From positions 64,001 through 128,000 of the forward strand of contig JAZQAZ010000020.1 in NCBI GenBank assembly GCA_045545475.1: 64,000 nucleotides of DNA, in the 5' to 3' direction. This DNA is from Clostridia bacterium (lineage in GTDB: Bacteria > Bacillota > Clostridia > CAKSNL01 > HGM11501). Both the position numbers and the translations under genes were made by a program. How positions within the stretch are numbered: position 1 is the first letter of the stretch; each line of letters begins with the position of its first letter. Positions 1 to 64,000 of this stretch are shown in pieces. The notes below the pieces were generated by a model. That model worked only from the letters and a program-made list of their open reading frames with translations. It had not been told where the DNA came from and did not search any database.

Positions 1-1
1 C

Positions 2-1030
2 GGAAGATATCAGCATCAGAATTTCGAAGCCTTTGCATTCCAGATGAATGAACATAAGGATGAGGAAGCAGAACTTCAGGGAGAGACATGGACTTGCGAA
101 AACTGCGGAACAGTTAATAATACAGGCATCTGCTCAACATGTAACTATAAGAAGTATTATGCATATTATGCGATCCCCGAAACACAGACCTTCAATATGA
201 TGTTCTACAGAAAGGACATTCTTGCACAGCTTGGTTTGGGTGTTCCCGAGACATGGGATGATTTCTTTGCGCTTCTTCCCGTTATAAGAAGAAACAATCT
301 GGAGGTTGGTGTTCCTGCCGCCACAATGTATCAGATTCTTCTTTATCAGTACGGCGGAAGCTACTACACAGCAGATAAGCATGCATCAGGTCTTACAACA
401 CCCGAGGCACAGAAGGCATTTATCACAGTTGCGGACTGTTTCACAAAGTATGACTTCCCGCTTACCTTTAACTTCTATACAAGATTCAGAAGCGGTGAAA
501 TGCCCATATCTATTCAGCCCTACGCACAGTTCAATATGATAAATGCGGCAGCCCCCGAAATTCAGGGACTCTGGGATATGACAAAGGTTCCCGGAACTTT
601 GAAGGAGGACGGAACAATCGATAACGGGCAGAACGTATCTTCTGCTGGATGCATAATGTTCCAGAACACAAAGGATAAGGATGCTGCTTGGGCATTTATG
701 GAATGGTACAACAGAAACGAAATGCAGACACGTTACGGCGAAGAGCTTGAATCCGTTATGGGTTCTGCAGGCCGTTACGCAGCAGCAAACATTGAAGCAT
801 TCAGAAGTCTTGCTTGGACAAGACAGCAGACTAAGCTTTTGAGCGAGCAGATGGAAGCACTTACGGGTGTGCCTGAGGTTCCCGGAAGCTATTTCACCGG
901 AAGAACAGTAACTCTTGCATTCAACGATGCTTACATCGAAATGGAGAATCCTTATAAGGCTCTTTCTGAGAGAGCAGAGGATCTCGATGAAGAAATTGCA
1001 AGAAAATACGAAGAATTCGGATTATATTGA
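2..1030 (+). CDS. Carbohydrate ABC transporter extracellular solute-binding protein, C-terminal part (5' end outside window)
   Basis: Frame open from base 2 to the stop at 1030; motifs YAIPETQTFNMMFYRKDIL, VPETWDDF and AAWAFMEW are typical of family-1 sugar SBPs; directly upstream of permeases. Confidence 0.88.
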   Translation, partial: GRYQHQNFEAFAFQMNEHKDEEAELQGETWTCENCGTVNNTGICSTCNYKKYYAYYAIPETQTFNMMFYRKDILAQLGLGVPETWDDFFALLPVIRRNNLEVGVPAATMYQILLYQYGGSYYTADKHASGLTTPEAQKAFITVADCFTKYDFPLTFNFYTRFRSGEMPISIQPYAQFNMINAAAPEIQGLWDMTKVPGTLKEDGTIDNGQNVSSAGCIMFQNTKDKDAAWAFMEWYNRNEMQTRYGEELESVMGSAGRYAAANIEAFRSLAWTRQQTKLLSEQMEALTGVPEVPGSYFTGRTVTLAFNDAYIEMENPYKALSERAEDLDEEIARKYEEFGLY

Positions 1031-1046
1031 TAAGGAGGGATGAGTT

Positions 1047-1985
1047 GTGATTTTTAAGAAGAAAAAGAAAGACGATAGACTTCCGAACGAAAATGTAAGA
1101 AATACCTGGCTCGAGATAAAGACAAATAAGTCCAACTATCTTCTGGTTGCACCGTATATGCTCATCTTCCTGACATTTACGGTTATCCCGGTACTTTCAT
1201 CAATGGTACTGAGCTTCACATACTTTAACCTTTTGGAATTCCCCGAGTGGAGAGGTTGGCTCAACTATCAGAGACTTTTCTTAGAGGACGACATATTTAT
1301 GATAGGTCTTAAAAACACCTTGATGTTTGCGTTTATTTTAGGACCCACAAGCTATGTGTTGTGCTTCCTCTTTGCGTGGTTGGTAAACGAATTGCCCCCA
1401 AAAATAAGAGCGTTTATGACACTTTTATTCTACGCTCCTTCCATATGTTCATCGGTTTACACCATCTGGCTTTACATCTTCAGTGGTGACTCCACAGGTC
1501 TTGTGAACTCCTACATGCTTAAGTGGGGATGGATAAATACTCCCATTCAGTTCTTCACAAATACAAGCTATAACGTGGGAATCATCATTGTTATCCAGCT
1601 TTGGCTCAGCCTTGGTACTTCGTTCCTTTCCTTTATCGCAGGCTTCCAGTCCCTTGATAAGAGTTATTTTGAAGCGGGTGCCATCGACGGTATCAAAAAC
1701 CGTTTCCAGGAGCTTATTTACATAACAATCCCGGAAATGAGACCTCAGATGATGTTCGGTGCCGTAATGCAGATTGCATCATCTTTTGGTGTAGGTGCTA
1801 TCTGTAGAACGCTTGGCGGTTTCCCCAGTACGGACTATTCACTTCGTACAATAGAAACTCATATTTATGACTACGGTACAACACGTTATGAAATGGGTTA
1901 TGCTTCGGCTATTGCATTCTTACTCTGTTTAATGATGATTGTGACAAGAAACCTGATGGCTAAGCTCATCAGAGTAGACGATTAA
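1047..1985 (+). CDS. Sugar ABC transporter permease (MalF/UgpA-like)
   Basis: Multiple TM segments, EAA motif YFEAGAIDG, GYASAIA; RBS AAGGAGG upstream of GTG. Confidence 0.92.
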   Translation: MIFKKKKKDDRLPNENVRNTWLEIKTNKSNYLLVAPYMLIFLTFTVIPVLSSMVLSFTYFNLLEFPEWRGWLNYQRLFLEDDIFMIGLKNTLMFAFILGPTSYVLCFLFAWLVNELPPKIRAFMTLLFYAPSICSSVYTIWLYIFSGDSTGLVNSYMLKWGWINTPIQFFTNTSYNVGIIIVIQLWLSLGTSFLSFIAGFQSLDKSYFEAGAIDGIKNRFQELIYITIPEMRPQMMFGAVMQIASSFGVGAICRTLGGFPSTDYSLRTIETHIYDYGTTRYEMGYASAIAFLLCLMMIVTRNLMAKLIRVDD

Positions 1986-2001
1986 GAAAGGAGGAACAAA
2001 A

Positions 2002-2970
2002 ATGTCAACAGATACAATGATGTCTTCAGGAAATACTGAAGTTAATGTTAATGAACTCCCCGAGCATTTAAGAGAACACGTTCCTCCGAAAAGAATGAGG
2101 GCTAAGAAGAAAAGAATCAACCGTTCACTCGGCGGTGACTTCTTCGTAATATTCTTCCTTATATTGATGGCACTCTTCATGGGCGTACCGCTTTACTATT
2201 CAATAATAAACGCGTTCAAGCCCTTGAATGAGCTCTTCATTTTCCCACCCAGATTTTATGTTGTACAGCCTACACTTGCTAACTTCAAGCAGGTATTCGA
2301 TCTGGCATCTGACCTTTGGGTTCCCTTCTCAAGATACGTATTTAACAGCTTGTTTGTCAGCGTAACGGTTACCGTTGGTCACGTTGTACTTGCATCCATG
2401 GCGGCATATCCCCTTGAGAAAGCAAAGTTCCCCGGTTCAAAGGGAATGTTCCAGCTTGTACAGATTACACTTCTTTTCACAGGCGGTACAATGGCGGTTC
2501 CTCAGTACGTAGTAATGGCTCTTCTCGGCCTTGTAAATACTTACTGGGCACTCATCCTTCCTGCTGTAGGCGGAAGCTTAGGTCTTTTCCTTATGAAGCA
2601 GTTTATGAGAGGTATTCCTGATTCAATGCTTGAAGCTGCTAAAATTGACGGAGCAAACGAGCTTACCATTTTCTGGAGACTTGTAATGCCTAATGTAAAG
2701 CCTGCATGGCTTACACTTTCAATCTTCTCCTTCCAGGGTATATGGAATGCGACAGGTAATAACTTTATTTATTCGGAAGAACTTAAAATGCTTCCCACGG
2801 CACTTAACCAGATTTATGCCGCTGACGCTGCAACAGGTGTTGGTAACGTTGCCCGACAGGGTGCGGCAGCTGCCGTTGCACTTATTCTTATGATACCGCC
2901 GATTATATTCTTTGTAATCACACAGAGTAATGTCATTGAAACAATGGCGTTCTCCGGTATGAAAGACTGA
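2002..2970 (+). CDS. Sugar ABC transporter permease (MalG/UgpE-like)
   Basis: EAA motif IPDSMLEAAKIDGA, TM segments; RBS AAAGGAGG. Confidence 0.92.
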   Translation: MSTDTMMSSGNTEVNVNELPEHLREHVPPKRMRAKKKRINRSLGGDFFVIFFLILMALFMGVPLYYSIINAFKPLNELFIFPPRFYVVQPTLANFKQVFDLASDLWVPFSRYVFNSLFVSVTVTVGHVVLASMAAYPLEKAKFPGSKGMFQLVQITLLFTGGTMAVPQYVVMALLGLVNTYWALILPAVGGSLGLFLMKQFMRGIPDSMLEAAKIDGANELTIFWRLVMPNVKPAWLTLSIFSFQGIWNATGNNFIYSEELKMLPTALNQIYAADAATGVGNVARQGAAAAVALILMIPPIIFFVITQSNVIETMAFSGMKD

Positions 2971-2985
2971 TAGGAGGGAAGATAA

Positions 2986-5097
2986 ATGGCTGTTAATAAA
3001 AAACTCAATAAGGCAGCAAAAATTCTTTCCTGCCTTATGCTTACAATTGCAATCTTAGCATCTTCCTTGTTGGTTTATGCAGAAGATCCTTATCACGGAT
3101 ATAACTACAACTATTACGGTGAAGCATCAGCTCCTAACGGATACCTTCCCACAGAAGCTTACAACGGCTTTGAATGGAACACAGGATATCTTAAAAATCC
3201 CTCCGATATGTATGTGGATGTAAATAACTTCCTTTATATATTGGATACCGGTAACGGTCGTATCATAGTCCTTGACCCTGAGCTTAATTTAAGCAAGATA
3301 ATTGACTCTTTCACAGATGAAGACGGTAACCCCACAACCCTTAAAAATCCCCAGGGTATATGCGTAACTCCCGACGGTGAAATTTATATCTGCGACACAG
3401 AAAATGCAAGGGTTATCGTAATAGATCAGAACGGTAAAATAGAAAGAAGCTACGGAAAGCCCGTATCAGACCTTGTATCCACCGATCTCATCTTCCGTCC
3501 TAAGAAAATCGAAGTAACCGCAACAGGCGATATGTATGTTCTTGCGGACAATATCGTTGACGGTGCAATGATTATTGCAGAAAACGGAGAGTTTGGCGGA
3601 TTCTTCGCAACCGACGCCGTAACAGTAACAGCAGACATCATTCAGCTTATCTTCTACAGAAGCTTCATGAGTGAAGAACAGATAAAGAAAATGATGTCCA
3701 TTCAGCCCGTTCCCTTCGACAATATGTATCTTGACGGTGACTTCTTATATACTGCAACTCTTTTCTTAAGAAACGAGGATCAGATAAGAAAGGTTAACCC
3801 TGCCGGAAACAATCTCTTTGCCGGAAACGAATATGGTGAAGCTTATGTGGGCGGCGGTGGCTCAGGATATGAACAGGCGTCATTTATCGACGTTAATGTC
3901 AGCGAAAAAGGCTTTGTTTACGCTCTTGACAGAAACTTCTGTAAGGTGTTCGTATACAATCAGGATAACGAACTTCTTATGATATTCGGCGGAAATGAGC
4001 AGACATTGGGTCAGTATTCTAATCCTACAGCTATTGAAACAATAGGGGATACTGTTTTAATTCTTGACGGAAGCAAAAACAATCTTACAGTACTTGAACC
4101 CACATATTACGGATCTCAGATAATGCTCGGTTCATATATGTATGAACATGGCGAATATGAAAAAGCTTTGGAACCCTGGTACGAAGTGCTTAAGCTTAAT
4201 ACAAACTCAGAGCTTGCGTACAGAGGTATCGCAAGAGCTGAATACCTAAAAGGTGAATACCTTGCTGCAATGGAGCATTATCATGCTGCATATGACAGAG
4301 AGGGATACTCCGAAGCCCGTGAAAAGTACAGAGGTCAGTACATAATGGATAACTTTGCTATGATAATGGGTATTATTATAGCTTTGGTTGTAATATTGGT
4401 TATCTACAGTAAAAACAAGAAGAAGATTTTTGCGAAAATCGGATATAAAACTCTTGAAGAAACCGGCTATGCAGGAATGGCTAAGTGGAAATATCCCTTC
4501 TACAACATGCTTCATCCCAGCGTAGGTATGAGCGAAATGCGTTACAACAAGAAAGAATCGCTTCCTCTTGCACTGTTCTTCGCATTCATGTGGTATGCTT
4601 CAGCGGTAATCATGCGTCAGTATGAAGACTATATCTTTAACGATACCAATATCAACAACTTGAACATCTTTATGATTTTTGCAACTACAATCGGCATTCT
4701 TCTTGTAGGTTGTATTGCAAACTGGGCAATTACAACTCTTGTTGATGGTAAGGGTACATTCAAGAATATATTCATTTACGCATCTTATGCACTTATTCCG
4801 ACCACAATAGCGGCATTCATCGTGACAATCATCAGCCAGGTAATGGTTGAAAATGAAGCGGTGTTTGTAACAGCTATACTTTTCGTAGGCTATGCATGGA
4901 CTGCAATACTTCTTTTCATGGGTATGATGACGGTTCACACATTCACAACAAAGAAGGCAATTCTCATGACTCTGTTAACAGCGGTGGGTATGCTTATCAT
5001 AGTATTCCTTATGATGCTTCTGGTGGTTTTATACAGCCAGGTATCTACCTTTATTACAACAATCATGTATGAATTGTTCTATAAGCTTGCTATATAA
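2986..5097 (+). CDS. Secreted/membrane NHL-repeat beta-propeller + TPR protein fused to C-terminal Yip1-like membrane domain
   Basis: Signal peptide; NHL repeats (LKNPSDMYVD..LYILDTGNGRI, LKNPQGICVTPDGEIYICDTENARV); TPR-like helices (AYRGIARAEYLKGEY); TM helix, then a ~5-TM Yip1-like region (TTLVDGKGTFKNIF). Confidence 0.8.
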   Translation: MAVNKKLNKAAKILSCLMLTIAILASSLLVYAEDPYHGYNYNYYGEASAPNGYLPTEAYNGFEWNTGYLKNPSDMYVDVNNFLYILDTGNGRIIVLDPELNLSKIIDSFTDEDGNPTTLKNPQGICVTPDGEIYICDTENARVIVIDQNGKIERSYGKPVSDLVSTDLIFRPKKIEVTATGDMYVLADNIVDGAMIIAENGEFGGFFATDAVTVTADIIQLIFYRSFMSEEQIKKMMSIQPVPFDNMYLDGDFLYTATLFLRNEDQIRKVNPAGNNLFAGNEYGEAYVGGGGSGYEQASFIDVNVSEKGFVYALDRNFCKVFVYNQDNELLMIFGGNEQTLGQYSNPTAIETIGDTVLILDGSKNNLTVLEPTYYGSQIMLGSYMYEHGEYEKALEPWYEVLKLNTNSELAYRGIARAEYLKGEYLAAMEHYHAAYDREGYSEAREKYRGQYIMDNFAMIMGIIIALVVILVIYSKNKKKIFAKIGYKTLEETGYAGMAKWKYPFYNMLHPSVGMSEMRYNKKESLPLALFFAFMWYASAVIMRQYEDYIFNDTNINNLNIFMIFATTIGILLVGCIANWAITTLVDGKGTFKNIFIYASYALIPTTIAAFIVTIISQVMVENEAVFVTAILFVGYAWTAILLFMGMMTVHTFTTKKAILMTLLTAVGMLIIVFLMMLLVVLYSQVSTFITTIMYELFYKLAI

Positions 5098-5114
5098 GAA
5101 AGGAGAGATAAATT

Positions 5115-7487
5115 ATGAAAAAATATATTTCAACAGTTTTAATACTTACTCTCCTTGTATCTCTTCTTACAGGTTTTTCTGCTGTTGCAACTGAGACGAC
5201 AGCGGAAACTACAGAAGCGGCTGCAACAGGAACCGTTACTCTTACCGAGGCAATGAAGAATTCCTTTAAGGCTGAGATGGCTGCCAAGACTCCCGATAAT
5301 GAGAGTATTGAGCCTCAGTTTACACTCATTACAGAAAACGAAAACCTTGCTCTTTATGCAATTACCGATAATGCAGAAAAGCGTATGGGTGAAGTTGCTG
5401 TATTGGATAAGGAAACGGGCTATGTATGGCGCAGTAATCCTATAGGAAACGATGCCGATATCATCGGTCAGGCATCCGGTCACGCTTTTTATAGAACTAA
5501 ATCTCAGATAGCTGTATCCTTCACGCAAGGTTATAACTATTTCGATGCGAACATGTACTATGAAAGCGTTCTTTCCGACAAGGTTTCCTGTAAGGTTGAA
5601 GATGATGCTGTTAAATTTGTTTTCAAATTCAGGGAAGTGGATTTCGTAATTCCCGTAAGATACACTCTTGAGGACGATGCCTTTGTGGCAGAAGTACTTC
5701 TTAACGATGAAGAGGCACTTCTCAGCTACTCAAGAATGGGTACCATCGCTGTAGGTCACTTAGGTGAAACAGTTGAACAGGAAGTTGACTACAATATCAC
5801 CGAGATTAAGCTTCTTCCTGCAATGGGTGCAACAAGCTATAATGAATCCGGTTATATGTTCATTCCCGACGGAAGCGGTGCCCTTATTTACATGAATAAC
5901 GGCCGTTCCAATATAACACAGCCTTATTCGGCTCCCGTATTCGGAAACTATAAGGAAAGTAAGTCTGAAGATTATAACAGAAAAGCTTCCGATCGTTATA
6001 TGCTTCCTGTATTCGGAACAGTAAAGGATGACGGACACGCACTTATGGGTGTTGTTACCGATAATGCATCTGTTTCCTTTGTAAATGCAGAAGTAAGCGG
6101 ATATGAAACAGCTTATAACAAGGTTTATTCTTCCTATCTTCATAAGATTATAAAAGGTGCTGACAAAGAAGGAACAGCTCAGCCTATGAGCCAGGAACTT
6201 CGCGACCTTGAGAAAAATTATAAGGTAAAATACTACTGCTTAAGCGGGGATGACGCTTCTTATGTCGGAATGGCCAAGCGTTACCGTGAGTATCTCGTAG
6301 AAGAAAAGGGAATGAAAAAAGCTGACGATTACAGAGAAGGTGCTCTTCTCCTTGATATGTATGCCGGCGTTGAGAAGAAAACCAGTATTCTTGGTATTCC
6401 CTGGAATAAGTTTGAAGTTATGACAACCTATGAAGATATCAGAAATATTTCTGACGATATGGAAGAAGCGGGAATAGACAATGTTATCTTTAAGTATAAC
6501 GACTGGATAAAGAAATCCGGCCGTAAAAAGATTCAGGTTAAGCCCAACTTTGAAGGCTCTATAGGCGGAAAGAGTGGCTACACCAAGACTAAGAATCATC
6601 TTGATTCCAAGAATATGAGTCTTTATATGAACATAGACTTCATAAACTTCTCTGAATCCGGAAACGGTTACAGCCGTCTTTCTGATTCCGTAAAGTATAC
6701 TAGCCAGGCTCCCGCATATCAGTCAAGCGGAATTTCTGCTCACGTTAACATGGGTTCAAGATGGTGTCTGTTGAAAGCACCTTTGGTAAAGGAAGCAGCA
6801 TTTAAGTTTGCTGACAAATGCGAAAGCGCAAATATCACAGCAGTTTCCATTGAAAATATCGGCGGAACGGTATATTCCGACGGTGCAAATAAAAACGGTC
6901 ATACAAGAGGCGAGTGTGCAAATCAGTTTACTGAAATTCTTGCAGGCTACAAGGAAAGATCAATTAATCTTCTTTCCACAGAACCAAGCGAATATGCTGC
7001 TGTATATTCTGACGTTCTTGCTGATATTCCCTCAAAGGATACATATATTGAAATTGCCGATGAGGCGGTTCCTTTCTACCAGATTGCAGTAAGAGGCTAC
7101 AAGACATATACAACGGAAACCGTAAATATGTCAAGTAATCCCGAAAATATTATACTTAATGCCGTTGAAAGCGGTTCAAGCCTTCTTTACAGCCTTGTTG
7201 CCGGAGAAACAACAGGACTTAAGGAAACCTACTTGAAGTATCTTTACAGCTGTAACTATTCACAGTGGAAAGAGGCTATAATCGAAGAATACACTGCTTA
7301 TTCCGAAGTTATGAAAATGGTTGAAGGTGCAGATATTGACAACCACGAAAAAATCGTAGAAAACGTTTATAAGACCACTTATAATAACGGAGTGGAAGTT
7401 TATGTAAACTATTCAGACGAAGCTTATCAGACTGAAAGCGGAGTTACAGTAGAAGCTAAGAGCTACATAGCAGAAAGGGGTGAGTGA
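5115..7487 (+). CDS. Large secreted protein, DUF5696-like (possibly glycoside-hydrolase-like fold)
   Basis: Signal peptide; motifs WRSNP, GYMFIPDGSGAL, LPVFG, YVGMAKRYR and VYVNYSD recalled from DUF5696 proteins of this cluster type. Confidence 0.7.
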   Translation: MKKYISTVLILTLLVSLLTGFSAVATETTAETTEAAATGTVTLTEAMKNSFKAEMAAKTPDNESIEPQFTLITENENLALYAITDNAEKRMGEVAVLDKETGYVWRSNPIGNDADIIGQASGHAFYRTKSQIAVSFTQGYNYFDANMYYESVLSDKVSCKVEDDAVKFVFKFREVDFVIPVRYTLEDDAFVAEVLLNDEEALLSYSRMGTIAVGHLGETVEQEVDYNITEIKLLPAMGATSYNESGYMFIPDGSGALIYMNNGRSNITQPYSAPVFGNYKESKSEDYNRKASDRYMLPVFGTVKDDGHALMGVVTDNASVSFVNAEVSGYETAYNKVYSSYLHKIIKGADKEGTAQPMSQELRDLEKNYKVKYYCLSGDDASYVGMAKRYREYLVEEKGMKKADDYREGALLLDMYAGVEKKTSILGIPWNKFEVMTTYEDIRNISDDMEEAGIDNVIFKYNDWIKKSGRKKIQVKPNFEGSIGGKSGYTKTKNHLDSKNMSLYMNIDFINFSESGNGYSRLSDSVKYTSQAPAYQSSGISAHVNMGSRWCLLKAPLVKEAAFKFADKCESANITAVSIENIGGTVYSDGANKNGHTRGECANQFTEILAGYKERSINLLSTEPSEYAAVYSDVLADIPSKDTYIEIADEAVPFYQIAVRGYKTYTTETVNMSSNPENIILNAVESGSSLLYSLVAGETTGLKETYLKYLYSCNYSQWKEAIIEEYTAYSEVMKMVEGADIDNHEKIVENVYKTTYNNGVEVYVNYSDEAYQTESGVTVEAKSYIAERGE

Positions 7488-8515
7488 TAATGGCGAAAAA
7501 AGAAAATACTGCTTCAACTGAAGTAAAGGAAGAAGTTATACTTGACAGCGAAAGAAAACCAACCAAGGAAGAAATCAAAGCGGCGAAAGAAGCGGCAAAG
7601 CGTGCAAAGAAGCAGAGAAAAGCTGCTGCAGCACTTTCTGAGCGTCAGGCGAGAGCCGGATATTGGTTCATCCTTCCTTGGATTGTCGGAGTAATCTTTT
7701 TATTCCTTGTTCCCGTTGTTACATCACTCATATATTCCTTCTGTGAGGTTGGCGTAAGAGCTGGCGGTATAAAGCTGGACTTCCAGGGAATAGATAACTA
7801 TATCTATATCTTCAGAAAAGATCCTGACTTTATTCCCGCACTTCTTGACTCCCTTAAGGATATGCTTTATCAGGTGCCTATCATAGCATTCTTCGGTATG
7901 TTTATCGCACAGATACTGAATCAGAAGTTCGTGGGAAGAACTCTTGCAAGAGTAATGTTCTTCCTTCCCGTAATCATTGCATCCGGTGTTATCCTTGAAA
8001 TTCTTTCAAAAACCGGTATGAGCACTTCTGTTTCCCTCAATGAATCATCAAACATCTTTACATTCCAGGAAGAGTCAGTTATCTTGAAGATTCTTAATCA
8101 GAGCGGTCTTAGCCCTGCTATTATCGATTACTTAAAGAGTCTTGTGGGTAACATCTTCGACATCACCTGGAAGAGCGGTATTCAGATTCTTTTATATCTT
8201 TCTGCTCTTCAGGGTATTCCGAAATCCTATTACGAGGTTTCATCAATGGAAGGTGCAACAGCATGGGAAGAATACTGGAAGATTACATTCCCTCTTTTAT
8301 CACCCATGACTCTTGTGTGCGTTGTTTATACAATCATTGACTCCTTCACATATTATCAGAACAAGGTTATGCAGCTTATCGACAAAAACGGCGTTGCAAC
8401 AGGTAATGCAGGTATTGCGGCGGCAATGGCATGGACATACTTCATCATCATTGCGGTTATACTTGTGCTTATTGTAAAGTTTGTATTTGCTAAGACTGTA
8501 TATACTGAAGAGTAA
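7484..8515 (+). CDS. Sugar ABC transporter permease (MalF-like)
   Basis: TM segments, degenerate EAA motif YYEVSSMEGA, FFLPVII. Confidence 0.88.
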   Translation: MIMAKKENTASTEVKEEVILDSERKPTKEEIKAAKEAAKRAKKQRKAAAALSERQARAGYWFILPWIVGVIFLFLVPVVTSLIYSFCEVGVRAGGIKLDFQGIDNYIYIFRKDPDFIPALLDSLKDMLYQVPIIAFFGMFIAQILNQKFVGRTLARVMFFLPVIIASGVILEILSKTGMSTSVSLNESSNIFTFQEESVILKILNQSGLSPAIIDYLKSLVGNIFDITWKSGIQILLYLSALQGIPKSYYEVSSMEGATAWEEYWKITFPLLSPMTLVCVVYTIIDSFTYYQNKVMQLIDKNGVATGNAGIAAAMAWTYFIIIAVILVLIVKFVFAKTVYTEE

Positions 8516-8527
8516 GGAGGTGCCGGA

Positions 8528-9586
8528 ATGAGACCAGAGTTATCACAGCTTAATAAAAAGCAGTTCAAAGACGAAATGAAGCGCCGTGACGAGGAAATGA
8601 AATCCAGCGGCAAAGAAAACAGTATCGGCTTAAAGCGTTTCGGCTCAGCCTTTTTCAAAAAGCAGGTAGCACATTTTATATATGCTATTTTCAGAGCATT
8701 CCTGCTTATCGGCCTTTCTTACATAGTACTTTATCCTGTATTCAAGATGCTCAGTAATGCATTTTCCGAAGACTATGTAAAGTCAGCAACAAGTATCTGG
8801 ATACCCAATAATGTTGGTATGAATAACTTCGGATATGCCGTTACCTTGCTTAAGTACTGGGAATCCTTCTGGGCAAGCGTAAAAGTTGCATTGGGAAGTT
8901 CTATTCTTCAGGTTATATCTGCAGCACTTGCGGGTTACGGTTTTGCGAGATTTAAGTTTAAGGGAAGAGGAGCACTTTTCGCACTTGTTATCTTAACTAT
9001 GATAGTTCCTCCTCAGACATATCTTATTTCAATGTTCATGACTTACAGAAAGTTTGACCTTTTCGGTATCCTTGATATCGTGGGACTTATAGCAGGTAAG
9101 GACATGACCTGGAACTTAATCGGTACTCCCTGGACAATGTGGATTCCCGCAATTCTTGGTGTAGGCCTCAGAGGCGGACTTTTCATCTACATTTTCAGAC
9201 AGTTCTTCAGAGGTATGAGTAAGGAACTTGAAGAAGCAGCGTACATTGACGGATGCGGTCCCTTCATGACATTCCTCAGAATCATGGTTCCCAACGCTTT
9301 GTCATCAGGACTTGTAGTATTCTTGTTCTCACTGGTATGGCACTGGAACGACTACTTCACAGTATCTATGATGTATACAGCTCCCAACAAGCCGAGACCT
9401 TTAACTCTCACTCTTATGTCCGAGTACAAAACACTCGGTGTTACACTCTTCGGTGAGGGTGACGTTAACTCAACATACATTCTTAATGCGGCATGTGCAC
9501 TTATAATTCTGCCTTTGCTTTTGGTATTCGCAGTTGCACAGAGATTCTTCATCGAGAGTATGGATAAGGTTGGTATCAAGGGTTAA
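8528..9586 (+). CDS. Sugar ABC transporter permease (MalG-like)
   Basis: EAA motif ELEEAAYIDGC, AGYGFARFKFKG, WHWNDY. Confidence 0.9.
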   Translation: MRPELSQLNKKQFKDEMKRRDEEMKSSGKENSIGLKRFGSAFFKKQVAHFIYAIFRAFLLIGLSYIVLYPVFKMLSNAFSEDYVKSATSIWIPNNVGMNNFGYAVTLLKYWESFWASVKVALGSSILQVISAALAGYGFARFKFKGRGALFALVILTMIVPPQTYLISMFMTYRKFDLFGILDIVGLIAGKDMTWNLIGTPWTMWIPAILGVGLRGGLFIYIFRQFFRGMSKELEEAAYIDGCGPFMTFLRIMVPNALSSGLVVFLFSLVWHWNDYFTVSMMYTAPNKPRPLTLTLMSEYKTLGVTLFGEGDVNSTYILNAACALIILPLLLVFAVAQRFFIESMDKVGIKG

Positions 9587-9595
9587 AATGCTTAT

Positions 9596-9633
9596 AACAA
9601 ATCCGATTGCACGGCAATCGGATTTGTTTTTTT
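9596..9633 (+). terminator. Intrinsic terminator of ABC operon
   Basis: AACAAATCCGATTGC-acg-GCAATCGGATTTGTT followed by a T run. Confidence 0.85.
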
Positions 9634-9679
9634 ATCAATCATTTTTTTAGAAAAAAGCCATGAAAAAAATAAATAACTC

Positions 9680-9708
9680 TTGACAAATGCTTTAATTTAT
9701 GGTATTCT
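9680..9708 (+). promoter_or_regulatory. SigA promoter of tRNA-Leu
   Basis: TTGACA-17bp-TATTCT with extended TG. Confidence 0.75.
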
Positions 9709-9722
9709 ATCTTTCGTGGTAA

Positions 9723-9811
9723 GCCCGAGTGGCGGAACTGGCAGACGCACAGGACTTAAAATCCTGCGCCCGTTAAAAGTCGTACCGGTTCGATTCCGGT
9801 CTCGGGCACCA
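9723..9811 (+). tRNA. tRNA-Leu (anticodon TAA)
   Basis: Acceptor stem GCCCGAG/CTCGGGC, D arm TGGCGGAACTGGCAGACGC, anticodon arm CAGGA-CTTAAAA-TCCTG, long variable arm, GGTTCGATTCC, encoded CCA. Confidence 0.96.
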
Positions 9812-9841
9812 GAAAAAAGACATCTTCGGATGTCTTTTTTC
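9812..9841 (+). terminator. Intrinsic terminator after tRNA
   Basis: GAAAAAAGACATC-ttcg-GATGTCTTTTTTC. Confidence 0.85.
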
Positions 9842-10070
9842 AGTTATATTTGCCTTTGGCAAGTTTATATTGCTGCACAGTTATATTCGGATTACACCGA
9901 GTGATATTGTGCTTCGCACAGTTTAATGGCAAATATAATATCACTTTTACTCTGTAAAAATATCACTCCAACGAAGTTGGAATATCACTAAAATAACCTG
10001 CATCTATTGTGAAATGCACTTTGTGCGTGAAATATTGCTTCGCAATATGAAATACGCCTGCGGCGTGTGG
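9842..10070. repeat. Composite array of constant-motif plus variable-hairpin units (AGTKATAT / ATATCACT / GTGAAAT)
   Basis: About 4 AGT(T/G)ATAT units, 3 inverted ATATCACT units and 3 (G/A)TGAAAT units, most separated by different 4-6 bp hairpins. Confidence 0.7.
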
Positions 10071-10090
10071 ATTTATACCATATATAGTTT

Positions 10091-10115
10091 GTAGGGAAGG
10101 GGCTTGCTCCTTCCG
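10091..10115 (+). repeat. GTAG-type REP-like palindrome
   Basis: GTAG-GGAAGG-ggcttgct-CCTTCC; close copy at 22793-22817. Confidence 0.6.
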
Positions 10116-10238
10116 GAAGATGTAAATTAATAGGCTATGGCTGAAGAAAGACGGCTTTTTTTAGAAAGTGGTCTTTTTTATTTTTAGTGCTTGATTTATC
10201 TCTTTGCTTGTGCTATACTGCATTCCGAGGTGACAGAA

Positions 10239-11468
10239 ATGGACAACAATAAAAGAGTTAAGCTTGGTTGCTATTGGACCAATATTTCAATGTCTGTGGT
10301 GGGAAATATTTCGCCAATACTTTTTCTTACCTTCAGGGAGCTTTACGGAGTATCGTTTTCACTTCTGGGGCTTTTGGTGCTTGTTAATTTTTGCACACAG
10401 CTTACAATTGATTTGATATTTTCGTTTTTTTCGCATAAATTCAATATTGCAAAAACAGTTAAGCTGACACCTGTAATTACGGTGGCAGGACTTCTCATAT
10501 ATTCGCTGTGGCCTGTTATAAGCCCTGAAACAGCTTTTGTTGGTATAGTTTTGGGTACGGTTGTGTTCTCATCTTCGGGAGGCCTTTGCGAGGTTTTAAT
10601 AAGTCCTGTAATAGCTGCAATTCCTGCAGACGATCCCGACAGGGAGATGAGCAAGCTTCATTCAATTTATGCCTGGGGCGTGGTGGGCGTTGTCATTTTC
10701 TCAACGGCTTTTCTTCTTCTTTTCGGAGCTGAAAACTGGTACATACTTTCTCTTATTCTTACAATAGTTCCTATATTTGCGGCAGTATTGTTTGCAGGGG
10801 TAAAAATTCCCGAAATGGAAACTCCCGAAAAAGTAACCGGAGCATTGAAGCAGCTTAAAAACAAAACGCTCTTAACCTCGGTTTTTGCAATTTTTCTTGG
10901 CGGTGCAGCAGAGTGTACTATGGCACAGTGGTGCTCGGGTTACCTTGAAGAGGTAACTAAAATTCCCAAGGTGTTTGGAGATATATTCGGAATGGCACTC
11001 TTTTCCCTTATGCTGGGACTGGGAAGAAGCTTGTACGCAAAAATAGGAAAGAATATAAACAAGGTTCTTCTTATGTGCTCAATTGGGGCAACTCTTTGCT
11101 ATTTCACAGCGGCAGTTTCTCCGTTCCCCGTAATTACACTGATAGCCTGTGCACTTACCGGATTTTGCACATCTATGCTTTGGCCGGGAAATTTGATTGC
11201 GGCATCTGACAGAATGCCTCACGGAGGAGTATTTTTATATGCCATGATGGCATCGGGAGGAGACCTGGGAGCATCGGTCGTGCCTCAGATGCTTGGAATA
11301 GTCACCGATGCGGTAATGGAAAATGAGGCTCTTGTGAGCCTTGCATCGAAAATGGGGCTTGAAGCAGAGCAGCTCGGAATGCGATGCGGAATGCTTATCG
11401 GTATGCTTTTCCCGCTTATGGCAATCCCTGTATTTATAAGCTTTATGAAAGAAAAAAAGAAGGCGTGA
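10239..11468 (+). CDS. MFS transporter
   Basis: About 12 hydrophobic segments; ATG at 10239 preceded by GAGGTG RBS and TATACT -10. Confidence 0.85.
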   Translation: MDNNKRVKLGCYWTNISMSVVGNISPILFLTFRELYGVSFSLLGLLVLVNFCTQLTIDLIFSFFSHKFNIAKTVKLTPVITVAGLLIYSLWPVISPETAFVGIVLGTVVFSSSGGLCEVLISPVIAAIPADDPDREMSKLHSIYAWGVVGVVIFSTAFLLLFGAENWYILSLILTIVPIFAAVLFAGVKIPEMETPEKVTGALKQLKNKTLLTSVFAIFLGGAAECTMAQWCSGYLEEVTKIPKVFGDIFGMALFSLMLGLGRSLYAKIGKNINKVLLMCSIGATLCYFTAAVSPFPVITLIACALTGFCTSMLWPGNLIAASDRMPHGGVFLYAMMASGGDLGASVVPQMLGIVTDAVMENEALVSLASKMGLEAEQLGMRCGMLIGMLFPLMAIPVFISFMKEKKKA

Positions 11469-11503
11469 AAAATCCCCGGGATGTTACATTCCGGGGATTT
11501 TTA
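11469..11503 (+). terminator. Intrinsic terminator
   Basis: AAAATCCCCGG..CCGGGGATTTT hairpin plus T run. Confidence 0.75.
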
Positions 11504-11574
11504 ATGCGGTTTCTATTGAAATGGCCGAAGGTTTATGGTAAAATGAAAATGCTTATATTTAAATAAGGATACGA

Positions 11575-12351
11575 ATGAAAAGGATAATGGAAATGGGAGA
11601 TAGTAAGAACCGTATGTCAAAGACGAGAAGGATATATTTTTTAAGACTTATCGGAAGAATTGTTGTATTTGCCATTGCGATTCTTACATATATATTTGAT
11701 ATTGATACATTTGAAATTGCAAAAGGATGGAACTTTTTCAAGGAGCCTTCGCTGCTTCATCTTTTGTGGTTTGTATGGATGTGCGATATGATATTGCAGC
11801 TTATCCCGGTTAAATCGCATATATCTATAGGTTCTCAAAAAGTGTTTGAGTCGCTTTTTAAGCCGATAAAGGAAAAAGTTAATTATAAAAATTTAAAGCA
11901 GTATATAAAAGATACTAGTGCAACCGCATACAAAGTTATGCTTATCTGGATTACTCTGACTGTTTGTATAAGCTTACTTTACTTATATGGAGTTATTGAT
12001 GCCGGAATGATGGTGCTGTTGTCAACGCTTTTTTATGTGTGCGATTTGATATGTGTCCTTATCTGGTGTCCGTTCAGGCTCATAATGCATAATAAGTGCT
12101 GTACAACTTGCAGAATATTTAATTGGGATCACCTTATGATGTTTTTACCAATAATAGCAGTAAACAGCTTTTTCACCTGGTCACTTATTATATTTGCATT
12201 TGCTGTGTGGCTTATATGGGAGTTATGCGTGCTTATATATCCTGAAAGATTTTGGGAAAACAGCAATATGGCTCTTCGATGCTCGGAATGCACAGATAAG
12301 CTTTGCACGCAATACTGCAGAAAATTAAGAACAAAAACTTTGGAAAAATAG
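11575..12351 (+). CDS. Hypothetical integral membrane protein with Cys-rich motifs
   Basis: 258-aa ORF with RBS, about 6 TM segments, CDLICVLIWCPF, CCTTC and CSECTDKLC motifs. Confidence 0.75.
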   Translation: MKRIMEMGDSKNRMSKTRRIYFLRLIGRIVVFAIAILTYIFDIDTFEIAKGWNFFKEPSLLHLLWFVWMCDMILQLIPVKSHISIGSQKVFESLFKPIKEKVNYKNLKQYIKDTSATAYKVMLIWITLTVCISLLYLYGVIDAGMMVLLSTLFYVCDLICVLIWCPFRLIMHNKCCTTCRIFNWDHLMMFLPIIAVNSFFTWSLIIFAFAVWLIWELCVLIYPERFWENSNMALRCSECTDKLCTQYCRKLRTKTLEK

Positions 12352-12421
12352 ATTCTTGAATACATAATAAAATCTTCCAAAAAAGTTAAGGCGGAATTTT
12401 TAAAGTGACAGGAGTGTTTTT

Positions 12422-13510
12422 ATGGATCACAATGAAAGACCGGTTTATCATTTTAAGCCGGAAAAGGGATGGATAAACGATCCTAACGGACTGGTCTATT
12501 TTAATGGGTATTACCATGTTTTTTATCAGCATTGTCCGAATTATGAAAAGCCCAAACTGGAGCCTGTGCATTGGGGCCATGCAAGAACAAAGGACTTTTT
12601 GACATGGGAAGAACTGCCCATAGCTCTTTCGCCGGACAAATTCTATGACAGCGAAGGTTGCTGGTCGGGAACAGCAATTGTAAAGGATGATATACTTTAT
12701 CTTTTCTACGCTTCCGTGACAACTGGAACTTGTCAGTCTGTCAGCGTTGCATATTCAAAGGATGGTATAAATTTTGAGAAGTATGAAAAAAATCCTGTTA
12801 TAGAAACCTATCCCGAAGACGGAGGCCCGGATTTCAGGGATCCTGCTGTTAGCTTTATAGACGGAAAATACCGCTTGGTCATGGCAACAGGACATCCCGA
12901 AACTAAAAAAGGCCGCCTGCTTATATATGAAAGTGAAGATTTGCTTAGCTGGAATTACGGTGGAATAATAAGAGAATGGGATAATACTATCTATGCAGAA
13001 TGTCCTTCGTTGATAGATGAGGGAGAACGTGTTTTGCTTGCGGCGTCTGTGTGTCTGGTGGGATGGAAGCATTATTTCAGCGTGATGTACGGTAAGTTTG
13101 AAAACGGAGTATTTAAGGAATTTTTAAGTGGAAATGTGGACAGAGGTCCCGATCAGTATGCCGGACAGATATTTCGGGATCATAAAGGCAGGAGCCTTCT
13201 TATAACATGGATTCCCGGATGGGACTATCAGGGTTACGCCGAGAAAGATGTTGGCTGTATGTCAGTACCGCGTGAGATGTTTACAAAGGACGGAAAGATA
13301 TACGGTTATCCTGTAAAAGAAGTCAGGCATTTGCTTACAGACAGCGATCCTTTACTTAAAATGACCGAAGAGGGTTTTGAAATTGAGAGAACAGGCAGAG
13401 AAAATGTAGTCCATAAAGGTAAGATTGATGATATAAAAATTCTCCATGACAAGTATATAATGGAAGTTTTCGTAAATGGCGGAGAAACCATTTATACGGT
13501 TTTATTGTAA
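12422..13510 (+). CDS. Glycoside hydrolase family 32 (beta-fructofuranosidase/sucrose-6-phosphate hydrolase-like)
   Basis: Catalytic motifs WINDPNG, WGHA, WSGT, FRDP and EC; no signal peptide. Confidence 0.93.
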   Translation: MDHNERPVYHFKPEKGWINDPNGLVYFNGYYHVFYQHCPNYEKPKLEPVHWGHARTKDFLTWEELPIALSPDKFYDSEGCWSGTAIVKDDILYLFYASVTTGTCQSVSVAYSKDGINFEKYEKNPVIETYPEDGGPDFRDPAVSFIDGKYRLVMATGHPETKKGRLLIYESEDLLSWNYGGIIREWDNTIYAECPSLIDEGERVLLAASVCLVGWKHYFSVMYGKFENGVFKEFLSGNVDRGPDQYAGQIFRDHKGRSLLITWIPGWDYQGYAEKDVGCMSVPREMFTKDGKIYGYPVKEVRHLLTDSDPLLKMTEEGFEIERTGRENVVHKGKIDDIKILHDKYIMEVFVNGGETIYTVLL

Positions 13511-13532
13511 TTGGAAGAAAGGAAGTAAATCC

Positions 13533-14174
13533 ATGACAGAATGGATAAGATATATACTTGAGATCGCAGGAACAATCGCCTTTGCGATTTCGGGGGCACT
13601 GGTTGCAATAGGTGCAGGACTTGATCTTTTCGGAGTAATATTCATAGGTGCCGTAACCGCAGTTGGCGGAGGAATAATGCGGGATATTCTGCTTGGAATA
13701 AATCCTCCTTCGGCACTTACTAATCTTACATGGATAGGTCTTGCGATATTTGTATCGCTGGCGGTTTTTGCTGCGGCATATATAATGAGAGAAAAATTTA
13801 ATTCCGTAAAGAGTAAGATAGAACATATTAATAACATCTTTGATGCATGTGGTCTGGCAGCATTCACGGTTACAGGAGCGGAGGTTGCGATTGCAGCAGG
13901 ACATTCGGATAACTTCTTTATCCCGGTGCTTCTGGGAATGATAACCGGTGTCGGTGGGGGAATATTCAGGGATATTCTGACAGATACCACGCCTTATGTG
14001 CTTAAAAAGCACGTTTATGCATTGGCTTCAATAGCAGGCGGACTTTTGTATTATTTCTTAAGCAGATCGGGACACGGGATCGCTGTGGCCGTTGCCATAG
14101 CAACAGTTGTAGCCATAAGGCTTCTTGCTACAAAATACCACTGGAGTCTTCCTAAATTACACATTGAAGAATGA
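13533..14174 (+). CDS. Trimeric intracellular cation channel family protein (UPF0126/YadS-like)
   Basis: Duplicated motifs GTIAFAISGA..TAVGGGIMRDILL / FDACGLAAF..GVGGGIFRDIL; ATG after AAAGGAAG. Confidence 0.9.
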   Translation: MTEWIRYILEIAGTIAFAISGALVAIGAGLDLFGVIFIGAVTAVGGGIMRDILLGINPPSALTNLTWIGLAIFVSLAVFAAAYIMREKFNSVKSKIEHINNIFDACGLAAFTVTGAEVAIAAGHSDNFFIPVLLGMITGVGGGIFRDILTDTTPYVLKKHVYALASIAGGLLYYFLSRSGHGIAVAVAIATVVAIRLLATKYHWSLPKLHIEE

Positions 14175-14205
14175 AAAAAAGTCAGGCAAAGCCTGACTTT
14201 TTATT
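14174..14205. terminator. Bidirectional terminator between convergent genes
   Basis: AAAAAAGTCAGGC-aaa-GCCTGACTTTTT. Confidence 0.8.
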
Positions 14206-14222
14206 TTACTTAAAAGTATTAT

Positions 14223-15290
14223 TTATTTCATTATGTGCTTATTTTGTGTCTTAACCATACTGATTGTTCTCATGATAGATAAGATGTCTTCGTCGGTAAT
14301 GGGGAACTCGGCACCTTCTACATAAGAATCGTAAAGGTACTGCCAGAAGCTTGCCATAGTAGTTCCGCCTGCAACAGCTTCAAATTCTTCTTCAATCCAA
14401 TTAATGGTGAATCCCGATTCGTAAGTGCCGGTTTTTCCGAAAGCGGCACCGGGAGTTTCGGGGCTTGAGATTATTTCGGGAATTTCCTGTGCAGGATCGA
14501 TATAACGAAGTCTGATTTTTTCGTTATCGAAAAAGGCGGCACCTCTGTCACCGTAAACCTCGTAATATCTGCCGCGGTTAATTGCCATACCGCCGCTTAT
14601 GCACATATTTACAACTCTGTCATTGTCACCGATAAAACGGATGCGCAAATGGTCTTCACAATCACCGCCTGCGGCTACATGATGAAGATAACTCTGCATT
14701 TCAAAGGAGGACGTTCCTAAAAGTTTAAGGGACTGGTCGATAATGTGGGGGCCCCAGTTAAGGAGCTGTCCGCCACCAAATGAGGAAATTGTCTGCCAGT
14801 CATCTCTGTGCTGGAAGTCATTCTGCTCGGTGTTGATTTCATAAATTCTGCCAAGCTTACCTGAATTTACTATATCCATAATTTTCATGAATGCATCTTC
14901 AAAACGTCTTTGCTGATGAACGAAAAGCCTCGGAGTACCTTCCTTATTTGCATATTTATATAAGTCGAGAATTTCTTCATAGGAAATGGTTGCGGGCTTT
15001 TCGAGAAGGACATCCTTTCCTGCTTTAAGGGCCATAAGAGCGTGCTTGTGGTGGTCGCAGGAGCGGGTTGCAACATAAACCATATCTATGTCATCCTGCT
15101 TAAGCATTTCTTCATATTCAGAATATGTCTTACATCCAAAGGTGTTTGCCATTCTGTTACGGCGTTCTTCAATAAGGTCGCAGGCTGCAACAATTTTATA
15201 CTTATCGGAATAATATTTGCTGATTTCTCCGTTTGCCATGGGCCAGCCGATTCGACCTATACCAACGATAGCTATGTTAATTACTTTCAT
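14223..15290 (-). CDS. Gfo/Idh/MocA family oxidoreductase
   Basis: Rossmann motif IAIVGIGRIG, LLEKP, GGGQLLNWGPHIID. Confidence 0.9.
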   Translation of the reverse strand: MKVINIAIVGIGRIGWPMANGEISKYYSDKYKIVAACDLIEERRNRMANTFGCKTYSEYEEMLKQDDIDMVYVATRSCDHHKHALMALKAGKDVLLEKPATISYEEILDLYKYANKEGTPRLFVHQQRRFEDAFMKIMDIVNSGKLGRIYEINTEQNDFQHRDDWQTISSFGGGQLLNWGPHIIDQSLKLLGTSSFEMQSYLHHVAAGGDCEDHLRIRFIGDNDRVVNMCISGGMAINRGRYYEVYGDRGAAFFDNEKIRLRYIDPAQEIPEIISSPETPGAAFGKTGTYESGFTINWIEEEFEAVAGGTTMASFWQYLYDSYVEGAEFPITDEDILSIMRTISMVKTQNKHIMK

Positions 15291-15306
15291 AAAAATGCTC
15301 CTTTTC

Positions 15307-16095
15307 TTATTTCATTTCGGGGAATTTATTTATTACGTTGTCAAAGCTTCTTTTAAGGCAGTCGAACGGGTCTTCGTCATAAGTGAAGTCCTGCTCAACG
15401 AGAGCATATTCACATCCTGCATTATAAAGGGCTTTTATGTAGGAATCATAATCAAGTATTCCCTCGTATATTGGACGAAGATATACTGGAACATTGTTGC
15501 AGCTTCCGTCCTCGGGAAGAGGCTTGTAGTCCTTTAAGTGAATTATTGGAAGACGTCCTTTAAGGTTATTTATAAGCTTTACAACGTCGCTTTGGGCGTG
15601 GGCTGCCCAGCCTAAATCTAGGGTGAAGCCCAGTGCATCTTCGGGGAAATCTTCTGCGATACGCTCTATTACGTCAAATCCATCGAGCTTATCAAATTCA
15701 AACCAATGGTTGTGATACATAAGTTTTGCCCCCATATCACGCATTTTAAGGGCGGCGGGAAGAAAGATTTTCTTGAATTCTTTGTATCCCTCAAGGCTTC
15801 CTCTCATTTCATTGGGCATACCGCCGATACCGATGTGATTGCAACCGAAAATTCTGTGATCTGATACAACCTTTTCCGTTTCCTCTGAAATTCTCTTTGG
15901 ATCAATGTGGGTAAGAACGCATTTTAAATCATTTTTCGCAAGTTTGTCACTGAGCCACTCGGGTTCGTAAGCACAGGTACCTGAAACCTGAACCACCTTA
16001 TAACCCATTCCGGCGACTTTTTCAAGGCAGTTTTCAAAGCCCTGAAGTGTGGTGGTCTGGCGAAACAATGTGTAAAGCTGTGCACCTATCTGCAT
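15307..16095 (-). CDS. Sugar phosphate isomerase/epimerase (xylose-isomerase-like TIM barrel)
   Basis: IGAQLYT, YHNHWFEF, LDLGW, HLKD and VEQD motifs. Confidence 0.9.
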   Translation of the reverse strand: MQIGAQLYTLFRQTTTLQGFENCLEKVAGMGYKVVQVSGTCAYEPEWLSDKLAKNDLKCVLTHIDPKRISEETEKVVSDHRIFGCNHIGIGGMPNEMRGSLEGYKEFKKIFLPAALKMRDMGAKLMYHNHWFEFDKLDGFDVIERIAEDFPEDALGFTLDLGWAAHAQSDVVKLINNLKGRLPIIHLKDYKPLPEDGSCNNVPVYLRPIYEGILDYDSYIKALYNAGCEYALVEQDFTYDEDPFDCLKRSFDNVINKFPEMK

Positions 16096-16268
16096 AATAT
16101 TACCTCCTTAAATAGCTAATACAAGCGTATATTACACCATTGATTTTTTTAAGTCAATAGTAAATTGTTTCCTTTTTTATATTGCAAATTGTGCCATTTT
16201 GTGGTATAATATTAGAAAATATATTATGGTCTTTTAAAACTTCGGAAAACAAATTAAGAGGAGAAAAA

Positions 16269-17126
16269 ATGCTTGTTAAAAGATTCGGTCATTGTTATAT
16301 AGAAGATATCTCTTTCGGACACAAGGTGGCAGAACCGCCACTAAAAAAAGACGGTCTGCATACTCACGAAATGTGCGAAATATACTGTGCTTTCAAAGGT
16401 AGCGGAAGGTATATAATCGAAGGCTCGGAGCATAAGATTGAAAAAGGAAAACTGATTTTAATGCGCCCGGGTGAATTTCACAGAGCACATCTGGATGAGG
16501 AAATGTATGAAAGCCTGGTGATAAATTTTCCTCCGGTGTTAGTTGATTCATTTGACCCCGAAAGGAAGCTTTTGAGACCGTTTTTTGATAGGCCGCTCGG
16601 AAAGAATAACGTATATTTAAGACAAAATGTGGCAAACACTGTTATATACGAACTTTTTAATAGAATGGATGAGTGCAGTGGCGATAATTACGATAACGGC
16701 ATAAAGGTTAAGGCACTCCTGTTTTCGGTTCTTATGGAACTTAATTCACTTTTTGATGCAAAGCTGTACGAAGAGGTTAAAGTTAAAAACAAGCAGGCAT
16801 CGGAAATTTCAGAATATATAAATTCTCATCTTACCGAGGCTTTGTCCATAGAAAAATTGTGCACTAAATTTTTTATAAGCAGGACACAGCTTAACAGAAA
16901 ATTCAAAGAGGCAACGGGAACTTCGGTATGGGAATATGTTACGGCTAAAAGACTTATGATGGCAAGAAGTATGATACTTGGCGGAACGGGAAGCGTCGAG
17001 GCGGCAGCAAGCTCCGGATTCGGAGATTATTCCGCTTTTTACAGAGCATACACTAAAAAGTATGGCGTAAAGCCTTCGGATAAAACTGATACGATAAAAT
17101 ACAACCTGAAAGAGGAAATGTTATGA
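16269..17126 (+). CDS. AraC family transcriptional regulator
   Basis: Cupin HTHEMCE..PGEFH plus C-terminal double HTH (GFGDYSAFYRAY). Confidence 0.9.
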   Translation: MLVKRFGHCYIEDISFGHKVAEPPLKKDGLHTHEMCEIYCAFKGSGRYIIEGSEHKIEKGKLILMRPGEFHRAHLDEEMYESLVINFPPVLVDSFDPERKLLRPFFDRPLGKNNVYLRQNVANTVIYELFNRMDECSGDNYDNGIKVKALLFSVLMELNSLFDAKLYEEVKVKNKQASEISEYINSHLTEALSIEKLCTKFFISRTQLNRKFKEATGTSVWEYVTAKRLMMARSMILGGTGSVEAAASSGFGDYSAFYRAYTKKYGVKPSDKTDTIKYNLKEEML

Positions 17127-19720
17127 AAAAATTCCTTATTATTGACGGAAACAGCATAATGAACCGTGCCTTTTACGGCATAAAGCTTCTCACGAATTCT
17201 GAGGGGCTTTACACCAATGCGGTTTACGGTTTTTTAAATATTCTGTTTAAGAATATTGATGCGATAAATCCAGACTATATAGCAGTTGCCTTTGATCTTA
17301 AGGCTCCCACTTTCCGCCATAAGCGTTATGCGGAATACAAGGCTCAGAGAAAGGGGATGCCGGAAGAACTTTTTATGCAGATGCCAATTATCAAAGAGGT
17401 TCTTTCTGCGATGAACATAGTAATCCTTGAAAAGGAAGGCTATGAGGCAGACGATATAATCGGAACAATGGCAAAAAGATGCGAAGATTCCGGTATTGAA
17501 TGTGACATTGTAACAGGGGATAAGGACGATTTGCAGCTGGCAAGCAGCACAACAAAGGTATACTTAACCGTAACATCCAAGGGGCAAACTTCAACGGACA
17601 TTTATGATGAGAACGCAGTTTATGCAAAATACGGCGTTACTCCTAAAGAATTTATTGATGTCAAAGGTCTTATGGGAGATACTTCTGACAACATCCCGGG
17701 AGTTGCAGGAATTGGTGAAAAAACGGCATTTGCTCTTATAGGCGAATATAAGAGTATTGATGCGGTTTATGAAAATATTGAGACTGCAAAGCTTGGTCCC
17801 TCCGCAAAGCAAAAACTTGTTGCGGGTAAGGATATGGCTTATTTGAGTAAGGAACTTGCAACAATTGATATAAATAGCCCTATTGCAGAAACTGTTGATG
17901 AGTGTGCGGTTTCAAAATACAACAACGAAGCTCTTTTGAGCCTGTTTACACGTTTGGAATTTAAGAGCTTTATAGAGCGTTGTAAGGTGGAAACTGTATC
18001 TGAGAAAAATCTCATTTCTGCAAAAGAAATTACGGATGAATCGGAACTTAAGGGTATTTTATCAGGTATTGATGAATTTTGCTATTATCTTTTTAAAAGA
18101 GATGGGTTGCCTTGTGCAATTGCCTTTTTAAAGGGTGATGAGGTATATTATAGCGAATTTTCTGTTTCTGCATATAAGGATGTTTTTGAAAATGAAAACA
18201 TTCCTAAAATTTCTCACGGCATAAAAGAGGATATTGTAATTTTGAATAAGCTTAATGTGGAATATAAAACTTATGCTTTCGATGCCGAAATAGGTGCATA
18301 TATTTTAGATCCTACGGCATCGGATTATAAGCTTTCACGCCTTTCCATGGCATATCTTTCCCGTCTTACAGAGGATTTTGAAGACAAGAAATCTGTTTTA
18401 ATTAACGACAATGAAAGAAAGCTTGAGCTATCTGCAGATGCTGTTATGGCAGTAAGAGATTTGAGAAAGACTCTTTTGGAAAAAATAAAGGAAAACGGGC
18501 AGGAATTTTTACTTTACGAGGTGGAACTTCCTTTAATCAGCGTGCTTGCTGATATGGAAATAACAGGCTTCACAGTTGATGCAAAAATGCTTGAGGCTTA
18601 TGGAAAAGAGCTTGAACTTCGTATAAAATCCCTGGAGGACAGCATTTACTTTATGGCAGGAGAGGAGTTTAACATAAACTCTCCCAAGCAGCTTGGAACA
18701 GTTCTGTTTGAACATTTAAGCCTTCCTGTTATAAAGAAGACTAAAACCGGTTATTCCACCGATGCAGAAGTTTTGTCGGAGCTTTCGGGAAAATATCCGA
18801 TCGTCGAATCGATTCTCGAATACCGCCAGATGGCAAAGCTTAAAGGAACGTATGTTGACGGAATGCTTCCATTAATCGGTGAGGACGGAAAGATTCATTC
18901 GACCTTCAATCAGACCGTAACCGCAACGGGAAGAATAAGCTCTGCAGAGCCGAATTTACAGAATATACCCGTAAGAATGGAAGAGGGAAGACGTCTTCGT
19001 AAAATGTTTACCGCAGACAGCGAAAATGAGATTTTAATTGATGCGGACTATTCACAGATTGAGCTTCGTGTGCTTTCACATCTTTCAGGGGACGCTGCGA
19101 TGCAAAAGGCCTTCCTTGACGGAACTGACATTCACAAAAGATGTGCATCGGAAATTTTTGGTGTTCCCGAAGATGAGGTTACCGAGTCCATGCGTCGTCG
19201 TGCAAAGGCGGTAAACTTTGGCATAGTTTACGGAATAAGTGAATTCGGTCTCGCAAAGGATATTCACGTTACCCGTGCGGAGGCAAAGCGATACATGGAG
19301 GCGTATTTTGCAACCTATCCTAAAATAAAAGCCTTCATGGATAACACAGTGGCAGAGGCAAAGGTGGACGGAATAGTTAAAACCATGTTCGGTCGCCGTC
19401 GCTATATTCCCGAAATTTTATCAGGAAACTTCAACACCCGCTCTTTCGGTGAACGTGCGGCAATGAATACTCCGGTTCAGGGTACTGCGGCAGATATAAT
19501 AAAAATAGCCATGGTAAGGGTAAGCAAGGCCCTTTCTGAGGAAACGGAAAGATGCCGCCTTATATTGCAGGTACATGACGAATTAATCGTTTCAGCACCC
19601 GTTAATGAGGCGGATAAAGCTGAAGAAATTTTAGTAAGGGAAATGGAAAACGCTGCAAAAATTGCAGTTCCGCTCCTTGCGGATGCGGGCCGCGGCTTTT
19701 CCTGGTATGATGCAAAATGA
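17123..19720 (+). CDS. polA: DNA polymerase I
   Basis: 5'-3' exonuclease (IIDGNS..RAFY, EADDIIG, GDTSDNIPGV) and PolA motifs (DADYSQIELRV, RRRAKAVNFGIVYG, LQVHDEL). Confidence 0.98.
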   Translation: MKKFLIIDGNSIMNRAFYGIKLLTNSEGLYTNAVYGFLNILFKNIDAINPDYIAVAFDLKAPTFRHKRYAEYKAQRKGMPEELFMQMPIIKEVLSAMNIVILEKEGYEADDIIGTMAKRCEDSGIECDIVTGDKDDLQLASSTTKVYLTVTSKGQTSTDIYDENAVYAKYGVTPKEFIDVKGLMGDTSDNIPGVAGIGEKTAFALIGEYKSIDAVYENIETAKLGPSAKQKLVAGKDMAYLSKELATIDINSPIAETVDECAVSKYNNEALLSLFTRLEFKSFIERCKVETVSEKNLISAKEITDESELKGILSGIDEFCYYLFKRDGLPCAIAFLKGDEVYYSEFSVSAYKDVFENENIPKISHGIKEDIVILNKLNVEYKTYAFDAEIGAYILDPTASDYKLSRLSMAYLSRLTEDFEDKKSVLINDNERKLELSADAVMAVRDLRKTLLEKIKENGQEFLLYEVELPLISVLADMEITGFTVDAKMLEAYGKELELRIKSLEDSIYFMAGEEFNINSPKQLGTVLFEHLSLPVIKKTKTGYSTDAEVLSELSGKYPIVESILEYRQMAKLKGTYVDGMLPLIGEDGKIHSTFNQTVTATGRISSAEPNLQNIPVRMEEGRRLRKMFTADSENEILIDADYSQIELRVLSHLSGDAAMQKAFLDGTDIHKRCASEIFGVPEDEVTESMRRRAKAVNFGIVYGISEFGLAKDIHVTRAEAKRYMEAYFATYPKIKAFMDNTVAEAKVDGIVKTMFGRRRYIPEILSGNFNTRSFGERAAMNTPVQGTAADIIKIAMVRVSKALSEETERCRLILQVHDELIVSAPVNEADKAEEILVREMENAAKIAVPLLADAGRGFSWYDAK

Positions 19721-20310
19721 GATATGTACTTGGATTAACCGGCGGAACAGGTGCGGGAAAAAGCTTGATAAGTGCAATACTTCAAAAAAAAGGTGCAAAG
19801 ATAATTGATGCTGATAAATTAAGCCGTGAAATAACAAAAAAGGGCGGAATAGCTTTGCCTGAAATAGAAAAAGCTTTTCCCGGTGTTGTCGAAAACGGAA
19901 TACTTGACAGAAAAGCTCTTGGGAGAATAGTTTTTTCTGATAAGGAAAAGCTTTTAATATTAAATGAAATTACGCATAAATATATTATTAAGCTTACGAA
20001 AGAAGCTATAGAAACATCAGATGGTCTTATAGTTCTCGATGCACCGCTCCTTTTTGAAGCAGGCGAGGATAAGCTTTGCGACAAGGTTATTTTCGTGGAG
20101 GCTGACGAGGCTCAGAGGCTTGAAAGAATAGTGAAAAGGGATAATTTAAGTTATGAAGATGCAATGGCAAGAATAAAAGCACGAGATCTTGACATTGTAA
20201 AGGCAAAGTGTGACTTTGTCATAGTGAATGACGGTGATGCAGATAGACTTGAAAAGGAAACAATGGAGAAAGTATTTAAATGTGTCGGAAAGGATATTTT
20301 TAATAAATGA
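19717..20310 (+). CDS. coaE: Dephospho-CoA kinase
   Basis: GLTGGTGAGKS P-loop, IIDAD, LDRKAL, DAPLLFE; polA-coaE synteny. Confidence 0.95.
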   Translation: MRYVLGLTGGTGAGKSLISAILQKKGAKIIDADKLSREITKKGGIALPEIEKAFPGVVENGILDRKALGRIVFSDKEKLLILNEITHKYIIKLTKEAIETSDGLIVLDAPLLFEAGEDKLCDKVIFVEADEAQRLERIVKRDNLSYEDAMARIKARDLDIVKAKCDFVIVNDGDADRLEKETMEKVFKCVGKDIFNK

Positions 20311-20840
20311 AGAAAATTTTAAGGCTTTTTATCCTTATTCTTATTGTGGCCGTGGCGTTTTCGTTCCTGCTTGGTAAAATCGAGGTTAAGTATAAGGATG
20401 AAATTGATATAATTGCGAAAGAATATTCTCTTGACAGATTTTTGGTTTATGCCCTTATAATGGCTGAAAGCGGTTTTGAGCCTGAGGCTGAATCTGTAAA
20501 AGGAGCATCCGGGCTTATGCAGCTTACACCGGATACTGCTCTTTGGTGTGCCGGAAAAGTGGGAGATGAAAATCTCGCAGCTGAAATAACGCTCCCGGAA
20601 GTCAACATACGTCTGGGATGCTTTTACCTTCGCTATCTTCTGGATAGATATGGAGGGGAGGAAACAAGTGCACTTGCAGCATATAATGCGGGAAGTTCCA
20701 ATGTTGATGAATGGCTTGCAGACGGCACTTATTCTCCCGACGGAAAAAGCCTTACGGGAGCACCGTTCCCCGAAACAGATAATTATATTAAGAAAATAGC
20801 TTTTTATAAAAAGCTTTATACGCTTTTGTACGGAGAATAA
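20307..20840 (+). CDS. Lytic transglycosylase (SLT domain) with N-terminal TM
   Basis: AES, GASGLMQL, LAAYNAG and ETDNY motifs. Confidence 0.92.
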   Translation: MKKILRLFILILIVAVAFSFLLGKIEVKYKDEIDIIAKEYSLDRFLVYALIMAESGFEPEAESVKGASGLMQLTPDTALWCAGKVGDENLAAEITLPEVNIRLGCFYLRYLLDRYGGEETSALAAYNAGSSNVDEWLADGTYSPDGKSLTGAPFPETDNYIKKIAFYKKLYTLLYGE

Positions 20841-20842
20841 AT

Positions 20843-21670
20843 ATGGCAAATATAATTGAAATTACTGATATAAATAATCCTTGCCTGGATGTCTACTGTC
20901 GTTTAACTGAAGCACAGCTTAAAAACAAACTTGACAGAGAAAAAGGACTTTTCATAGCAGAAAGTCCAAATGTTATAAAGTACGCTCTTGAGCGTGGATA
21001 TGAGCCGGTTTCACTTCTTATGGAAAGAAAGCGAATTGAGGGAAGCGGAAAAGAAATAGTGGAAAAAGCAGGAGGAATTCCCATATACACGGCAGACGGT
21101 GAAATACTTGAAAGTCTTACAGGTTACCCTCTTACACGGGGAATTTTATGTGCCATGAAGCGTCCGGCCTTGAAGAAGCCTGAAGAAATACTGAAGGGAG
21201 CAAGGCGTGTTGCGGTATTGGAAGACATTGTTGACACAACGAATGTCGGGGCAATTTTTAGAAGTGCGGCGGCACTTGGAATTGATGCGGTGCTTTTAAC
21301 GCCTTCATGCTCTGATCCCTTAAACAGAAGAACGGTGAGAGTCAGTATGGGTACAGTTTTTCAGGTGCCATGGACATACATTGGGGAGGATGCTTCCTCC
21401 TGGCCGCAAAAAGGACTTTCATTCCTTCACGAAAGAGGATTTGCAAGCTGTGCTATGGCTCTTTGGAATAACTCTGTTTCAATTGACGATGAAGGGTTAA
21501 AGAAAGAGGACAAGCTTGCAATAATCTTAGGAACGGAAGGCACCGGACTTAAAACCGAGACAATTGAATTGAGTACATATACTGTAAAAATCCCAATGCA
21601 GCACGGCGTTGATTCGCTTAATGTGGCATCGGCATCTGCGGTTGCCTTCTGGGAACTTAGGAAAAGATAA
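20843..21670 (+). CDS. TrmH/SpoU family RNA methyltransferase
   Basis: NVGAIFRSAAALG, GTEGTGL and IPMQHGVDSLNV SPOUT motifs. Confidence 0.92.
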   Translation: MANIIEITDINNPCLDVYCRLTEAQLKNKLDREKGLFIAESPNVIKYALERGYEPVSLLMERKRIEGSGKEIVEKAGGIPIYTADGEILESLTGYPLTRGILCAMKRPALKKPEEILKGARRVAVLEDIVDTTNVGAIFRSAAALGIDAVLLTPSCSDPLNRRTVRVSMGTVFQVPWTYIGEDASSWPQKGLSFLHERGFASCAMALWNNSVSIDDEGLKKEDKLAIILGTEGTGLKTETIELSTYTVKIPMQHGVDSLNVASASAVAFWELRKR

Positions 21671-21701
21671 AAGCTTTGGTGCAATGCACCAAAGCTTTTT
21701 T
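21670..21701 (+). terminator. Intrinsic terminator
   Basis: AAAGCTTTGGTGC-aat-GCACCAAAGCTTTTT. Confidence 0.85.
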
Positions 21702-21703
21702 AT

Positions 21704-21929
21704 CGGGACATTCGTGAATGTCTCCTACATTATTAAGCAGGGGAGATTTGTAATCGCCTGAATTTGACATTCTGACGACGGAGTTTATTAAAAACTCCTA
21801 TGGAAGAATCTTAAAAACGAAAACAGCGTGCAGAGATTCTTCGCTCATTTCATTCGCTCAGAATGACAGAGAGGAGAAGGTGCTCAGAATGACTGAGAGG
21901 ATAAGGTGTTCAAAATGACAGAGAGGAGA
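21704..21929. repeat. Intergenic repeat cluster: GTAG-type palindrome, inverted pair of TGTCATTCTGA..GAAGAATC elements, and about 3 x 26-bp tandem repeat
   Basis: GTAG palindrome 21704-21728 (minus); elements at 21765-21811 and 21834-21868; GCTCAGAATGACAGAGAGGAGAAGGT-like units at 21856, 21882 and 21908. Confidence 0.75.
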
Positions 21930-22739
21930 TTATATAAACTTTCTTATAACCTCGGCAACAAAGCCTTCGTTGTTTGTAAGGGGAGAAATATATTTTGCAG
22001 TCTTTTTCGCACCCTCGGTTGCATTTTTCGGGACTGCGGAAAATGCAGCAAAGTTAAGCATTGGATTGTCGTTTTCCGAGTCGCCCATAGCAACGGTTTT
22101 TGATAAATCGAGACCAAAATGCTCGCATACCCATTTTATTCCCTTGTCCTTTCCGTTTGCTTTTAAGGATAAATCGTAATATCCCAGTGTGGAGTGAATG
22201 GTGAAAAACTTTGAAAGCTTCATAAATTCATCCTTGCCGTCTTTTTCGGGGAAGGCAATCATCTTGGATAAGCGGATGTTGTTTTCTCTTATATAATCCT
22301 CTCCCGTGATTATGGCATCGTCCTTTGAAAAAGCAAGAAGTCTGTCCTTCTGGGTTTTCATTTCGCTTATGGGTACGTGGGTGTTGTTTTCCGGCACATT
22401 AAGTTCGTACTTCTGAAATTCCGTATCGAAATAAAAATGCCAGCCGCACTTTTTGCATATATTATAAATTTCAATGGTTTCATCTACTGTGGTGTAATTT
22501 TCAAAAATCACATTTCTTCCGTGAAAAATTGTGGCACCGAGACTTGTTATAACTCCGTCAACCCCGGTATCAAAGGAAATCTGGTCGGGAAGGCGGCTTA
22601 CCGAGCGGCCCGTGTTTATAAAAACCATATGCCCCCTGGCACGGGCTTCTTTTATTGCTTTTAAGTTTTCCTCAGGAACCTGCTTTTCATCATTTGCCAA
22701 TGTCCCGTCAATATCTATAAAAAATGTAAATCTATCCAT
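21930..22739 (-). CDS. Cof-type HAD-IIB family hydrolase
   Basis: DIDGTL, NTGR, KDKGI and GDSEND motifs; ATG after GAGGTG. Confidence 0.92.
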   Translation of the reverse strand: MDRFTFFIDIDGTLANDEKQVPEENLKAIKEARARGHMVFINTGRSVSRLPDQISFDTGVDGVITSLGATIFHGRNVIFENYTTVDETIEIYNICKKCGWHFYFDTEFQKYELNVPENNTHVPISEMKTQKDRLLAFSKDDAIITGEDYIRENNIRLSKMIAFPEKDGKDEFMKLSKFFTIHSTLGYYDLSLKANGKDKGIKWVCEHFGLDLSKTVAMGDSENDNPMLNFAAFSAVPKNATEGAKKTAKYISPLTNNEGFVAEVIRKFI

Positions 22740-22792
22740 ACAAACACCTCTTAAGCAGTATAGCATAAAGAAATAGAAATTGCAAATGAAAT

Positions 22793-22817
22793 GTAGTGGA
22801 GGGGCTTGCTCCTCCCG
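22793..22817 (+). repeat. GTAG-type REP-like palindrome
   Basis: GTAGTGGAGGGGCTTGCTCCTCCCG, similar to 10091-10115. Confidence 0.55.
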
Positions 22818-22878
22818 TTTATCTTAAAGGAGAAGTGAATAAAAAGGTTCCGATTGAAATAATCGGAACCTTTAATAC

Positions 22879-24189
22879 TTATTTCTTAAGCTTATCCTTG
22901 GGAATGTTTACATAGTCAAATACGTTAACGGGCATACCTGAAGCCATTGACTTATTGGCACAGATACCTGTCATAATACTCATTGCACCGTCGATGTGAC
23001 TTGCCGCTCTGTGGAGAGGATCATAAGGAGCATTGGGATTGAAGATATCGTCAAGCATAACGGGATCGCCGCCGCCGTGTCCGCCTTCTATTTTTTTGAT
23101 CTCAACCTCATAGGGGGGCTGGAACTGAGGATAAACAACGATGCTTCTACCCTTTACAAGACCTTCCTTTTCGGAAGCATCCTGACCGTTGATATAAATA
23201 TCCTCAACAACTCTCATTTCAACTCGTCCCTTGGTACCGGTGATGCAAACCTTAAGTCCTTCGTAGGGAGAGAAAGCATTTAATGAGTAGCTCATAATTG
23301 CGCCGTTTGCATAGTTAACAAGTACGTTCATTGTATCTTCAATGCTGATACCGTCGCCGAATACGCTCTGGTCACGAACATAACCGTCGTCCTTTTCAGC
23401 CTCCAGATACATGGTACGGAGATAGGGGCTTGCCTCCATATTTATTGCAAAGGGATCGCCCTTGGCGTTTTCGGAGCCGTGGCAGCGGGTATAAAACTTT
23501 GTGATGCCGCGTTCTTCCGCATTTTCTCTTCCGTAGAACTTAAGTCCGCCCTGCGCATAAACTTTAACGGGGTAGGAGTTAATCCAGAAGTTTACAAGGT
23601 CGAAGTGGTGAGTTGCCTTATGAACCATAAGACCGCCGGAGTTTCTCTTGTCTCTGTGCCAGCGTCTGAAATAGTCTGCACCGTGAGCTGTGTTTAAGAG
23701 CCACTCAAAATGAATCTGCTTAACGTCACCGATTGTTCCTTCTGCAATAATTTCGCGGAGCTTTGAGTGATGGGGAGCATAACGGTAGTTAAATGAAACT
23801 CTTAAGTTTTTGCCTGTTCTTTCAATGGCATCGAGTATTTCGTTGCACTTATCGTCGTCAACCGTCATGGGCTTTTCGGAAATAACGTCGCAGCCCATTT
23901 CCATAGCCTTAACGATGTAACGGTGGTGCGTTCTGTCGATGGAGGTTACGATGACAACATCGGGCTTTTCTGTTTCAATCATCTTTTCGAACTCATCTGC
24001 ACCGTAAAGGTTAACATCGTGATAACCGAAGTTTTCCATTAAAATTTTTCTGCCAAGCTCAAGTCTTGTTCTGTTGATGTCGCAAAATGCGGTAAGTTCG
24101 CAGAGATCTTTGTATGTTGTGGCAAGTGCATTTGTCCACATTCTGGATCTTCCGCCGATACCCACCTGTACATATCTTTTCTTTTCCAT
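22879..24189 (-). CDS. Gfo/Idh/MocA family oxidoreductase (YteT-like)
   Basis: VGIGGRS, ISEKPM, HGADYFRRWHR, HKATHHFD, GGHGGGD; ATG after AAGGAGG. Confidence 0.9.
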   Translation of the reverse strand: MEKKRYVQVGIGGRSRMWTNALATTYKDLCELTAFCDINRTRLELGRKILMENFGYHDVNLYGADEFEKMIETEKPDVVIVTSIDRTHHRYIVKAMEMGCDVISEKPMTVDDDKCNEILDAIERTGKNLRVSFNYRYAPHHSKLREIIAEGTIGDVKQIHFEWLLNTAHGADYFRRWHRDKRNSGGLMVHKATHHFDLVNFWINSYPVKVYAQGGLKFYGRENAEERGITKFYTRCHGSENAKGDPFAINMEASPYLRTMYLEAEKDDGYVRDQSVFGDGISIEDTMNVLVNYANGAIMSYSLNAFSPYEGLKVCITGTKGRVEMRVVEDIYINGQDASEKEGLVKGRSIVVYPQFQPPYEVEIKKIEGGHGGGDPVMLDDIFNPNAPYDPLHRAASHIDGAMSIMTGICANKSMASGMPVNVFDYVNIPKDKLKK

Positions 24190-24332
24190 AAAAATTTCCT
24201 CCTTAAAGAAATTTATTATTGACAAACCATTGTCTTCTTTTATATAATACACCTATAAATTTGTTTTTTCTATAAAAATATAACTATTTTTTTTCAAAAA
24301 AACAAAAATATTGCACTTTTTGGGGGGCGCTT

Positions 24333-25151
24333 ATGGATATAATACAAACTTCCGGCAAAAAAATTACTGCCGAGCGCAGCAGCTATGTAAGGCACAAAAG
24401 TATGAAATATCTTCAGCTTCACGATTATTACGAGGGCTATTTTCTTCTGGAAGGCGAAAGAAAATATTTCATTGACAGCAAGCTTTATTCCCTTCAGGCA
24501 GGTGATTTTGTTTTGGTACCTCCCGATGTGCTTCACAGAAGTGTGGGGGATAATGCCGGCTTTTATTCAAGAGTGCTTTTGACCATTCCGAAAAAGTTTA
24601 TGGAAAAAGAACTTGTTACGGAATTTTATGAAGGAGGCACAGAATACGTGCTTAAAATTCCTGCAAAGCGAAGGAAATATCTTGAATCCATACTTGAAAA
24701 AATGGAATATGAAACGGGAAGAAATGATTCTCACAGCGAGTATCTTTTAAAAAGCTATGCAAATGAGCTTTTCATATTTTTAATAAGAATAAAGGCAAGA
24801 ACGGACTTTTCAAGGGCGGACAAGGAAGCAGACCGCGTGATAGGCGAGGCAGCAAGCTTTATAAGGGAAAATTTTGATAAACCGCTTACTCTTGAAATTA
24901 CGGCAAGGCGTGTCCGAATGAGCAAAACCTATTTCTGTAAAATGTTCCGTGAAAAAACGGGCTTCGGCTTTTCCGATTATCTTGCGGGGGTAAGAATAAC
25001 AGAGGCTGCAAAAATGCTTACCGATACCGATATGAATATAACGGAAATTGCTACAAAGTGCGGCTTTAATGACAGCTCCTACTTTGCAACGGTGTTCAAA
25101 AGAATAAAAGGTGTAACACCCGTTAAGTACAGAAAGTCAAGAGAAATTTAA
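24333..25151 (+). CDS. AraC family transcriptional regulator (divergent from oxidoreductase)
   Basis: Cupin N-terminus plus HTH (ITEIATKCGFNDSSYFATVFK..GVTPVKYRK). Confidence 0.92.
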   Translation: MDIIQTSGKKITAERSSYVRHKSMKYLQLHDYYEGYFLLEGERKYFIDSKLYSLQAGDFVLVPPDVLHRSVGDNAGFYSRVLLTIPKKFMEKELVTEFYEGGTEYVLKIPAKRRKYLESILEKMEYETGRNDSHSEYLLKSYANELFIFLIRIKARTDFSRADKEADRVIGEAASFIRENFDKPLTLEITARRVRMSKTYFCKMFREKTGFGFSDYLAGVRITEAAKMLTDTDMNITEIATKCGFNDSSYFATVFKRIKGVTPVKYRKSREI

Positions 25152-25231
25152 TTTTAGTCAATTTGTATATTGAAAAATAACTGATATGATGCTATAATCA
25201 ATCTATATTTAAAAAGAAAGAGGCGTTTTAA

Positions 25232-26257
25232 ATGGAAAAGAAGAATATTGACTGGCAGAACTTAGGCTTCGGTTATGTAAAGACAGACTACCGCTATGTG
25301 TCCGACTTTAAGGACGGTGCCTGGGACGAAGGCAGACTTACAGAGGATGCAACAATTGCAATAAGCGAATGTGCAGGCGTATTCCAGTATGCTCAGACCT
25401 GCTTTGAAGGTCTTAAAGCATATACAACAGAAGACGGAAAAATTGTTACCTTCCGTCCCGACCTTAATGCACAGAGAATGGCAGACTCCGCAAGAAGACT
25501 TGAGATGCCCGTTTTCCCCGAGGACAGATTTGTTGAAGCTGTAGCCGAGGTAGTAAAAGCAAACGCAGCTTATGTTCCTCCCTACGGAAGCGGTGCGACC
25601 CTTTATTTAAGACCCTTTATGATAGGCTCAAACCCCGTTATCGGTGTTAAGCCTGCAACAGAATATCAGTTCAGAATTTTTGCAACGCCCGTTGGCCCTT
25701 ACTTCAAGGGCGGCGTTAAGCCCCTTACACTTAAGGTTGCCGATTTTGACAGAGCTGCTCCCAACGGAACAGGTAACGTTAAGGCAGGTCTTAACTATGC
25801 AATGAGCCTGCACGCTATCGTAACTGCTCACGACGAAGGCTATGACGAAAATATGTACTTAGATGCCAAGACTCACACAAAGGTTGAAGAAACAGGCGGC
25901 GCAAACTTTATTTTCGTAACAAAGGATAAAAAGGTTGTAACTCCCAAATCAAACAGTATTCTTCCTTCAATTACACGCCGTTCATTAATGGTTGTTGCCA
26001 AGGAATATTTAGGTCTTGAGGCAGAGGAAAGAGAAATCACTTTAGAAGAAGTTAAAGACTTTGCTGAGTGCGGTCTTTGCGGAACAGCAGCTGTTATTTC
26101 TCCCGTTGGTAAAATTGTTGACCACGGCAAGGAAATCGCATTCCCCAGCGGTATGAGCGAAATGGGCGAAATTACAAAGAAGCTTTACGACACATTGACA
26201 GGTATCCAGATGGGCAGAATCGAAGCTCCCAAGGGCTGGATAAAGGAAATTCTTTAA
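25232..26257 (+). CDS. ilvE: Branched-chain amino acid aminotransferase
   Basis: FEGLKAY, YLRPF, KAGLNYA, ILPSITR and CGTAAVISPV class-IV PLP motifs. Confidence 0.95.
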   Translation: MEKKNIDWQNLGFGYVKTDYRYVSDFKDGAWDEGRLTEDATIAISECAGVFQYAQTCFEGLKAYTTEDGKIVTFRPDLNAQRMADSARRLEMPVFPEDRFVEAVAEVVKANAAYVPPYGSGATLYLRPFMIGSNPVIGVKPATEYQFRIFATPVGPYFKGGVKPLTLKVADFDRAAPNGTGNVKAGLNYAMSLHAIVTAHDEGYDENMYLDAKTHTKVEETGGANFIFVTKDKKVVTPKSNSILPSITRRSLMVVAKEYLGLEAEEREITLEEVKDFAECGLCGTAAVISPVGKIVDHGKEIAFPSGMSEMGEITKKLYDTLTGIQMGRIEAPKGWIKEIL

Positions 26258-26326
26258 TAAAAAGTGTGCCAAAGGGGCACGGAATGTGCCCCTTTAAATA
26301 TTTTTTCAAAAATATAAAAAAAGTTC

Positions 26327-26355
26327 TTGCATTATTTAAAACTTTGTGTTATAAT
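26327..26355 (+). promoter_or_regulatory. SigA promoter of rpmE
   Basis: TTGCAT-17bp-TATAAT with extended TG. Confidence 0.7.
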
Positions 26356-26416
26356 TATGCGGTAATAGGCTGTCGGCAAAATCCGACGGCGCAAAATGAA
26401 CGAGAGGTGAACGTAA

Positions 26417-26623
26417 ATGAGAGAAGGAATTCATCCTGATTATAAGCAGACAACAATCAAGTGTGCTTGTGGCGAAGTAATCGAAACAGGTTCCACAAAA
26501 GAAAACATCACAGTTGAAATCTGCTCCAAGTGCCATCCCTTCTACACAGGAAAGCAGAAGCTTGTTGATACAGGCGGTCGTGTAGAAAGATTCAGAAAGA
26601 AATTTAATCTTGAAAGCAAATAA
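26417..26623 (+). CDS. rpmE: 50S ribosomal protein L31 (Zn-binding type)
   Basis: [35 protein letters not shown]. Confidence 0.98.
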
Positions 26624-26717
26624 AAAAAGTGGGCAACGCCCGCTTTTTTTGTTTCTATATTGAAATTTTTTTCTATGTGTGGTAATATATAGTAAAAAGA
26701 GAAAGGTGGATTGAAAA

Positions 26718-27341
26718 ATGGATTTTGGTGTAATTGTTTTAGGTTTGGTGGTTTTATTAATTTATATCGCTTTATTTGCGTATCTGATTGCTAATTATGT
26801 TTTGGAATCTCTTGCTTTTTATAAGATAGCAAAAGCAAAAGAAATTGAAAACCCCTGGCTTTCATGGATTCCTGTTTGCAACTATTACATAATAGGCCGA
26901 ATCGCAAACGAATATGATAAAGAGAAGGGCTATGACAGAAAGTGGCACAAACCACTTTTGACTTTCGGAATAATTTTTGCAGCTGTTATGTCTGTGGGAT
27001 ATGTTGTATTCATTGCCGGAACGGTGATTATGAGTATGGACTACGGTTATATGGACTATTCATCAACGCTGGGAGTAAGCCTTTTTGCAATAGGCTATGC
27101 AGGAATTTTAGTCGGTGCTGTTGCGGCGGCGGTAACCAATATACTGCGTGGGATATGTGTATATAAAATATTTGAAGCACTTAATCCTGAAAAGGCTATC
27201 AAATATATAATACTTTATTTTCTTGTGCCACTTGCAGGTCCGATATGTCTTTTGAAAAACAGCGACAGGGCGTATCCTGAAAAAGTTGAAACACCTATAT
27301 TTGAATTTACTGAAGAATCGGAAAGTCCAGAGGAAAAGTGA
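26718..27341 (+). CDS. Hypothetical membrane protein
   Basis: Several TM segments, YKIAK..NPWLSWIP motif; own promoter and RBS. Confidence 0.75.
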   Translation: MDFGVIVLGLVVLLIYIALFAYLIANYVLESLAFYKIAKAKEIENPWLSWIPVCNYYIIGRIANEYDKEKGYDRKWHKPLLTFGIIFAAVMSVGYVVFIAGTVIMSMDYGYMDYSSTLGVSLFAIGYAGILVGAVAAAVTNILRGICVYKIFEALNPEKAIKYIILYFLVPLAGPICLLKNSDRAYPEKVETPIFEFTEESESPEEK

Positions 27342-27351
27342 ATAAAAAGTG

Positions 27352-27390
27352 ACAAGGCATCGAAGCTGTCGCTTCGATGCCTTGTTTATT
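27352..27390. terminator. Bidirectional terminator
   Basis: ACAAGGCATCGAAGC-tgtc-GCTTCGATGCCTTGT between convergent genes. Confidence 0.75.
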
Positions 27391-27404
27391 TTTTGTGAAG
27401 ATAT

Positions 27405-28220
27405 TTATTCCGCAAAGTCAAACAAAAGTTCATCCTTTAGCCATGCGGCGCTTAAATTGGCCCAGCTTGACGCATGAGGCTTTTGGGGTGCAAGCCCCAT
27501 ACCGTGACCGCCTGTGGGATAGATATGTAATTCAAAGGGAACTTTGTTTTCGGAAAGTGCCTTTGCCATATCAATGCTGTTGGAAACGGGAACCACAGGA
27601 TCTTCTGCGGTATGCCACAAAAATGTGGGCGGGGTTTCAGGATTAACCTGCTTTTCTGCCGATAAAAAGTCCGAAAGTGCCATATATTCGTCACCGGGAT
27701 AATCGGATAAAAGATTTTTTCTTGAGCCGATGTGGGTATACTTACTGCTAAATGAAAGCACGCCGTAGCAAAGAATCGCGCCGTTGGGACGGGCGGAAAC
27801 TTCATCAATTTCATCCTTTGCCTCAACTTCAAAATCGTAATGGGTGAGTAACGTTGATGCCAGATGACCGCCTGCGGAAAAGCCGAGGATTGCTATCTGG
27901 TCTGGATTTACGTTGTATTCCTTGGCGTGGTAGCGGACATATCTGATGGCACGAAGGGCATCGTAAAGCATTGCGGGATGGTTGTAGGGGGCAAGGCGGT
28001 AGGTTACAACAAAGGCATTAAAGCCGTTATTGTTATAAAATTCGGCAATTTTTGAGCCTTCTTTTTCCAGTGATAAATGGTGATATCCTCCGCCGGGGAA
28101 AATGATTACGGTGCCAAGGGGTTTATCTGAATCAATCAAAAACGGCTCCATTGCAGGAATCTGACCAAGTTCTTCTTTATAAAGCGGAATATTTTCCTTT
28201 TCCCATAAATTAATCATCAT
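27405..28220 (-). CDS. Alpha/beta hydrolase (acetyl/carbohydrate esterase-like)
   Basis: PGGGY oxyanion motif, GFSAGG nucleophile, D..V and HG catalytic region. Confidence 0.88.
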   Translation of the reverse strand: MMINLWEKENIPLYKEELGQIPAMEPFLIDSDKPLGTVIIFPGGGYHHLSLEKEGSKIAEFYNNNGFNAFVVTYRLAPYNHPAMLYDALRAIRYVRYHAKEYNVNPDQIAILGFSAGGHLASTLLTHYDFEVEAKDEIDEVSARPNGAILCYGVLSFSSKYTHIGSRKNLLSDYPGDEYMALSDFLSAEKQVNPETPPTFLWHTAEDPVVPVSNSIDMAKALSENKVPFELHIYPTGGHGMGLAPQKPHASSWANLSAAWLKDELLFDFAE

Positions 28221-29476
28221 ACCAAATCCTCCTTTACTGTTCTTCTTATAAGATCGTAAACGTGAAGCATTGCCGAATTTCTCACGCGGTCTCTTGCACC
28301 GGGAATGAAAAGCTTAAAGGCTTTTTCACACTTTTCGGTGGAAATTGCAATCCATACCGTACCTACGGGCTTATCGGGAGTGCCGCCTGTGGGGCCTGCG
28401 ATACCGCTGGTGGAAACGCCGATGTCACTGCCTGCTTTAAGGCGGACACCCTTTGCCATCTGAAGCACGGTCTCTTCCGATACTGCACCGCATTTTTCAA
28501 GTGTTTCGGGAGAGACACCCAAGGCATTTACCTTGGCGGAATTTGCATAGGTAACGGCACCGTATAAAAACACCTCGGAGGAGCCTGAAAGGTCTGTTAT
28601 AGCCGAGGCAATCATACCGCCGGTACAGCTTTCAGCCGATGCAAAGGTAAGCTTTTTTTCGCGGAGCAAATCAAGAACGCATTGAGGCAGGGAATAGGTG
28701 AGCCCTTCGCCGTAAATTAAATCGCCGAAAATTTCGTAAATTTCCTTCTTTACGGGAGCGATTAAAGCTTCGGCTTCGTCCTTGGTTTTTGCCCTTGCAC
28801 TTATTCTTAAGGAAAGTTCCCCGGGATTTACATAGGGTGCAACGGTGGGATTGCTTGATGATGTCAAGTGAGCGATTTTTTTCTCTGCCTCAGCTTCGCC
28901 CATACCGAAAATTCTTATAAAGTCCGACTTTACGGTAACGCCGCTCTTTTCCTCGAAGAAAGGAATTAAATATTCCGTAAACATAGGCTTCATTTCGCGG
29001 GGAGGACCGGGCATCATAACAGCAATTTTGCCGTCCTTTTCAATCAGTACACCCGGGGCGGTGCCGAACTTGTTATATAAAGTAACTGCACCTTCGGGGA
29101 TAAGTGCCTGTTTTGTGTTTGAAGGTGTCATTTCCCGTCCGCGGCTTTTGAAATATTCCGTAATCTGAGAAAGTGCCGCTTCATCCATCTTAAGGGGCAT
29201 ATTAAAATATTCTGCCACGGTTTCCTTTGTCATATCGTCATATGTGGGACCAAGACCGCCTGTCATAATAACACAGTCGCTTCTTTTAAAAGCAAGGTCA
29301 AGGGATTCCTTCAATCTTTCTGCATTGTCGCCCACAACCGTGTGATAGTGGACATTCAATCCAAGCTCGGAAAGCCTTGCTGTGATAAACTGGGCATTGG
29401 TGTTTGCAATTTGCCCCATTAAAAGCTCGGTTCCGATTGCGAGTATTTCAGCGTTCACGTAAGTCAATCCTCTCAA
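28217..29476 (-). CDS. cinA: Competence/damage-inducible protein A (NMN deamidase)
   Basis: AIGTELLMGQI..N, TGGLGPTYDD, PGPPREM, AESCTGG, SGIAGPTGG; true start may be the GTG at 29458. Confidence 0.93.
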   Translation of the reverse strand: MRGLTYVNAEILAIGTELLMGQIANTNAQFITARLSELGLNVHYHTVVGDNAERLKESLDLAFKRSDCVIMTGGLGPTYDDMTKETVAEYFNMPLKMDEAALSQITEYFKSRGREMTPSNTKQALIPEGAVTLYNKFGTAPGVLIEKDGKIAVMMPGPPREMKPMFTEYLIPFFEEKSGVTVKSDFIRIFGMGEAEAEKKIAHLTSSSNPTVAPYVNPGELSLRISARAKTKDEAEALIAPVKKEIYEIFGDLIYGEGLTYSLPQCVLDLLREKKLTFASAESCTGGMIASAITDLSGSSEVFLYGAVTYANSAKVNALGVSPETLEKCGAVSEETVLQMAKGVRLKAGSDIGVSTSGIAGPTGGTPDKPVGTVWIAISTEKCEKAFKLFIPGARDRVRNSAMLHVYDLIRRTVKEDLV

Positions 29477-29478
29477 GA

Positions 29479-30651
29479 TTAATATTTTCTTATGTTTATC
29501 GTCTCAATTCCTTCGATGGCTTTCTGACAAAGCTCGTCAAAGGGAATGTGGCTTTCGCTCTTTAATATATTTTCAATGTTGGGACGTGTTGTTGGGTGCT
29601 TGGGTGTAAACACCGTACAGCAATCCTCATAGGGAAGAATGGAGGTTTCGAAGGTGTCGATTTTTCTTGCAATCTGAACAATTTCATCCTTGTCCATACC
29701 TATGCAGGGACGGAAAACGGGAATATCCGTAACCGAATCTGTAACGCCCAGTGCCCAAACCGTCTGGCTTGCAACCTGGCCGATGGATTCGCCTGTGATA
29801 AGACCCTGACACTCTCTCTTTTTAGCAACCTCGTTTGCTATTTTCATCATCATTCTTCGCATGATTAATGTCATGTGCTCAGAAGGACAGTTATCACGGA
29901 TGGCAAGCTGTGCTTCGGTGAAGGGAACAATGTGAAGAGGCATACTTCCTGTATAGTCCGCAATGCGGTCAGCTAAGGTTAAAACCTTTTCCTTTGCCTT
30001 TTCGCCTGTATAAGGATAGCTGAAGAAGTGTATTCCCTCAACGTAAACGCCGCGCTTTGCAATCATATGTCCTGCGACGGGGCTGTCAATACCGCCTGAT
30101 AAAAGAAGCATTGCTCTTCCGTTTGTGCCTGTGGGCATACCGCCTGCAGCCTTTATTCTTCCGGCGTAAACGAAGGCATCGGTATCTCTTATTTCAACAC
30201 GGACAACAACGTCAGGGTTTATTACATCAACTGTTAAATGGGGGAAGGCTTCAAGAAGTGCACCGCCCACCATTGCGGAAATTTCAGGAGACTTATAGGG
30301 AAAAGATTTGTCCGCACGGCGTGACTCAACCTTGAAAGTGTTAACGCCCGTAAGGGCATCGCTCAAATACTCGGGAGCAAAGTTCATAATCTTTTCCATA
30401 TCCTTTTCGATTATGCCTGCTCGGGAAAGATTTACAATTCCGAAAACTTTTGAAAGGCGGCCTACCATTTCGTCAATGTCATCTTCCTTTTCGGGAAGAA
30501 CATAAACCGTTGCCTGCTGATCGTAAATCTTAAAGTCACCCACGGTTTTCAGGCTACGCTTCATATTACCCTTAAGCATATCCTGAAAACGACGGCGGTT
30601 TCCGCCCTTTAATATAAGTTCGCCTGTCTTGGCAAGTATCATTTCTCTCAT
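29479..30651 (-). CDS. thiI: tRNA 4-thiouridine synthase ThiI
   Basis: GELILKGGNR, THUMP domain, PP-loop LLSGGIDSPVA, GESIGQVASQT, EDCCTVF. Confidence 0.96.
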   Translation of the reverse strand: MREMILAKTGELILKGGNRRRFQDMLKGNMKRSLKTVGDFKIYDQQATVYVLPEKEDDIDEMVGRLSKVFGIVNLSRAGIIEKDMEKIMNFAPEYLSDALTGVNTFKVESRRADKSFPYKSPEISAMVGGALLEAFPHLTVDVINPDVVVRVEIRDTDAFVYAGRIKAAGGMPTGTNGRAMLLLSGGIDSPVAGHMIAKRGVYVEGIHFFSYPYTGEKAKEKVLTLADRIADYTGSMPLHIVPFTEAQLAIRDNCPSEHMTLIMRRMMMKIANEVAKKRECQGLITGESIGQVASQTVWALGVTDSVTDIPVFRPCIGMDKDEIVQIARKIDTFETSILPYEDCCTVFTPKHPTTRPNIENILKSESHIPFDELCQKAIEGIETINIRKY

Positions 30652-31770
30652 CTTAATATCTCCAGTTTCTTTAGTATAGTTTGATATGTTTCTTCAAGTT
30701 CCTCGGCAGTTGTGTGCTTTGAAAAGCTGAAACGTATTGCGTTATCCGGGAAGGGTACGTTCATGGCGGCCAAAGTGGAACTGCCCTTTGCACCCTTTGC
30801 ACATGCGGAACCCGAGCTTACATAAATGCCTTCTTCGGAAAGTGCATTAAGCATTATTTCCGAGCGGATTCCCTTAAAGGATACGTTTAATACATAGGGA
30901 ACAGAAGAAACGAGGTTTCCGTTTAAGTATACATCGGGGAGACTTAAAAGTTTTTCTGCAAAGTCTTTTTTTAGCTGTGCCATACGCTCGTAATGCTCAC
31001 CGGGATTGATTTCCTTTGCCGCAGCACCAAAGCCTGCAATTCCTATCATATTTTCTGTGCCGGAGCGAATGTTTCCCTCCTGTCCGCCGCCGAAAACGAT
31101 GGACCTAAGACTTGTAACCTTGTCACCTTTATATAATGCACCAACGCCCTTTGGGCCGTGTACCTTGTGACTGCTTACGGTAAGTAAGTCAATGCCCCAC
31201 TTTGCAGGATAAAGGTCGATTTTTCCGTAGGACTGCACCGCATCCACATGGAAAAGTGCCCTCGGTGCTTTACGCTTTATCATAGGAGCCAGCTTTTCTA
31301 TTGGGAGAATAGCTCCCGTTTCGTTGTTGACGTGCATAACGCTGACAAGTGATGTCTTGTCGTTAACGGCATCTAATATTTTTTCAGCTTTCACGCTTCC
31401 GTCTTCTTCGGGAGATACGAAGAGCACTTCAAAGCCAAGGGTTTCAAGATGCATAAATGCATTTTTCACAGCATCGTGCTCAATCGCCGTAGTTACAATT
31501 CTTTTTCCCGCCTTTATGTTTGCACCGCCTAAGATGGCAAGATTATCGCTTTCGGTTCCTCCTGAGGTGAAAATTATATTTTTCGCATTGGTGTGAAGTG
31601 ATGAGGCAACAGATGCCCTTGCTTCATTAAGTATACGCTCAGACGAAAGCCCCAAAGTATAGCGGGAGGAGGGGTTTCCAAATTCCTCTTCCATCATACG
31701 GATGGAAGCTTTTACGGCTGATTCCGTCGGCTTTGTCGTAGCACTGTTATCAAGATAAATCAAAGGAAAC
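30648..31770 (-). CDS. Cysteine desulfurase (NifS/IscS family, ThiI partner)
   Basis: IYLDNSATT, FTSGGTES, HVDAVQ, SSHKVHGPKG, SSGSAC; start uncertain (31787/31770/31763). Confidence 0.93.
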
Positions 31771-31904
31771 ATCCTTTCTTTTTGCATTACCTTATATTAT
31801 AACATCAGAAATGAAGAATTTCAATAAATATATTAAGTTAATTTTATCTTTACAAAAATAACTTTGTATGATAAAATTAAAAATACGTTAAAGGAGGAAT
31901 AAAT

Positions 31905-33140
31905 ATGAAAAAAATTTTGGCTCTTGCTATGGCTCTTGCAATTGTTGCAACACTTGTGGGCTGCGGCGGAACGGTAACTTTCAATACAGAAGACTGGGCA
32001 GATATGAACATCCGTGTTGCAGGTTACAGAAACTTCAACGACGATCCGCTTAACTACGAATTTGCAGAAGGAGCAAAGAAATTTGCAGAGGAATACGGTA
32101 CAACTGTGGAATTCCTTGTCGGCGGTAAGGACGGTATGGGAGATGACCTTGTTGCAGGTATCGTTGCAGGTGACCCCTGGGAAATTCAGTATTGCTTCGG
32201 TATTTCTGTTTTCCCCACAACCTTTGCTGAAGAGCTCTATACACCCATCACAGATTATATCGATTATGAAAACAACGATATGATTGACAAGATTATGGTT
32301 GAAGGCTCTGCTTGGCGCGGTGAATATTACGGCGTAAGCTCCCTTCCTATGCAGGAAATCTGGTACATTGCATACAACGAAACCTGGATGAAGGAGCTTG
32401 GTATTAAGACTCCTCACGAGTATCTTGCAGAAGATAATTGGACAATGGATGCTTATAAAGAAATAAACGAAAAGGCATTTGCTCTCGGTGCAAAGTCTGC
32501 GAGTGCAACCACAAGACCTCATGTGAGCGGTAAATATCTTGCATCCTGGGATGAGGAGACAGGCACAGTTACATCTACATATGACAGCCCTGAAAATGTG
32601 GCATGGCTTTCCTTCTGGGAAGACCTTCTTGCTGATGGCAGATATTGCGTCACAGGAAGCGGACTTGCATCTGCAAGAAGTGTAATTATGCGTGACGAAG
32701 TTATGCCCAATCTTATAAAGGGAGAACTTGCTCAGGAAACAACAGATACCATAAGATACATCCATTTCCCAAACGAGGACGGAGGATACGGTTCTTACCT
32801 TACAGACTCTTACTTCCTTTTCCCGATGGGAGTATCTGAAGAAAAGCTTCCCTGTGCATTTATGCTTGCCTGCTATATGACGGATATGAAGTCCAAGATT
32901 GTAACGGAAGAAGTTTATAAGGCCAATATGACAGAGGAAGACTTTGCTATATGGGAAAAGAACCTTGAAAACGTATATTATCTTCCCAGATATTTCTTCC
33001 CTGAATCAGATATGGGTGCTATTCGTTCTCAGTTCAGAAAGGATATATCCGGAGGTAAGTCTGTTGCAACTCACATTGCGGAAAATGCTGAAATGCTCCG
33101 CACAAAGGCAGAGGACTTTAACGCAAAGTACAGCGAATAA
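31905..33140 (+). CDS. Orphan extracellular solute-binding lipoprotein
   Basis: Lipobox LVGC, IAYNETWMKELGIKTP..WTMD SBP-like motifs; own RBS and terminator (33151-33178). Confidence 0.8.
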   Translation: MKKILALAMALAIVATLVGCGGTVTFNTEDWADMNIRVAGYRNFNDDPLNYEFAEGAKKFAEEYGTTVEFLVGGKDGMGDDLVAGIVAGDPWEIQYCFGISVFPTTFAEELYTPITDYIDYENNDMIDKIMVEGSAWRGEYYGVSSLPMQEIWYIAYNETWMKELGIKTPHEYLAEDNWTMDAYKEINEKAFALGAKSASATTRPHVSGKYLASWDEETGTVTSTYDSPENVAWLSFWEDLLADGRYCVTGSGLASARSVIMRDEVMPNLIKGELAQETTDTIRYIHFPNEDGGYGSYLTDSYFLFPMGVSEEKLPCAFMLACYMTDMKSKIVTEEVYKANMTEEDFAIWEKNLENVYYLPRYFFPESDMGAIRSQFRKDISGGKSVATHIAENAEMLRTKAEDFNAKYSE

Positions 33141-33236
33141 TAAAATTTATAAAAGCCGCCCGTCGGGTGGCTTTTTTTCTTGCAAAAATTCTTTTTCCGT
33201 GCTATACTTGATAAAAACAGGGAAAGGATTGATTTT

Positions 33237-34046
33237 ATGATATACGAAAAGATAGCACTTTCAGAAAGTGATGAAAACATATATTTGGAGGTTTACGCTC
33301 CCGAAAAGCTTCAGGGCTTTGTCCGTGATGCGATTTTGGTAATTCCCGGAGGCGGGTATGCCTGCGTCTGCTATGACAGAGAGGGAGAGCCCATTGCTCT
33401 TGACTTTGTGGCAAAGGGACTTTGTGCATTTGTTCTTCATTATTCGGTTGGGGAAAATGCAAAATTCCCCCGTCCGTTAATCGAAGCATCAAAGGCAATG
33501 AAATACATAAAGGAACACGCTGACCTTTACGGACTTAACCCCGATAGAGTTTTTGCAACCGGCTTTTCTGCAGGAGGTCACCTTTGTGCTTCTCTTGGCA
33601 CACTCTGGCATATGAACGAAATCTATGAGGAAATTGATATGCCCTATGGCTTTAATAAGCCCACAGGTATCATCCCCGTATACCCCGTAATTTCAGCCCT
33701 CGTGCCAACACACAAGGGCTCATTCCAGAACCTTACGGGAAGTTTAGAGCCTACGGAAGCAGAGCTTGCCGAGTACTCACTTGAAACAAGGGTTGACGAA
33801 AGGTCCGTTCCTGCATTTATTGTGCATACATCAACGGATCAGGCGGTGCCTGTATATAATGCCCTCGCCTTTGCAAAGGCGTATGCCGATGCGAAAATGC
33901 CTTTTGAGCTTCACATTTTCAAGGAAGCACCTCACGGAATGGCACTTGCAACAAAAATTACCGAGGTTGGAAACCCCGGCTGGGTAAATGAATCTGCGGC
34001 AGAGTGGACGCACCTTGCGTATCTTTGGATGAAGGGAATAAAGTAA
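33237..34046 (+). CDS. Alpha/beta hydrolase (esterase-like)
   Basis: PGGGY, GFSAGGH, D..V, HG; paralogous in motifs to 27405-28220. Confidence 0.88.
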   Translation: MIYEKIALSESDENIYLEVYAPEKLQGFVRDAILVIPGGGYACVCYDREGEPIALDFVAKGLCAFVLHYSVGENAKFPRPLIEASKAMKYIKEHADLYGLNPDRVFATGFSAGGHLCASLGTLWHMNEIYEEIDMPYGFNKPTGIIPVYPVISALVPTHKGSFQNLTGSLEPTEAELAEYSLETRVDERSVPAFIVHTSTDQAVPVYNALAFAKAYADAKMPFELHIFKEAPHGMALATKITEVGNPGWVNESAAEWTHLAYLWMKGIK

Positions 34047-34088
34047 GATAAAGCCTCCCCATGGGGAGGCTTTTTGTGTGGGAAAAAT

Positions 34089-34181
34089 AGATTCTTCGCC
34101 CTTCGGACTCAGAAAGACAGAGCGGGGAATGTTAAACTGATACATCTGTCATTCTGAGTGAACGTAGTGAGCGAAGAATCT
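34089..34181. repeat. Inverted pair of TGTCATTCTGAG..GAAGAATC palindromic elements
   Basis: AGATTCTTCGCCCTTCGGACTCAGAAAGACA (34089-34119) and TGTCATTCTGAGTGAACGTAGTGAGCGAAGAATCT (34147-34181). Confidence 0.75.
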
Positions 34182-34195
34182 CTGCCGACACTTTT

Positions 34196-35140
34196 TTATT
34201 TTATCGTTTCAATTTCAACACCATTATAGTAATGTTTTAATATTTCATCATAGGTTTTTCCTTCTTTAGCAAGGATGTTTGCACCGTGTTGACTCATACC
34301 TACGCCATGGCCGTAGCCCTTTACAGAGAAGGTTACAAGCTCTTCATCGGCAGAAATGGTGAAGGCGGAAGAACGCAGGGAAAAAAGGCTTCTTATTTCG
34401 CTTCCCTTAAAGCTGTGAGCACCTATTGTTATAGATTTTACATATCCGGCATCGGTAAGTTCTGCTTTTCCTATGTCGGAAGGGGAATTTACGGATGCTC
34501 CCATAGAATTCAACTTGCTTTTAAATTCGGTAAAGCTTATGGTTAAAGTCGATTCAAAACGGTCAACCTCCTCTTCGCCAAAGCTTTCTGCGGATTTTAA
34601 GTAGGGGACGGAACTGCCCCATACATTTTCGGCATCTTCGGTTTTTCCTGCACTCATGGAGTGAAAAACGGCCAGAACGGGTTCATCTTTATACGTCATT
34701 ATTTCGCCTCTTGTTTCGTCGACAGCTTTTTTTACTTTGGCAAGACTTACGTCATCTCCTTCGTATAAGTCCGGGAAAATATAGGCTTGACAGCAGGAGG
34801 CAGCCATGCAAATATCTGCATTTTCGTGGGTGGGGGAGCTAAGCTTCTTTTGGGTGTAAGTTCTTGCCGCAACGCTTTGTGCTTTTAAGGCTTCGTCTTG
34901 GAATGATGCGGGCATTTCCGCAAGGACAACGCCCAGCAGATACTCTTCCATGGGAAGGGTAAATACGCTTCCGTCGTATACGTTAAGGACTGAAACGCTT
35001 GGCTCTTCGTATATTATTTCTTCCGTCAGAGCAACTGGTTCCGGCTTTTTCGGTAACCCTGACAGGCATGGCGTAAAGACCATGACGGAAAAAATGATGG
35101 ATGCACATATAAGTTCGGTTTTCATAATAAATCCTTTCAT
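34196..35140 (-). CDS. spoIID: Stage II sporulation protein D
   Basis: EEYLLGVVLAEMPASF..EALKAQSVAARTY, CQAY, GYGHGVGMSQHGA, ILKHYY. Confidence 0.93.
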   Translation of the reverse strand: MKGFIMKTELICASIIFSVMVFTPCLSGLPKKPEPVALTEEIIYEEPSVSVLNVYDGSVFTLPMEEYLLGVVLAEMPASFQDEALKAQSVAARTYTQKKLSSPTHENADICMAASCCQAYIFPDLYEGDDVSLAKVKKAVDETRGEIMTYKDEPVLAVFHSMSAGKTEDAENVWGSSVPYLKSAESFGEEEVDRFESTLTISFTEFKSKLNSMGASVNSPSDIGKAELTDAGYVKSITIGAHSFKGSEIRSLFSLRSSAFTISADEELVTFSVKGYGHGVGMSQHGANILAKEGKTYDEILKHYYNGVEIETIK

Positions 35141-35284
35141 TATGCTTTGTTATAATAATATGAAAAACTTGTCCCGAAAATTACTATTAATACTTTACAA
35201 ATTTGTATTTTTGTGGTAAACTATGAGAGTATGCAGATTAAAATGAGAAAGTATGCGAACTTTTATACATAAAGGAGGCTCATT

Positions 35285-36280
35285 ATGAGCGAAGAAAGAA
35301 AACAAAGAGTATTTTCAGGCATTCAGCCATCAGGTGCGCTGGGCCTTGGCGGATATATCGGTGCGGTTAAAAACTGGCTTAAAATGCAGGAGGAATATGA
35401 TTGCTGTTTTTGCGTTGTGGACGAGCATTGCATAACGGTAAGGCAGGATCCTAAGGAACTTCGTGCAAGAAGTATGGAGTTTCTGGCACTTTACATTGCC
35501 TGCGGACTTGATCCGGAAAAAAGCCTTATTTATTTTCAGAGTCATGTGCCTCAGCATGCACAGCTTGCATGGGTGCTTAATTGCTATACCTACATGGGTG
35601 AGCTTTCCAGAATGACACAGTTTAAGGATAAATCGGCTAAGCACGCTGACAATATAAACGCAGGTCTTTTCACATATCCCGTTTTGATGGCGGCAGACAT
35701 TTTATTGTATCAGACAGACAAGGTGCCGGTAGGAATTGACCAGAAGCAGCATTTAGAGCTTGCACAGACAATTGCGGCAAGATTCAATGGAGTATACGGA
35801 GAGACATTTAAGGTTCCCGAGGCTGTTATTGCCAAGGTTGGAGCAAAGGTAATGAGTTTAGCTGATCCCACAAGCAAAATGAGTAAATCCGATCCCAAGG
35901 GAAACATAGGAATTCTTGATGCTCCTGAAGTCATTATGAAAAAGTTCAAGAGTGCAGTTACGGATTCGGATGCTAAAATTGAATATAAAGAAGGCAAGGA
36001 CGGAATCAATAACCTTCTTTCAATTTACTCCATTGCAACCGGAGAAAGCATTGAAGATGCAGTTAACCGTTTTTCAAATACCGGATACGGTGAGTTTAAG
36101 GTAAAGACAGCTGAAGCTGTAATTGAAATGCTTCGTCCCGTAAGAGAAAAATACGAAGACATTTCAAAAAATAAAGATTATATCGAAAGCGTTTATAAAA
36201 ACGGTGCGGAAATTGCCGGAAGAGTGGCAAGTAGAACTCTTGACAAAGTTTATAAAAAGATTGGCTTTGTTGCAAGATAG
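35285..36280 (+). CDS. trpS: Tryptophan--tRNA ligase
   Basis: FSGIQPSG, YPVLMAADILLY, VPVGIDQKQHLE, KMSKS. Confidence 0.96.
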   Translation: MSEERKQRVFSGIQPSGALGLGGYIGAVKNWLKMQEEYDCCFCVVDEHCITVRQDPKELRARSMEFLALYIACGLDPEKSLIYFQSHVPQHAQLAWVLNCYTYMGELSRMTQFKDKSAKHADNINAGLFTYPVLMAADILLYQTDKVPVGIDQKQHLELAQTIAARFNGVYGETFKVPEAVIAKVGAKVMSLADPTSKMSKSDPKGNIGILDAPEVIMKKFKSAVTDSDAKIEYKEGKDGINNLLSIYSIATGESIEDAVNRFSNTGYGEFKVKTAEAVIEMLRPVREKYEDISKNKDYIESVYKNGAEIAGRVASRTLDKVYKKIGFVAR

Positions 36281-36291
36281 GAGGTATCGCT

Positions 36292-37383
36292 TTGACAGAT
36301 ACAGTTAAAATAATACTTTCGTTTGTGGTTTCGTTTGTGGTGGCTTTTGCCACAACTCCTCTGGCAAAAAAATTTGCTGTTAAAATCGGAGCGATAGACG
36401 TTCCCAAGGAAGGTAGAAGAGTGCATAAAGAACCCACTCCGCTGATCGGAGGGCTTGCAATATTCCTTGGATTTCTGTCTTCACTTCTTGCTTTCGGAAA
36501 GATTGATGCAGAAATCGTAGGCATGTTGGCAGGTGCTGTTATAATGGTGGTTCTGGGAATATTTGACGATAAGTATAATCTTCCTGCTAAGTTTAAGTTT
36601 GTGATTCAGATTATTGCGGCGATAATCCCCGTAGCTTTGGGCGCGAAAATTGAAAGAATAATATTTCCGTTTTCTGAATACACCGGAATTACAGGTATTG
36701 AATTCGGATGGCTTTCTTATCCCATTACAATACTCTGGATTGTGGGACTTACCAATGCGGTAAATTTGATTGACGGACTTGACGGCCTGGCTGCCGGGGT
36801 TTCGGCCATTGCATCATTCTCTGTTTTCTGCGTTGCTCTTATGCAGGGCGAATACGGAATCGCAATTGTTACAGCGGCATTGGTTGGTTCGTGTTTTGGA
36901 TTTTTGCCATACAATTTCAATCCGGCATCTATCTTTATGGGGGATACAGGGTCAACGTTTTTAGGTTATGTAATGGCAGTAGTATCCGTTATGGGATTGT
37001 TTAAGATTCATGCCATAATTTCCTTTGCAGTTCCCTTTATCGCATTCGGAATTCCGATTTTCGATACCAGCTTTGCGATATTCAGAAGAATAAAAAATCA
37101 TCGTCCCATCATGTCGCCGGACAGGGAACATCTTCATCACAGACTTATAGACAGTGGTCTTAGTCAGAAGCAGGCAGTCTTGGCGATTTATGCAATATGT
37201 GTTGTACTTGGTGCCGTAGCGGTTATGTGTTTCAGAAATAAAATATGGGCACTTGCCATTGCAATGCTGGGCATTCTGGGTGCTTTGGTATTCCGCTATT
37301 GGGGAAGAGTCGGCAAGGACGGAAATGCCGAAAATAATGAAAATGCATCTGCAGAAAACGAAAATAAAAACACCGAAGAGTAA
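36292..37383 (+). CDS. Undecaprenyl-phosphate GlcNAc-1-phosphate transferase (TagO/WecA, MraY-like family)
   Basis: GIFDD, NAVNLIDGLDGLA, FMGDTGS, PDREHLHHRL. Confidence 0.92.
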   Translation: MTDTVKIILSFVVSFVVAFATTPLAKKFAVKIGAIDVPKEGRRVHKEPTPLIGGLAIFLGFLSSLLAFGKIDAEIVGMLAGAVIMVVLGIFDDKYNLPAKFKFVIQIIAAIIPVALGAKIERIIFPFSEYTGITGIEFGWLSYPITILWIVGLTNAVNLIDGLDGLAAGVSAIASFSVFCVALMQGEYGIAIVTAALVGSCFGFLPYNFNPASIFMGDTGSTFLGYVMAVVSVMGLFKIHAIISFAVPFIAFGIPIFDTSFAIFRRIKNHRPIMSPDREHLHHRLIDSGLSQKQAVLAIYAICVVLGAVAVMCFRNKIWALAIAMLGILGALVFRYWGRVGKDGNAENNENASAENENKNTEE

Positions 37384-37424
37384 TAAAAAAGCTGCCACGG
37401 CAGCTTTTTTCATAAGGAGATACT

Positions 37425-38981
37425 ATGGACAAGCTTCAAAGACTTATTAACAACTGTAATTATATAGTGTTTTTCGGAGGAGCCGGTGTCAGTACCGAAT
37501 CCGGTCTTAAGGATTTCAGGAGCAAGGACGGACTTTATAACGAAAAGAGCGATGTTCCCCCGGAAATGATTTTAAGCCACGGCTATTTTGAAAAGCACAC
37601 CGAAGAATTTTTTGACTTTTATAAAAATAAAATGATAGATCTTGATATACTGCCCAATAAGGCACATAAAAAGCTTGCCGAATTGGAAAAATCAGGAAAA
37701 CTTAAGGCTGTAATAACTCAGAATATTGACGGTCTTCATCAGGCTGCCGGAAGCGTAAATGTATTGGAGCTTCACGGAAGTGTCCACAGAAACTACTGCA
37801 CTGAGTGCAACAAGTTTTACGATGCAAAATTTATAAAAGAATCAAAAGGAGTTCCTGTCTGCTCCTGCGGTGGAATTATAAAACCTGATGTTGTGCTTTA
37901 TGATGAAGCATTATCGGATGATGTGATATCGAAGGCGGTAGCTCATATTTCTAAAGCAGACTTACTTATAATTGCGGGAACCAGCCTTATGGTTTATCCT
38001 GCGGCAGGATTGCTCAGGTATTTCCACGGACAGTACCTTGCACTTATAAATAAAGAAGAGACAAGCGTTGACAGGCTTGCAAATTATGTATCACATGAAA
38101 AAGTTGGGGAGGTTTTGGGAAGAATGGCAGTAGGAGTTACAATTAAAAATGAATTTATAGAAATGAAGTTCACTTCAAAGGGTGCACAGTGCGAGAGCCT
38201 TATGTTCAATGGAGAAGAACAGCTCTGGCAGGATAACGGAAGACTTATATGGGAAGACCATTCGCCTGTGCTTTTCCCCATATGCTCAAGTCTTAAGGAC
38301 GGCAAATACCATTATGACGGTAAATGGTATGAAATGCCTCAGCACGGCTTTTCCAAAGGGGCGATTTTCGAGGTTGAAGAGCTCGCAGGCGACAGAGTTG
38401 TATTCTGCCTTAAGGAAAATGATGAAACCTTGAAAATGTATCCATTCCTTTTCTCGTTCCGTGTGGAATATAAGCTATCGGGCAATAAGGTCATTACAAC
38501 CTACAGTGTTGAAAACAGGGATGAAAAAATTCTTCCTGCATCCTTCGGGAGCCATGAGGCTTACGCACTTCCCGACGGAATTGAAAATTATGAAATTGTG
38601 TTCCCTGAAGACGATTTTCTTATGCATCAGGTTATGGACGGAAGACTTGTTAACGGAGAGACAAAAAAGATTGAACTTGAAGGAAGGACTCTGCCACTTA
38701 CACGTGGCGTATTCGGAACGGATTCTTATGTAATAAAAGACCATAAATCAAGAAGTGTTACCTTACGAAGAAAGACGGGCGGCAGAGAAATTAAGATAGA
38801 TTTTCCCGGAATTGACTATCTTGTCCTCTGGCATAAGGAAGATGCCGATTATGTTTGCATAGAGCCATGGTGCAGTTTTATCGACCGTACAGATTCTGAC
38901 GGAGACATCACAAAGCGTGAGGGAATTATTCTTGTAGAACCCGGAAAAACAGTTGAAAAAACGCACACAATAACATTCTGA
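37425..38981 (+). CDS. Fusion: NAD-dependent protein deacylase (Sir2/CobB-like) + aldose 1-epimerase (LacX-like) domain
   Basis: N-half GAGVSTESG..DFR, TQNIDGLH, LHGS, CxxC/CxC Zn sites, GTSL; C-half LWQ..HSPVLFPI, QHGF, YPF, GSH, VCIEPW; single open frame. Confidence 0.85.
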   Translation: MDKLQRLINNCNYIVFFGGAGVSTESGLKDFRSKDGLYNEKSDVPPEMILSHGYFEKHTEEFFDFYKNKMIDLDILPNKAHKKLAELEKSGKLKAVITQNIDGLHQAAGSVNVLELHGSVHRNYCTECNKFYDAKFIKESKGVPVCSCGGIIKPDVVLYDEALSDDVISKAVAHISKADLLIIAGTSLMVYPAAGLLRYFHGQYLALINKEETSVDRLANYVSHEKVGEVLGRMAVGVTIKNEFIEMKFTSKGAQCESLMFNGEEQLWQDNGRLIWEDHSPVLFPICSSLKDGKYHYDGKWYEMPQHGFSKGAIFEVEELAGDRVVFCLKENDETLKMYPFLFSFRVEYKLSGNKVITTYSVENRDEKILPASFGSHEAYALPDGIENYEIVFPEDDFLMHQVMDGRLVNGETKKIELEGRTLPLTRGVFGTDSYVIKDHKSRSVTLRRKTGGREIKIDFPGIDYLVLWHKEDADYVCIEPWCSFIDRTDSDGDITKREGIILVEPGKTVEKTHTITF

Positions 38982-38986
38982 TTACG

Positions 38987-39027
38987 AAAAAATGCAGAGC
39001 GAAAAGTCACTTTCGCTCTGCATTTTT
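38987..39027 (+). terminator. Intrinsic terminator
   Basis: AAAAATGCAGAGCGAAA..TTTCGCTCTGCATTTTT. Confidence 0.85.
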
Positions 39028-39031
39028 ATTT

Positions 39032-39168
39032 TTATGCAAGAAAAATAAACAAAAATGTAAGATTATGCATAAAGAAATTGTTAAAATGCATAAATATTAA
39101 AAAATAATGTAAAAAAGCCTTGATTTTTCCTATGGCTGATGCTATAATTATGCAAAATGATAAAATGC
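39032..39168 (+). promoter_or_regulatory. arg operon promoter with probable ArgR (ARG-box-like) sites
   Basis: Several ATGCA(T/A)AA half-sites in an AT-rich region; TTGATT-17-TATAAT with extended TG at 39120-39148. Confidence 0.55.
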
Positions 39169-39169
39169 G

Positions 39170-40111
39170 GTGATATTTATGTGCGACAAAAAAACTAAAA
39201 TATTTATAGACGGCTCTGCAGGAACAACGGGCCTTCGTATATATGAAAGGCTCGGGGCGATGGAGGATATCGAATTAATCCGTTTGCCCGAGGAGGAAAG
39301 GAAAAGTCCCGAAGCGAGAAAAAGGGCTATTAACGAAAGTGATGTAACCTTTTTGTGTCTTCCTGACGATGCGGCAAGAGAGTCCGTTTCCTTGGCGGGA
39401 GATGATGTTATTATAATTGATACATCAACGGCCCACAGAACAGAAAGTGATTTTGCCTACGGTTTTCCGGAGCTTTCGGAAGAACACCGTGAAAAGATTA
39501 AAAACTCCAAAAGAATTGCGGTTCCGGGCTGTCATGCAGGAGGATTTATTGCACTTTTATATCCTTTAATAGAAAATGGATTTTTATCGCCCGACGCACA
39601 TCTTTCTTGCCATTCATTGACGGGATATTCAGGCGGCGGAAAGAAAATGATTGCAGAGTATGAAGCGGGAGAAAATCAGCTTCTTAAAGGTCCGAGACAG
39701 TACGGTCTTTCGCAGAATCATAAGCACCTTAAGGAAATGGTTAAAATAACAGGACTTTCCGTTGCTCCTGTGTTCTGCCCGATAGTCGGAGATTTTTACA
39801 GCGGTATGGAAGTGACGGTTCCTCTTTTCGCAAGCGATTTATTAAAGGGCGGAATAGAGGATATAAAAAATCTGTACAAAGAAAAGTACAATTCTGACAT
39901 TGTGAAATATGTTGAGGATGACGAGGAAGGCTTCTTGTCCTCTGTTAAATATTCAAATAAGGACTTTATGAGAATTTCCGTTTACGGAAACGAGGATAGA
40001 ATAATCCTTGTTGCAAGATATGATAATTTAGGTAAGGGTGCATCAGGTGCGGCAATTCAGTGTATGAATATAGCCATAGGAAAAGACGAAAAATGCTCAC
40101 TTGAGTTATAA
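39170..40111 (+). CDS. argC: N-acetyl-gamma-glutamyl-phosphate reductase (type 2)
   Basis: FIDGSAGTTGL, DTSTAHR, VPGC, TGYSGGGK, DNLGKGASGAAIQ. Confidence 0.94.
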   Translation: MIFMCDKKTKIFIDGSAGTTGLRIYERLGAMEDIELIRLPEEERKSPEARKRAINESDVTFLCLPDDAARESVSLAGDDVIIIDTSTAHRTESDFAYGFPELSEEHREKIKNSKRIAVPGCHAGGFIALLYPLIENGFLSPDAHLSCHSLTGYSGGGKKMIAEYEAGENQLLKGPRQYGLSQNHKHLKEMVKITGLSVAPVFCPIVGDFYSGMEVTVPLFASDLLKGGIEDIKNLYKEKYNSDIVKYVEDDEEGFLSSVKYSNKDFMRISVYGNEDRIILVARYDNLGKGASGAAIQCMNIAIGKDEKCSLEL

Positions 40112-40123
40112 GGAGAAGAAAAA

Positions 40124-41344
40124 ATGAGTGAAATTAAGTTAATTGAAGGCAGTGTTTGTGCGGCAAAGGGTTTTAAGGCGTCGGGCATTCATTGCGGAAT
40201 AAGAAAAAATAAAGTGAAAAAAGACCTTGCTTTAATCGTAAGTGAGAAAAGAGCAACTGCTGCGGCTGTTTATACCACCAATCTTGTAAAGGGTGCACCT
40301 TTAACGGTAACGAAAAAGCATTTGTCCGACGGTTATGCACAGGCGGTTATCTGTAACAGCGGAAACGCCAATACCTGTAACGCAGACGGTATCGAAGTTG
40401 CAGAAAAGATGAGTGCAATACTTGCCGAAGAGCTTAAGATAAATAAGGATGATATAATTGTTGCATCCACCGGCGTTATCGGTCAGAAGCTTGATATAAC
40501 TCCCATAAAGGAAGGAATCCCTTCTCTTTGTGCTAATCTTAAGTGCGACGGACTTGATGCGGCAGAAGGTATCATGACAACAGATACTGTTAAAAAGGAA
40601 GTTGCCGTAAGCTTCTGTATAGGCGGAGTAGAATGCAAAATGGGCGGTATCGCAAAGGGAAGCGGTATGATTCATCCCAATATGGCGACAATGCTTGTGT
40701 TTATCACAACAGATGCTGCAATAAGTGCTGAAATGCTTAAGAAGGCACTTTCCGGCGATATAACAGAAACCTTTAATATGTTAAGCATTGACGGTGATAC
40801 ATCCACAAACGATATGGTTGCGGTTATGGCAAACGGTATGGCAGGAAATAAGGAAATCACAGAAGATGGTGAAGACTTTGCTACCTTCTGTAAGGCACTT
40901 AATACTTTGACCGTACAGCTTTGCAGAATGATTGCAGGTGACGGTGAAGGTGCAACAAAGCTTCTTCAGTGTATCGTAACAGGTGCAAAGACCAAGGATG
41001 CTGCAAAGACTGCCGCAAAGAGCGTTATCTGCTCATCCCTCACAAAGGCGGCAATGTTCGGTGCAGATGCTAACTGGGGAAGAGTGCTTTGTGCTTTAGG
41101 CTACAGCGGTGCTGATATTGATGTGAATAAGGTTGATGTTCACTTTTCCTCTCCCAAGGGCAAAATCCTTGTTTGCAAGGATGGTGCGGGAGTTGACTTT
41201 TCCGAAGAAATTGCAAAGGAAATTCTTTTAGAGAAGGAAATCGACATTTTAGTTGACTTAAACGACGGAGAAGCCGATTCTGTTGCATGGGGATGCGACC
41301 TTACATACGATTACGTTAAAATAAACGGCGACTACAGAACCTGA
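40124..41344 (+). CDS. argJ: Ornithine acetyltransferase / N-acetylglutamate synthase
   Basis: NSGNANTC, KGSGMIHPNMATML, DGDTSTND, DGEGATK, WGCDLTYDYVKIN. Confidence 0.97.
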   Translation: MSEIKLIEGSVCAAKGFKASGIHCGIRKNKVKKDLALIVSEKRATAAAVYTTNLVKGAPLTVTKKHLSDGYAQAVICNSGNANTCNADGIEVAEKMSAILAEELKINKDDIIVASTGVIGQKLDITPIKEGIPSLCANLKCDGLDAAEGIMTTDTVKKEVAVSFCIGGVECKMGGIAKGSGMIHPNMATMLVFITTDAAISAEMLKKALSGDITETFNMLSIDGDTSTNDMVAVMANGMAGNKEITEDGEDFATFCKALNTLTVQLCRMIAGDGEGATKLLQCIVTGAKTKDAAKTAAKSVICSSLTKAAMFGADANWGRVLCALGYSGADIDVNKVDVHFSSPKGKILVCKDGAGVDFSEEIAKEILLEKEIDILVDLNDGEADSVAWGCDLTYDYVKINGDYRT

Positions 41345-41363
41345 TAAAGATAGGGGATTTTAT

Positions 41364-42245
41364 ATGGAACTTAAAGTAACAAACGCCCAGAGGGCTGAAA
41401 TATTAACTCAGGCACTTCCTTATATTCAGCAGTATTACGGCAAAATCGTTGTGGTTAAATACGGCGGAAACGCCATGATAAATGAAGAACTTAAAGAGCA
41501 GGTTATGGAAGACATCGTTCTTCTTCACTTAATCGGCGTAAAGGTTGTTGTGGTTCACGGCGGCGGCCCCGAAATAAGTGATATGCTTAAGAAAGTCGGA
41601 AAAGAATCCGTATTCTTGGACGGTCTTCGTGTTACTGATAAGGAAACCGTTGATATTGTGCAGATGATTCTGGCCGGGAAAATCAATAAAAATCTTGTAA
41701 GCCTTATTGAACAGAAGGGCGGCAAGGCTATGGGCATTTCCGGTATTGACGGTCATATGATCGAGGCAGAAATGAAGGACGAACGCTACGGCTATGTGGG
41801 AACAATAACAAAGGTTAATACAGAGCCTGTCTGCGATTTAATAGAAAAAGGCTATATTCCCATCGTTTCCACGGTAGGATGCGACATGGAGGGTAATACA
41901 TACAACATAAATGCAGATACAGCGGCGGCATTCATTGCAGGTGCCTTAAAGGCTGAGCGTCTTATTTCAATGACTGATATAACCGGCGTTCTCCGTGATA
42001 AGGACGATCCCGACTCTGTTATCCACTGCATGGATATAGCCGAGGCAAAAACCTTATTTGCCAACGGAATTATCTGCGGCGGAATGATTCCGAAGGTTGA
42101 ATGCTGTATCGAGGCAATCAATATGGGCGTTGAAAGAGTTACCATTCTTGACGGAAGAGTGCCCCATGCACTGCTTTTGGAAACTCTTACGGACGAAGGT
42201 GCGGGAACAATGGTTATCCGCGATAAAAGTGAGGCAGGATTATGA
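41364..42245 (+). CDS. argB: Acetylglutamate kinase
   Basis: VVKYGGNAM, VHGGGPEI, NINADTAA, GGMIPKV. Confidence 0.97.
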   Translation: MELKVTNAQRAEILTQALPYIQQYYGKIVVVKYGGNAMINEELKEQVMEDIVLLHLIGVKVVVVHGGGPEISDMLKKVGKESVFLDGLRVTDKETVDIVQMILAGKINKNLVSLIEQKGGKAMGISGIDGHMIEAEMKDERYGYVGTITKVNTEPVCDLIEKGYIPIVSTVGCDMEGNTYNINADTAAAFIAGALKAERLISMTDITGVLRDKDDPDSVIHCMDIAEAKTLFANGIICGGMIPKVECCIEAINMGVERVTILDGRVPHALLLETLTDEGAGTMVIRDKSEAGL

Positions 42246-43396
42246 GCATTATAAACGATGACAGTAAATACATTGCAAATACCTATGCACGTTTCCCTCT
42301 TGCAATAGTAAGGGGAAAGGGTGCTCTTTGCTATGACGAAGAGGGAAAAGAGTACATCGACCTCGGAAGCGGAATTGCTGTAAACGCCTTCGGATACTCC
42401 GATGACGAGTGGGTTAAGGCGGTAACGAGCCAGCTTTCAAAGGTTCAGCATACTTCAAATCTTTATTACACCGAGCCTTGTACACGCCTTGCTAAAATGC
42501 TTTGCGAAAAAACAGGTGCGAAAAAGGTGTTTTTCGGAAACTCCGGTGCCGAGGCAAATGAATGTGCCATAAAGGTTGCAAGAAAATATGCCGAGGATAA
42601 GGGCATCGAGGGTGCAAAAATCATAACCCTTAATAACAGCTTTCACGGAAGAACTTTAGCGACGCTTGCCGCAACAGGACAGGATGTTTTCCATAAGTCA
42701 TTTTTGCCCCTTCCCGACGGCTTCTGTCATATAGATGCGGGGGATGTTGATGCATTTAAGGCACTTGTCGAAAAGGAAAATATCGCTGCAATTATGATGG
42801 AAATGGTGCAGGGCGAAGGCGGAGTTATGCCTCTTTCGGAAGATTTCGTAAAAGAGGTTTGCCGCATCGCAAAGGAAAAGGACATCCTTGTAATTGTTGA
42901 TGAGGTGCAGACCGGTAACGGAAGATGCGGTGCACTTTATGCATATATGAATTACGGAATCAAGCCGGATGTTGTAACCACCGCAAAAGGACTTGGCGGC
43001 GGCCTTCCCATCGGATGCTGTATGATGTTTGAAAAAACGGAAAATGTGTTAAAGAGTGGCGATCACGGCTCAACCTTTGGCGGAAACCCCGTTGCATCTG
43101 CAGGAGCGGTGAGCATAATTGAAAGAATAGATGAAGCACTTTTATCCGAAGTAAAGGAAAAATCCGAAATGATTTTTTCATCTCTTAAGGGAGCAAAAGG
43201 CGTTAAGAGCGTTTCTGGTCAGGGACTTATGATTGGAATAGAAACCGAAAAGGATGCAGGCGAAGTAATTAAAGAATGTATGGGAAAAGGTGTTCTTGTA
43301 ATAAAGGCTAAAAACAAGGTAAGACTTCTTCCTCCGCTTAACATAAAGAAGGAAGAACTTAAAAAAGCACTTGATATAATTTTGTCCTGCCTTTAA
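42242..43396 (+). CDS. argD: Acetylornithine aminotransferase
   Basis: NSGAEANE, SFHGRT, DEVQTG, AKGLGGG, HGSTFGGNP; arg operon context. Confidence 0.94.
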   Translation: MSIINDDSKYIANTYARFPLAIVRGKGALCYDEEGKEYIDLGSGIAVNAFGYSDDEWVKAVTSQLSKVQHTSNLYYTEPCTRLAKMLCEKTGAKKVFFGNSGAEANECAIKVARKYAEDKGIEGAKIITLNNSFHGRTLATLAATGQDVFHKSFLPLPDGFCHIDAGDVDAFKALVEKENIAAIMMEMVQGEGGVMPLSEDFVKEVCRIAKEKDILVIVDEVQTGNGRCGALYAYMNYGIKPDVVTTAKGLGGGLPIGCCMMFEKTENVLKSGDHGSTFGGNPVASAGAVSIIERIDEALLSEVKEKSEMIFSSLKGAKGVKSVSGQGLMIGIETEKDAGEVIKECMGKGVLVIKAKNKVRLLPPLNIKKEELKKALDIILSCL

Positions 43397-43397
43397 T

Positions 43398-43446
43398 AAA
43401 AATAAAACAAGACATTTATTTAAATAAATGTCTTGTTTTTATTTTT
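43398..43446 (+). terminator. Terminator after arg operon
   Basis: AAAATAAAACAAGACATTTATT/AATAAATGTCTTGTTTTATTTT palindrome. Confidence 0.7.
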
Positions 43447-43495
43447 GAGTTGTGCTATAATATCAAGGATTGAGTTATAAAGTGAGGCAGTTTTT

Positions 43496-44965
43496 ATGAT
43501 GAGGAAAATTGGCTTTGACAACGAAAAATACATAAAGATGCAGTCTGAACACATCGGAAAGCGTGTTGAGGAGTTCGGCGACAAGCTTTACTTGGAGCTT
43601 GGCGGTAAGCTTTTTGATGACTATCACGCATCCCGAGTGCTTCCCGGTTTTCAGCCTGACAGTAAAATGAAGATGCTTATGCACTTATCGGACAAGCTTG
43701 AAATCGTCATCGTTATAAGTGCCATCGACATTGTGAAAAACAAGGTGAGAAGCGACTATAACATAACCTATGACCTTGATACAATCCGCCTTATTGAAGC
43801 ATTCAAAGGCCTCGGTCTTATGGTGGGAAGCGTTGTTATAACTCAGTATAGCTCTCAGGCAGCGGCAGACGTTTTTAAGAAAAGGCTTGAAAATATGGGA
43901 ATGAAGGTATTTCTTCACTATCCCATTGAAGGTTACCCATCAAATGTGGAACTGATTGTAAGTGACGAAGGCTACGGCAAAAACGATTATATCGAAACCG
44001 AGCGGCCCATCGTTGTCGTAACCGCACCGGGTCCCGGAAGCGGAAAAATGGCAACCTGCTTATCTCAGCTCTATCACGAAAACAAGAGGGGAGTGAAGGC
44101 GGGCTACGCCAAGTTTGAAACCTTCCCCATATGGAACCTTCCCTTAAAGCATCACGTAAATCTGGCGTATGAAGCTGCAACGGTGGACTTAAATGACGTC
44201 AACATGATTGACCCGTTCCATCTTGAAGCATACGGTGAAACAGCCGTAAATTATAACAGAGACATTGAAATTTTCCCTGTGCTTAATGCTATGTTTGAAA
44301 AGATAATGGGGACGAGCCCTTATAAGTCACCTACGGATATGGGCGTTAATATGGCGGGAAATTGCATAATCGACGACGAGGTTGTCCGTCAGGCATCAAA
44401 GGAAGAAATTGTAAGAAGATACTACCAGGTATTAAAAGATAAAACCAACGGAAAATGCGACATTGACGTGATAAGGAAAATGGAGCTTATCATGAAGCAG
44501 GCAGAGGTAAGTACCCTTGACCGTAAGGTTGCAGAGGCGGCACTTAAAAAAGCGGAAACTGCTAAGGGCCCCGTGTGTGCAATCCAGCTTCCCGACGGCA
44601 AGATAGTAACGGGAAAAACCTCCTCGCTTCTTGGTGCATCCAGTGCGGCACTCCTTAATGCACTTAAGGAAATAACGGGAATCGAGGATGATGTTCATCT
44701 TATATCACCGGAGGTTATTGAGCCTCTTCAGAACCTTAAAATAAATCATCTGGGAAGCAAAAACCCGAGAATACATATGGATGAAACATTGGTTGCTCTT
44801 TCAATCTGTGCGGCAAGTGATCCTTTAGCGAAAAAGGCACTCGAAGGCATAAGTGAGCTTAAGGGTGCGGAAGCACACTCAACCGTAATTTTATCACAGG
44901 TAGATGAAAATATGTTCAAAAAGCTTGGCATAAATTTAACATGCGAAGCAACATATAATAAATAA
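43496..44965 (+). CDS. DUF1846 (UPF0371) family protein
   Basis: KLYLELGGKLFDDYHASRVLPGF, TAPGPGSGKMATCLSQLYHE, SPTDMGVNM. Confidence 0.9.
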   Translation: MMRKIGFDNEKYIKMQSEHIGKRVEEFGDKLYLELGGKLFDDYHASRVLPGFQPDSKMKMLMHLSDKLEIVIVISAIDIVKNKVRSDYNITYDLDTIRLIEAFKGLGLMVGSVVITQYSSQAAADVFKKRLENMGMKVFLHYPIEGYPSNVELIVSDEGYGKNDYIETERPIVVVTAPGPGSGKMATCLSQLYHENKRGVKAGYAKFETFPIWNLPLKHHVNLAYEAATVDLNDVNMIDPFHLEAYGETAVNYNRDIEIFPVLNAMFEKIMGTSPYKSPTDMGVNMAGNCIIDDEVVRQASKEEIVRRYYQVLKDKTNGKCDIDVIRKMELIMKQAEVSTLDRKVAEAALKKAETAKGPVCAIQLPDGKIVTGKTSSLLGASSAALLNALKEITGIEDDVHLISPEVIEPLQNLKINHLGSKNPRIHMDETLVALSICAASDPLAKKALEGISELKGAEAHSTVILSQVDENMFKKLGINLTCEATYNK

Positions 44966-44971
44966 TTCTGT

Positions 44972-45005
44972 GGCAGCTGTAAACTTATGTTTACAGCTGC
45001 CTTTT
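44972..45005 (+). terminator. Intrinsic terminator upstream of recombinase gene
   Basis: GGCAGCTGTAAAC-ttat-GTTTACAGCTGCC-TTTT. Confidence 0.85.
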
Positions 45006-45098
45006 ATTTTGCGCTTGCAATTCTTTACAAAATATGTAATAATAAATCCGGATGCCGGACAGAATAATACAGCCTTAATAAAAATAAGGAGGTTTATT

Positions 45099-45929
45099 AT
45101 GGATTTTTTATCTGAATTCAGAGAAAGGCTTGTAAATGATGAGAAGGCAAAACTTACTGTGGAAAAATATGTAAGAGACTGCAGGGCGTTTTTAGCATGG
45201 GTTTCGGAAAGCGGGAGAACGCTGGATAAAGAGGCGGTGCTTTGCTATAAGGAGCTTATTTCAAAGAAACACAAAACTGCCGGAGCGAATTCTATACTGT
45301 CATCTCTGAATGCATATTTTTCATATATAGGGAGAGATGAGCTTAAGGTAAAAATATTAAAGAGACAAATGACTACCTTCAGAAACGAAGAGAAAGAACT
45401 TACGAGAGACGAATATGTAAGGCTGCTTAATGCCGCAAAGGAGCGTAAAAACAGAAAGCTTTATTATATTATGATGACTGTATGCCGCACAGGGATAAGA
45501 ATTTCGGAGCTTTCTTATATTACGGTGGAAGCGGCAAGAAAAAAGGAGGCGGTTATAGGAAATAAGGGGAAGATAAGAATTATCCTGCTTCCGGAAAAGC
45601 TTTGCAGAGAGCTTCTTTGTTATGCTTCTGAAGAAAAAATAAAAAGCGGCCCCCTGTTTGTAACAAAAAACGGGAATCCGCTTGACCGATCAAATATATG
45701 GAAAATGATGAAATCTCTTTGCGAAAGTGCGAATGTGGAAAGGGAAAAGGTTTTTCCGCATAATTTAAGGCATCTTTTTGCGGTAACCTTTTACAGTGTC
45801 CATAAAGATATTGTGCATCTGGCAGATATTTTAGGACATTCTACGGTTTCCACTACAAGAATTTATACACTGGAAAGCAGCGGGGCACATAGAAAACAGA
45901 TGGAACAACTAACAGGTCTTTTGATTTAA
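45099..45929 (+). CDS. Tyrosine-type site-specific recombinase (putative DNA invertase), 276 aa
   Basis: RBS AAGGAGG; catalytic set R (TGIRISEL), K (GNKGK), HxxR (HNLRH), H (LGHS), Y (TTRIY); N-terminal core-binding helices (TVEKYVRD). Confidence 0.93.
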   Translation: MDFLSEFRERLVNDEKAKLTVEKYVRDCRAFLAWVSESGRTLDKEAVLCYKELISKKHKTAGANSILSSLNAYFSYIGRDELKVKILKRQMTTFRNEEKELTRDEYVRLLNAAKERKNRKLYYIMMTVCRTGIRISELSYITVEAARKKEAVIGNKGKIRIILLPEKLCRELLCYASEEKIKSGPLFVTKNGNPLDRSNIWKMMKSLCESANVEREKVFPHNLRHLFAVTFYSVHKDIVHLADILGHSTVSTTRIYTLESSGAHRKQMEQLTGLLI

Positions 45930-45937
45930 AAATAAAA

Positions 45938-45965
45938 ATACCACATAATGCCGATTATGTGGTAA
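45938..45965. repeat. Left recombination site (IRL), dif-like 11-6-11 palindrome
   Basis: ATACCACATAA-TGCCGA-TTATGTGGTAA, starting 8 bp after the recombinase stop. Confidence 0.9.
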
Positions 45966-45984
45966 AAAGAATTATTACATAAAG

Positions 45985-46013
45985 ATTATAACATCAGGGA
46001 AGCGGTTTGTCAA
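45985..46013 (-). promoter_or_regulatory. Consensus SigA promoter inside invertible segment (currently facing away from downstream gene)
   Basis: Minus strand TTGACA (46013-46008), 17 bp, TATAAT (45990-45985) with extended TG. Confidence 0.88.
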
Positions 46014-46067
46014 TAGTTTTTTATCAATGGAAAAATAAAACTTTGCAAAAATCAGACATAATGAAGC

Positions 46068-46105
46068 GACCGATGAGGCAGAATTTTACATCGGTCTTTT
46101 TTTTG
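46068..46105 (+). terminator. Orientation-dependent intrinsic terminator inside invertible segment
   Basis: GACCGATG..CATCGGTC hairpin followed by a long T run on the plus strand only. Confidence 0.7.
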
Positions 46106-46166
46106 CGCACATTTTTTGGGAAAAATTTCTTTTTATAAAATCCGTATGGCAGATGAGAAGGAGAGA

Positions 46167-46194
46167 TTACCACATAATCGGCATTATGTGGTAG
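46167..46194. repeat. Right recombination site (IRR), inverted copy of IRL
   Basis: TTACCACATAA-TCGGCA-TTATGTGGTAG; its reverse complement matches IRL at 27/28 positions, including the asymmetric spacer. Confidence 0.9.
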
Positions 46195-46229
46195 AAAATT
46201 ATGAGTGGTTTTTTGAAAGGAAGGATTTT

Positions 46230-49200
46230 ATGAAAAAGGAGTTTTTGCACATTTTCAGCTTCGTTATGATTGCAATTTTCACATTCTCTTGTATCGGGGC
46301 TGTAAGTGCGGAAGAAACCTTCGATATTCCCGTAATTGAGGAAGTATCGGAGGAGGAGCTTGCAGAGGTTCTCCCGGAAGAGGCAGACGTGGAGATGATG
46401 GAGGAAGAAACGGAAATCGCTAAGGAAGAAGCATATTTTGAAATACGTGACGGAAAAGGAAATCATGTATGGTTTTTTGCTGATTTGAAGGAGGCACTTT
46501 CCTCAGATAAATTACAAAACGGCTATACACTTTTGATGCTGAAAGACTACACTTGGGATTATACTCTGGCAGATGTATCCAAGGGCGAAATCAGCGGAAT
46601 AGATATGCCGGGAAGTAAAACCTTCACATGGGACGGCGACGGTCATACCATTACCGACAAATTTGACAGAAGCAAGTATACGAGAATGACTCAAAAAGAC
46701 GGTGTATGGACTACGGAGTTGGGAGGCCATGATGACAGAGCTTCCTACAATCTTGGTAGTGCAAAAGTAACTGCGAAAAACATAACATTTTCGGGAAATC
46801 CGCAAAATACGATTAATAAACAGGGACATACAAATGGCTGTTTTAATATCGGTAACGGTCAGCTTACATTGAAGGATGTTAAATTTATAAACTATTTCGG
46901 ATGGAACGGCAGCGTTTGTTGGATGCAGGGAACAGGCAAGCTGGTTATGGTTGAAAATGTAACTGCCGAAAACTGTTCAGTGCAATACCACGGTCTTATA
47001 GGGATAAATAAAGGAACTGCTGAAATAAGCGGATTCACTATGAAAAACTGTAAAGGAACTGCTGCTATCGGTGTAGGTACAGTTGCTTCCGAGGCAAGCC
47101 TTAACATAGAAAACAGCACTATAACAAATTGTTCAACCGGAATACTTGTAGGAGCTTCTGGTGAGTCTGGTAATCAGGGTGTTGCTAATATTGGAGACAA
47201 TGTGACTATATCCGGTTGTTCATATGGTATATCTGTTCATACTGGTGCTACAGTCAATGTGACAGGCTTAAACGTTAATATTAACAGAAATACCGAAAGT
47301 GGTATAGTTCTTTACAACAAAAAGGAAGCTGAAATTGGCTCAACATTAAATGCAACTGGTGGAATGAATATAACAGAAAACCAGAACGCCGGTATTGATA
47401 TTGCTGAAAACTCAATAGTTATATTAAATGGCAATGTCAATGTTACAGAAAATACAAATGCTGATATCAGAATGGAAGTAGCTGACGCACTTGAGGTTGG
47501 CGAAGGCTTTACTGGAACGGCAGGAGTTAGTGTTGTTTCAAACGATATCTGGTTCGGACATCTGGCAGAAGGGGTAGAAACACTTAATGGAACAATATAC
47601 GAGGGAATTGATCCCAACGGACATAAAGGTGCTGTATATGAAAGCCTGATTGGTTCGGGAACGGTAACCCATAACGGAAAAACATATTCTCTTAAAAAGC
47701 CTGTAACAAGAGACCTTGACGATAATGCTCTTGTAATTGGCTACAAAATGTATAAAAAAACAGGCTCCGATGCGGCGGGATACAAGAGAGTCGGAGCGGA
47801 TGCTGCCATAGGTACAAGTATGCTCAGCGGTGGAGAAATTTATCTTCTTTCGGATATAACTTTGGCAGGAGATATCAAGTGCGATAAGGATAGCTCTACT
47901 ATTGACGACCACTTTGACTTTACCGGAAGCACAGCTGTTGCAAATATATACGGAAATGGTCACACAATAAGCATTCATGATGATTATACAAAGGGGCATT
48001 TTTTCGCAGTTTACCAGGATGCGACCATGAATTTCCACGACGTTATTTATAACGGAAAAGGAAGGACGACTTTTGCCTATATACACTGCTCGGAAGACCC
48101 TAAGGGTGGCGGTGCAATAAGTGCAGACAATGTTATATATTATAATGGTAAGCATACTACCTATGCCGGCGGTATTTATAACTCAGGAGAAGCCTATGCC
48201 GGTACAATAAATGTAAAAGACTGTAAGTTTATAGCATGCAAAGGTGCAAACGGCGGTGCATTATATTCTACAGGACTCGGCGTGCTCAATGTATCTGATA
48301 CAGACTTTATAGATTGTGCGGCTACAAGTAACGGAGGTGCAGTTTATCTCACCAATAATCATACAATGACTATGTCTGGAGAAATCAATGCTACAGGCAA
48401 TAAGCGTGGAAGCAAGGAAAACAATGTGTACCTTTCAAGCGGAGCGAAAATAAACATAGCAGGAAACATAACAGGTGAAATAGGTCTTACTATGGCACAG
48501 TCAGGTGCAACCTTCGGAACTGTTGCAGATACCAATATCACAGGTCTTGATTGCTTCTATGCAGATGGTGCAGAGATAAGATATTATACAGCAATCGGCA
48601 CCGAACCTGTCATTGAAAAGGTTAAAGGTACCTTGTTCCCGGAAACTGTGGGAACAGGTGAACTTAACGGTGAGGTTGTTATCGATATGCAGGATGTTGC
48701 ATCAAGAAAAGAGGGAAGAGAAAAGGATGCAGTTTTGCACTGGCCCTGGATTGTAGTAAAAGAAGACGAAACCAGATACGGATATGTAAGCCTTAACTCG
48801 GCGTATTCAAACCTTGCGGCAACTTCATTCATATATGCTCAGAAGGACATAACAATTCAGCATTTGTGGGATAAAGCTATAACAACTGAAACAACAAGCG
48901 AGGAAAGAAAAGAAATCTATGCACACGTAGAATTTCCTCTTCCGGGTTCTGGAGATAGGCTTAACCATATAAATACGGGAGCAAATGTAAACATCGACGG
49001 AAACGGACACGTGATAACGGTAGATAAATCTGATAGTAACTATATGTTTGTTATATACGGCAATAACAAGAGCTTGCAACTTAAAAACTTTATTTATAAC
49101 GCCGATAAGCCTATGGCACATATACATAAAGACCAGGCAAACGGAACAGAAGCGATTATCATAAATAACAGTTATTTCAACAGTCCGAACAGAAATGTTA

Positions 49201-50063
49201 TAGGTGCATTTAAGGGAGGAACGGTCACTGTCAATGACAGCACAGTGATTGGAACTTTCGATATAGGATCAGGAGCTAAGCTTATACTTTCTGATACGGC
49301 AGTTTCAAAACCGAGCGGAAAGAGTGTGGTTCTTACCGGTGTTGCACCTGTTGAAGCAAGCGGCGAAACAGCGGCAGTTCCTGCGGTAATTACAAAAGTA
49401 ACGGTAAAGGGTGATACGACGATTTCAGCAGGTAATGGCCTTTATGCAAATAATAAGTATGTCGAAGTTATAATAGACGAAAGCTTTACCGGTTCAATTG
49501 AGGTAAATGAGGCGAACGGCTGTATAGATAATGTTAAAGCAGGCGAAGGCTTTACTTCCTTAGAGTCTGTAAAGAGCATTACTAAAGCAGGTTCAAACGG
49601 CGAAACATTTGCATATTATGACGAAGCAAATGAAAAGTTTGCGTGGACTATGGCACCTGAGCTTACACGTACGACAGATTCGGGTAAGTATAGTGACGGG
49701 TACGGAACAATAAGATTTCTGACAACATTTAAAACTGTTGACTCTGCTGCCGTTGCAAGTTATGGAACCTATGCGGTGGGAGAAAGCAGCTTTGTTGAGA
49801 ATGCAGAGTGGGAAGAAACAGAGTTCATAAAATTTGACAAGACACCGGAAGCTGATAAGGTATATTATGTTGATGTTATAAAAATTCCCGCGGAGCATTT
49901 TGATACAAAAATTAAGGCACTCAGCTTTGTAAAGATTAAAGGAATAAAAACCCCCATTTATTACGATTTCAATTTGGCAAGTGTAAATAAAAATGACACA
50001 GAAACAGGCGAGGGAACACTGAAGAACTTAGGCAAGCCAACATATGCCGAAGCAGAAGCATGA
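46230..50063 (+). CDS. Large secreted/surface protein with right-handed beta-helix (pectin-lyase-like / Pmp-like GGA repeats), 1277 aa
   Basis: ATG at 46230 after GAAAGGAAGGA; signal peptide MKKEF..VSA; acidic linker; NC..GI and GG(A/I) beta-helix repeats; three G(D/N)GH(T/V)I-containing modules. Confidence 0.8.
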   Translation: MKKEFLHIFSFVMIAIFTFSCIGAVSAEETFDIPVIEEVSEEELAEVLPEEADVEMMEEETEIAKEEAYFEIRDGKGNHVWFFADLKEALSSDKLQNGYTLLMLKDYTWDYTLADVSKGEISGIDMPGSKTFTWDGDGHTITDKFDRSKYTRMTQKDGVWTTELGGHDDRASYNLGSAKVTAKNITFSGNPQNTINKQGHTNGCFNIGNGQLTLKDVKFINYFGWNGSVCWMQGTGKLVMVENVTAENCSVQYHGLIGINKGTAEISGFTMKNCKGTAAIGVGTVASEASLNIENSTITNCSTGILVGASGESGNQGVANIGDNVTISGCSYGISVHTGATVNVTGLNVNINRNTESGIVLYNKKEAEIGSTLNATGGMNITENQNAGIDIAENSIVILNGNVNVTENTNADIRMEVADALEVGEGFTGTAGVSVVSNDIWFGHLAEGVETLNGTIYEGIDPNGHKGAVYESLIGSGTVTHNGKTYSLKKPVTRDLDDNALVIGYKMYKKTGSDAAGYKRVGADAAIGTSMLSGGEIYLLSDITLAGDIKCDKDSSTIDDHFDFTGSTAVANIYGNGHTISIHDDYTKGHFFAVYQDATMNFHDVIYNGKGRTTFAYIHCSEDPKGGGAISADNVIYYNGKHTTYAGGIYNSGEAYAGTINVKDCKFIACKGANGGALYSTGLGVLNVSDTDFIDCAATSNGGAVYLTNNHTMTMSGEINATGNKRGSKENNVYLSSGAKINIAGNITGEIGLTMAQSGATFGTVADTNITGLDCFYADGAEIRYYTAIGTEPVIEKVKGTLFPETVGTGELNGEVVIDMQDVASRKEGREKDAVLHWPWIVVKEDETRYGYVSLNSAYSNLAATSFIYAQKDITIQHLWDKAITTETTSEERKEIYAHVEFPLPGSGDRLNHINTGANVNIDGNGHVITVDKSDSNYMFVIYGNNKSLQLKNFIYNADKPMAHIHKDQANGTEAIIINNSYFNSPNRNVIGAFKGGTVTVNDSTVIGTFDIGSGAKLILSDTAVSKPSGKSVVLTGVAPVEASGETAAVPAVITKVTVKGDTTISAGNGLYANNKYVEVIIDESFTGSIEVNEANGCIDNVKAGEGFTSLESVKSITKAGSNGETFAYYDEANEKFAWTMAPELTRTTDSGKYSDGYGTIRFLTTFKTVDSAAVASYGTYAVGESSFVENAEWEETEFIKFDKTPEADKVYYVDVIKIPAEHFDTKIKALSFVKIKGIKTPIYYDFNLASVNKNDTETGEGTLKNLGKPTYAEAEA

Positions 50064-50072
50064 GGAGGGATA

Positions 50073-50285
50073 ATGATGAACGATAAAATGAATATAACGC
50101 AAGAAAATCCCTTTTCCGAGAACGAGAAAGTAAACAAGGAAAAAAAGAAAAAGGTATATGAAAGCCCCGAAATTACGGTGATAGAAATCGAAACAAAGGA
50201 TGTCATAAACGCCAGCACTTTAATCGGATTCGATGCAGGTGAAAACCTTCTGGGTTCCGGTCAGATAGAGTTTGACTTGAAATAA
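50073..50285 (+). CDS. Small peptide with KKxYxxPEI..DVIxAS leader-like motif
   Basis: Strong RBS GAGGAGG overlapping the upstream stop; motif KKKVYESPEITVIEIETKDVINAS. Confidence 0.7.
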   Translation: MMNDKMNITQENPFSENEKVNKEKKKKVYESPEITVIEIETKDVINASTLIGFDAGENLLGSGQIEFDLK

Positions 50286-50393
50286 TTAATAATCGCGGAA
50301 ATCGGACCGCATAAAATATGTCTGAAATGCAGAAACAGTGCAACAGCTTGTTGTAAATACAACTGCTTTCTGCTTTTTAGAGAACCACTTCTA

Positions 50394-50429
50394 TGCGAAA
50401 AGACGGCTAGCACCGTCTTTTTGCATTTT
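50394..50429 (+). terminator. Intrinsic terminator closing the surface-protein/peptide unit
   Basis: TGCGAAAAGACGG-ctagca-CCGTCTTTTTGCA-TTTT. Confidence 0.75.
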
Positions 50430-50470
50430 AAATTTTTGCAGCCGGCAATCTGAACTCATCCGCCTTTTGG

Positions 50471-50551
50471 TGTCATTCTGAGTCCGAAGGACGAAGAATC
50501 CCGCGCAAAAAAGATTCTTCACTCCGCCTGACGGCTCTGCTCAGAATGACA
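50471..50551. repeat. Inverted pair of TGTCATTCTGAG..GAAGAATC palindromic elements
   Basis: TGTCATTCTGAGTCCGAAGGACGAAGAATC (50471-50500; 28/30 identical to the reverse complement of 34090-34119) and AGATTCTTC..CTCAGAATGACA (50512-50551). Confidence 0.78.
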
Positions 50552-50690
50552 GGTGGGAATATAAATAAAACAGAAAAGTTTTAAGAAAATAACAATTTCC
50601 CCTTGTTTTAATTTCTTTTTAGTGATATAATAATTAATTAATAATATAATCGGAGAAATTGTGTCTTTTTGTGAAAGGAAAGAGCAAATT

Positions 50691-51224
50691 ATGAAGATAA
50701 AAGTTGATAAACTTACATATAAAGAGTTTACTGAATATGCGGATTCCACCGTGGCAAAGCCTATAAAAATGACTCTGGCGTTTTTCATCGGCGTGGCAAT
50801 AATTTTAATCATTATCGCAATGAGCAAGCCTTCATTTGAAGGTGCTGTTACACCACTTTTCTGGTGCGTGGGAATTCTTGCGTTCCTTCTTGTGGCATCA
50901 AATGCAAGCGTAAATACTGCATTTAAAAAATCGGGGCTAGCATCAACTAATTGCAGTTACACCTTTATGGAAGACGGTATGAAAATCGCCATGGGGAAAT
51001 TAAAGGGCGACCTTGAGTGGAAATATGTCAAATATGTAAAAGAAACCAAAAATCTCTGGATTATGAGAGTGCCCAACAGCCAGTTTATAATCCCTAAAAG
51101 ATGTATGAACGAAGAAGAGTGGGAAAGTCTTATAGATACATATATTCCCGAAGATAAAATAAAGCGGATGAAGTATAAGAGAAGCAACCCTGAAAGGACG
51201 AAGGACGATGACAGTGAAGACTGA
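50691..51224 (+). CDS. YcxB-like membrane protein
   Basis: Two TM helices followed by F.EDG..W..V.ETK..FIIPKR. Confidence 0.72.
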   Translation: MKIKVDKLTYKEFTEYADSTVAKPIKMTLAFFIGVAIILIIIAMSKPSFEGAVTPLFWCVGILAFLLVASNASVNTAFKKSGLASTNCSYTFMEDGMKIAMGKLKGDLEWKYVKYVKETKNLWIMRVPNSQFIIPKRCMNEEEWESLIDTYIPEDKIKRMKYKRSNPERTKDDDSED

Positions 51225-52590
51225 GAAAAAAGAAATTTTAAGACAGAAGGACTTTGCCGAAAAGGTTAAAAATATAATTGGCGAAGGGAAAAAATATCTT
51301 TTAATAACACTTGGCTGTCAGCAAAACGAGAGCGACTCTGAAAAGCTTCACGGTATGCTTGGGAAAATGGGCTACACCGAAACAGAAAGCTTAGATGATG
51401 CCGACCTTATTTTATATAACACCTGTGCGGTAAGGGAAAATGCGGAGAAAAAGCTTTTCGGAAGAATAGGTGCATTAAAACCCTATAAGGAAAAAAATCC
51501 CGACCTTATAATAGGTGTGTGCGGTTGTATGACACAGCAAAAGGGGATGGATGAACGTTTTCGTCGCTATTATAAATACGTTGATATGGTTTTCGGAACC
51601 CATAGTTTATACGCCTTTCCGGAGATTTTGTATAAGGCGATAGAAGATAGATTGCAGGTTCGTGACATAAGAGATATTGACGGAGAGGTTACAGAAGGTA
51701 TTCCGATAAAAAGGCAGAGCAACGTAAAGGCCTACCTTTCTGTTATGTATGGCTGTAACAACTTCTGCAGCTACTGCGTTGTGCCCTATGTAAGGGGCAG
51801 GGAGCGAAGCCGTGAATATAAGGATGTATTGGATGAAGCAAAGTCAATTGCGTCCTCCGGCATAAAGGAAATTATGCTCCTTGGACAGAACGTAAACTCC
51901 TACAATGGGGGCTTAAGCTTTGCAGAGCTTGTGGCGAAGGTCAGCGAAATTGACGGGATTGAGCGAATCCGCTTTATGTCATCCCACCCCAAGGATATTG
52001 GAAGTGAGCTTATCGACGTTATGGCACAGCGTAAAAATGTGTGTAATCAGCTTCATCTTCCCGTACAGTCGGGAAGCGACCGTATACTAAAGATTATGAA
52101 CCGTCGCTACACGGTTGAAAAATATATGGGAATAATTGACGAGGTTAAGCGAAAAATTCCCGATGTTACCCTTACAACCGACATAATCGTGGGCTTCCCC
52201 GGTGAAACCAACGAGGATTTTTATAAGACTATGGAGCTTTTAAGAAAAGTACGCTATGACAGCATTTTCTCATTTATCTACTCAAAGAGAAAAGGCACGC
52301 CTGCCGCAGTTATGGAAGATTGCCTGACAGAGGAAGAAAAGCACATTAATTTTGACAGGATGTTAAAGCTTCAGAACGATATTTCCCTGGAAAAGAACAA
52401 AGCAATGATAGGCTCTGTTCAGTCTGTTTTAGTGGAAGGCGAAAGCAAAACAGACAAGCTGCGTCAGTGCGGAAGATCGGAAGGCGGAAAATTAGTGCAT
52501 TTTGCTTCCGATAAGGATTTGACCGGCGAAATAGTTAAAGTGAAAATTACGGATGTCAACACCTGGACGCTTTCCGGTGATATGATATAA
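51208..52590 (+). CDS. miaB: tRNA-2-methylthio-N6-isopentenyladenosine synthase
   Basis: TLGCQQNESDSE, NTCAVRENAE, GCNNFCSYC radical SAM motif, TRAM domain. Confidence 0.95.
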   Translation: MTVKTEKKEILRQKDFAEKVKNIIGEGKKYLLITLGCQQNESDSEKLHGMLGKMGYTETESLDDADLILYNTCAVRENAEKKLFGRIGALKPYKEKNPDLIIGVCGCMTQQKGMDERFRRYYKYVDMVFGTHSLYAFPEILYKAIEDRLQVRDIRDIDGEVTEGIPIKRQSNVKAYLSVMYGCNNFCSYCVVPYVRGRERSREYKDVLDEAKSIASSGIKEIMLLGQNVNSYNGGLSFAELVAKVSEIDGIERIRFMSSHPKDIGSELIDVMAQRKNVCNQLHLPVQSGSDRILKIMNRRYTVEKYMGIIDEVKRKIPDVTLTTDIIVGFPGETNEDFYKTMELLRKVRYDSIFSFIYSKRKGTPAAVMEDCLTEEEKHINFDRMLKLQNDISLEKNKAMIGSVQSVLVEGESKTDKLRQCGRSEGGKLVHFASDKDLTGEIVKVKITDVNTWTLSGDMI

Positions 52591-52605
52591 GAAAGGCTTG
52601 ATTAA

Positions 52606-55212
52606 ATGATCGAGGACAGAAGCAAATTATCTGCTATGATGAGGCAGTATCTTGCTACAAAGGACGAATATCCCGATGCGATACTTATGTACCGTGTGGG
52701 TGACTTTTATGAAATGTTTTTTGACGATGCAAAAACCGCATCCGCAGCACTTGACCTGGTTTTAACAGGAAAGGACTGCGGCCTTAGTGAGCGTGCACCC
52801 ATGTGCGGTGTGCCCTTTCATGCGGCTGATAACTATATAGCACGTCTTGTTTCAAAGGGCTTCAAGGTTGCTATCTGTGAGCAGGTTGAAGACCCGAAAG
52901 AGGCAAAAGGACTTGTTAAGCGTGACGTAATAAGGGTGGTAACACCGGGAACCATAACAGACGAAGCAGTTTTAGATTCCCGACCAACAAACTATATGTG
53001 TGCCATAAATAAGTCGGAGGAGGTAACGGCTCTTGCCATTGCCGATGTTTCAACCGGTGAGGTTTTGGTAACGGAATTTACAAAGGACGAATTTAATTCC
53101 GAGCTTATAAGCGAACTTGACCGTTTTTCACCTGTTGAAATATTGCTGGGACAGGGTGCAGTTTCCGATTCGGAATTAGTTTCCTACATAAACGATAAGA
53201 CAAAGGCACTTTGCTTCTCCTGCGACGAAAGCTATTTCGACTACGACAACGCCCTTGCAATAATCGGTGAGCAGTTCGGAAAAGAAGGGGACAAGCTTAA
53301 GGGTAAAAAGGAACTTTCCGGTGCTCTTTCTGCACTTTTATCCTACATTATGGAAACCCAGAAGGTTGAACTTTCCCATATGAAAGAAATTGAATTTTTC
53401 ACCACCAACCGCTATATGGAAGTGGGAAGTGTGGCTCAGAAAAATTTAGAGCTGGTTGAAAATATGCAGGATAAGACAAAGCGTGGCACTCTTTTAAGCA
53501 TCCTTGATAAAACCTGCACAACAATGGGAAGAAGAACCGTTAAAAGCTGGATTTTAAGGCCACTCATTGATACAGTGAAAATTAAAAACAGACTTGATGC
53601 CGTTGGTGAAGCATCTGAAAAGCTTCAGGCAAGAACCAACCTTCGTGATTTAATGGCATCGGTAAACGATATTGAAAGAATTGTAAGCCGTGTTTCCCTT
53701 GGGACGGTTAACCCAAGAGACTTGGTTGCACTTAAAACATCCCTTATGATGCTTCCTGCCATAAAGGAAGAAAGCGGAAAATTTACTTCCGACTTTATGA
53801 AAAAACAGTGCGGTGACATAGAAATATTAAATGATTTGACTATGCTCATCGATATGGCGATAGTTGATAAGGACACACCCATAACCGTAAGAGAAGGAAA
53901 AATCATAAAGGAAGGCTTTTCCGAGGAAATAGACTACTTGAATAAGCTTATGTCTGACAGCAAGGGAATCATTGCAGGCATCGAGGCAAGGGAAAGGGAA
54001 AGAACGGGAATTCCCAAGCTTAAGGTGGGCTATAACAAGGTGTTCGGATACTACATCGAGGTTTCAAATGTACATAAGGACAAGGTACCGGAAGACTATA
54101 TAAGAAAGCAGACTCTTACAAACGGAGAAAGATACATAACAGAAGAGCTTAAAGAGGTTGAAAAGGACGTTTTAAGTGCTTCTGAAAAGGTTATCCGCCT
54201 TGAATACGAGGCATTTATGAAGGTGGTTTCAGCCGTAAAGGAAAAAATCGGAAGCATACAGAAAATCTCCCATGCCATCGGTGTAATGGACGTTATATGC
54301 TCCTTTGCTCATGTGGCTGTGAAAAATTCCTACTGTATGCCGATAGTTGATACATCGGACAATCTTGAAATCAAGGACGGTCGCCATCCCGTGGTTGAGC
54401 AGATAAACGAAAAAGAGCTTTTTGTTCCCAATGATACAAACCTTTCGGGCAAGGGCGACTCAATGGCGATAATCACAGGTCCTAATATGGCGGGTAAATC
54501 CACATATATGCGTCAGGTTGCCTTAATCTCTCTTATGGCACAGATTGGTTCATTTGTTCCTGCAAGCTTCTGCCACGTCGGCGTGGTTGACAAGATATTC
54601 ACCCGTGTTGGTGCGTCCGACGATTTATCCTCGGGCAGAAGTACATATATGGTTGAAATGAGCGAGGTAGCGGAAATCGTAAACAATGCAACTAAAAAGA
54701 GCCTTATTATCTTAGATGAAATAGGAAGAGGTACAAGCACCTTTGACGGACTTTCCATGGCGTGGTCAATTGTTGAATACTGTGCGGAAAAAATAAAGGC
54801 GAGAACACTTTTCGCCACCCACTATCACGAGCTTACGGAGCTTGAAAGCACGCTCCCCGGCGTTAAGAATTACTGCATTGCAGTTAAAAAGAGGGGCGAC
54901 GACATAATTTTCCTCCGCAAGATAATAAGAGGCGGAGCGGACGAAAGCTACGGTATAGAGGTTGCCCGTCTTGCAGGCATAAAGGACAGTATAATAAAGC
55001 GTGCCAAGGAAATTCTTGCCAAGGTGGAAAACGAAAACCCCAGAGAAAGAAAGACGGCTATAAGGGCGGAAGCGGACACTCAGCTTGATATGTCGGGAAT
55101 GGTTAAGGATACCATCGTTGACCGCCTTCGTATGATTGACATAACAACAATTTCGCCCTTGGAGGCACTTAACATATTAAACGAACTTAAAAACAAGGCT
55201 GACGAAGCATAA
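52606..55212 (+). CDS. mutS: DNA mismatch repair protein MutS
   Basis: GDFYEMF, TGPNMAGKSTYMRQ, DEIGRGTST, ATHYHEL, SYGIEVA. Confidence 0.98.
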   Translation: MIEDRSKLSAMMRQYLATKDEYPDAILMYRVGDFYEMFFDDAKTASAALDLVLTGKDCGLSERAPMCGVPFHAADNYIARLVSKGFKVAICEQVEDPKEAKGLVKRDVIRVVTPGTITDEAVLDSRPTNYMCAINKSEEVTALAIADVSTGEVLVTEFTKDEFNSELISELDRFSPVEILLGQGAVSDSELVSYINDKTKALCFSCDESYFDYDNALAIIGEQFGKEGDKLKGKKELSGALSALLSYIMETQKVELSHMKEIEFFTTNRYMEVGSVAQKNLELVENMQDKTKRGTLLSILDKTCTTMGRRTVKSWILRPLIDTVKIKNRLDAVGEASEKLQARTNLRDLMASVNDIERIVSRVSLGTVNPRDLVALKTSLMMLPAIKEESGKFTSDFMKKQCGDIEILNDLTMLIDMAIVDKDTPITVREGKIIKEGFSEEIDYLNKLMSDSKGIIAGIEARERERTGIPKLKVGYNKVFGYYIEVSNVHKDKVPEDYIRKQTLTNGERYITEELKEVEKDVLSASEKVIRLEYEAFMKVVSAVKEKIGSIQKISHAIGVMDVICSFAHVAVKNSYCMPIVDTSDNLEIKDGRHPVVEQINEKELFVPNDTNLSGKGDSMAIITGPNMAGKSTYMRQVALISLMAQIGSFVPASFCHVGVVDKIFTRVGASDDLSSGRSTYMVEMSEVAEIVNNATKKSLIILDEIGRGTSTFDGLSMAWSIVEYCAEKIKARTLFATHYHELTELESTLPGVKNYCIAVKKRGDDIIFLRKIIRGGADESYGIEVARLAGIKDSIIKRAKEILAKVENENPRERKTAIRAEADTQLDMSGMVKDTIVDRLRMIDITTISPLEALNILNELKNKADEA

Positions 55213-55236
55213 TTTTTCGGAAAGGATGGATTTTTC

Positions 55237-57120
55237 ATGGGAAAAATTCATGTACTTGATAAATCGGTATCCAATAAAATTGCGGCAGGCGAGGTGGTTT
55301 CCCGCCCTGCATCGGCCGTGAAGGAATTAATCGAAAACTCCCTTGATGCCGGAGCAAAATCCATTACCGTTGAAATCAAAAACGGCGGTATCGGATATAT
55401 AAGGGTTACGGATGACGGCTCGGGAATTGAAGAGGACGATATTTTAACGGCCTTTTTGCCCCATGCCACAAGCAAAATCCATACGGCGGAGGATCTTTAT
55501 GCCATCGGCACCTACGGATTTAGAGGAGAGGCACTTGCATCGATTGCTTCTGTTTCAAAGCTTGAACTTATAACAAAAACTGCCGATGCCGAAATGGGAG
55601 TTAAAATTTTAGTTGAAGGCGGCGAATACGGCGAGAGCGAATGCGTCGGTGCAAAAAGTGGCACAACCATTACGGTAAAGGAGCTTTTTTACAACACTCC
55701 CGCAAGATTCAAATTCCTTAAAAAAGACAGTGCGGAAACCGCAGCTGTGACGGACGTGTGCCAGAAGGCGGCACTTTCCCGTCCCGATGTTTCATTTAAG
55801 TACATAGCTTCGGGAAAAGAGGTTTTCTTCACTCCCGGGGACGGTGTTCTCCTCAATGCGATTTTTGCTGTATTCGGCAAGGATTTTGCGAAAAATATGA
55901 TGCCGTTGAGCTATGAAAATGAAGGCGTAAAGGTTACGGGGTACATCGGAAGTGCGGCGGTGGCCCGCCCCAACCGTAACATGCAGATTTTCTTTGTAAA
56001 CGGAAGAAGTGTAGTAAGCCGCATAATGTCCTTTGCACTTTCTGAAAGCTATAAAAATCAGCTTACCGTAGGAAAGTTCCCTGCGGCGGTATTAAACGTG
56101 GAAATTGCAAATGACAAGGTGGATGTAAATGTCCATCCTTCAAAGACCGAGGTTAAGTTTATTGACGAAAAAGAAATTTACGACGGCATTTACTGGGGCT
56201 GCAAAAATACCCTTTATGAAAAGCCCTATGTACCCTCGGTTACGGCATCCAACGAAAGAACACCGGATGTAAAAATAGCTCCCGAAAAGGTGGAAACGGT
56301 TAAAGAACGTGTGTTTATTCCTTCGGTTAAAACGGAAACACCCTTTAAGCCGATGATAAAAGAAGAGGCGAAGGCGGAAGAAAAGAAGACAGGCGGCTTT
56401 ACAAAAATAGAGCCCGTAAAAGCAATGGATGAAAAAATAACCCACGCGGCGGAGCCTTCCGTTAAATATGACCTTACGCCAAAGGCGGAGATAAAGGACG
56501 AAAAAACTAAAGAGGAAATTCAGCAGGAAATGGAAATCCCGAAGGAAGCTGAAGTAAGGGTAATCGGTCAGGTATTTGAAACCTATATACTTGCAGAGTC
56601 CGAAGGAGAAATGTTGATAATTGACCAGCACGCTGCCCATGAAAGGCTGAATTATGAGGAACTTAAGAAAAGAAGGGATAAAAACGAAGCAGAAAGTCAG
56701 ATGCTTATGATTCCCGAAATGGTTTCCTTGAGTCCTTCGGAGATGGCTCTGTGGGAAGATAATAAAGAATTTTTCGAATCCATTGGCTTTGAAACTGAAG
56801 CCATGGGCGAAAAGGATATAATGGTAAGATGTGTTCCCACGGGAACAGAGGACGGAGACATAAAGGATACAGTAATTGAAATGCTTGATATCCTTTCTGA
56901 TTCAAAGCACGATAAAAGAACGTTTTTAGAGGAGCGGGCAATGTATTCCGTTTCCTGTAAATCAGCCATAAAGGCAAATAAAAGCTTAAGCTTGCAGGAA
57001 CAAAAAGACTTGGTTGTGAGAGTGTTGGCACTTCCCGGTATCAACACCTGCCCTCACGGAAGACCTCTTTGCATCAAGCTTACAAAGGATAAAATAGAAA
57101 AGGAATTTAAACGTATATGA
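55237..57120 (+). CDS. mutL: DNA mismatch repair endonuclease MutL
   Basis: IAAGEVV..KELIENSLDA, GFRGEAL, DQHAAHER, CPHGRP. Confidence 0.98.
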   Translation: MGKIHVLDKSVSNKIAAGEVVSRPASAVKELIENSLDAGAKSITVEIKNGGIGYIRVTDDGSGIEEDDILTAFLPHATSKIHTAEDLYAIGTYGFRGEALASIASVSKLELITKTADAEMGVKILVEGGEYGESECVGAKSGTTITVKELFYNTPARFKFLKKDSAETAAVTDVCQKAALSRPDVSFKYIASGKEVFFTPGDGVLLNAIFAVFGKDFAKNMMPLSYENEGVKVTGYIGSAAVARPNRNMQIFFVNGRSVVSRIMSFALSESYKNQLTVGKFPAAVLNVEIANDKVDVNVHPSKTEVKFIDEKEIYDGIYWGCKNTLYEKPYVPSVTASNERTPDVKIAPEKVETVKERVFIPSVKTETPFKPMIKEEAKAEEKKTGGFTKIEPVKAMDEKITHAAEPSVKYDLTPKAEIKDEKTKEEIQQEMEIPKEAEVRVIGQVFETYILAESEGEMLIIDQHAAHERLNYEELKKRRDKNEAESQMLMIPEMVSLSPSEMALWEDNKEFFESIGFETEAMGEKDIMVRCVPTGTEDGDIKDTVIEMLDILSDSKHDKRTFLEERAMYSVSCKSAIKANKSLSLQEQKDLVVRVLALPGINTCPHGRPLCIKLTKDKIEKEFKRI

Positions 57121-58052
57121 AAATCCCTCTTATAGTGGTGGCAGGGCCGACGGCATCGGGTAAAACGGCCATGGCAATTCACCTTGCGGAAAAATTCGGA
57201 GGAGAAATTGTATCTGCCGATTCCATGCAGATTTATAAAAAACTCAATATCGGAACGGCAAAACCCACCAAAGAGGAACTAAAAAAAGCTCCTCATCATT
57301 TGATTGACATTCTGGATATCAACGAGAGTTTTTCGGTGGTGGATTACTGCGAAAAGGCTCACAGCGTAATTTCAGACATACATGAAAGAGGACATCTTCC
57401 CATAGTTGCGGGCGGAACAGGGCTTTATATAGATTCTTTAGTAAATGATGAAGACTTTTCAAATGCAGGAGAAGATAAAGATCTAAGGGAAAGCCTTACA
57501 TCCATTGCGGAAAAAGAGGGTAACGAAGCGGTTTATGAAATTCTAAAGGAGCTTGATCCCGTCGCGGCAAATAGTCTTCATCCAAACAATTTAAAGAGAG
57601 TAATAAGAGCAATCGAAATAATAAAAACCACAGGGAAAAGTCTGGAGGAGTCAATAAAGAGGGAAAAGGCAGAATCCAGATACGACGTCTTATATCTGGT
57701 GCTTTCCCACGACCGTGGAATTTTATATGACCGTATAGAAAAAAGAGTTGATATCATGATGGAAGAAGGGCTTTTAGATGAAGCCAAGTGGCTTTTTGAA
57801 AATATTGATAACAAAGATGCAACATGCCTTCAGGCCATAGGATACAAAGAATTTAAGGGGTATTTTGACGGTAAAATAAATGTTTCAGAAGCAGTGGAAG
57901 AACTGAAAAAAGATACCAGGCACTACGCAAAAAGGCAGATGACCTGGTTTAGAAGAAATAAGGATGCTAGAATAATAAACTGCGGGGATAACCCTTTTAA
58001 TCAGGCGGAAGATTTAGTTGCAAAATTTCTGTCAGAGAGGACTAATGTATGA
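57117..58052 (+). CDS. miaA: tRNA dimethylallyltransferase
   Basis: GPTASGKT, DSMQIY, IGTAKP, GGTGLY, YAKRQMTWF. Confidence 0.97.
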   Translation: MKIPLIVVAGPTASGKTAMAIHLAEKFGGEIVSADSMQIYKKLNIGTAKPTKEELKKAPHHLIDILDINESFSVVDYCEKAHSVISDIHERGHLPIVAGGTGLYIDSLVNDEDFSNAGEDKDLRESLTSIAEKEGNEAVYEILKELDPVAANSLHPNNLKRVIRAIEIIKTTGKSLEESIKREKAESRYDVLYLVLSHDRGILYDRIEKRVDIMMEEGLLDEAKWLFENIDNKDATCLQAIGYKEFKGYFDGKINVSEAVEELKKDTRHYAKRQMTWFRRNKDARIINCGDNPFNQAEDLVAKFLSERTNV

Positions 58053-59218
58053 AAAGAAAAGTTTTATTTAGTGTGATTATAATGATTCTGGTAACAGCGA
58101 TTTTCGCAGGTACCTATCTTTATATCAATCTCGGCTCGGATAAATATGTAACTGTGACTGTGCATACACTCACCGATTCTGAAACAGTTACGGGATATAT
58201 CGTAAAAAATGAATCGGTAATCAATTTGTCCGGCGGAAACTTCGTACGCTTTTATTGCGAAGACGGAGAAAAGGTTTCGGCTAAAAGTTATGTGGCATCT
58301 GTATATGATAAAGAGTCTGACGGAAACATTTTATCAGAGATTGATGCGATTGATGAAAAGCTGAAAAATCTGAGCGACGAATATGTGAGCCTTACAATTA
58401 ACGACATCCTGAAAATTGAATCGTTAATTGATACGGATATAGATAAATACTTCGATTCAGTGTACAGCGGAAATGCTGCAGATGCGGCACTTGCCACGGG
58501 AAGGCTTACCGGACTTTTCAATATAAAACATTCGGGAAAAAGCAGCAGCGAAAACGAGGAAAAGGAATTGCTTAAGGAGCGAACTGCACTTGAGGCCAGA
58601 CTTTCTTCTGCGAAATATGATATAAAAACTCCCATGGGAGGTATATTTACAAGTCAGACCGACGGATTTGAAGGCGTAACCGATTTTGAAAAGGCTACAC
58701 GAATTACAGTGGGAGAGTTTGACGAGCTTATGGAACTTAAGCCTGAAAAGAAAGACAACGAATGTAAGGTTGTTGACAATTATAAATGGCTTTTTATGTG
58801 TAAGGTTCCTTCCGACTATGCTGCAGTATCTGCTGTTTCTAAAAAGGTTGAGATAATAACTGATAAAGGTGAAAATATATCGGGGACCATAGAATACATT
58901 TCCCAGCCTGAAGAGGGAGAATGCGTCATGACAATTTCCTCTGACAGGGATTTTTCGGGAATAGGCAAAAGCAGAAAGATAGAAGCAACGGTTACGTTTA
59001 ATAAGTATACAGGTTATGTGATTCCTACAGAAGCATTTCATATGTATGAAAATAAATACGGAGTATTCGTAGAGTCGGGAAACAAACTTAACTTCAAGGA
59101 AACAGAAGTAATTTACTCCGATGATGAATTCACCGTTGTTGCAACATCCGGAAGAACAGAACTTAAGCTTTACGACAACGTTTTGGTGGAGGGTGATTTA
59201 AGTGAACTCTATGATTGA
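58049..59218 (+). CDS. Membrane-anchored HlyD/membrane-fusion-like protein
   Basis: N-terminal TM, coiled coil flanked by lipoyl-like half motifs (EDGEKV, KTPMGGIF..DGFE), KVVDNYKW; position upstream of yggS typical of Clostridia. Confidence 0.65.
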   Translation: MKRKVLFSVIIMILVTAIFAGTYLYINLGSDKYVTVTVHTLTDSETVTGYIVKNESVINLSGGNFVRFYCEDGEKVSAKSYVASVYDKESDGNILSEIDAIDEKLKNLSDEYVSLTINDILKIESLIDTDIDKYFDSVYSGNAADAALATGRLTGLFNIKHSGKSSSENEEKELLKERTALEARLSSAKYDIKTPMGGIFTSQTDGFEGVTDFEKATRITVGEFDELMELKPEKKDNECKVVDNYKWLFMCKVPSDYAAVSAVSKKVEIITDKGENISGTIEYISQPEEGECVMTISSDRDFSGIGKSRKIEATVTFNKYTGYVIPTEAFHMYENKYGVFVESGNKLNFKETEVIYSDDEFTVVATSGRTELKLYDNVLVEGDLSELYD

Positions 59219-59897
59219 GGAAAACATTAAAACGATAAAAGAAAAAATAGCAGAAGCGGCACTGCGTGCAGGAAGAAATCCTCTTGACGTTAATCTTATG
59301 GCGGTATCGAAGACTAAACCTTTGGAGGAAGCTGTTCTTGCGGCTTCCTGCGGAGTTTTACTTGGTGAAAACTATGTGCAGGAGTTTAAGGATAAGTTTG
59401 ACATAAGACCTGATTTGCCCTGGCATTTCATAGGCCATCTGCAAAAAAACAAGGTAAAATATGTGGTACCGAGAGCATTGATGATCCATTCTGTGGACAG
59501 CTTTGAACTGGCAGAAAAAATAAGTATCGAAGCAGTAAAGAAAGAAAAAGAGGTATCTTGTCTTTTGGAAATTAATTCCGGGGATGAGGAGAACAAATTT
59601 GGTTTGACAATTGGAGATTCAGCATATATAATAGAAATGATAAAGAAAATCATGGAACTTCCGAATATTAAAGTGCGTGGACTTATGACGGTTGCTCCTT
59701 TCGTTGAAAACGGAGAGGAAAACAGGGAAATATTCAAAAGAATGAAGAACTGTTTTGACGAGGTAAGGTCTGTTTGCAAAACGGCTGACACGTTATCTAT
59801 GGGAATGAGCGGAGATTTTGAAGTGGCGGCTGAAGAAGGGGCCACAATCGTAAGGGTAGGCACCAAGATATTCGGAGAAAGAAATTATAATAAATAG
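59202..59897 (+). CDS. yggS: PLP homeostasis protein (YggS/YlmE)
   Basis: AVSKTKP, GENYVQE, WHFIGHLQKNK, GLMT, LSMGMSGDF, VRVGTKIFG. Confidence 0.95.
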   Translation: MNSMIEENIKTIKEKIAEAALRAGRNPLDVNLMAVSKTKPLEEAVLAASCGVLLGENYVQEFKDKFDIRPDLPWHFIGHLQKNKVKYVVPRALMIHSVDSFELAEKISIEAVKKEKEVSCLLEINSGDEENKFGLTIGDSAYIIEMIKKIMELPNIKVRGLMTVAPFVENGEENREIFKRMKNCFDEVRSVCKTADTLSMGMSGDFEVAAEEGATIVRVGTKIFGERNYNK

Positions 59898-59911
59898 AAG
59901 GGAAGATTGTT

Positions 59912-60391
59912 ATGGGAATACTTAATAAAATAGGAGATATGATATTCGGGCCTGAAGAATATGATACTGAGTCTGAAGTTGAAGAGGTTGCCGAAATAAA
60001 AGAGGAGAGAAGAGAAAGCTCATCACGCCGTGAAGATACAAAACGTGATGAAGACAGAGATGTTTTCAGAAGCAGAAAGAGCAAGGTTGTAAATATTACA
60101 TCCACAACACAGTTTAAGGTTGTGGTAGTACAGCCTGAAACCTTTGAAGAAGCAAGAGAAATTGCTGAAAATTTAAAGTCTAATAAACCTGTAATCGTAA
60201 ATCTTGAAAAGCTTGAAAAAGAACAGGCAAGACGCATGGTGGACTTTGTGTCCGGTGCATCATATGCTTTGGGCGGCGATATTCAGAAAATATCAAATAT
60301 GATTTTTCTTGTGACACCCTATAACGTTGGAATCTTGGGAGACTTTAAGGACGAGCTTAAGAATAAGGGAATCTTTCCCTGGAGTTATTGA
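59912..60391 (+). CDS. sepF: Cell division protein SepF
   Basis: VIVNLE..ARRMVDFVSGASYALGG..IFLVTP; ylm cluster position. Confidence 0.95.
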   Translation: MGILNKIGDMIFGPEEYDTESEVEEVAEIKEERRESSSRREDTKRDEDRDVFRSRKSKVVNITSTTQFKVVVVQPETFEEAREIAENLKSNKPVIVNLEKLEKEQARRMVDFVSGASYALGGDIQKISNMIFLVTPYNVGILGDFKDELKNKGIFPWSY

Positions 60392-60657
60392 TAATGGATT
60401 TATTGATATATTTGCTTTACCGACTTCTTGAAATATACGAATACGTATTACTTGCAAGATGCATTATGTCATTTTTCGGCTATAATAAGGTATATGAAGT
60501 TCTTTGTATGTTGACAGAACCTGTGCTAAGGCCTATAAGAGAACTTTTGAGAAAAACACCTCTTGGCAATATGCCCTTTGATTTTTCGGTGGTATTTGCC
60601 ATGATTTTGATAGGAGTTGCTGAAAATTGCCTTGCATACTTAAGCAGGATATTATAA
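60388..60657 (+). CDS. YggT/YlmG family membrane protein
   Basis: LTEPVLRPIR..DFS motif; follows sepF. Confidence 0.88.
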   Translation: MIMDLLIYLLYRLLEIYEYVLLARCIMSFFGYNKVYEVLCMLTEPVLRPIRELLRKTPLGNMPFDFSVVFAMILIGVAENCLAYLSRIL

Positions 60658-61391
60658 TCCACGGAAAAAGCGAAGAAGAAAAGCTTATGCTGGCAAAGGC
60701 TTATGATACATATACTTTTGCCGAAAAAAGAAACATTCCTTGCTTTACAGGCTTTTTATCTCCGGCAGATAAAGCTTTAGCGGAAATTGCCTTCAAGGGA
60801 GCAAATATGACCTTTTACGGAGGTTTTTTGGAAGCTGAAAGAAGCGTGTTGGGTTTCGGAGTAGAGGATACGAGTGATTTTCCTGTATGTGTAATAAAGT
60901 CAGAGGGGGATTTTTCTTCTCTTTCCCACAGGGATTTTCTTGGTAGCCTGATGGGACTTGGGATAACCCGTGAAAATGTGGGAGATATAGTTAAAAAGGA
61001 TGATTGCTGTTATATATTTGTGCTACGGAAGATGGCAGGGTATATCAGCGAAAATTTACTGCAGGTTAAAAAAAGTAATGTCAAAAACCAGATATGCGAA
61101 TGCGACTGCGTGGTAGTGGAAAAGGAATTCGAAATTGTTAAAAAGAGTGTGGCATCTTTAAGAGCGGATGCGTATATAGCTGCGGCATTCAATCTTTCCA
61201 GGGCAGACGCAGCAGAAGCTATTAAAAGAGGACTCGTGACCGTCAACTATCGTATTTTGGAATCAGCTGATAAAAAACTTTCAGAAGGAGATACAGTTTC
61301 TTTAAGGGGAAAGGGAAAGACGGTCATTGAACGGCTCGGAGACTTAAGCAAAAAAGGCAGACTGTTTATAGAAATAAAGAAATATAAGTAG
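60627..61391 (+). CDS. YlmH-like S4-domain RNA-binding protein
   Basis: FLSP, LSHRDFLGSLMGLGITRENVGDI, SLRAD, GDTVSLRGKG; start codon uncertain. Confidence 0.88.
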   Translation: MPCILKQDIIIHGKSEEEKLMLAKAYDTYTFAEKRNIPCFTGFLSPADKALAEIAFKGANMTFYGGFLEAERSVLGFGVEDTSDFPVCVIKSEGDFSSLSHRDFLGSLMGLGITRENVGDIVKKDDCCYIFVLRKMAGYISENLLQVKKSNVKNQICECDCVVVEKEFEIVKKSVASLRADAYIAAAFNLSRADAAEAIKRGLVTVNYRILESADKKLSEGDTVSLRGKGKTVIERLGDLSKKGRLFIEIKKYK

Positions 61392-61404
61392 GAGGGATAG
61401 TTTT

Positions 61405-61848
61405 ATGTATTCACCTTTGGAACTTGAACAGATAGAATTCGAGAAAAAGACTTTCGGAGGATACAATGTTGAGGAAGTAGATGCTGTTTTTGAAGATCTT
61501 AAAAAGGATTACGGAACGCTTTACATAGAAAATGCGGATATGAAAAAGAGAATAAGAGAACTGGAAGCGAAATTGTCCGAAAGTGATGAAATGACAGAAA
61601 CATTAAAGACAGTTTTGGTATCGGCTCAGAAAACCGGAGAAGAAATCCGTGAGAATGCACAGGTTGAAGCTGACCTTATAAAGAAGAGTGCTGAGGCAGA
61701 GGCGAAAGAAATACTTCGCAAAGCTGAATTTGAACTTGAAGCTATCAATCGTAAAAAAGAAGAAATCAAAAGTGAAGTTGATGTATTTATCACAAAAATG
61801 AGTGCACTTTTTGAAGCACAGATAAAATACCTTAATAAGACAGAATAA
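61405..61848 (+). CDS. divIVA: DivIVA domain protein
   Basis: F.K.FGGYNVEEVD N-terminal motif plus coiled coil; ylm cluster position. Confidence 0.85.
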   Translation: MYSPLELEQIEFEKKTFGGYNVEEVDAVFEDLKKDYGTLYIENADMKKRIRELEAKLSESDEMTETLKTVLVSAQKTGEEIRENAQVEADLIKKSAEAEAKEILRKAEFELEAINRKKEEIKSEVDVFITKMSALFEAQIKYLNKTE

Positions 61849-61900
61849 AAGAGCGGCAGAATCCGGAAAACGGATTCTGTTATCATTTTCGGAAAGGACG

Positions 61901-62401
61901 ATGAAAATGTATTTATTGCCATGGGGAATTTTAAGCTTGCTGATTATTGCAATAGATGCCTTGAGCAAATATATAGTTTCTTCTAATATGAACCTTTATC
62001 AGTCCATCCCGCTGATAAAAGGTGTATTTTCCATAACATTCGTTAAAAATACGGGGGCCTCTTTCGGTGTATTTCAAGGAGGCAGATGGTTTTTTATAGC
62101 AATTACATTGCTTATGATGGGATTTATCGTGGGCTATACTATAAAGAAGAAAGAAAAAAATAAGCTTTACCTTCTGTCGGCATCCTTTATTGTGGGCGGA
62201 GGAATAGGAAATCTTATAGACAGAATTATCACAGGCGAAGTTGTGGACTTTTTTGATTTCTGCCTTATTAATTTTGCGATATTCAACGTGGCGGATTGTT
62301 TCATAGTGGTTGGTGTTATCTTAATGCTGATATATTGCATACTGGAAGAAATAAAAGAAAAAAAGGCAAAAAGAGACGGTGAGACCGATGGAGACATTTG
62401 A
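61901..62401 (+). CDS. lspA: Lipoprotein signal peptidase II
   Basis: NTGASFG, GGGIGNLIDR, VVDF, FNVAD. Confidence 0.96.
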   Translation: MKMYLLPWGILSLLIIAIDALSKYIVSSNMNLYQSIPLIKGVFSITFVKNTGASFGVFQGGRWFFIAITLLMMGFIVGYTIKKKEKNKLYLLSASFIVGGGIGNLIDRIITGEVVDFFDFCLINFAIFNVADCFIVVGVILMLIYCILEEIKEKKAKRDGETDGDI

Positions 62402-63305
62402 ATTTACAGCGGAGGAAAAAAAGAGAATAGATGTCCTGGTTTCAGAAAAATACACTTCAATATCACGTTCCTATGCAAAAAGACTTATTGAAGAAGGAAA
62501 TATTTTAGTTAACGGAAATGAAATAAAAAGTAACTATAAGACCAGAGAAGGTGACGTTATTTCTGTTACAGAGGAAGAACCTTCTCCGATTGAGGCGGAG
62601 CCTGAAGATATTCCGCTCGACATAGTTTATGAGGATAATTCCGTTTTGGTTGTAAATAAAAAGCGTGGAATGGTGGTTCATCCTGCAGTTGGAAATGAAA
62701 GAGGAACCCTTGTGAATGCGGCTCTTTTTCATTGTATGGGAACACTGTCCGGAATAAACGGAAAATTTCGTCCGGGTATTGTTCACAGAATAGATAAAGA
62801 CACAACGGGACTTTTGGTGATAGCTAAGAATGACGAGGCACATAAATGCCTTACAGAACAGCTTTCAGACCGTTCCTTATCAAGAATATACTATTGCCTT
62901 GTAAACGGTAATATTAAAGAGGATGAAGGAAAAATCGACGCTCCAATCGGGAGAAATCCTAAGGACAGAAAACAGATGGCTGTTGTTAAGGACGGAAGAT
63001 ATGCAGCCACTCACTTTTGGGTTGAAGAGCGTTTTTTTGGATATACACTTCTTAAATGCAAGCTTGAAACAGGAAGGACTCATCAGATAAGAGTTCATAT
63101 GAAACATATAGGGCACAGCATCGTTGGGGATAAAACTTACGGAATAAAAAATGAAAAATTCACCCTTGAAGGGCAACTTCTTCATGCAGGCGGAATAATG
63201 TTCCGCCATCCGGAAACAGGGGAGAACGCCTATTTTTCCTGTCCTATTCCCGAGGATTTTGCCCATGTGCTTGAGGTTTTGAGAAAGCAAAGCGGTGTAA
63301 TATGA
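62388..63305 (+). CDS. rluD: RluA/RluD family 23S rRNA pseudouridine synthase
   Basis: S4 domain, VNK..GMVVHP, GIVHRIDKDTTG, LETGRTHQIRVH; lspA-rluD synteny. Confidence 0.9.
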   Translation: METFEFTAEEKKRIDVLVSEKYTSISRSYAKRLIEEGNILVNGNEIKSNYKTREGDVISVTEEEPSPIEAEPEDIPLDIVYEDNSVLVVNKKRGMVVHPAVGNERGTLVNAALFHCMGTLSGINGKFRPGIVHRIDKDTTGLLVIAKNDEAHKCLTEQLSDRSLSRIYYCLVNGNIKEDEGKIDAPIGRNPKDRKQMAVVKDGRYAATHFWVEERFFGYTLLKCKLETGRTHQIRVHMKHIGHSIVGDKTYGIKNEKFTLEGQLLHAGGIMFRHPETGENAYFSCPIPEDFAHVLEVLRKQSGVI

Positions 63306-63547
63306 TTTATTTTGCAATATGGAATATTTTAGTATTTTTCTTATACGGATGGGATAAGCTGATGGCAAAAAGAAAGGGCTGGAGAATTCCGGAAAGCTGC
63401 CTTTTGGCTACTGCTTTTATTGCAGGCGGAATTGGTGCTGCCTGCGGCATGACGGTGTTTAACCATAAAACAAAAAAATGGCTTTTCCGTTTTATGATTC
63501 CGCTTTCTCTTTTATTAACTGTCTGTTTTATTAAATATGTAATATGA
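63302..63547 (+). CDS. DUF1294 family small membrane protein
   Basis: YGWDK..A..WRIPE..GG.GA..F.HKT.K motif. Confidence 0.88.
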   Translation: MIYFAIWNILVFFLYGWDKLMAKRKGWRIPESCLLATAFIAGGIGAACGMTVFNHKTKKWLFRFMIPLSLLLTVCFIKYVI

Positions 63548-63671
63548 AAACTTCGGGGAAAACTTCGCTCTGAAGTTTTTTCTTTAGTAGAAAAAGTCAA
63601 TTTTTCAGTAGTAAAAGCTATTTACAGAAATGATTGTTTAATGTAATATAAGATTAAAAGGAGGCGTTTTT

Positions 63672-64000
63672 ATGAATATACCAAGAAATGACTATCCAAG
63701 ACCGCAGATGGTGAGAGACAGCTTTATTTGCCTGAACGGAGAGTGGGATTTTGAAATTGATAACGCCAAGGTTGGCGAGGAAAAAGAGTTTTTTTTAAGA
63801 GAGTCACTGAATGAAAAGATAATTGTACCTTTCTGCCCCGAAAGCGAGCTTTCCGGAATTGGCAACAAAGACTTTATGAATGCCGTGTGGTACAGAAGAA
63901 ATTTTGATCTTCCGGAAAATCATAAGGAAAGAGTGCTTCTTCATTTCGGTGCGGTTGACTACCGTGCAATAGTTTATGTAAACGGAATCAAAGTGGGCGA
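63672..64000 (+). CDS. Glycoside hydrolase family 2, N-terminal part (runs off window)
   Basis: RBS GGAGG; MNIPRNDYPRPQMVR..LNGEWDF..VPFCPESELSG..WYRR..LHFGAVDY..VNG. Confidence 0.88.
   Translation, partial: MNIPRNDYPRPQMVRDSFICLNGEWDFEIDNAKVGEEKEFFLRESLNEKIIVPFCPESELSGIGNKDFMNAVWYRRNFDLPENHKERVLLHFGAVDYRAIVYVNGIKVG

Follow-up and report, generated by a model that had tools for sequence, protein, structure and literature searches.

A likely phase-variation switch beside a Xer-like recombinase gene, present in both orientations in sister species of Clostridia

Results

A module inserted between housekeeping genes

We analyzed a 64,000-nt stretch of the genome of a Clostridia bacterium (the window; all coordinates refer to it), in which a recombinase gene, a pair of inverted sites and the gene of a large secreted protein lie side by side. 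The features of the locus are listed here.

44966-50595, plus strand: inserted module of 5.6 kb with recombinase, switch, cargo, small ORF and its own terminators (from comparison with an empty site)
44972-45001: terminator-like site upstream of the recombinase gene (terminator scan)
45015-45043, plus strand: candidate weak promoter, presumably of the recombinase gene, TTGCAA-17-AATAAT with TG (consensus scan, 9/12)
45099-45929, plus strand: tyrosine recombinase gene, presumed invertase; 276 aa, Xer-like, PF00589 at 2.2e-24
45929-45964, minus strand: left site read on this strand, a terminator-like hairpin with U-run (terminator scan)
45939-45965, no strand: left (recombinase-proximal) crossover site, 11-nt palindromic arms around GCCG
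45966-46166, no strand: invertible core of 201 nt, reverse-complemented in the genome G002 between identical flanks
45985-46013, minus strand: promoter TTGACA-17-TGnTATAAT, 12/12 to the sigma-70 consensus, facing the recombinase gene (OFF)
46068-46104, plus strand: in-core hairpin GACCGATG...CATCGGTC followed by T8, antiparallel to the promoter (script scan and fold)
46167-46193, no strand: right crossover site with spacer CGGC, exact reverse complement of the left site
46230-50063, plus strand: cargo gene for a secreted protein of 1277 aa, with signal peptide, predicted right-handed beta-helix, hypervariable passenger and FN3-like C-terminal domain
50073-50285, plus strand: small ORF of 70 aa, of a peptide family with the pattern KKxYEAPxLxVTEIETxDVI...IEIDLN
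50393 to about 50426-50436, plus strand: terminator-like hairpin with T-run closing the operon (terminator scan)

The module has DUF1846 as its upstream neighbour and YcxB-like and MiaB-like genes downstream. In two other genomes (G004 and G007), YcxB and MiaB come directly after DUF1846, which makes an empty site there; homology to that of G004 extends up to 44965 and begins again at 50596. A preliminary description of this DNA had proposed a self-contained cassette between housekeeping genes, bounded by terminators. The empty sites in the two genomes agree with this proposal, and terminator-like sites were indeed found at 44972-45001 and at about 50393-50436. The empty site shows switch and cargo apparently moving as one unit.

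The recombinase and its sites

The tyrosine recombinase gene is intact, as first described. Its catalytic domain (residues 100-257) matched the Pfam family Phage_integrase with 86.6 bits (cut-off 27.1), and the six catalytic residues (R134, K158, H221, R224, H247 and Y256) were unchanged in 24 of 24 aligned family members; the columns R-K-H-R-H-Y were assigned to catalytic roles by motif reading. The N-terminal SAM-like core-binding domain (Phage_int_SAM_1) scored 20.1 bits against a cut-off of 22.3. The nearest solved structures were XerA 4a8e (2.8e-37), XerA 5hxy and XerD 1a0p, and the profile of the recombinase family aligned with 4a8e across positions 4-277. The top NCBIfam models were those of XerA and XerD, yet below their equivalog cut-offs (XerA_Arch 133.2 vs 220, XerD 120.9 vs 329.6). 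The XerC model was also below its cut-off (101.3 vs 335), as were the FimB/FimE-type models PRK09870 (33.7 vs 221) and PRK09871 (23.9 vs 222). The 2.74-Mb genome has one copy of the gene.

The crossover sites form an inverted repeat of 27 nt that is 100% complementary, with 201 nt separating its arms. The left site is the palindrome TACCACATAAT-GCCG-ATTATGTGGTA and the right site has the same arms with CGGC; the direction of each site is set solely by these 4 central bases. The locus measures 255 nt from site to site, and the recombinase gene lies 9 nt from the left site. The site pattern matched the window twice, where 100 shuffles gave an expectation of 0.00, and occurs at just these 2 positions genome-wide. 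Sites and core had been placed correctly in the preliminary description, apart from small corrections: the near-identical 28-nt sites that it gave (27/28) have their single mismatch at the outer base, so the perfect repeat is 27 nt long, with 201 nt between the arms. The 28-nt version of the right site lies 35 nt before the ATG (46230) of the 1277-aa protein, as had been noted.

The promoter in the core, at 46013..45985, was the sole 12/12 match among 19 promoter-like matches in 44800-50700. It was found as described earlier, on the minus strand and facing away from the surface protein gene, and the consensus scan gave no promoter-like plus-strand match between the right site and the ATG, where no promoter had been seen before either. 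Read on the minus strand, the left site yields an RNA that folds at -12.4 kcal/mol (z -4.5), followed by UUUUUAUUUUU. The in-core hairpin folds at -12.2 kcal/mol with a z of only -1.5, no better than many shuffles. A search of Rfam over 44800-50800 gave 0 matches.

Both orientations of the switch

We compared the window genome (G000) with that of a sister species (G002); the two are representatives of different species. The flanks of the switch matched on the plus strand at 97.5% and 97.3%, and the 255 nt from site to site matched on the minus strand at 98% identity. Aligned directly, the two sequences cease to match precisely at the sites, and the core aligns as its reverse complement with 99% column identity. 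The neighbouring 10.9 kb are 88.6% identical between the two genomes, versus 98-99% for the core. Since the core is reverse-complemented in G002, its TTGACA-17-TATAAT faces the surface protein gene there. Both orientations therefore exist in nature at this locus. The window had been read as an ON/OFF invertible promoter captured OFF, in which a flip would place the promoter upstream of the surface protein gene; G002 has that very arrangement, with the same flanks and sites and the core inverted.

We also compared 24 sequencing runs, all as assembled contigs. In the gut-metagenome run X1, both sites coincide exactly with contig ends, and 45939-46193 forms a contig of its own, 255 nt long. These breaks hint at a population of mixed orientation, as a k=31 assembly graph would need both orientations. 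X1 also gave one joint skipping 201 nt (45963 to 46165, shorter side 29 nt), at sites that are near-palindromic. Contigs of runs X3 and X5 bridge the switch in the window's orientation only, and no flipped-junction contig was present among the matches listed from the assembled contigs of these runs.

A switch family across Clostridia

Relatives of the recombinase were present in 72 of 301 sampled genomes of class Clostridia, and the titles of their records are those of Clostridia MAGs. Metagenome contigs gave no relative above 60% identity, in a set from which records near the source genome were possibly left out. Genomes with relatives have 1-10 recombinase copies, each copy with its own site pair. 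We scanned the loci of 120 relatives, each with at least 600 nt downstream. A CATAAT-N4-ATTATG site lay at most 130 nt past the recombinase stop codon in 116 of them, and a partner with the reverse-complement spacer was found in 109. Paired inverted sites thus recur beside the relatives, the outcome of a homologue check that the preliminary description had put forward. The site-to-site length in the family ranges from 224 to 509 nt, and its 49 distinct spacers include no palindromic one.

Further counts were made over 113 loci, which include the window itself and at least three double records (L007=L075, L028=L123 and L029=L132); the family counts overstate independence, since many loci are kin and some records are duplicated. 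A sigma-70 match of at least 11/12 occurred in 88 of the 113 cores, versus 0/113 controls from recombinase genes and 2/107 downstream controls. These 88 strong promoters point toward the recombinase in 63 cases and toward the cargo in 23, with 2 ties, and in family cores the -10 element mostly ends 27-50 nt from the site that it faces. The left site has an A-run (at least 7 of 10) before it in 67/113 loci, and a T-run follows the right site in 6/113. The strict scan found no terminator in 81/113 cores. Of the loci with an in-core terminator, 21 had it antiparallel to the promoter, 9 had it parallel and 2 had terminators on both strands.

Orientation varied across the family as well. We compared 43 locus pairs whose left flanks share at least 85% identity: 26 agreed in orientation, 8 were flipped and 9 had unrelated cores. 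Seven orthologous pairs beyond the window and G002 were flipped, and four flipped pairs (L003/L006, L051/L052, L056/L058 and L105/L116) have flanks at least 97% identical, up to a pair with flanks 99.75% identical. Both orientations are thus found at the window locus and in seven more orthologous pairs, in a layout conserved family-wide.

The large secreted protein and the small ORF

The large protein had no sequence match in Pfam, NCBIfam or the PDB, and a match to blaCAM at E 0.0027 was rejected as noise. The scoring of 7997 candidates gave just 2 relatives, and its atlas matches are unnamed clusters. In the predicted model, residues 68-437 matched beta-helix adhesins, tailspikes and lyases at Z 20-25; the model was built from the single sequence and is poor (mean pLDDT 47.4), with residues 1-121 and 377-640 unreliable. 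The beta-helix label of the preliminary description is thus plausible for residues ~120-490, on a model of low confidence. The model of the C-terminal domain gave generic FN3-like matches only (Z 7-8). Compared with G002, residues 1-52 are identical, residues ~60-1085 are ~30-40% identical, and those from ~1095 to the end are mostly identical. Such a contrast, with the passenger at ~30-40% and the protein ends and switch at 94-99%, is what one would expect if a surface antigen or receptor were under host or phage pressure.

The product of the small ORF is 94% identical in G002. A search of 61 genomes gave 26 matches to it, spread over 10 genomes of the same genus, and in at least 11 loci the ORF directly follows the conserved C-terminal domain. 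No Pfam or NCBIfam family matched the peptide, and its atlas scores were below 0.9.

Discussion

A proposed mechanism and its alternatives

We consider it very likely that the locus is a working phase-variation switch (inverton). From the sequences, we infer the recombinase as the catalyst, the action of the promoter and terminators, and frequent switching within a population. The Xer-like recombinase would bind the two dif-like sites, each with 11-nt palindromic arms and a 4-nt asymmetric centre, and, since these centres are inversely oriented, it would invert the 201 nt between them. Within the core, a single strong promoter at one end would point outward, and a terminator would run antiparallel to it. 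In the OFF state, as in the window, the promoter would fire toward the recombinase gene and its transcript would reach the left-site hairpin and U-run after ~40 nt, while read-through from the recombinase gene should be halted by the internal hairpin and T8. The direction of the promoter and the internal terminator would thus leave the 1277-aa gene without a promoter, and the positions of the terminators suggest an insulated OFF state. In the ON state, the arrangement of G002, the promoter lies ~25 nt before the right site, with no U-run after that site, and would drive a single operon made up of the beta-helix gene and the small ORF.

Were the inversion between G000 and G002 a single old event, the switch might have no useful flip rate and the gene would be permanently silent here. 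The two genomes represent different species, so one old fixed inversion is possible in principle, and the single orientation in the contigs of X3 and X5, together with the prevalence of the recombinase-facing state in the family assemblies (63/88 with strong promoters), would fit such a history. However, the recombinase ORF is unbroken and retains the six catalytic residues, the two sites are perfect over 27/27 positions, and the core has stayed 98-99% identical across orientations next to 10.9 kb at 88.6%. Loci with flanks 99.75% identical are flipped, and the contigs of X1 break at both sites, which makes a relic of this sort very improbable. We give almost no weight to the idea that recombination does not occur at all, with the palindromes being terminator or REP-like hairpins and the flipped assemblies an error at an inverted repeat. 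Each site is indeed a hairpin, and the minus-strand reading of the left site scores as a terminator. Nevertheless, the site occurs only twice in the genome and adjoins one recombinase family in 116/120 loci, and the spacers of partner sites are reverse complements in every case, with no palindrome among them; we rejected a REP-like element, or terminators alone, because of the uniqueness of the site and its constant place next to the recombinase. Assembly error is further opposed by eight flipped pairs from independent assemblies and, since the 27-nt repeat is shorter than usual assembly k-mers, by an orientation that is fixed by reads.

The switch could also have a second output in addition to its control of the cargo: in the OFF state the promoter would make an antisense or short RNA that lowers the recombinase and locks the locus OFF. 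The promoter does point at the 3' end of the recombinase gene, and the recombinase-facing state prevails in assemblies (63 vs 23). The left site and its U-run, though, should end the transcript before the recombinase gene, and we regard this output as unlikely.

Beyond the phase-variation switch itself, we tentatively consider, as a possible but rather doubtful extension, that the family is one of self-insulating, portable plug-in switches, represented here by a 5.6-kb insertion with its cargo, perhaps a new two-gene surface module. The recombinase-proximal site may double as intrinsic terminator of the OFF transcript, next to a core with an antiparallel promoter/terminator pair. Through its 4-nt centres each copy may have a direction, and perhaps an address, of its own, which would allow up to 10 modules per genome. 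The FN3-like C-terminal domain of the hypervariable beta-helix protein may bind the KKxYEAP...IEIDLN peptide.

Relation to known systems

In Escherichia coli, fimS is a short invertible promoter segment with inverted repeats and adjoining tyrosine recombinase genes, which turns a surface structure ON or OFF. The window shares with it the promoter within the segment, the inverted repeats and the adjoining tyrosine recombinase (fimS is also treated in the parts of PMC2784873 considered here). In contrast to fimS, the window has one recombinase rather than two (FimB/FimE), the enzyme is Xer-like (33.7 bits with the FimB/FimE-type model, cut-off 221), and its dif-like sites are palindromes of 26 nt around an asymmetric centre of 4 nt. 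The likeness to Xer/dif lies in the two ~11-nt arms around a short centre, and in XerA and XerD as the nearest structures. Unlike dif, present singly on each replicon, the sites of the window form an inverted pair beside the gene; relatives have up to 10 gene copies per genome, and the outcome would be inversion, not resolution. We rejected a Xer/dif system, the sites being paired and inverted.

The cwpV switch of Clostridioides difficile, as described in the parts of PMC2784873 considered here, has 195 bp between imperfect 21-bp repeats, upstream of the gene of a large cell-surface protein. The likeness to the window extends to the Clostridia host, the ~200-bp segment, the strain-variable surface protein, and the pairing of a tyrosine recombinase with an intrinsic terminator. 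The promoter, however, lies outside the switch in cwpV, where OFF is due to a leader terminator, and inside it at the window. Also, recV is distant from cwpV and serves several switches, whereas the recombinase of the window is adjacent to the one site pair of its genome. Judging from the same source, the layout sets the RecV-dependent switches apart from the window.

The features of a promoter-carrying inverton were found at the window, namely inverted repeats, a short promoter segment, and a gene that can be driven only after inversion. In an uncultured lineage of gut Clostridia, the locus is a clean and well-supported case of probable phase variation, with both states available from sister genomes. 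The fixed layout (recombinase gene, terminator-like site, outward promoter, and partner site with matching centre) would ease detection in metagenomes and testing as orthogonal genetic switches. The literature found on the switch family consisted of surveys, with no biochemical study; the family is catalogued rather than biochemically studied. Since elements of this kind are already known, what the locus contributes is annotation and detail.

The preliminary description had not recognised this recombinase subfamily and site architecture as a known system, a view that no longer stands: they are common in gut Clostridia and very probably catalogued in PMC11892184, a 2025 PhaseFinderDC survey of the hCom2 community. 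The module most likely corresponds to its "inverton group 139 / invertase group 35", an identity that is probable from the passages concerned. Like the window, group 139 has Clostridia hosts and a tyrosine recombinase beside nearly every inverton. Against the recombinase within 5 kb and the length of ~255 bp of that group, the window has the gene 9 nt from the site, 255 nt and 27-nt repeats. The strings CATAAT, ATTATG, "palindrom" and "spacer" do not occur in the main text of the survey, nor is the repeat motif of the group given there; likewise, arm-centre-arm sites and terminators, both features of the window, are without mention in the passages concerned. The cargo gene of the window is, as far as these passages go, absent from the hCom2 community. 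The examples given for the group are 257 bp with 26-nt repeats in Clostridium sp. D5 and 255 bp in Intestinimonas butyriciproducens, and the survey reports orientation read ratios that shift over passages.

The switch and its inverted state in a sister species

The preliminary description had proposed an ON/OFF invertible promoter made up of a tyrosine recombinase gene, two inverted sites and a minus-strand promoter, followed by a gene for a large secreted protein (hereafter the cargo) and a small ORF. All of these features were found in the window, and we consider the switch real and the proposed mechanism right. The features of the locus are:

44972-45001, predicted terminator
45099-45929, plus strand, intact recombinase ORF, 276-aa product (Pfam Phage_integrase, 86.6 bits; cut-off 27.1)
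45939-45965, left site, 27 nt, beginning nine bases past the recombinase stop codon
46013..45985, minus strand, sigma-70 promoter match (12/12 with TG) inside the core, the sole one at 12/12 in 44800-50700
46068-46104, internal hairpin GACCGATG...CATCGGTC followed by T8, within the core and antiparallel to the promoter
46167-46193, right site, 27 nt, perfect reverse complement of the left site, 201 nt apart from it
46230, ATG of the cargo ORF, 1277 aa by translation
50073-50285, small ORF, 70 aa, 3' of the cargo ORF
50393-50426, predicted terminator

Each site is a palindrome in which 11-nt arms (TACCACATAAT and ATTATGTGGTA) flank four central bases, GCCG on the left and CGGC on the right; because the remainder of the site is palindromic, its direction lies solely in these four bases. 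The pattern matched twice in the window against 0.00 expected (100 shuffles), and no further match was found anywhere in the 2.74-Mb genome.

The genome of a sister species of the same genus (G002) encodes a recombinase 97% identical to that of the window. With blastn, the left and right flanks aligned to the plus strand of G002 (97.5% and 97.3% identity, respectively) and the 255 nt from site to site to its minus strand (98%). In a direct alignment of the two loci similarity drops out exactly between the sites, and the reverse-complement alignment gave 99% identity over 255 columns. Since the segment is reverse-complemented in G002, the order there is TTGACA-17-TATAAT, about 25 nt, right site, ribosome-binding site and ATG, which is the ON arrangement that had been predicted. 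With G002 in the ON arrangement, the window is in the OFF state, the promoter facing the recombinase. The recombinase gene and switch (45099-46386) are 97-98% identical to G002, and a 10.9-kb alignment (35076-45965), mostly of upstream housekeeping genes, averages 88.6%; the higher identity of recombinase and switch could reflect either a recent exchange of the module between both species or stronger constraint.

We also placed assembled contigs from four gut-metagenome runs, belonging to four studies, on 44500-47500. Two runs had contigs in the window's orientation, spanning 44654-46330 (X3; 1677 nt) and 45704-46411 (X5). In a third run (X1), one contig stops at 45965 and another begins at 46167, and 45939-46193 forms a contig of its own, exactly 255 nt long. 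Because a 27-nt repeat is not expected to interrupt an assembly graph at k=31 unless both continuations are present, by our reasoning these breaks are a hint, not proof, that both orientations coexist in that population. No flipped-junction contig was among the matches listed for the four runs in this interval.

The recombinase and its family

Residues R134, K158, H221, R224, H247 and Y256 of the recombinase were invariant in all 24 aligned family members. Its nearest solved proteins are XerA (4a8e, 2.8e-37; 5hxy) and XerD. The top NCBIfam models were XerA, XerD and XerC, every score falling far under its own cut-off, which rules out Xer proper; a Fim invertase is ruled out likewise, the FimB/FimE-type models scoring 33.7 and 23.9 bits against cut-offs of 221 and 222. 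Since Xer relatives are the closest, yet neither Xer nor Fim cut-offs are reached, the enzyme is classified as a Xer-like tyrosine recombinase. The window's genome has a single copy, and two distant paralogues with 31-34% identity. Adjacency and co-conservation suggest that the recombinase itself catalyses the inversion.

Relatives of the recombinase (44-60% identity) were present in 20 of 61 related genomes, with a maximum of 10 copies per genome, and at 40 metagenome loci. A species-representative collection held at least 600 matching stretches, the best 80 of which all came from Clostridia MAGs (human, ruminant, rabbit and other guts), and a family-profile search found a copy in 72 of 301 genomes drawn evenly from the class (48 of 178 genera).

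Sites were surveyed in 120 loci with at least 600 nt 3' of the recombinase stop codon. A CATAAT-N4-ATTATG site occurred no more than 130 nt past the stop codon in 116 of them, and a partner site with the reverse-complement 4-nt centre in 109; two more had such a pair about 475 nt off. Site-to-site length ranged from 224 to 509 nt, mostly 245-290. None of the 49 distinct centres was palindromic, where random centres would give about 7 by our arithmetic, the loci not being independent. A promoter match of at least 11/12 was found in 88 of 113 cores, a set that includes the window and at least three records entered twice, many loci being kin; the controls gave 0/113 for equal-length segments within the recombinase gene and 2/107 for downstream segments. 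The -10 element mostly ends 27-50 nt short of the site it faces. In these 88 loci the promoter pointed toward the recombinase in 63 and toward the cargo in 23, with 2 ties, so that the OFF orientation is about three times commoner in assemblies of the family. Left flanks were at least 85% identical in 43 locus pairs, of which 26 had the same orientation, 8 were flipped (flanks at least 97% identical in four of these) and 9 had unrelated cores.

Some family members have three sites (L007, L008, L009, L010, L019, L021, L044 and L016), the third lying 33-44 nt from one end, or 118 nt in L016. The resulting doublet is at the far end in L007 and L009 and at the recombinase end in L008 and L010, the two placements that inversion between the outer sites, with the third site inside, would produce; a pair of directly oriented sites could also lead to deletion of the intervening bases. 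One genome of the genus (G008) has ten recombinase-plus-switch modules (L012, L031, L184-L191), whose recombinases share 51-97% identity. Seven of the ten share a near-identical site (centre ATAC/GTAT), their arms lying 265-269 nt apart, and cross-reaction among the modules, or large inversions between them, would be possible.

Predicted terminators in the switch

On the minus strand, the left site reads as an 11-bp hairpin followed by UUUUUAUUUUU and scores as a terminator (RNA fold -12.4 kcal/mol, z -4.5), about 15 nt 3' of where the OFF-state transcript is expected to start. Across the family, 67 of 113 loci have at least 7 A among the 10 bases preceding the left site, and just 6 of 113 have at least 7 T among the 10 following the right site. 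The internal hairpin, whose fold is unremarkable (z -1.5), and its T8 should, in the OFF state, halt transcripts that run on from the recombinase gene. In a strict scan of the 113 cores, 21 had such a terminator running against the promoter, 9 had one running with it and 2 had terminators on both strands; none was found in 81. The insulating roles of the left site and of the internal hairpin are putative. The self-complementary stem is usually longer in the recombinase-proximal site (commonest totals 24, 18 and 22 nt) than in the distal site (commonest just 18 nt), which fits a second role of the proximal site as a terminator stem.

Relation to known switches

The window switch belongs to an already known kind of element. 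A 2025 survey (PMC11892184) describes an "inverton group 139" of 33 invertons, 32 in Clostridia; no other group there was tied so strongly to a neighbouring group of tyrosine recombinases ("35"). Among the examples of group 139 are one of 257 bp with 26-nt repeats and one of 255 bp, with read ratios that change across culture passages. The window switch resembles this group in geometry, host class and adjacent enzyme, and the likeness rests on these, the main text of the survey not giving the letters of the repeat motif. In the cwpV switch of C. difficile, by contrast, the promoter lies beyond the invertible segment and recV is encoded at a distance, whereas here the promoter is inside and the recombinase gene adjoins the site. 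Our literature search found surveys and the C. difficile RecV work, and no biochemical study of this recombinase or switch family. What is of local interest is that a sister genome has the segment flipped, that the module is an insertion, that the passenger is hypervariable and that a peptide partner follows the cargo.

The module as an insertion

In two related genomes (G004 and G007), DUF1846 is followed directly by YcxB and MiaB. Homology to G004 ends at 44965 and restarts at 50596, in the YcxB promoter region, which identifies 44966-50595 as an insertion; the gap encloses both terminators, and thus the module carries its own. The first ORF past the right site, chosen by script, was scanned in 79 of 104 loci, with the window, G002 and near-duplicates excluded. 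It had cell-surface type domains (SLH, dockerin, cohesin, BspA-type LRR, Flg_new, GLUG, collagen, fn3) in 12 loci, TetR_N regulators in 11, SPFH with zinc ribbons in 5, polysaccharide genes (Wzz, Wzy_C, acyltransferase) in 3, and ResIII helicases and YpsA/SLOG in 2 each; single cases include TIR, GGDEF, TadZ-like and subtilase, and 27 had no Pfam family.

The cargo protein and its small partner

The cargo protein begins with a signal-peptide-like sequence, MKKEFLHIFSFVMIAIFTFSCIGAVSA (by eye), and gave no sequence match in Pfam, NCBIfam or PDB. Its surface placement is presumptive, since the protein showed no known wall anchor. A single-sequence model of residues 52-691 was of poor quality as a whole (mean pLDDT 47.4); one part of it, at pLDDT 60-87, matched right-handed beta-helix folds (Z 20-25 over about 280-320 residues), including the Vag8 passenger, the PfbA adhesin, phage tailspikes and polysaccharide lyases, a modelled fold that would suit an adhesin and an enzyme equally. 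The database copy (P0004) has 1305 aa, the public gene call (~46146-50063) starting upstream of 46230 and passing through the right crossover site; 46230 is the start with a ribosome-binding site.

Only two relatives were found among 5.8 billion proteins, one of which corresponds in length and identity to the G002 orthologue. In comparison with the G002 protein, residues 1-52 are identical and those from ~1095 to the end mostly so, with roughly 30-40% identity and many gaps over ~60-1085. The DNA of 46387-49533 has no detectable similarity to G002, and the 10.9 kb and 5.7 kb around it are 88.6% and 93.7% identical. The passenger looks like the product of allele replacement or of strong diversifying selection. 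The cargo gene ends, switch and small ORF are 94-99% identical to G002 despite the divergent passenger.

The small ORF itself is 94% identical in G002. It had 26 matches in 10 of 61 genomes, all of the window's genus, with the consensus KKxYEAPxLxVTEIETxDVIxxSG...LGxGxIEIDLN. In at least 11 loci it lies directly 3' of a large ORF with a shared conserved C-terminal domain, and two of these pairs are in the window's genome, without a switch (contigs C16, ~5101-5966, and C37, ~27985-28616). The genes for the large protein and the small peptide thus form a conserved pair. A model of the domain (mean pLDDT 75) is an FN3-like sandwich, with generic fold matches at Z 7-8. Complex prediction of domain and peptide scored 0.50, against 0.02 for the best of 3 controls, with runs agreeing in at least 67% of contacts and partner pLDDT of at least 47. 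In calibration the mark was reached by 58 of 80 solved complexes and 2 of 110 mismatched pairs, and only 7 of the 80, plus both mismatches, were at 0.60 or under; the prediction weakly supports the putative pairing. At loci L165-L176 too, the gene for a large secreted protein has that of a 45-70-aa peptide only a few bases behind it, a pair confined to the window's genus among the 61 genomes.

Follow-up and report, generated by a model that had tools for sequence, protein, structure and literature searches.

The locus described here lies in a stretch of Clostridia DNA that was analysed over its full length of 64,000 nucleotides (the window). A gene encoding a tyrosine recombinase is followed by two inverted copies of a short site, which enclose a segment with a promoter, and then by a large open reading frame (Table 1). 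These elements sit between what we take to be a DUF1846 gene and a YcxB gene, the latter presumably followed by miaB- and mutS-like genes. Perfect hairpins at positions 43398-43445 and 44972-45001, which we take to follow an argD-like gene and the DUF1846 gene, respectively, are probably terminators.

Table 1. Features of the recombinase locus, with positions counted from the first letter of the window.
Feature	Position	Strand	Remarks
Tyrosine recombinase, likely invertase	45099..45929	+	276 aa; PF00589, E 2e-24; stop 8 bp before site A
Site A (recombinase-proximal)	45938..45965	+	11-6-11; arms palindromic over 10 bp; spacer TGCCGA at 45949-45954
Invertible segment, predicted OFF orientation	45966..46166	.	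201 bp; reverse-complemented in L006 (see text)
Promoter, sigma-70/sigma-A type	45985..46013	-	TTGACA-17-TATAAT, extended TG; consensus match 12/12
Hairpin and T8 tract	46068..46104	+	-12.2 kcal/mol; z -1.83; 12/200 shuffles as stable
Site B (downstream)	46167..46194	-	inverted copy; spacer TCGGCA at 46178-46183, reverse complement of TGCCGA
Predicted controlled gene	46230..50063	+	1277 aa; ORF and RBS; start 35 bp past site B

Site A reads ATACCACATAA TGCCGA TTATGTGGTAA and site B reads TTACCACATAA TCGGCA TTATGTGGTAG; together they form a 27-nt inverted repeat of 100% identity, with 201 nt in between and 229 bp from site to site. The first-pass annotation of this DNA had described both as 11-6-11 sites with self-complementary arms and mutually reverse-complementary spacers. 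The spacers read as described at both sites and the layout and coordinates hold, whereas the self-complementarity covers 10 of 11 arm positions per site, the outermost base being unpaired. The 20 arm bases were searched against the 2.74-Mb genome, where they occur without mismatch at sites A and B only; no place in the 2.74 Mb matches them with one to three mismatches, and one place does so with four. By this arm search the genome holds a single switch, and the presence of several was rejected. With one mismatch allowed, the short core ACATAA-N6-TTATGT is a weak indicator within the window, as at least two matches were found in 5 of 100 shuffles. A genome census of this core, which had been proposed as a check, located it in 64 of 251 genomes of the class.

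The recombinase carries the R-K-H-R-H/W-Y set that defines tyrosine recombinases inside its PF00589 domain (R134, K156, H221, R224, H247 and Y256), and these residues are invariant in 118-119 of 119 homologues. Its recognition helix is presumed to be LDRSNIW (residues 195-201). The promoter in the window faces the recombinase and points away from the downstream gene, and the arrangement is that of an inverton, i.e. inverted repeats with a promoter between them that faces outwards and lies ahead of a gene. On the opposite strand, the hairpin with its T8 tract, which is absent from the terminator-scan list, could conceivably act as a weak terminator that stops read-through in the OFF state. Across the family, hairpins of -8 kcal/mol or below occur on the strand opposite the promoter in 30 of 55 segments and on the promoter strand in 19 of 55, a modest excess that does not uphold a conserved OFF-state terminator. 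The N-terminus of the 1277-aa protein resembles a signal peptide when judged by eye. No Pfam family matched the protein at 0.001 (the best weak match is PF20585, E 0.028), and its Atlas matches are to Bacillota clusters without names; adhesin and beta-helix families appear below 0.9 only. We regard the product as a probable beta-helix, adhesin-like protein that is secreted or located at the surface.

Inversion of the segment is seen in a public Clostridia MAG (L006), a genome different from that of the window, whose recombinase is 97% identical to the one described here. Its sites are identical and its flanks are colinear with the window, and the segment between them is reverse-complemented: over 201 nt the two segments show 5 mismatches when compared as reverse complements and 142 when compared in the forward direction, and a window inverted in silico differs from L006 at 9 positions in 377 nt. 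The promoter is kept in L006, where it faces the downstream gene. Sites A and B are thus the hinges of a DNA flip-switch, and the inverted form bears out the earlier proposal that they are recombination sites of a homomeric invertase and not an operator. The window is predicted to represent the OFF state and L006 the ON state for expression of the 1277-aa protein. Contigs, as opposed to reads, from 4 of 24 listed sequencing runs (X1, X2, X4 and X6) were also compared. Run X1 contains a 255-nt contig that corresponds exactly to positions 45939-46193, with the flanks on separate contigs, which is the pattern expected at the contig level if both orientations are present in one sample. The region is crossed in a single contig in runs X4 and X6, and is fragmented in X2. 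Both orientations therefore occur across genomes, as L006 shows, and the X1 pattern adds contig-level, not read-level, information. A joint in X1 that skips the 201 nt was not used; its shorter side comprises 29 letters only, and the joint probably belongs to another locus with the same sites. When positions 46390-50063 were compared with L006, the controlled gene was found to be shared only over about 50 codons at its start and a stretch close to its end, plus short patches in the intervening part. The middle of the gene differs, and several run contigs also end near position 46411, which suggests that the middle is an exchangeable passenger region.

The relationship between arms and spacers was followed in 80 homologous loci, of which 69 with at least 500 nt downstream were examined for site pairs. 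A pair is present in 64 of the 69 (five have none), and no pair among the 64 is in direct orientation. The spacers are exactly reverse-complementary in 63 of the 64 pairs, with 43 different spacers represented. Within a locus, agreement reaches 0.98-1.0 at exactly six central positions, compared to 0.27-0.69 between loci; at most variable arm positions the within-locus excess is small or absent (for example 0.22 vs 0.27 and 0.57 vs 0.58 across loci), the largest being 0.56 vs 0.38. As the within-locus match is confined to six positions, they fix a 6-bp overlap region, and the pattern agrees with the earlier statement that the spacer alone gives the site its direction. The arm conserved in the family spans ~9 bp (ACCACATAA). 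The spacer invariably begins with a pyrimidine, and its sixth position is mostly A, with Y-N4-R preferred. A good promoter match was found in 56 of 63 segments (37 OFF, 19 ON) and a weak one in the other 7. Spacer pairs with one mismatch occur at L083, L099 and L098.

We consider it highly probable that the sites are crossover sites at which the adjacent recombinase, an enzyme of TnpI-like descent, flips the promoter segment, with a spacer that is free in sequence and matched between the two copies. The recombinase would act as one protein species, with one subunit bound to each (T)ACCACATAA arm and four subunits bringing sites A and B into synapsis. Cuts would fall at the borders between arm and spacer with a 6-bp stagger, as suggested by Xer/TnpI chemistry and by the covariation at six positions. 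Because the arms are palindromic, the asymmetric spacer alone would orient the site, and because the two spacers face each other the product would be an inversion of the 201-bp promoter segment, toggling the 1277-aa secreted protein between the predicted OFF (window) and ON (L006) states. The spacer would have to match that of its partner and be largely free in sequence, both copies changing together at about the neutral rate. A spacer present in two copies can drift at close to the neutral rate only if some step homogenises the copies, and this could be provided by the reaction itself: inversion across a single mismatch would place one allele at both top-strand junctions and the other allele at both bottom-strand junctions, and replication would then sort the strands into daughters with matched spacer pairs, as strand geometry implies. 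Acinetobacter pdif sites are described as recombining across one mismatch (PMC13141974).

The first-pass annotation had pictured the sites as symmetrised Xer dif sites used by a repurposed Xer recombinase. They were compared with E. coli dif (taken from NC_000913 at ~1,590,750) and with the core site of TnpI, the recombinase of Tn4430 from Bacillus thuringiensis (IRS, IR1-IR2, taken from NC_020378). The CATAA-T....A-TTATG core that the annotation found common with dif is shared beyond chance, as site A agrees with dif at 11 of 12 inner arm positions and at 14 of 22 arm positions overall (values of 0.0008 and 0.002, respectively, among random symmetric sites), and the T....A ends of the spacer are as in dif. 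With the TnpI core, site A agrees at 17 of 22 arm positions (null 0.0003), and at 10 of 12 inner positions it falls slightly below dif. Among 127 family sites, 122 are nearer to the TnpI core, none is nearer to dif and 5 are ties. The arms of dif are self-symmetric at 6 of 11 positions and those of site A at 10 of 11, and the TnpI core is fully symmetric. Sites A and B have the 11-6-11 layout and CATAA-N6-TTATG core of dif-type sites, but not the two unlike arms for two enzymes or the status of a single dimer-resolution site. At the level of sequence, the likeness to dif is real yet not the closest one, since the sites resemble the TnpI core more, and the proposal of a symmetrised dif is not sustained. 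A role of sites A and B as chromosomal dif was also rejected, as a distinct XerS-like gene of the host comes with an 11-6-11 site of its own that differs from A and B. This unique site (G000:C8:170791-170818, also L203:2573-2600) is symmetric at 10 of 11 positions and lies 50 bp upstream of the 347-aa XerS-like gene; it is probably the host's own dif, used for dimer resolution. A similar perfect site lies near the XerS-like gene of L204, and at L202:570-597 (G274) a dif-like site that is nearly symmetric and has the same 12 inner bases is found ~900 bp from an XerS-family gene. No XerD match at E 1e-60 was present in the window's genome (a 95%-complete assembly) or in the two congeners searched.

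The origin of the recombinase was weighed in the same way. Its best NCBIfam scores are to Xer families (XerA 133, XerD 121, XerC 101 and XerS 59 bits), and its best profile and PDB matches are archaeal XerA (4a8e, 5hxy) and not TnpI, with which it shares 28.7% identity; however, these scores are far below the respective cut-offs of 220, 330, 335 and 267 bits, and the FimB/E profile yields 34 bits against a cut-off of 221. The presumed recognition helix has the LDR of TnpI. Its putative recognition motif RSN (R in 119, S in 107 and N in 97 of 119 homologues) differs from the dif-binding motifs RQX of XerD, XRX of XerC and XKX of XerA (motifs from PMC2958812), although R197 and W201 are placed as in the RQxxW of XerD. 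Trees of 36 and 30 rows, built without XerA, XerH and RecV, group the recombinase with enzymes from Firmicutes and their relatives that are plasmid-borne, phage-borne or hsdS-associated, and TnpI takes a neighbouring place. The family, plasmid recombinases and TnpI are parted from XerC/D, XerS-like and FimB/E enzymes in the mixture-model tree by a branch with support 93/92, which is unstarred; a long-branch warning was raised in one of the tree analyses. Union of the family with clostridial XerD or with E. coli XerD was rejected (p-AU 0.023 and 0.021, LG+G4), whereas its union with XerC/D (p-AU 0.089) or with FimB/E (0.084) was not. The phylogeny that had been suggested as a check, run with XerC/D, XerS-like and FimB/E enzymes, thus places the family outside XerC/D in its best trees and leaves a sister union with XerC/D unrejected. 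It seems fairly likely that enzyme and site descend from a TnpI-like plasmid or transposon resolvase whose core was already symmetric, in which case the resemblance to dif most likely reflects the shared ancestry of the Xer/TnpI group and not a symmetrised chromosomal dif. That a chromosomal, XerD-like enzyme was repurposed, with a dif that gained its symmetry when the XerD arm was doubled, is improbable: the inner-arm and spacer-end agreement with dif, the RQxxW-like residues, the ranking of the profile scores, the tolerated XerC/D union and the near-symmetric dif served by a single Xer in archaea (PMC2958812) speak for it, and it is opposed by the shortfall of those scores, the rejected XerD-only unions, the motif RSN, the absence of any family site nearer to dif and the separate XerS-like gene with its own site. 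Five further relatives were added, four of them plasmid recombinases and the fifth an hsdS enzyme; three of the plasmid genes (L212, L213 and L214) are each preceded by a single similar site, the arrangement expected of a resolvase, and no matching site was found near the closest outside relatives (a Sebaldella plasmid enzyme, two hsdS recombinases and the SE-1 integrase). Close outside relatives at L207 and L211 lie beside type I restriction hsdS genes and may be hsdS-shuffling invertases.

Two further explanations concern what the sites do and which enzyme serves them. The palindrome might be the operator of an unrelated transcription factor, an idea to which the 10-bp dyad near a promoter and the single core matches seen in some genomes lend a certain look. 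When this alternative was checked, the genome was found to hold two paired, inverted copies only, in place of single copies upstream of many genes, and the segment in L006 is inverted exactly at the sites, which refutes a main operator role. An operator would also not force two variable spacers to match, and a family recombinase match is present in 72 of 80 fetched site regions (picked mostly for paired sites), so that we regard this explanation as almost certainly wrong. Alternatively, a different recombinase could act in trans and the adjacent gene could be dispensable. Family members have almost the same recognition helix, so that paralogues should cross-act, and site pairs at L098:1264-1514 and L138:1496-1648 have no family recombinase within ~1.5 kb and are possibly orphan switches served in trans. 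For the window this is nevertheless very unlikely, as the genome (95% complete) contains five PF00589 matches, of which one is a family member, and the adjacent recombinase has intact catalytic residues. Against it also stands L209:4815-5134, where the same layout, upstream of an S-layer-domain protein, has a changed helix (SRRQIW) together with changed arms (GACAAAA); L209 appears to be a natural specificity variant, and the joint change of helix and arms in this one case links the arms to the neighbouring recombinase.

The first-pass annotation had also suggested that the spacer acts as a code that keeps several switches in one genome independent. Since the window's genome has one switch, the question concerns its relatives only. 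Site regions were fetched from 21 genomes picked for many matches (80 regions, with most isolated single matches left out) and pooled with the homologous loci and the window; after removal of 15 duplicates and 7 site-less loci, the set comprised 131 loci from 74 genomes with 63 spacers. A spacer code diversified by selection finds some support here. Spacers are all different in 22 of 26 multi-switch genomes, and at 70-90% recombinase identity spacers are shared by 3 of 48 same-genome pairs and by 51 of 314 cross-genome pairs (naive Fisher p 0.08, overstated as the pairs are non-independent). At 80-90% identity, same-genome spacer divergence is 0.47-0.55 compared to 0.40 at four-fold sites (n = 10 pairs), and in G001 and G004 two switches ~12 kb apart on one contig have unlike spacers. 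However, a spacer is used more than once in 4 of the 26 genomes, in G002 as many as four times, and same-spacer paralogues are tolerated; sharing overall is commoner within genomes than between them (16 of 142 vs 246 of 8373 pairs, which are not independent), and points the same way at 60-70% identity (5 of 33, all five from G002, vs 60 of 1294). Above 90% identity the counts are 5 of 9 and 16 of 25, and the picture across identity bins is mixed. Spacer divergence between recombinases at least 90% identical is 0.17-0.21 vs 0.27 at four-fold sites, and accelerated spacer evolution was rejected, as divergence is at or below the four-fold-site level in 5 of 6 bins. Given these results and genomes picked for many matches, a selected code is doubtful and the claim that spacers serve to keep switches apart is not upheld; different spacers probably insulate switches as a side effect.

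A more far-reaching picture, which we put forward tentatively and as rather unlikely, is that gut Clostridia harbour a natural network of heterospecific sites, in which interchangeable TnpI-derived recombinases with one shared helix serve dozens of spacer variants and leave pairing to the spacer alone. Paralogues with the same spacer might then exchange promoter cassettes or downstream genes, an inversion across a mismatch might rewrite both spacers, and a palindromic spacer might delete the cassette. Hints in this direction are the same-spacer loci of G002, whose segments are 88-92% identical and whose upstream flanks are 66-79% identical, the orphan site pairs described above, and L072:1030, a single site with the sole palindromic spacer among the 131 loci, with a secreted-protein ORF directly after it and no cassette. 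Deletion through a palindromic spacer is thus represented by one case and is only a hint, and L017:4813 also lacks its cassette with a non-palindromic spacer; the sequence here resembles a site A-type outer arm joined to a site B spacer, which may reflect deletion between arms or misassembly. A cassette swap considered for L089 and L090 was not upheld, as the aligned segments proved to be related but oppositely oriented, with indels, and the low downstream identity of L100 is a contig-end effect.

The switch shares individual properties with several known systems. TnpI acts on perfectly symmetric arms with a 6-bp stagger and a spacer that sets orientation, and its selectivity is lost at symmetrical cores (PMC2847244). 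Like the TnpI/IRS system, the switch combines one recombinase, symmetric arms and spacer-set orientation. The TnpI system also includes DR1-DR2 accessory motifs. TnpI, however, resolves cointegrates at direct-repeat sites, with one site upstream of its gene, whereas the switch has two inverted sites that flank a promoter downstream of the recombinase gene; a TnpI-type single upstream res site is not present, and no further site occurs elsewhere in the genome. XerCD/dif of E. coli has the same 11-6-11 layout but employs two enzymes and asymmetric arms and is no promoter switch; dif depends on FtsK and functions in the resolution of dimers (PMC2958812). Archaeal XerA/dif is similar in that a single recombinase uses a near-symmetric 11-6-11 site, but it has one chromosomal site, the XKX motif and GATATAA-type arms (PMC2958812). 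Identical or near-identical 6-bp spacers decide the partners of Acinetobacter pdif sites and lead to inversions and deletions (PMC13141974). An inverton group (group 139) has been described with Clostridia as hosts in 32 of 33 invertons and an adjacent tyrosine recombinase of invertase group 35; its example has ~26-bp repeats with ~205 bp between them, and flipping was seen in culture (PMC11892184). The window agrees with this group in its Clostridia host, adjacent tyrosine recombinase and sizes of repeat and segment, and the switch is probably a member, by these features and not by motif. The main text of PMC11892184, as available, makes no mention of Xer, a dif site or palindromes, and the switch family is not described in the available text of PMC11602134. 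In a literature search that had subscription papers and the PMC11892184 supplement outside its range, no paper was found that links the family to TnpI or analyses its spacers.

The invertible fimS element of E. coli is also related in design, as an adjacent tyrosine recombinase (FimB or FimE) flips the promoter of a surface-structure gene there. FimB and FimE, by contrast, are ~200-aa proteins on a separate tree branch, and act on short repeats with the help of IHF and Lrp. Cre/loxP resembles the switch in its symmetric arms and spacer-set direction; its site is 13-8-13 and its heterospecific variants, which are mostly engineered, pair solely with their own kind. Cre is a distant enzyme, and the centre of loxP measures 8 bp (PMC2847244).

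The type of switch is already known, and the present analysis refines it with regard to its probable TnpI-like origin and its proposed spacer mechanism. The principle of symmetric arms, spacer-set direction and spacer matching has been established for TnpI, loxP and pdif, so that the surprise is modest. The analysis offers a mechanism for a family of gut Clostridia switches that is very common but biochemically unstudied, and points to its likely origin: a resolvase-type enzyme and its site appear to have been turned into an ON/OFF switch for a surface protein. A rule by which arms are fixed and spacers are free but matched predicts which switches of a genome can cross-react. If this rule is true, the family would also supply multiplexed genetics in Firmicutes with a small, Cre-like enzyme and about 60 naturally occurring spacer variants.

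Some homologous loci depart from the simple layout. The window has no full site beyond A and B, and extra tandem full sites were observed in some homologues (L007, L011, L014, L023, L038, L042, L045, L049, L068, L071 and L080, also L209). They lie mostly 31-34 bp from the main site (up to 53 bp, and once 118 bp), always carry the same spacer as the main site, and are possibly alternative crossover points or accessory sites. At L144:1482-2303, 821 bp separate the two sites, three times the usual distance.
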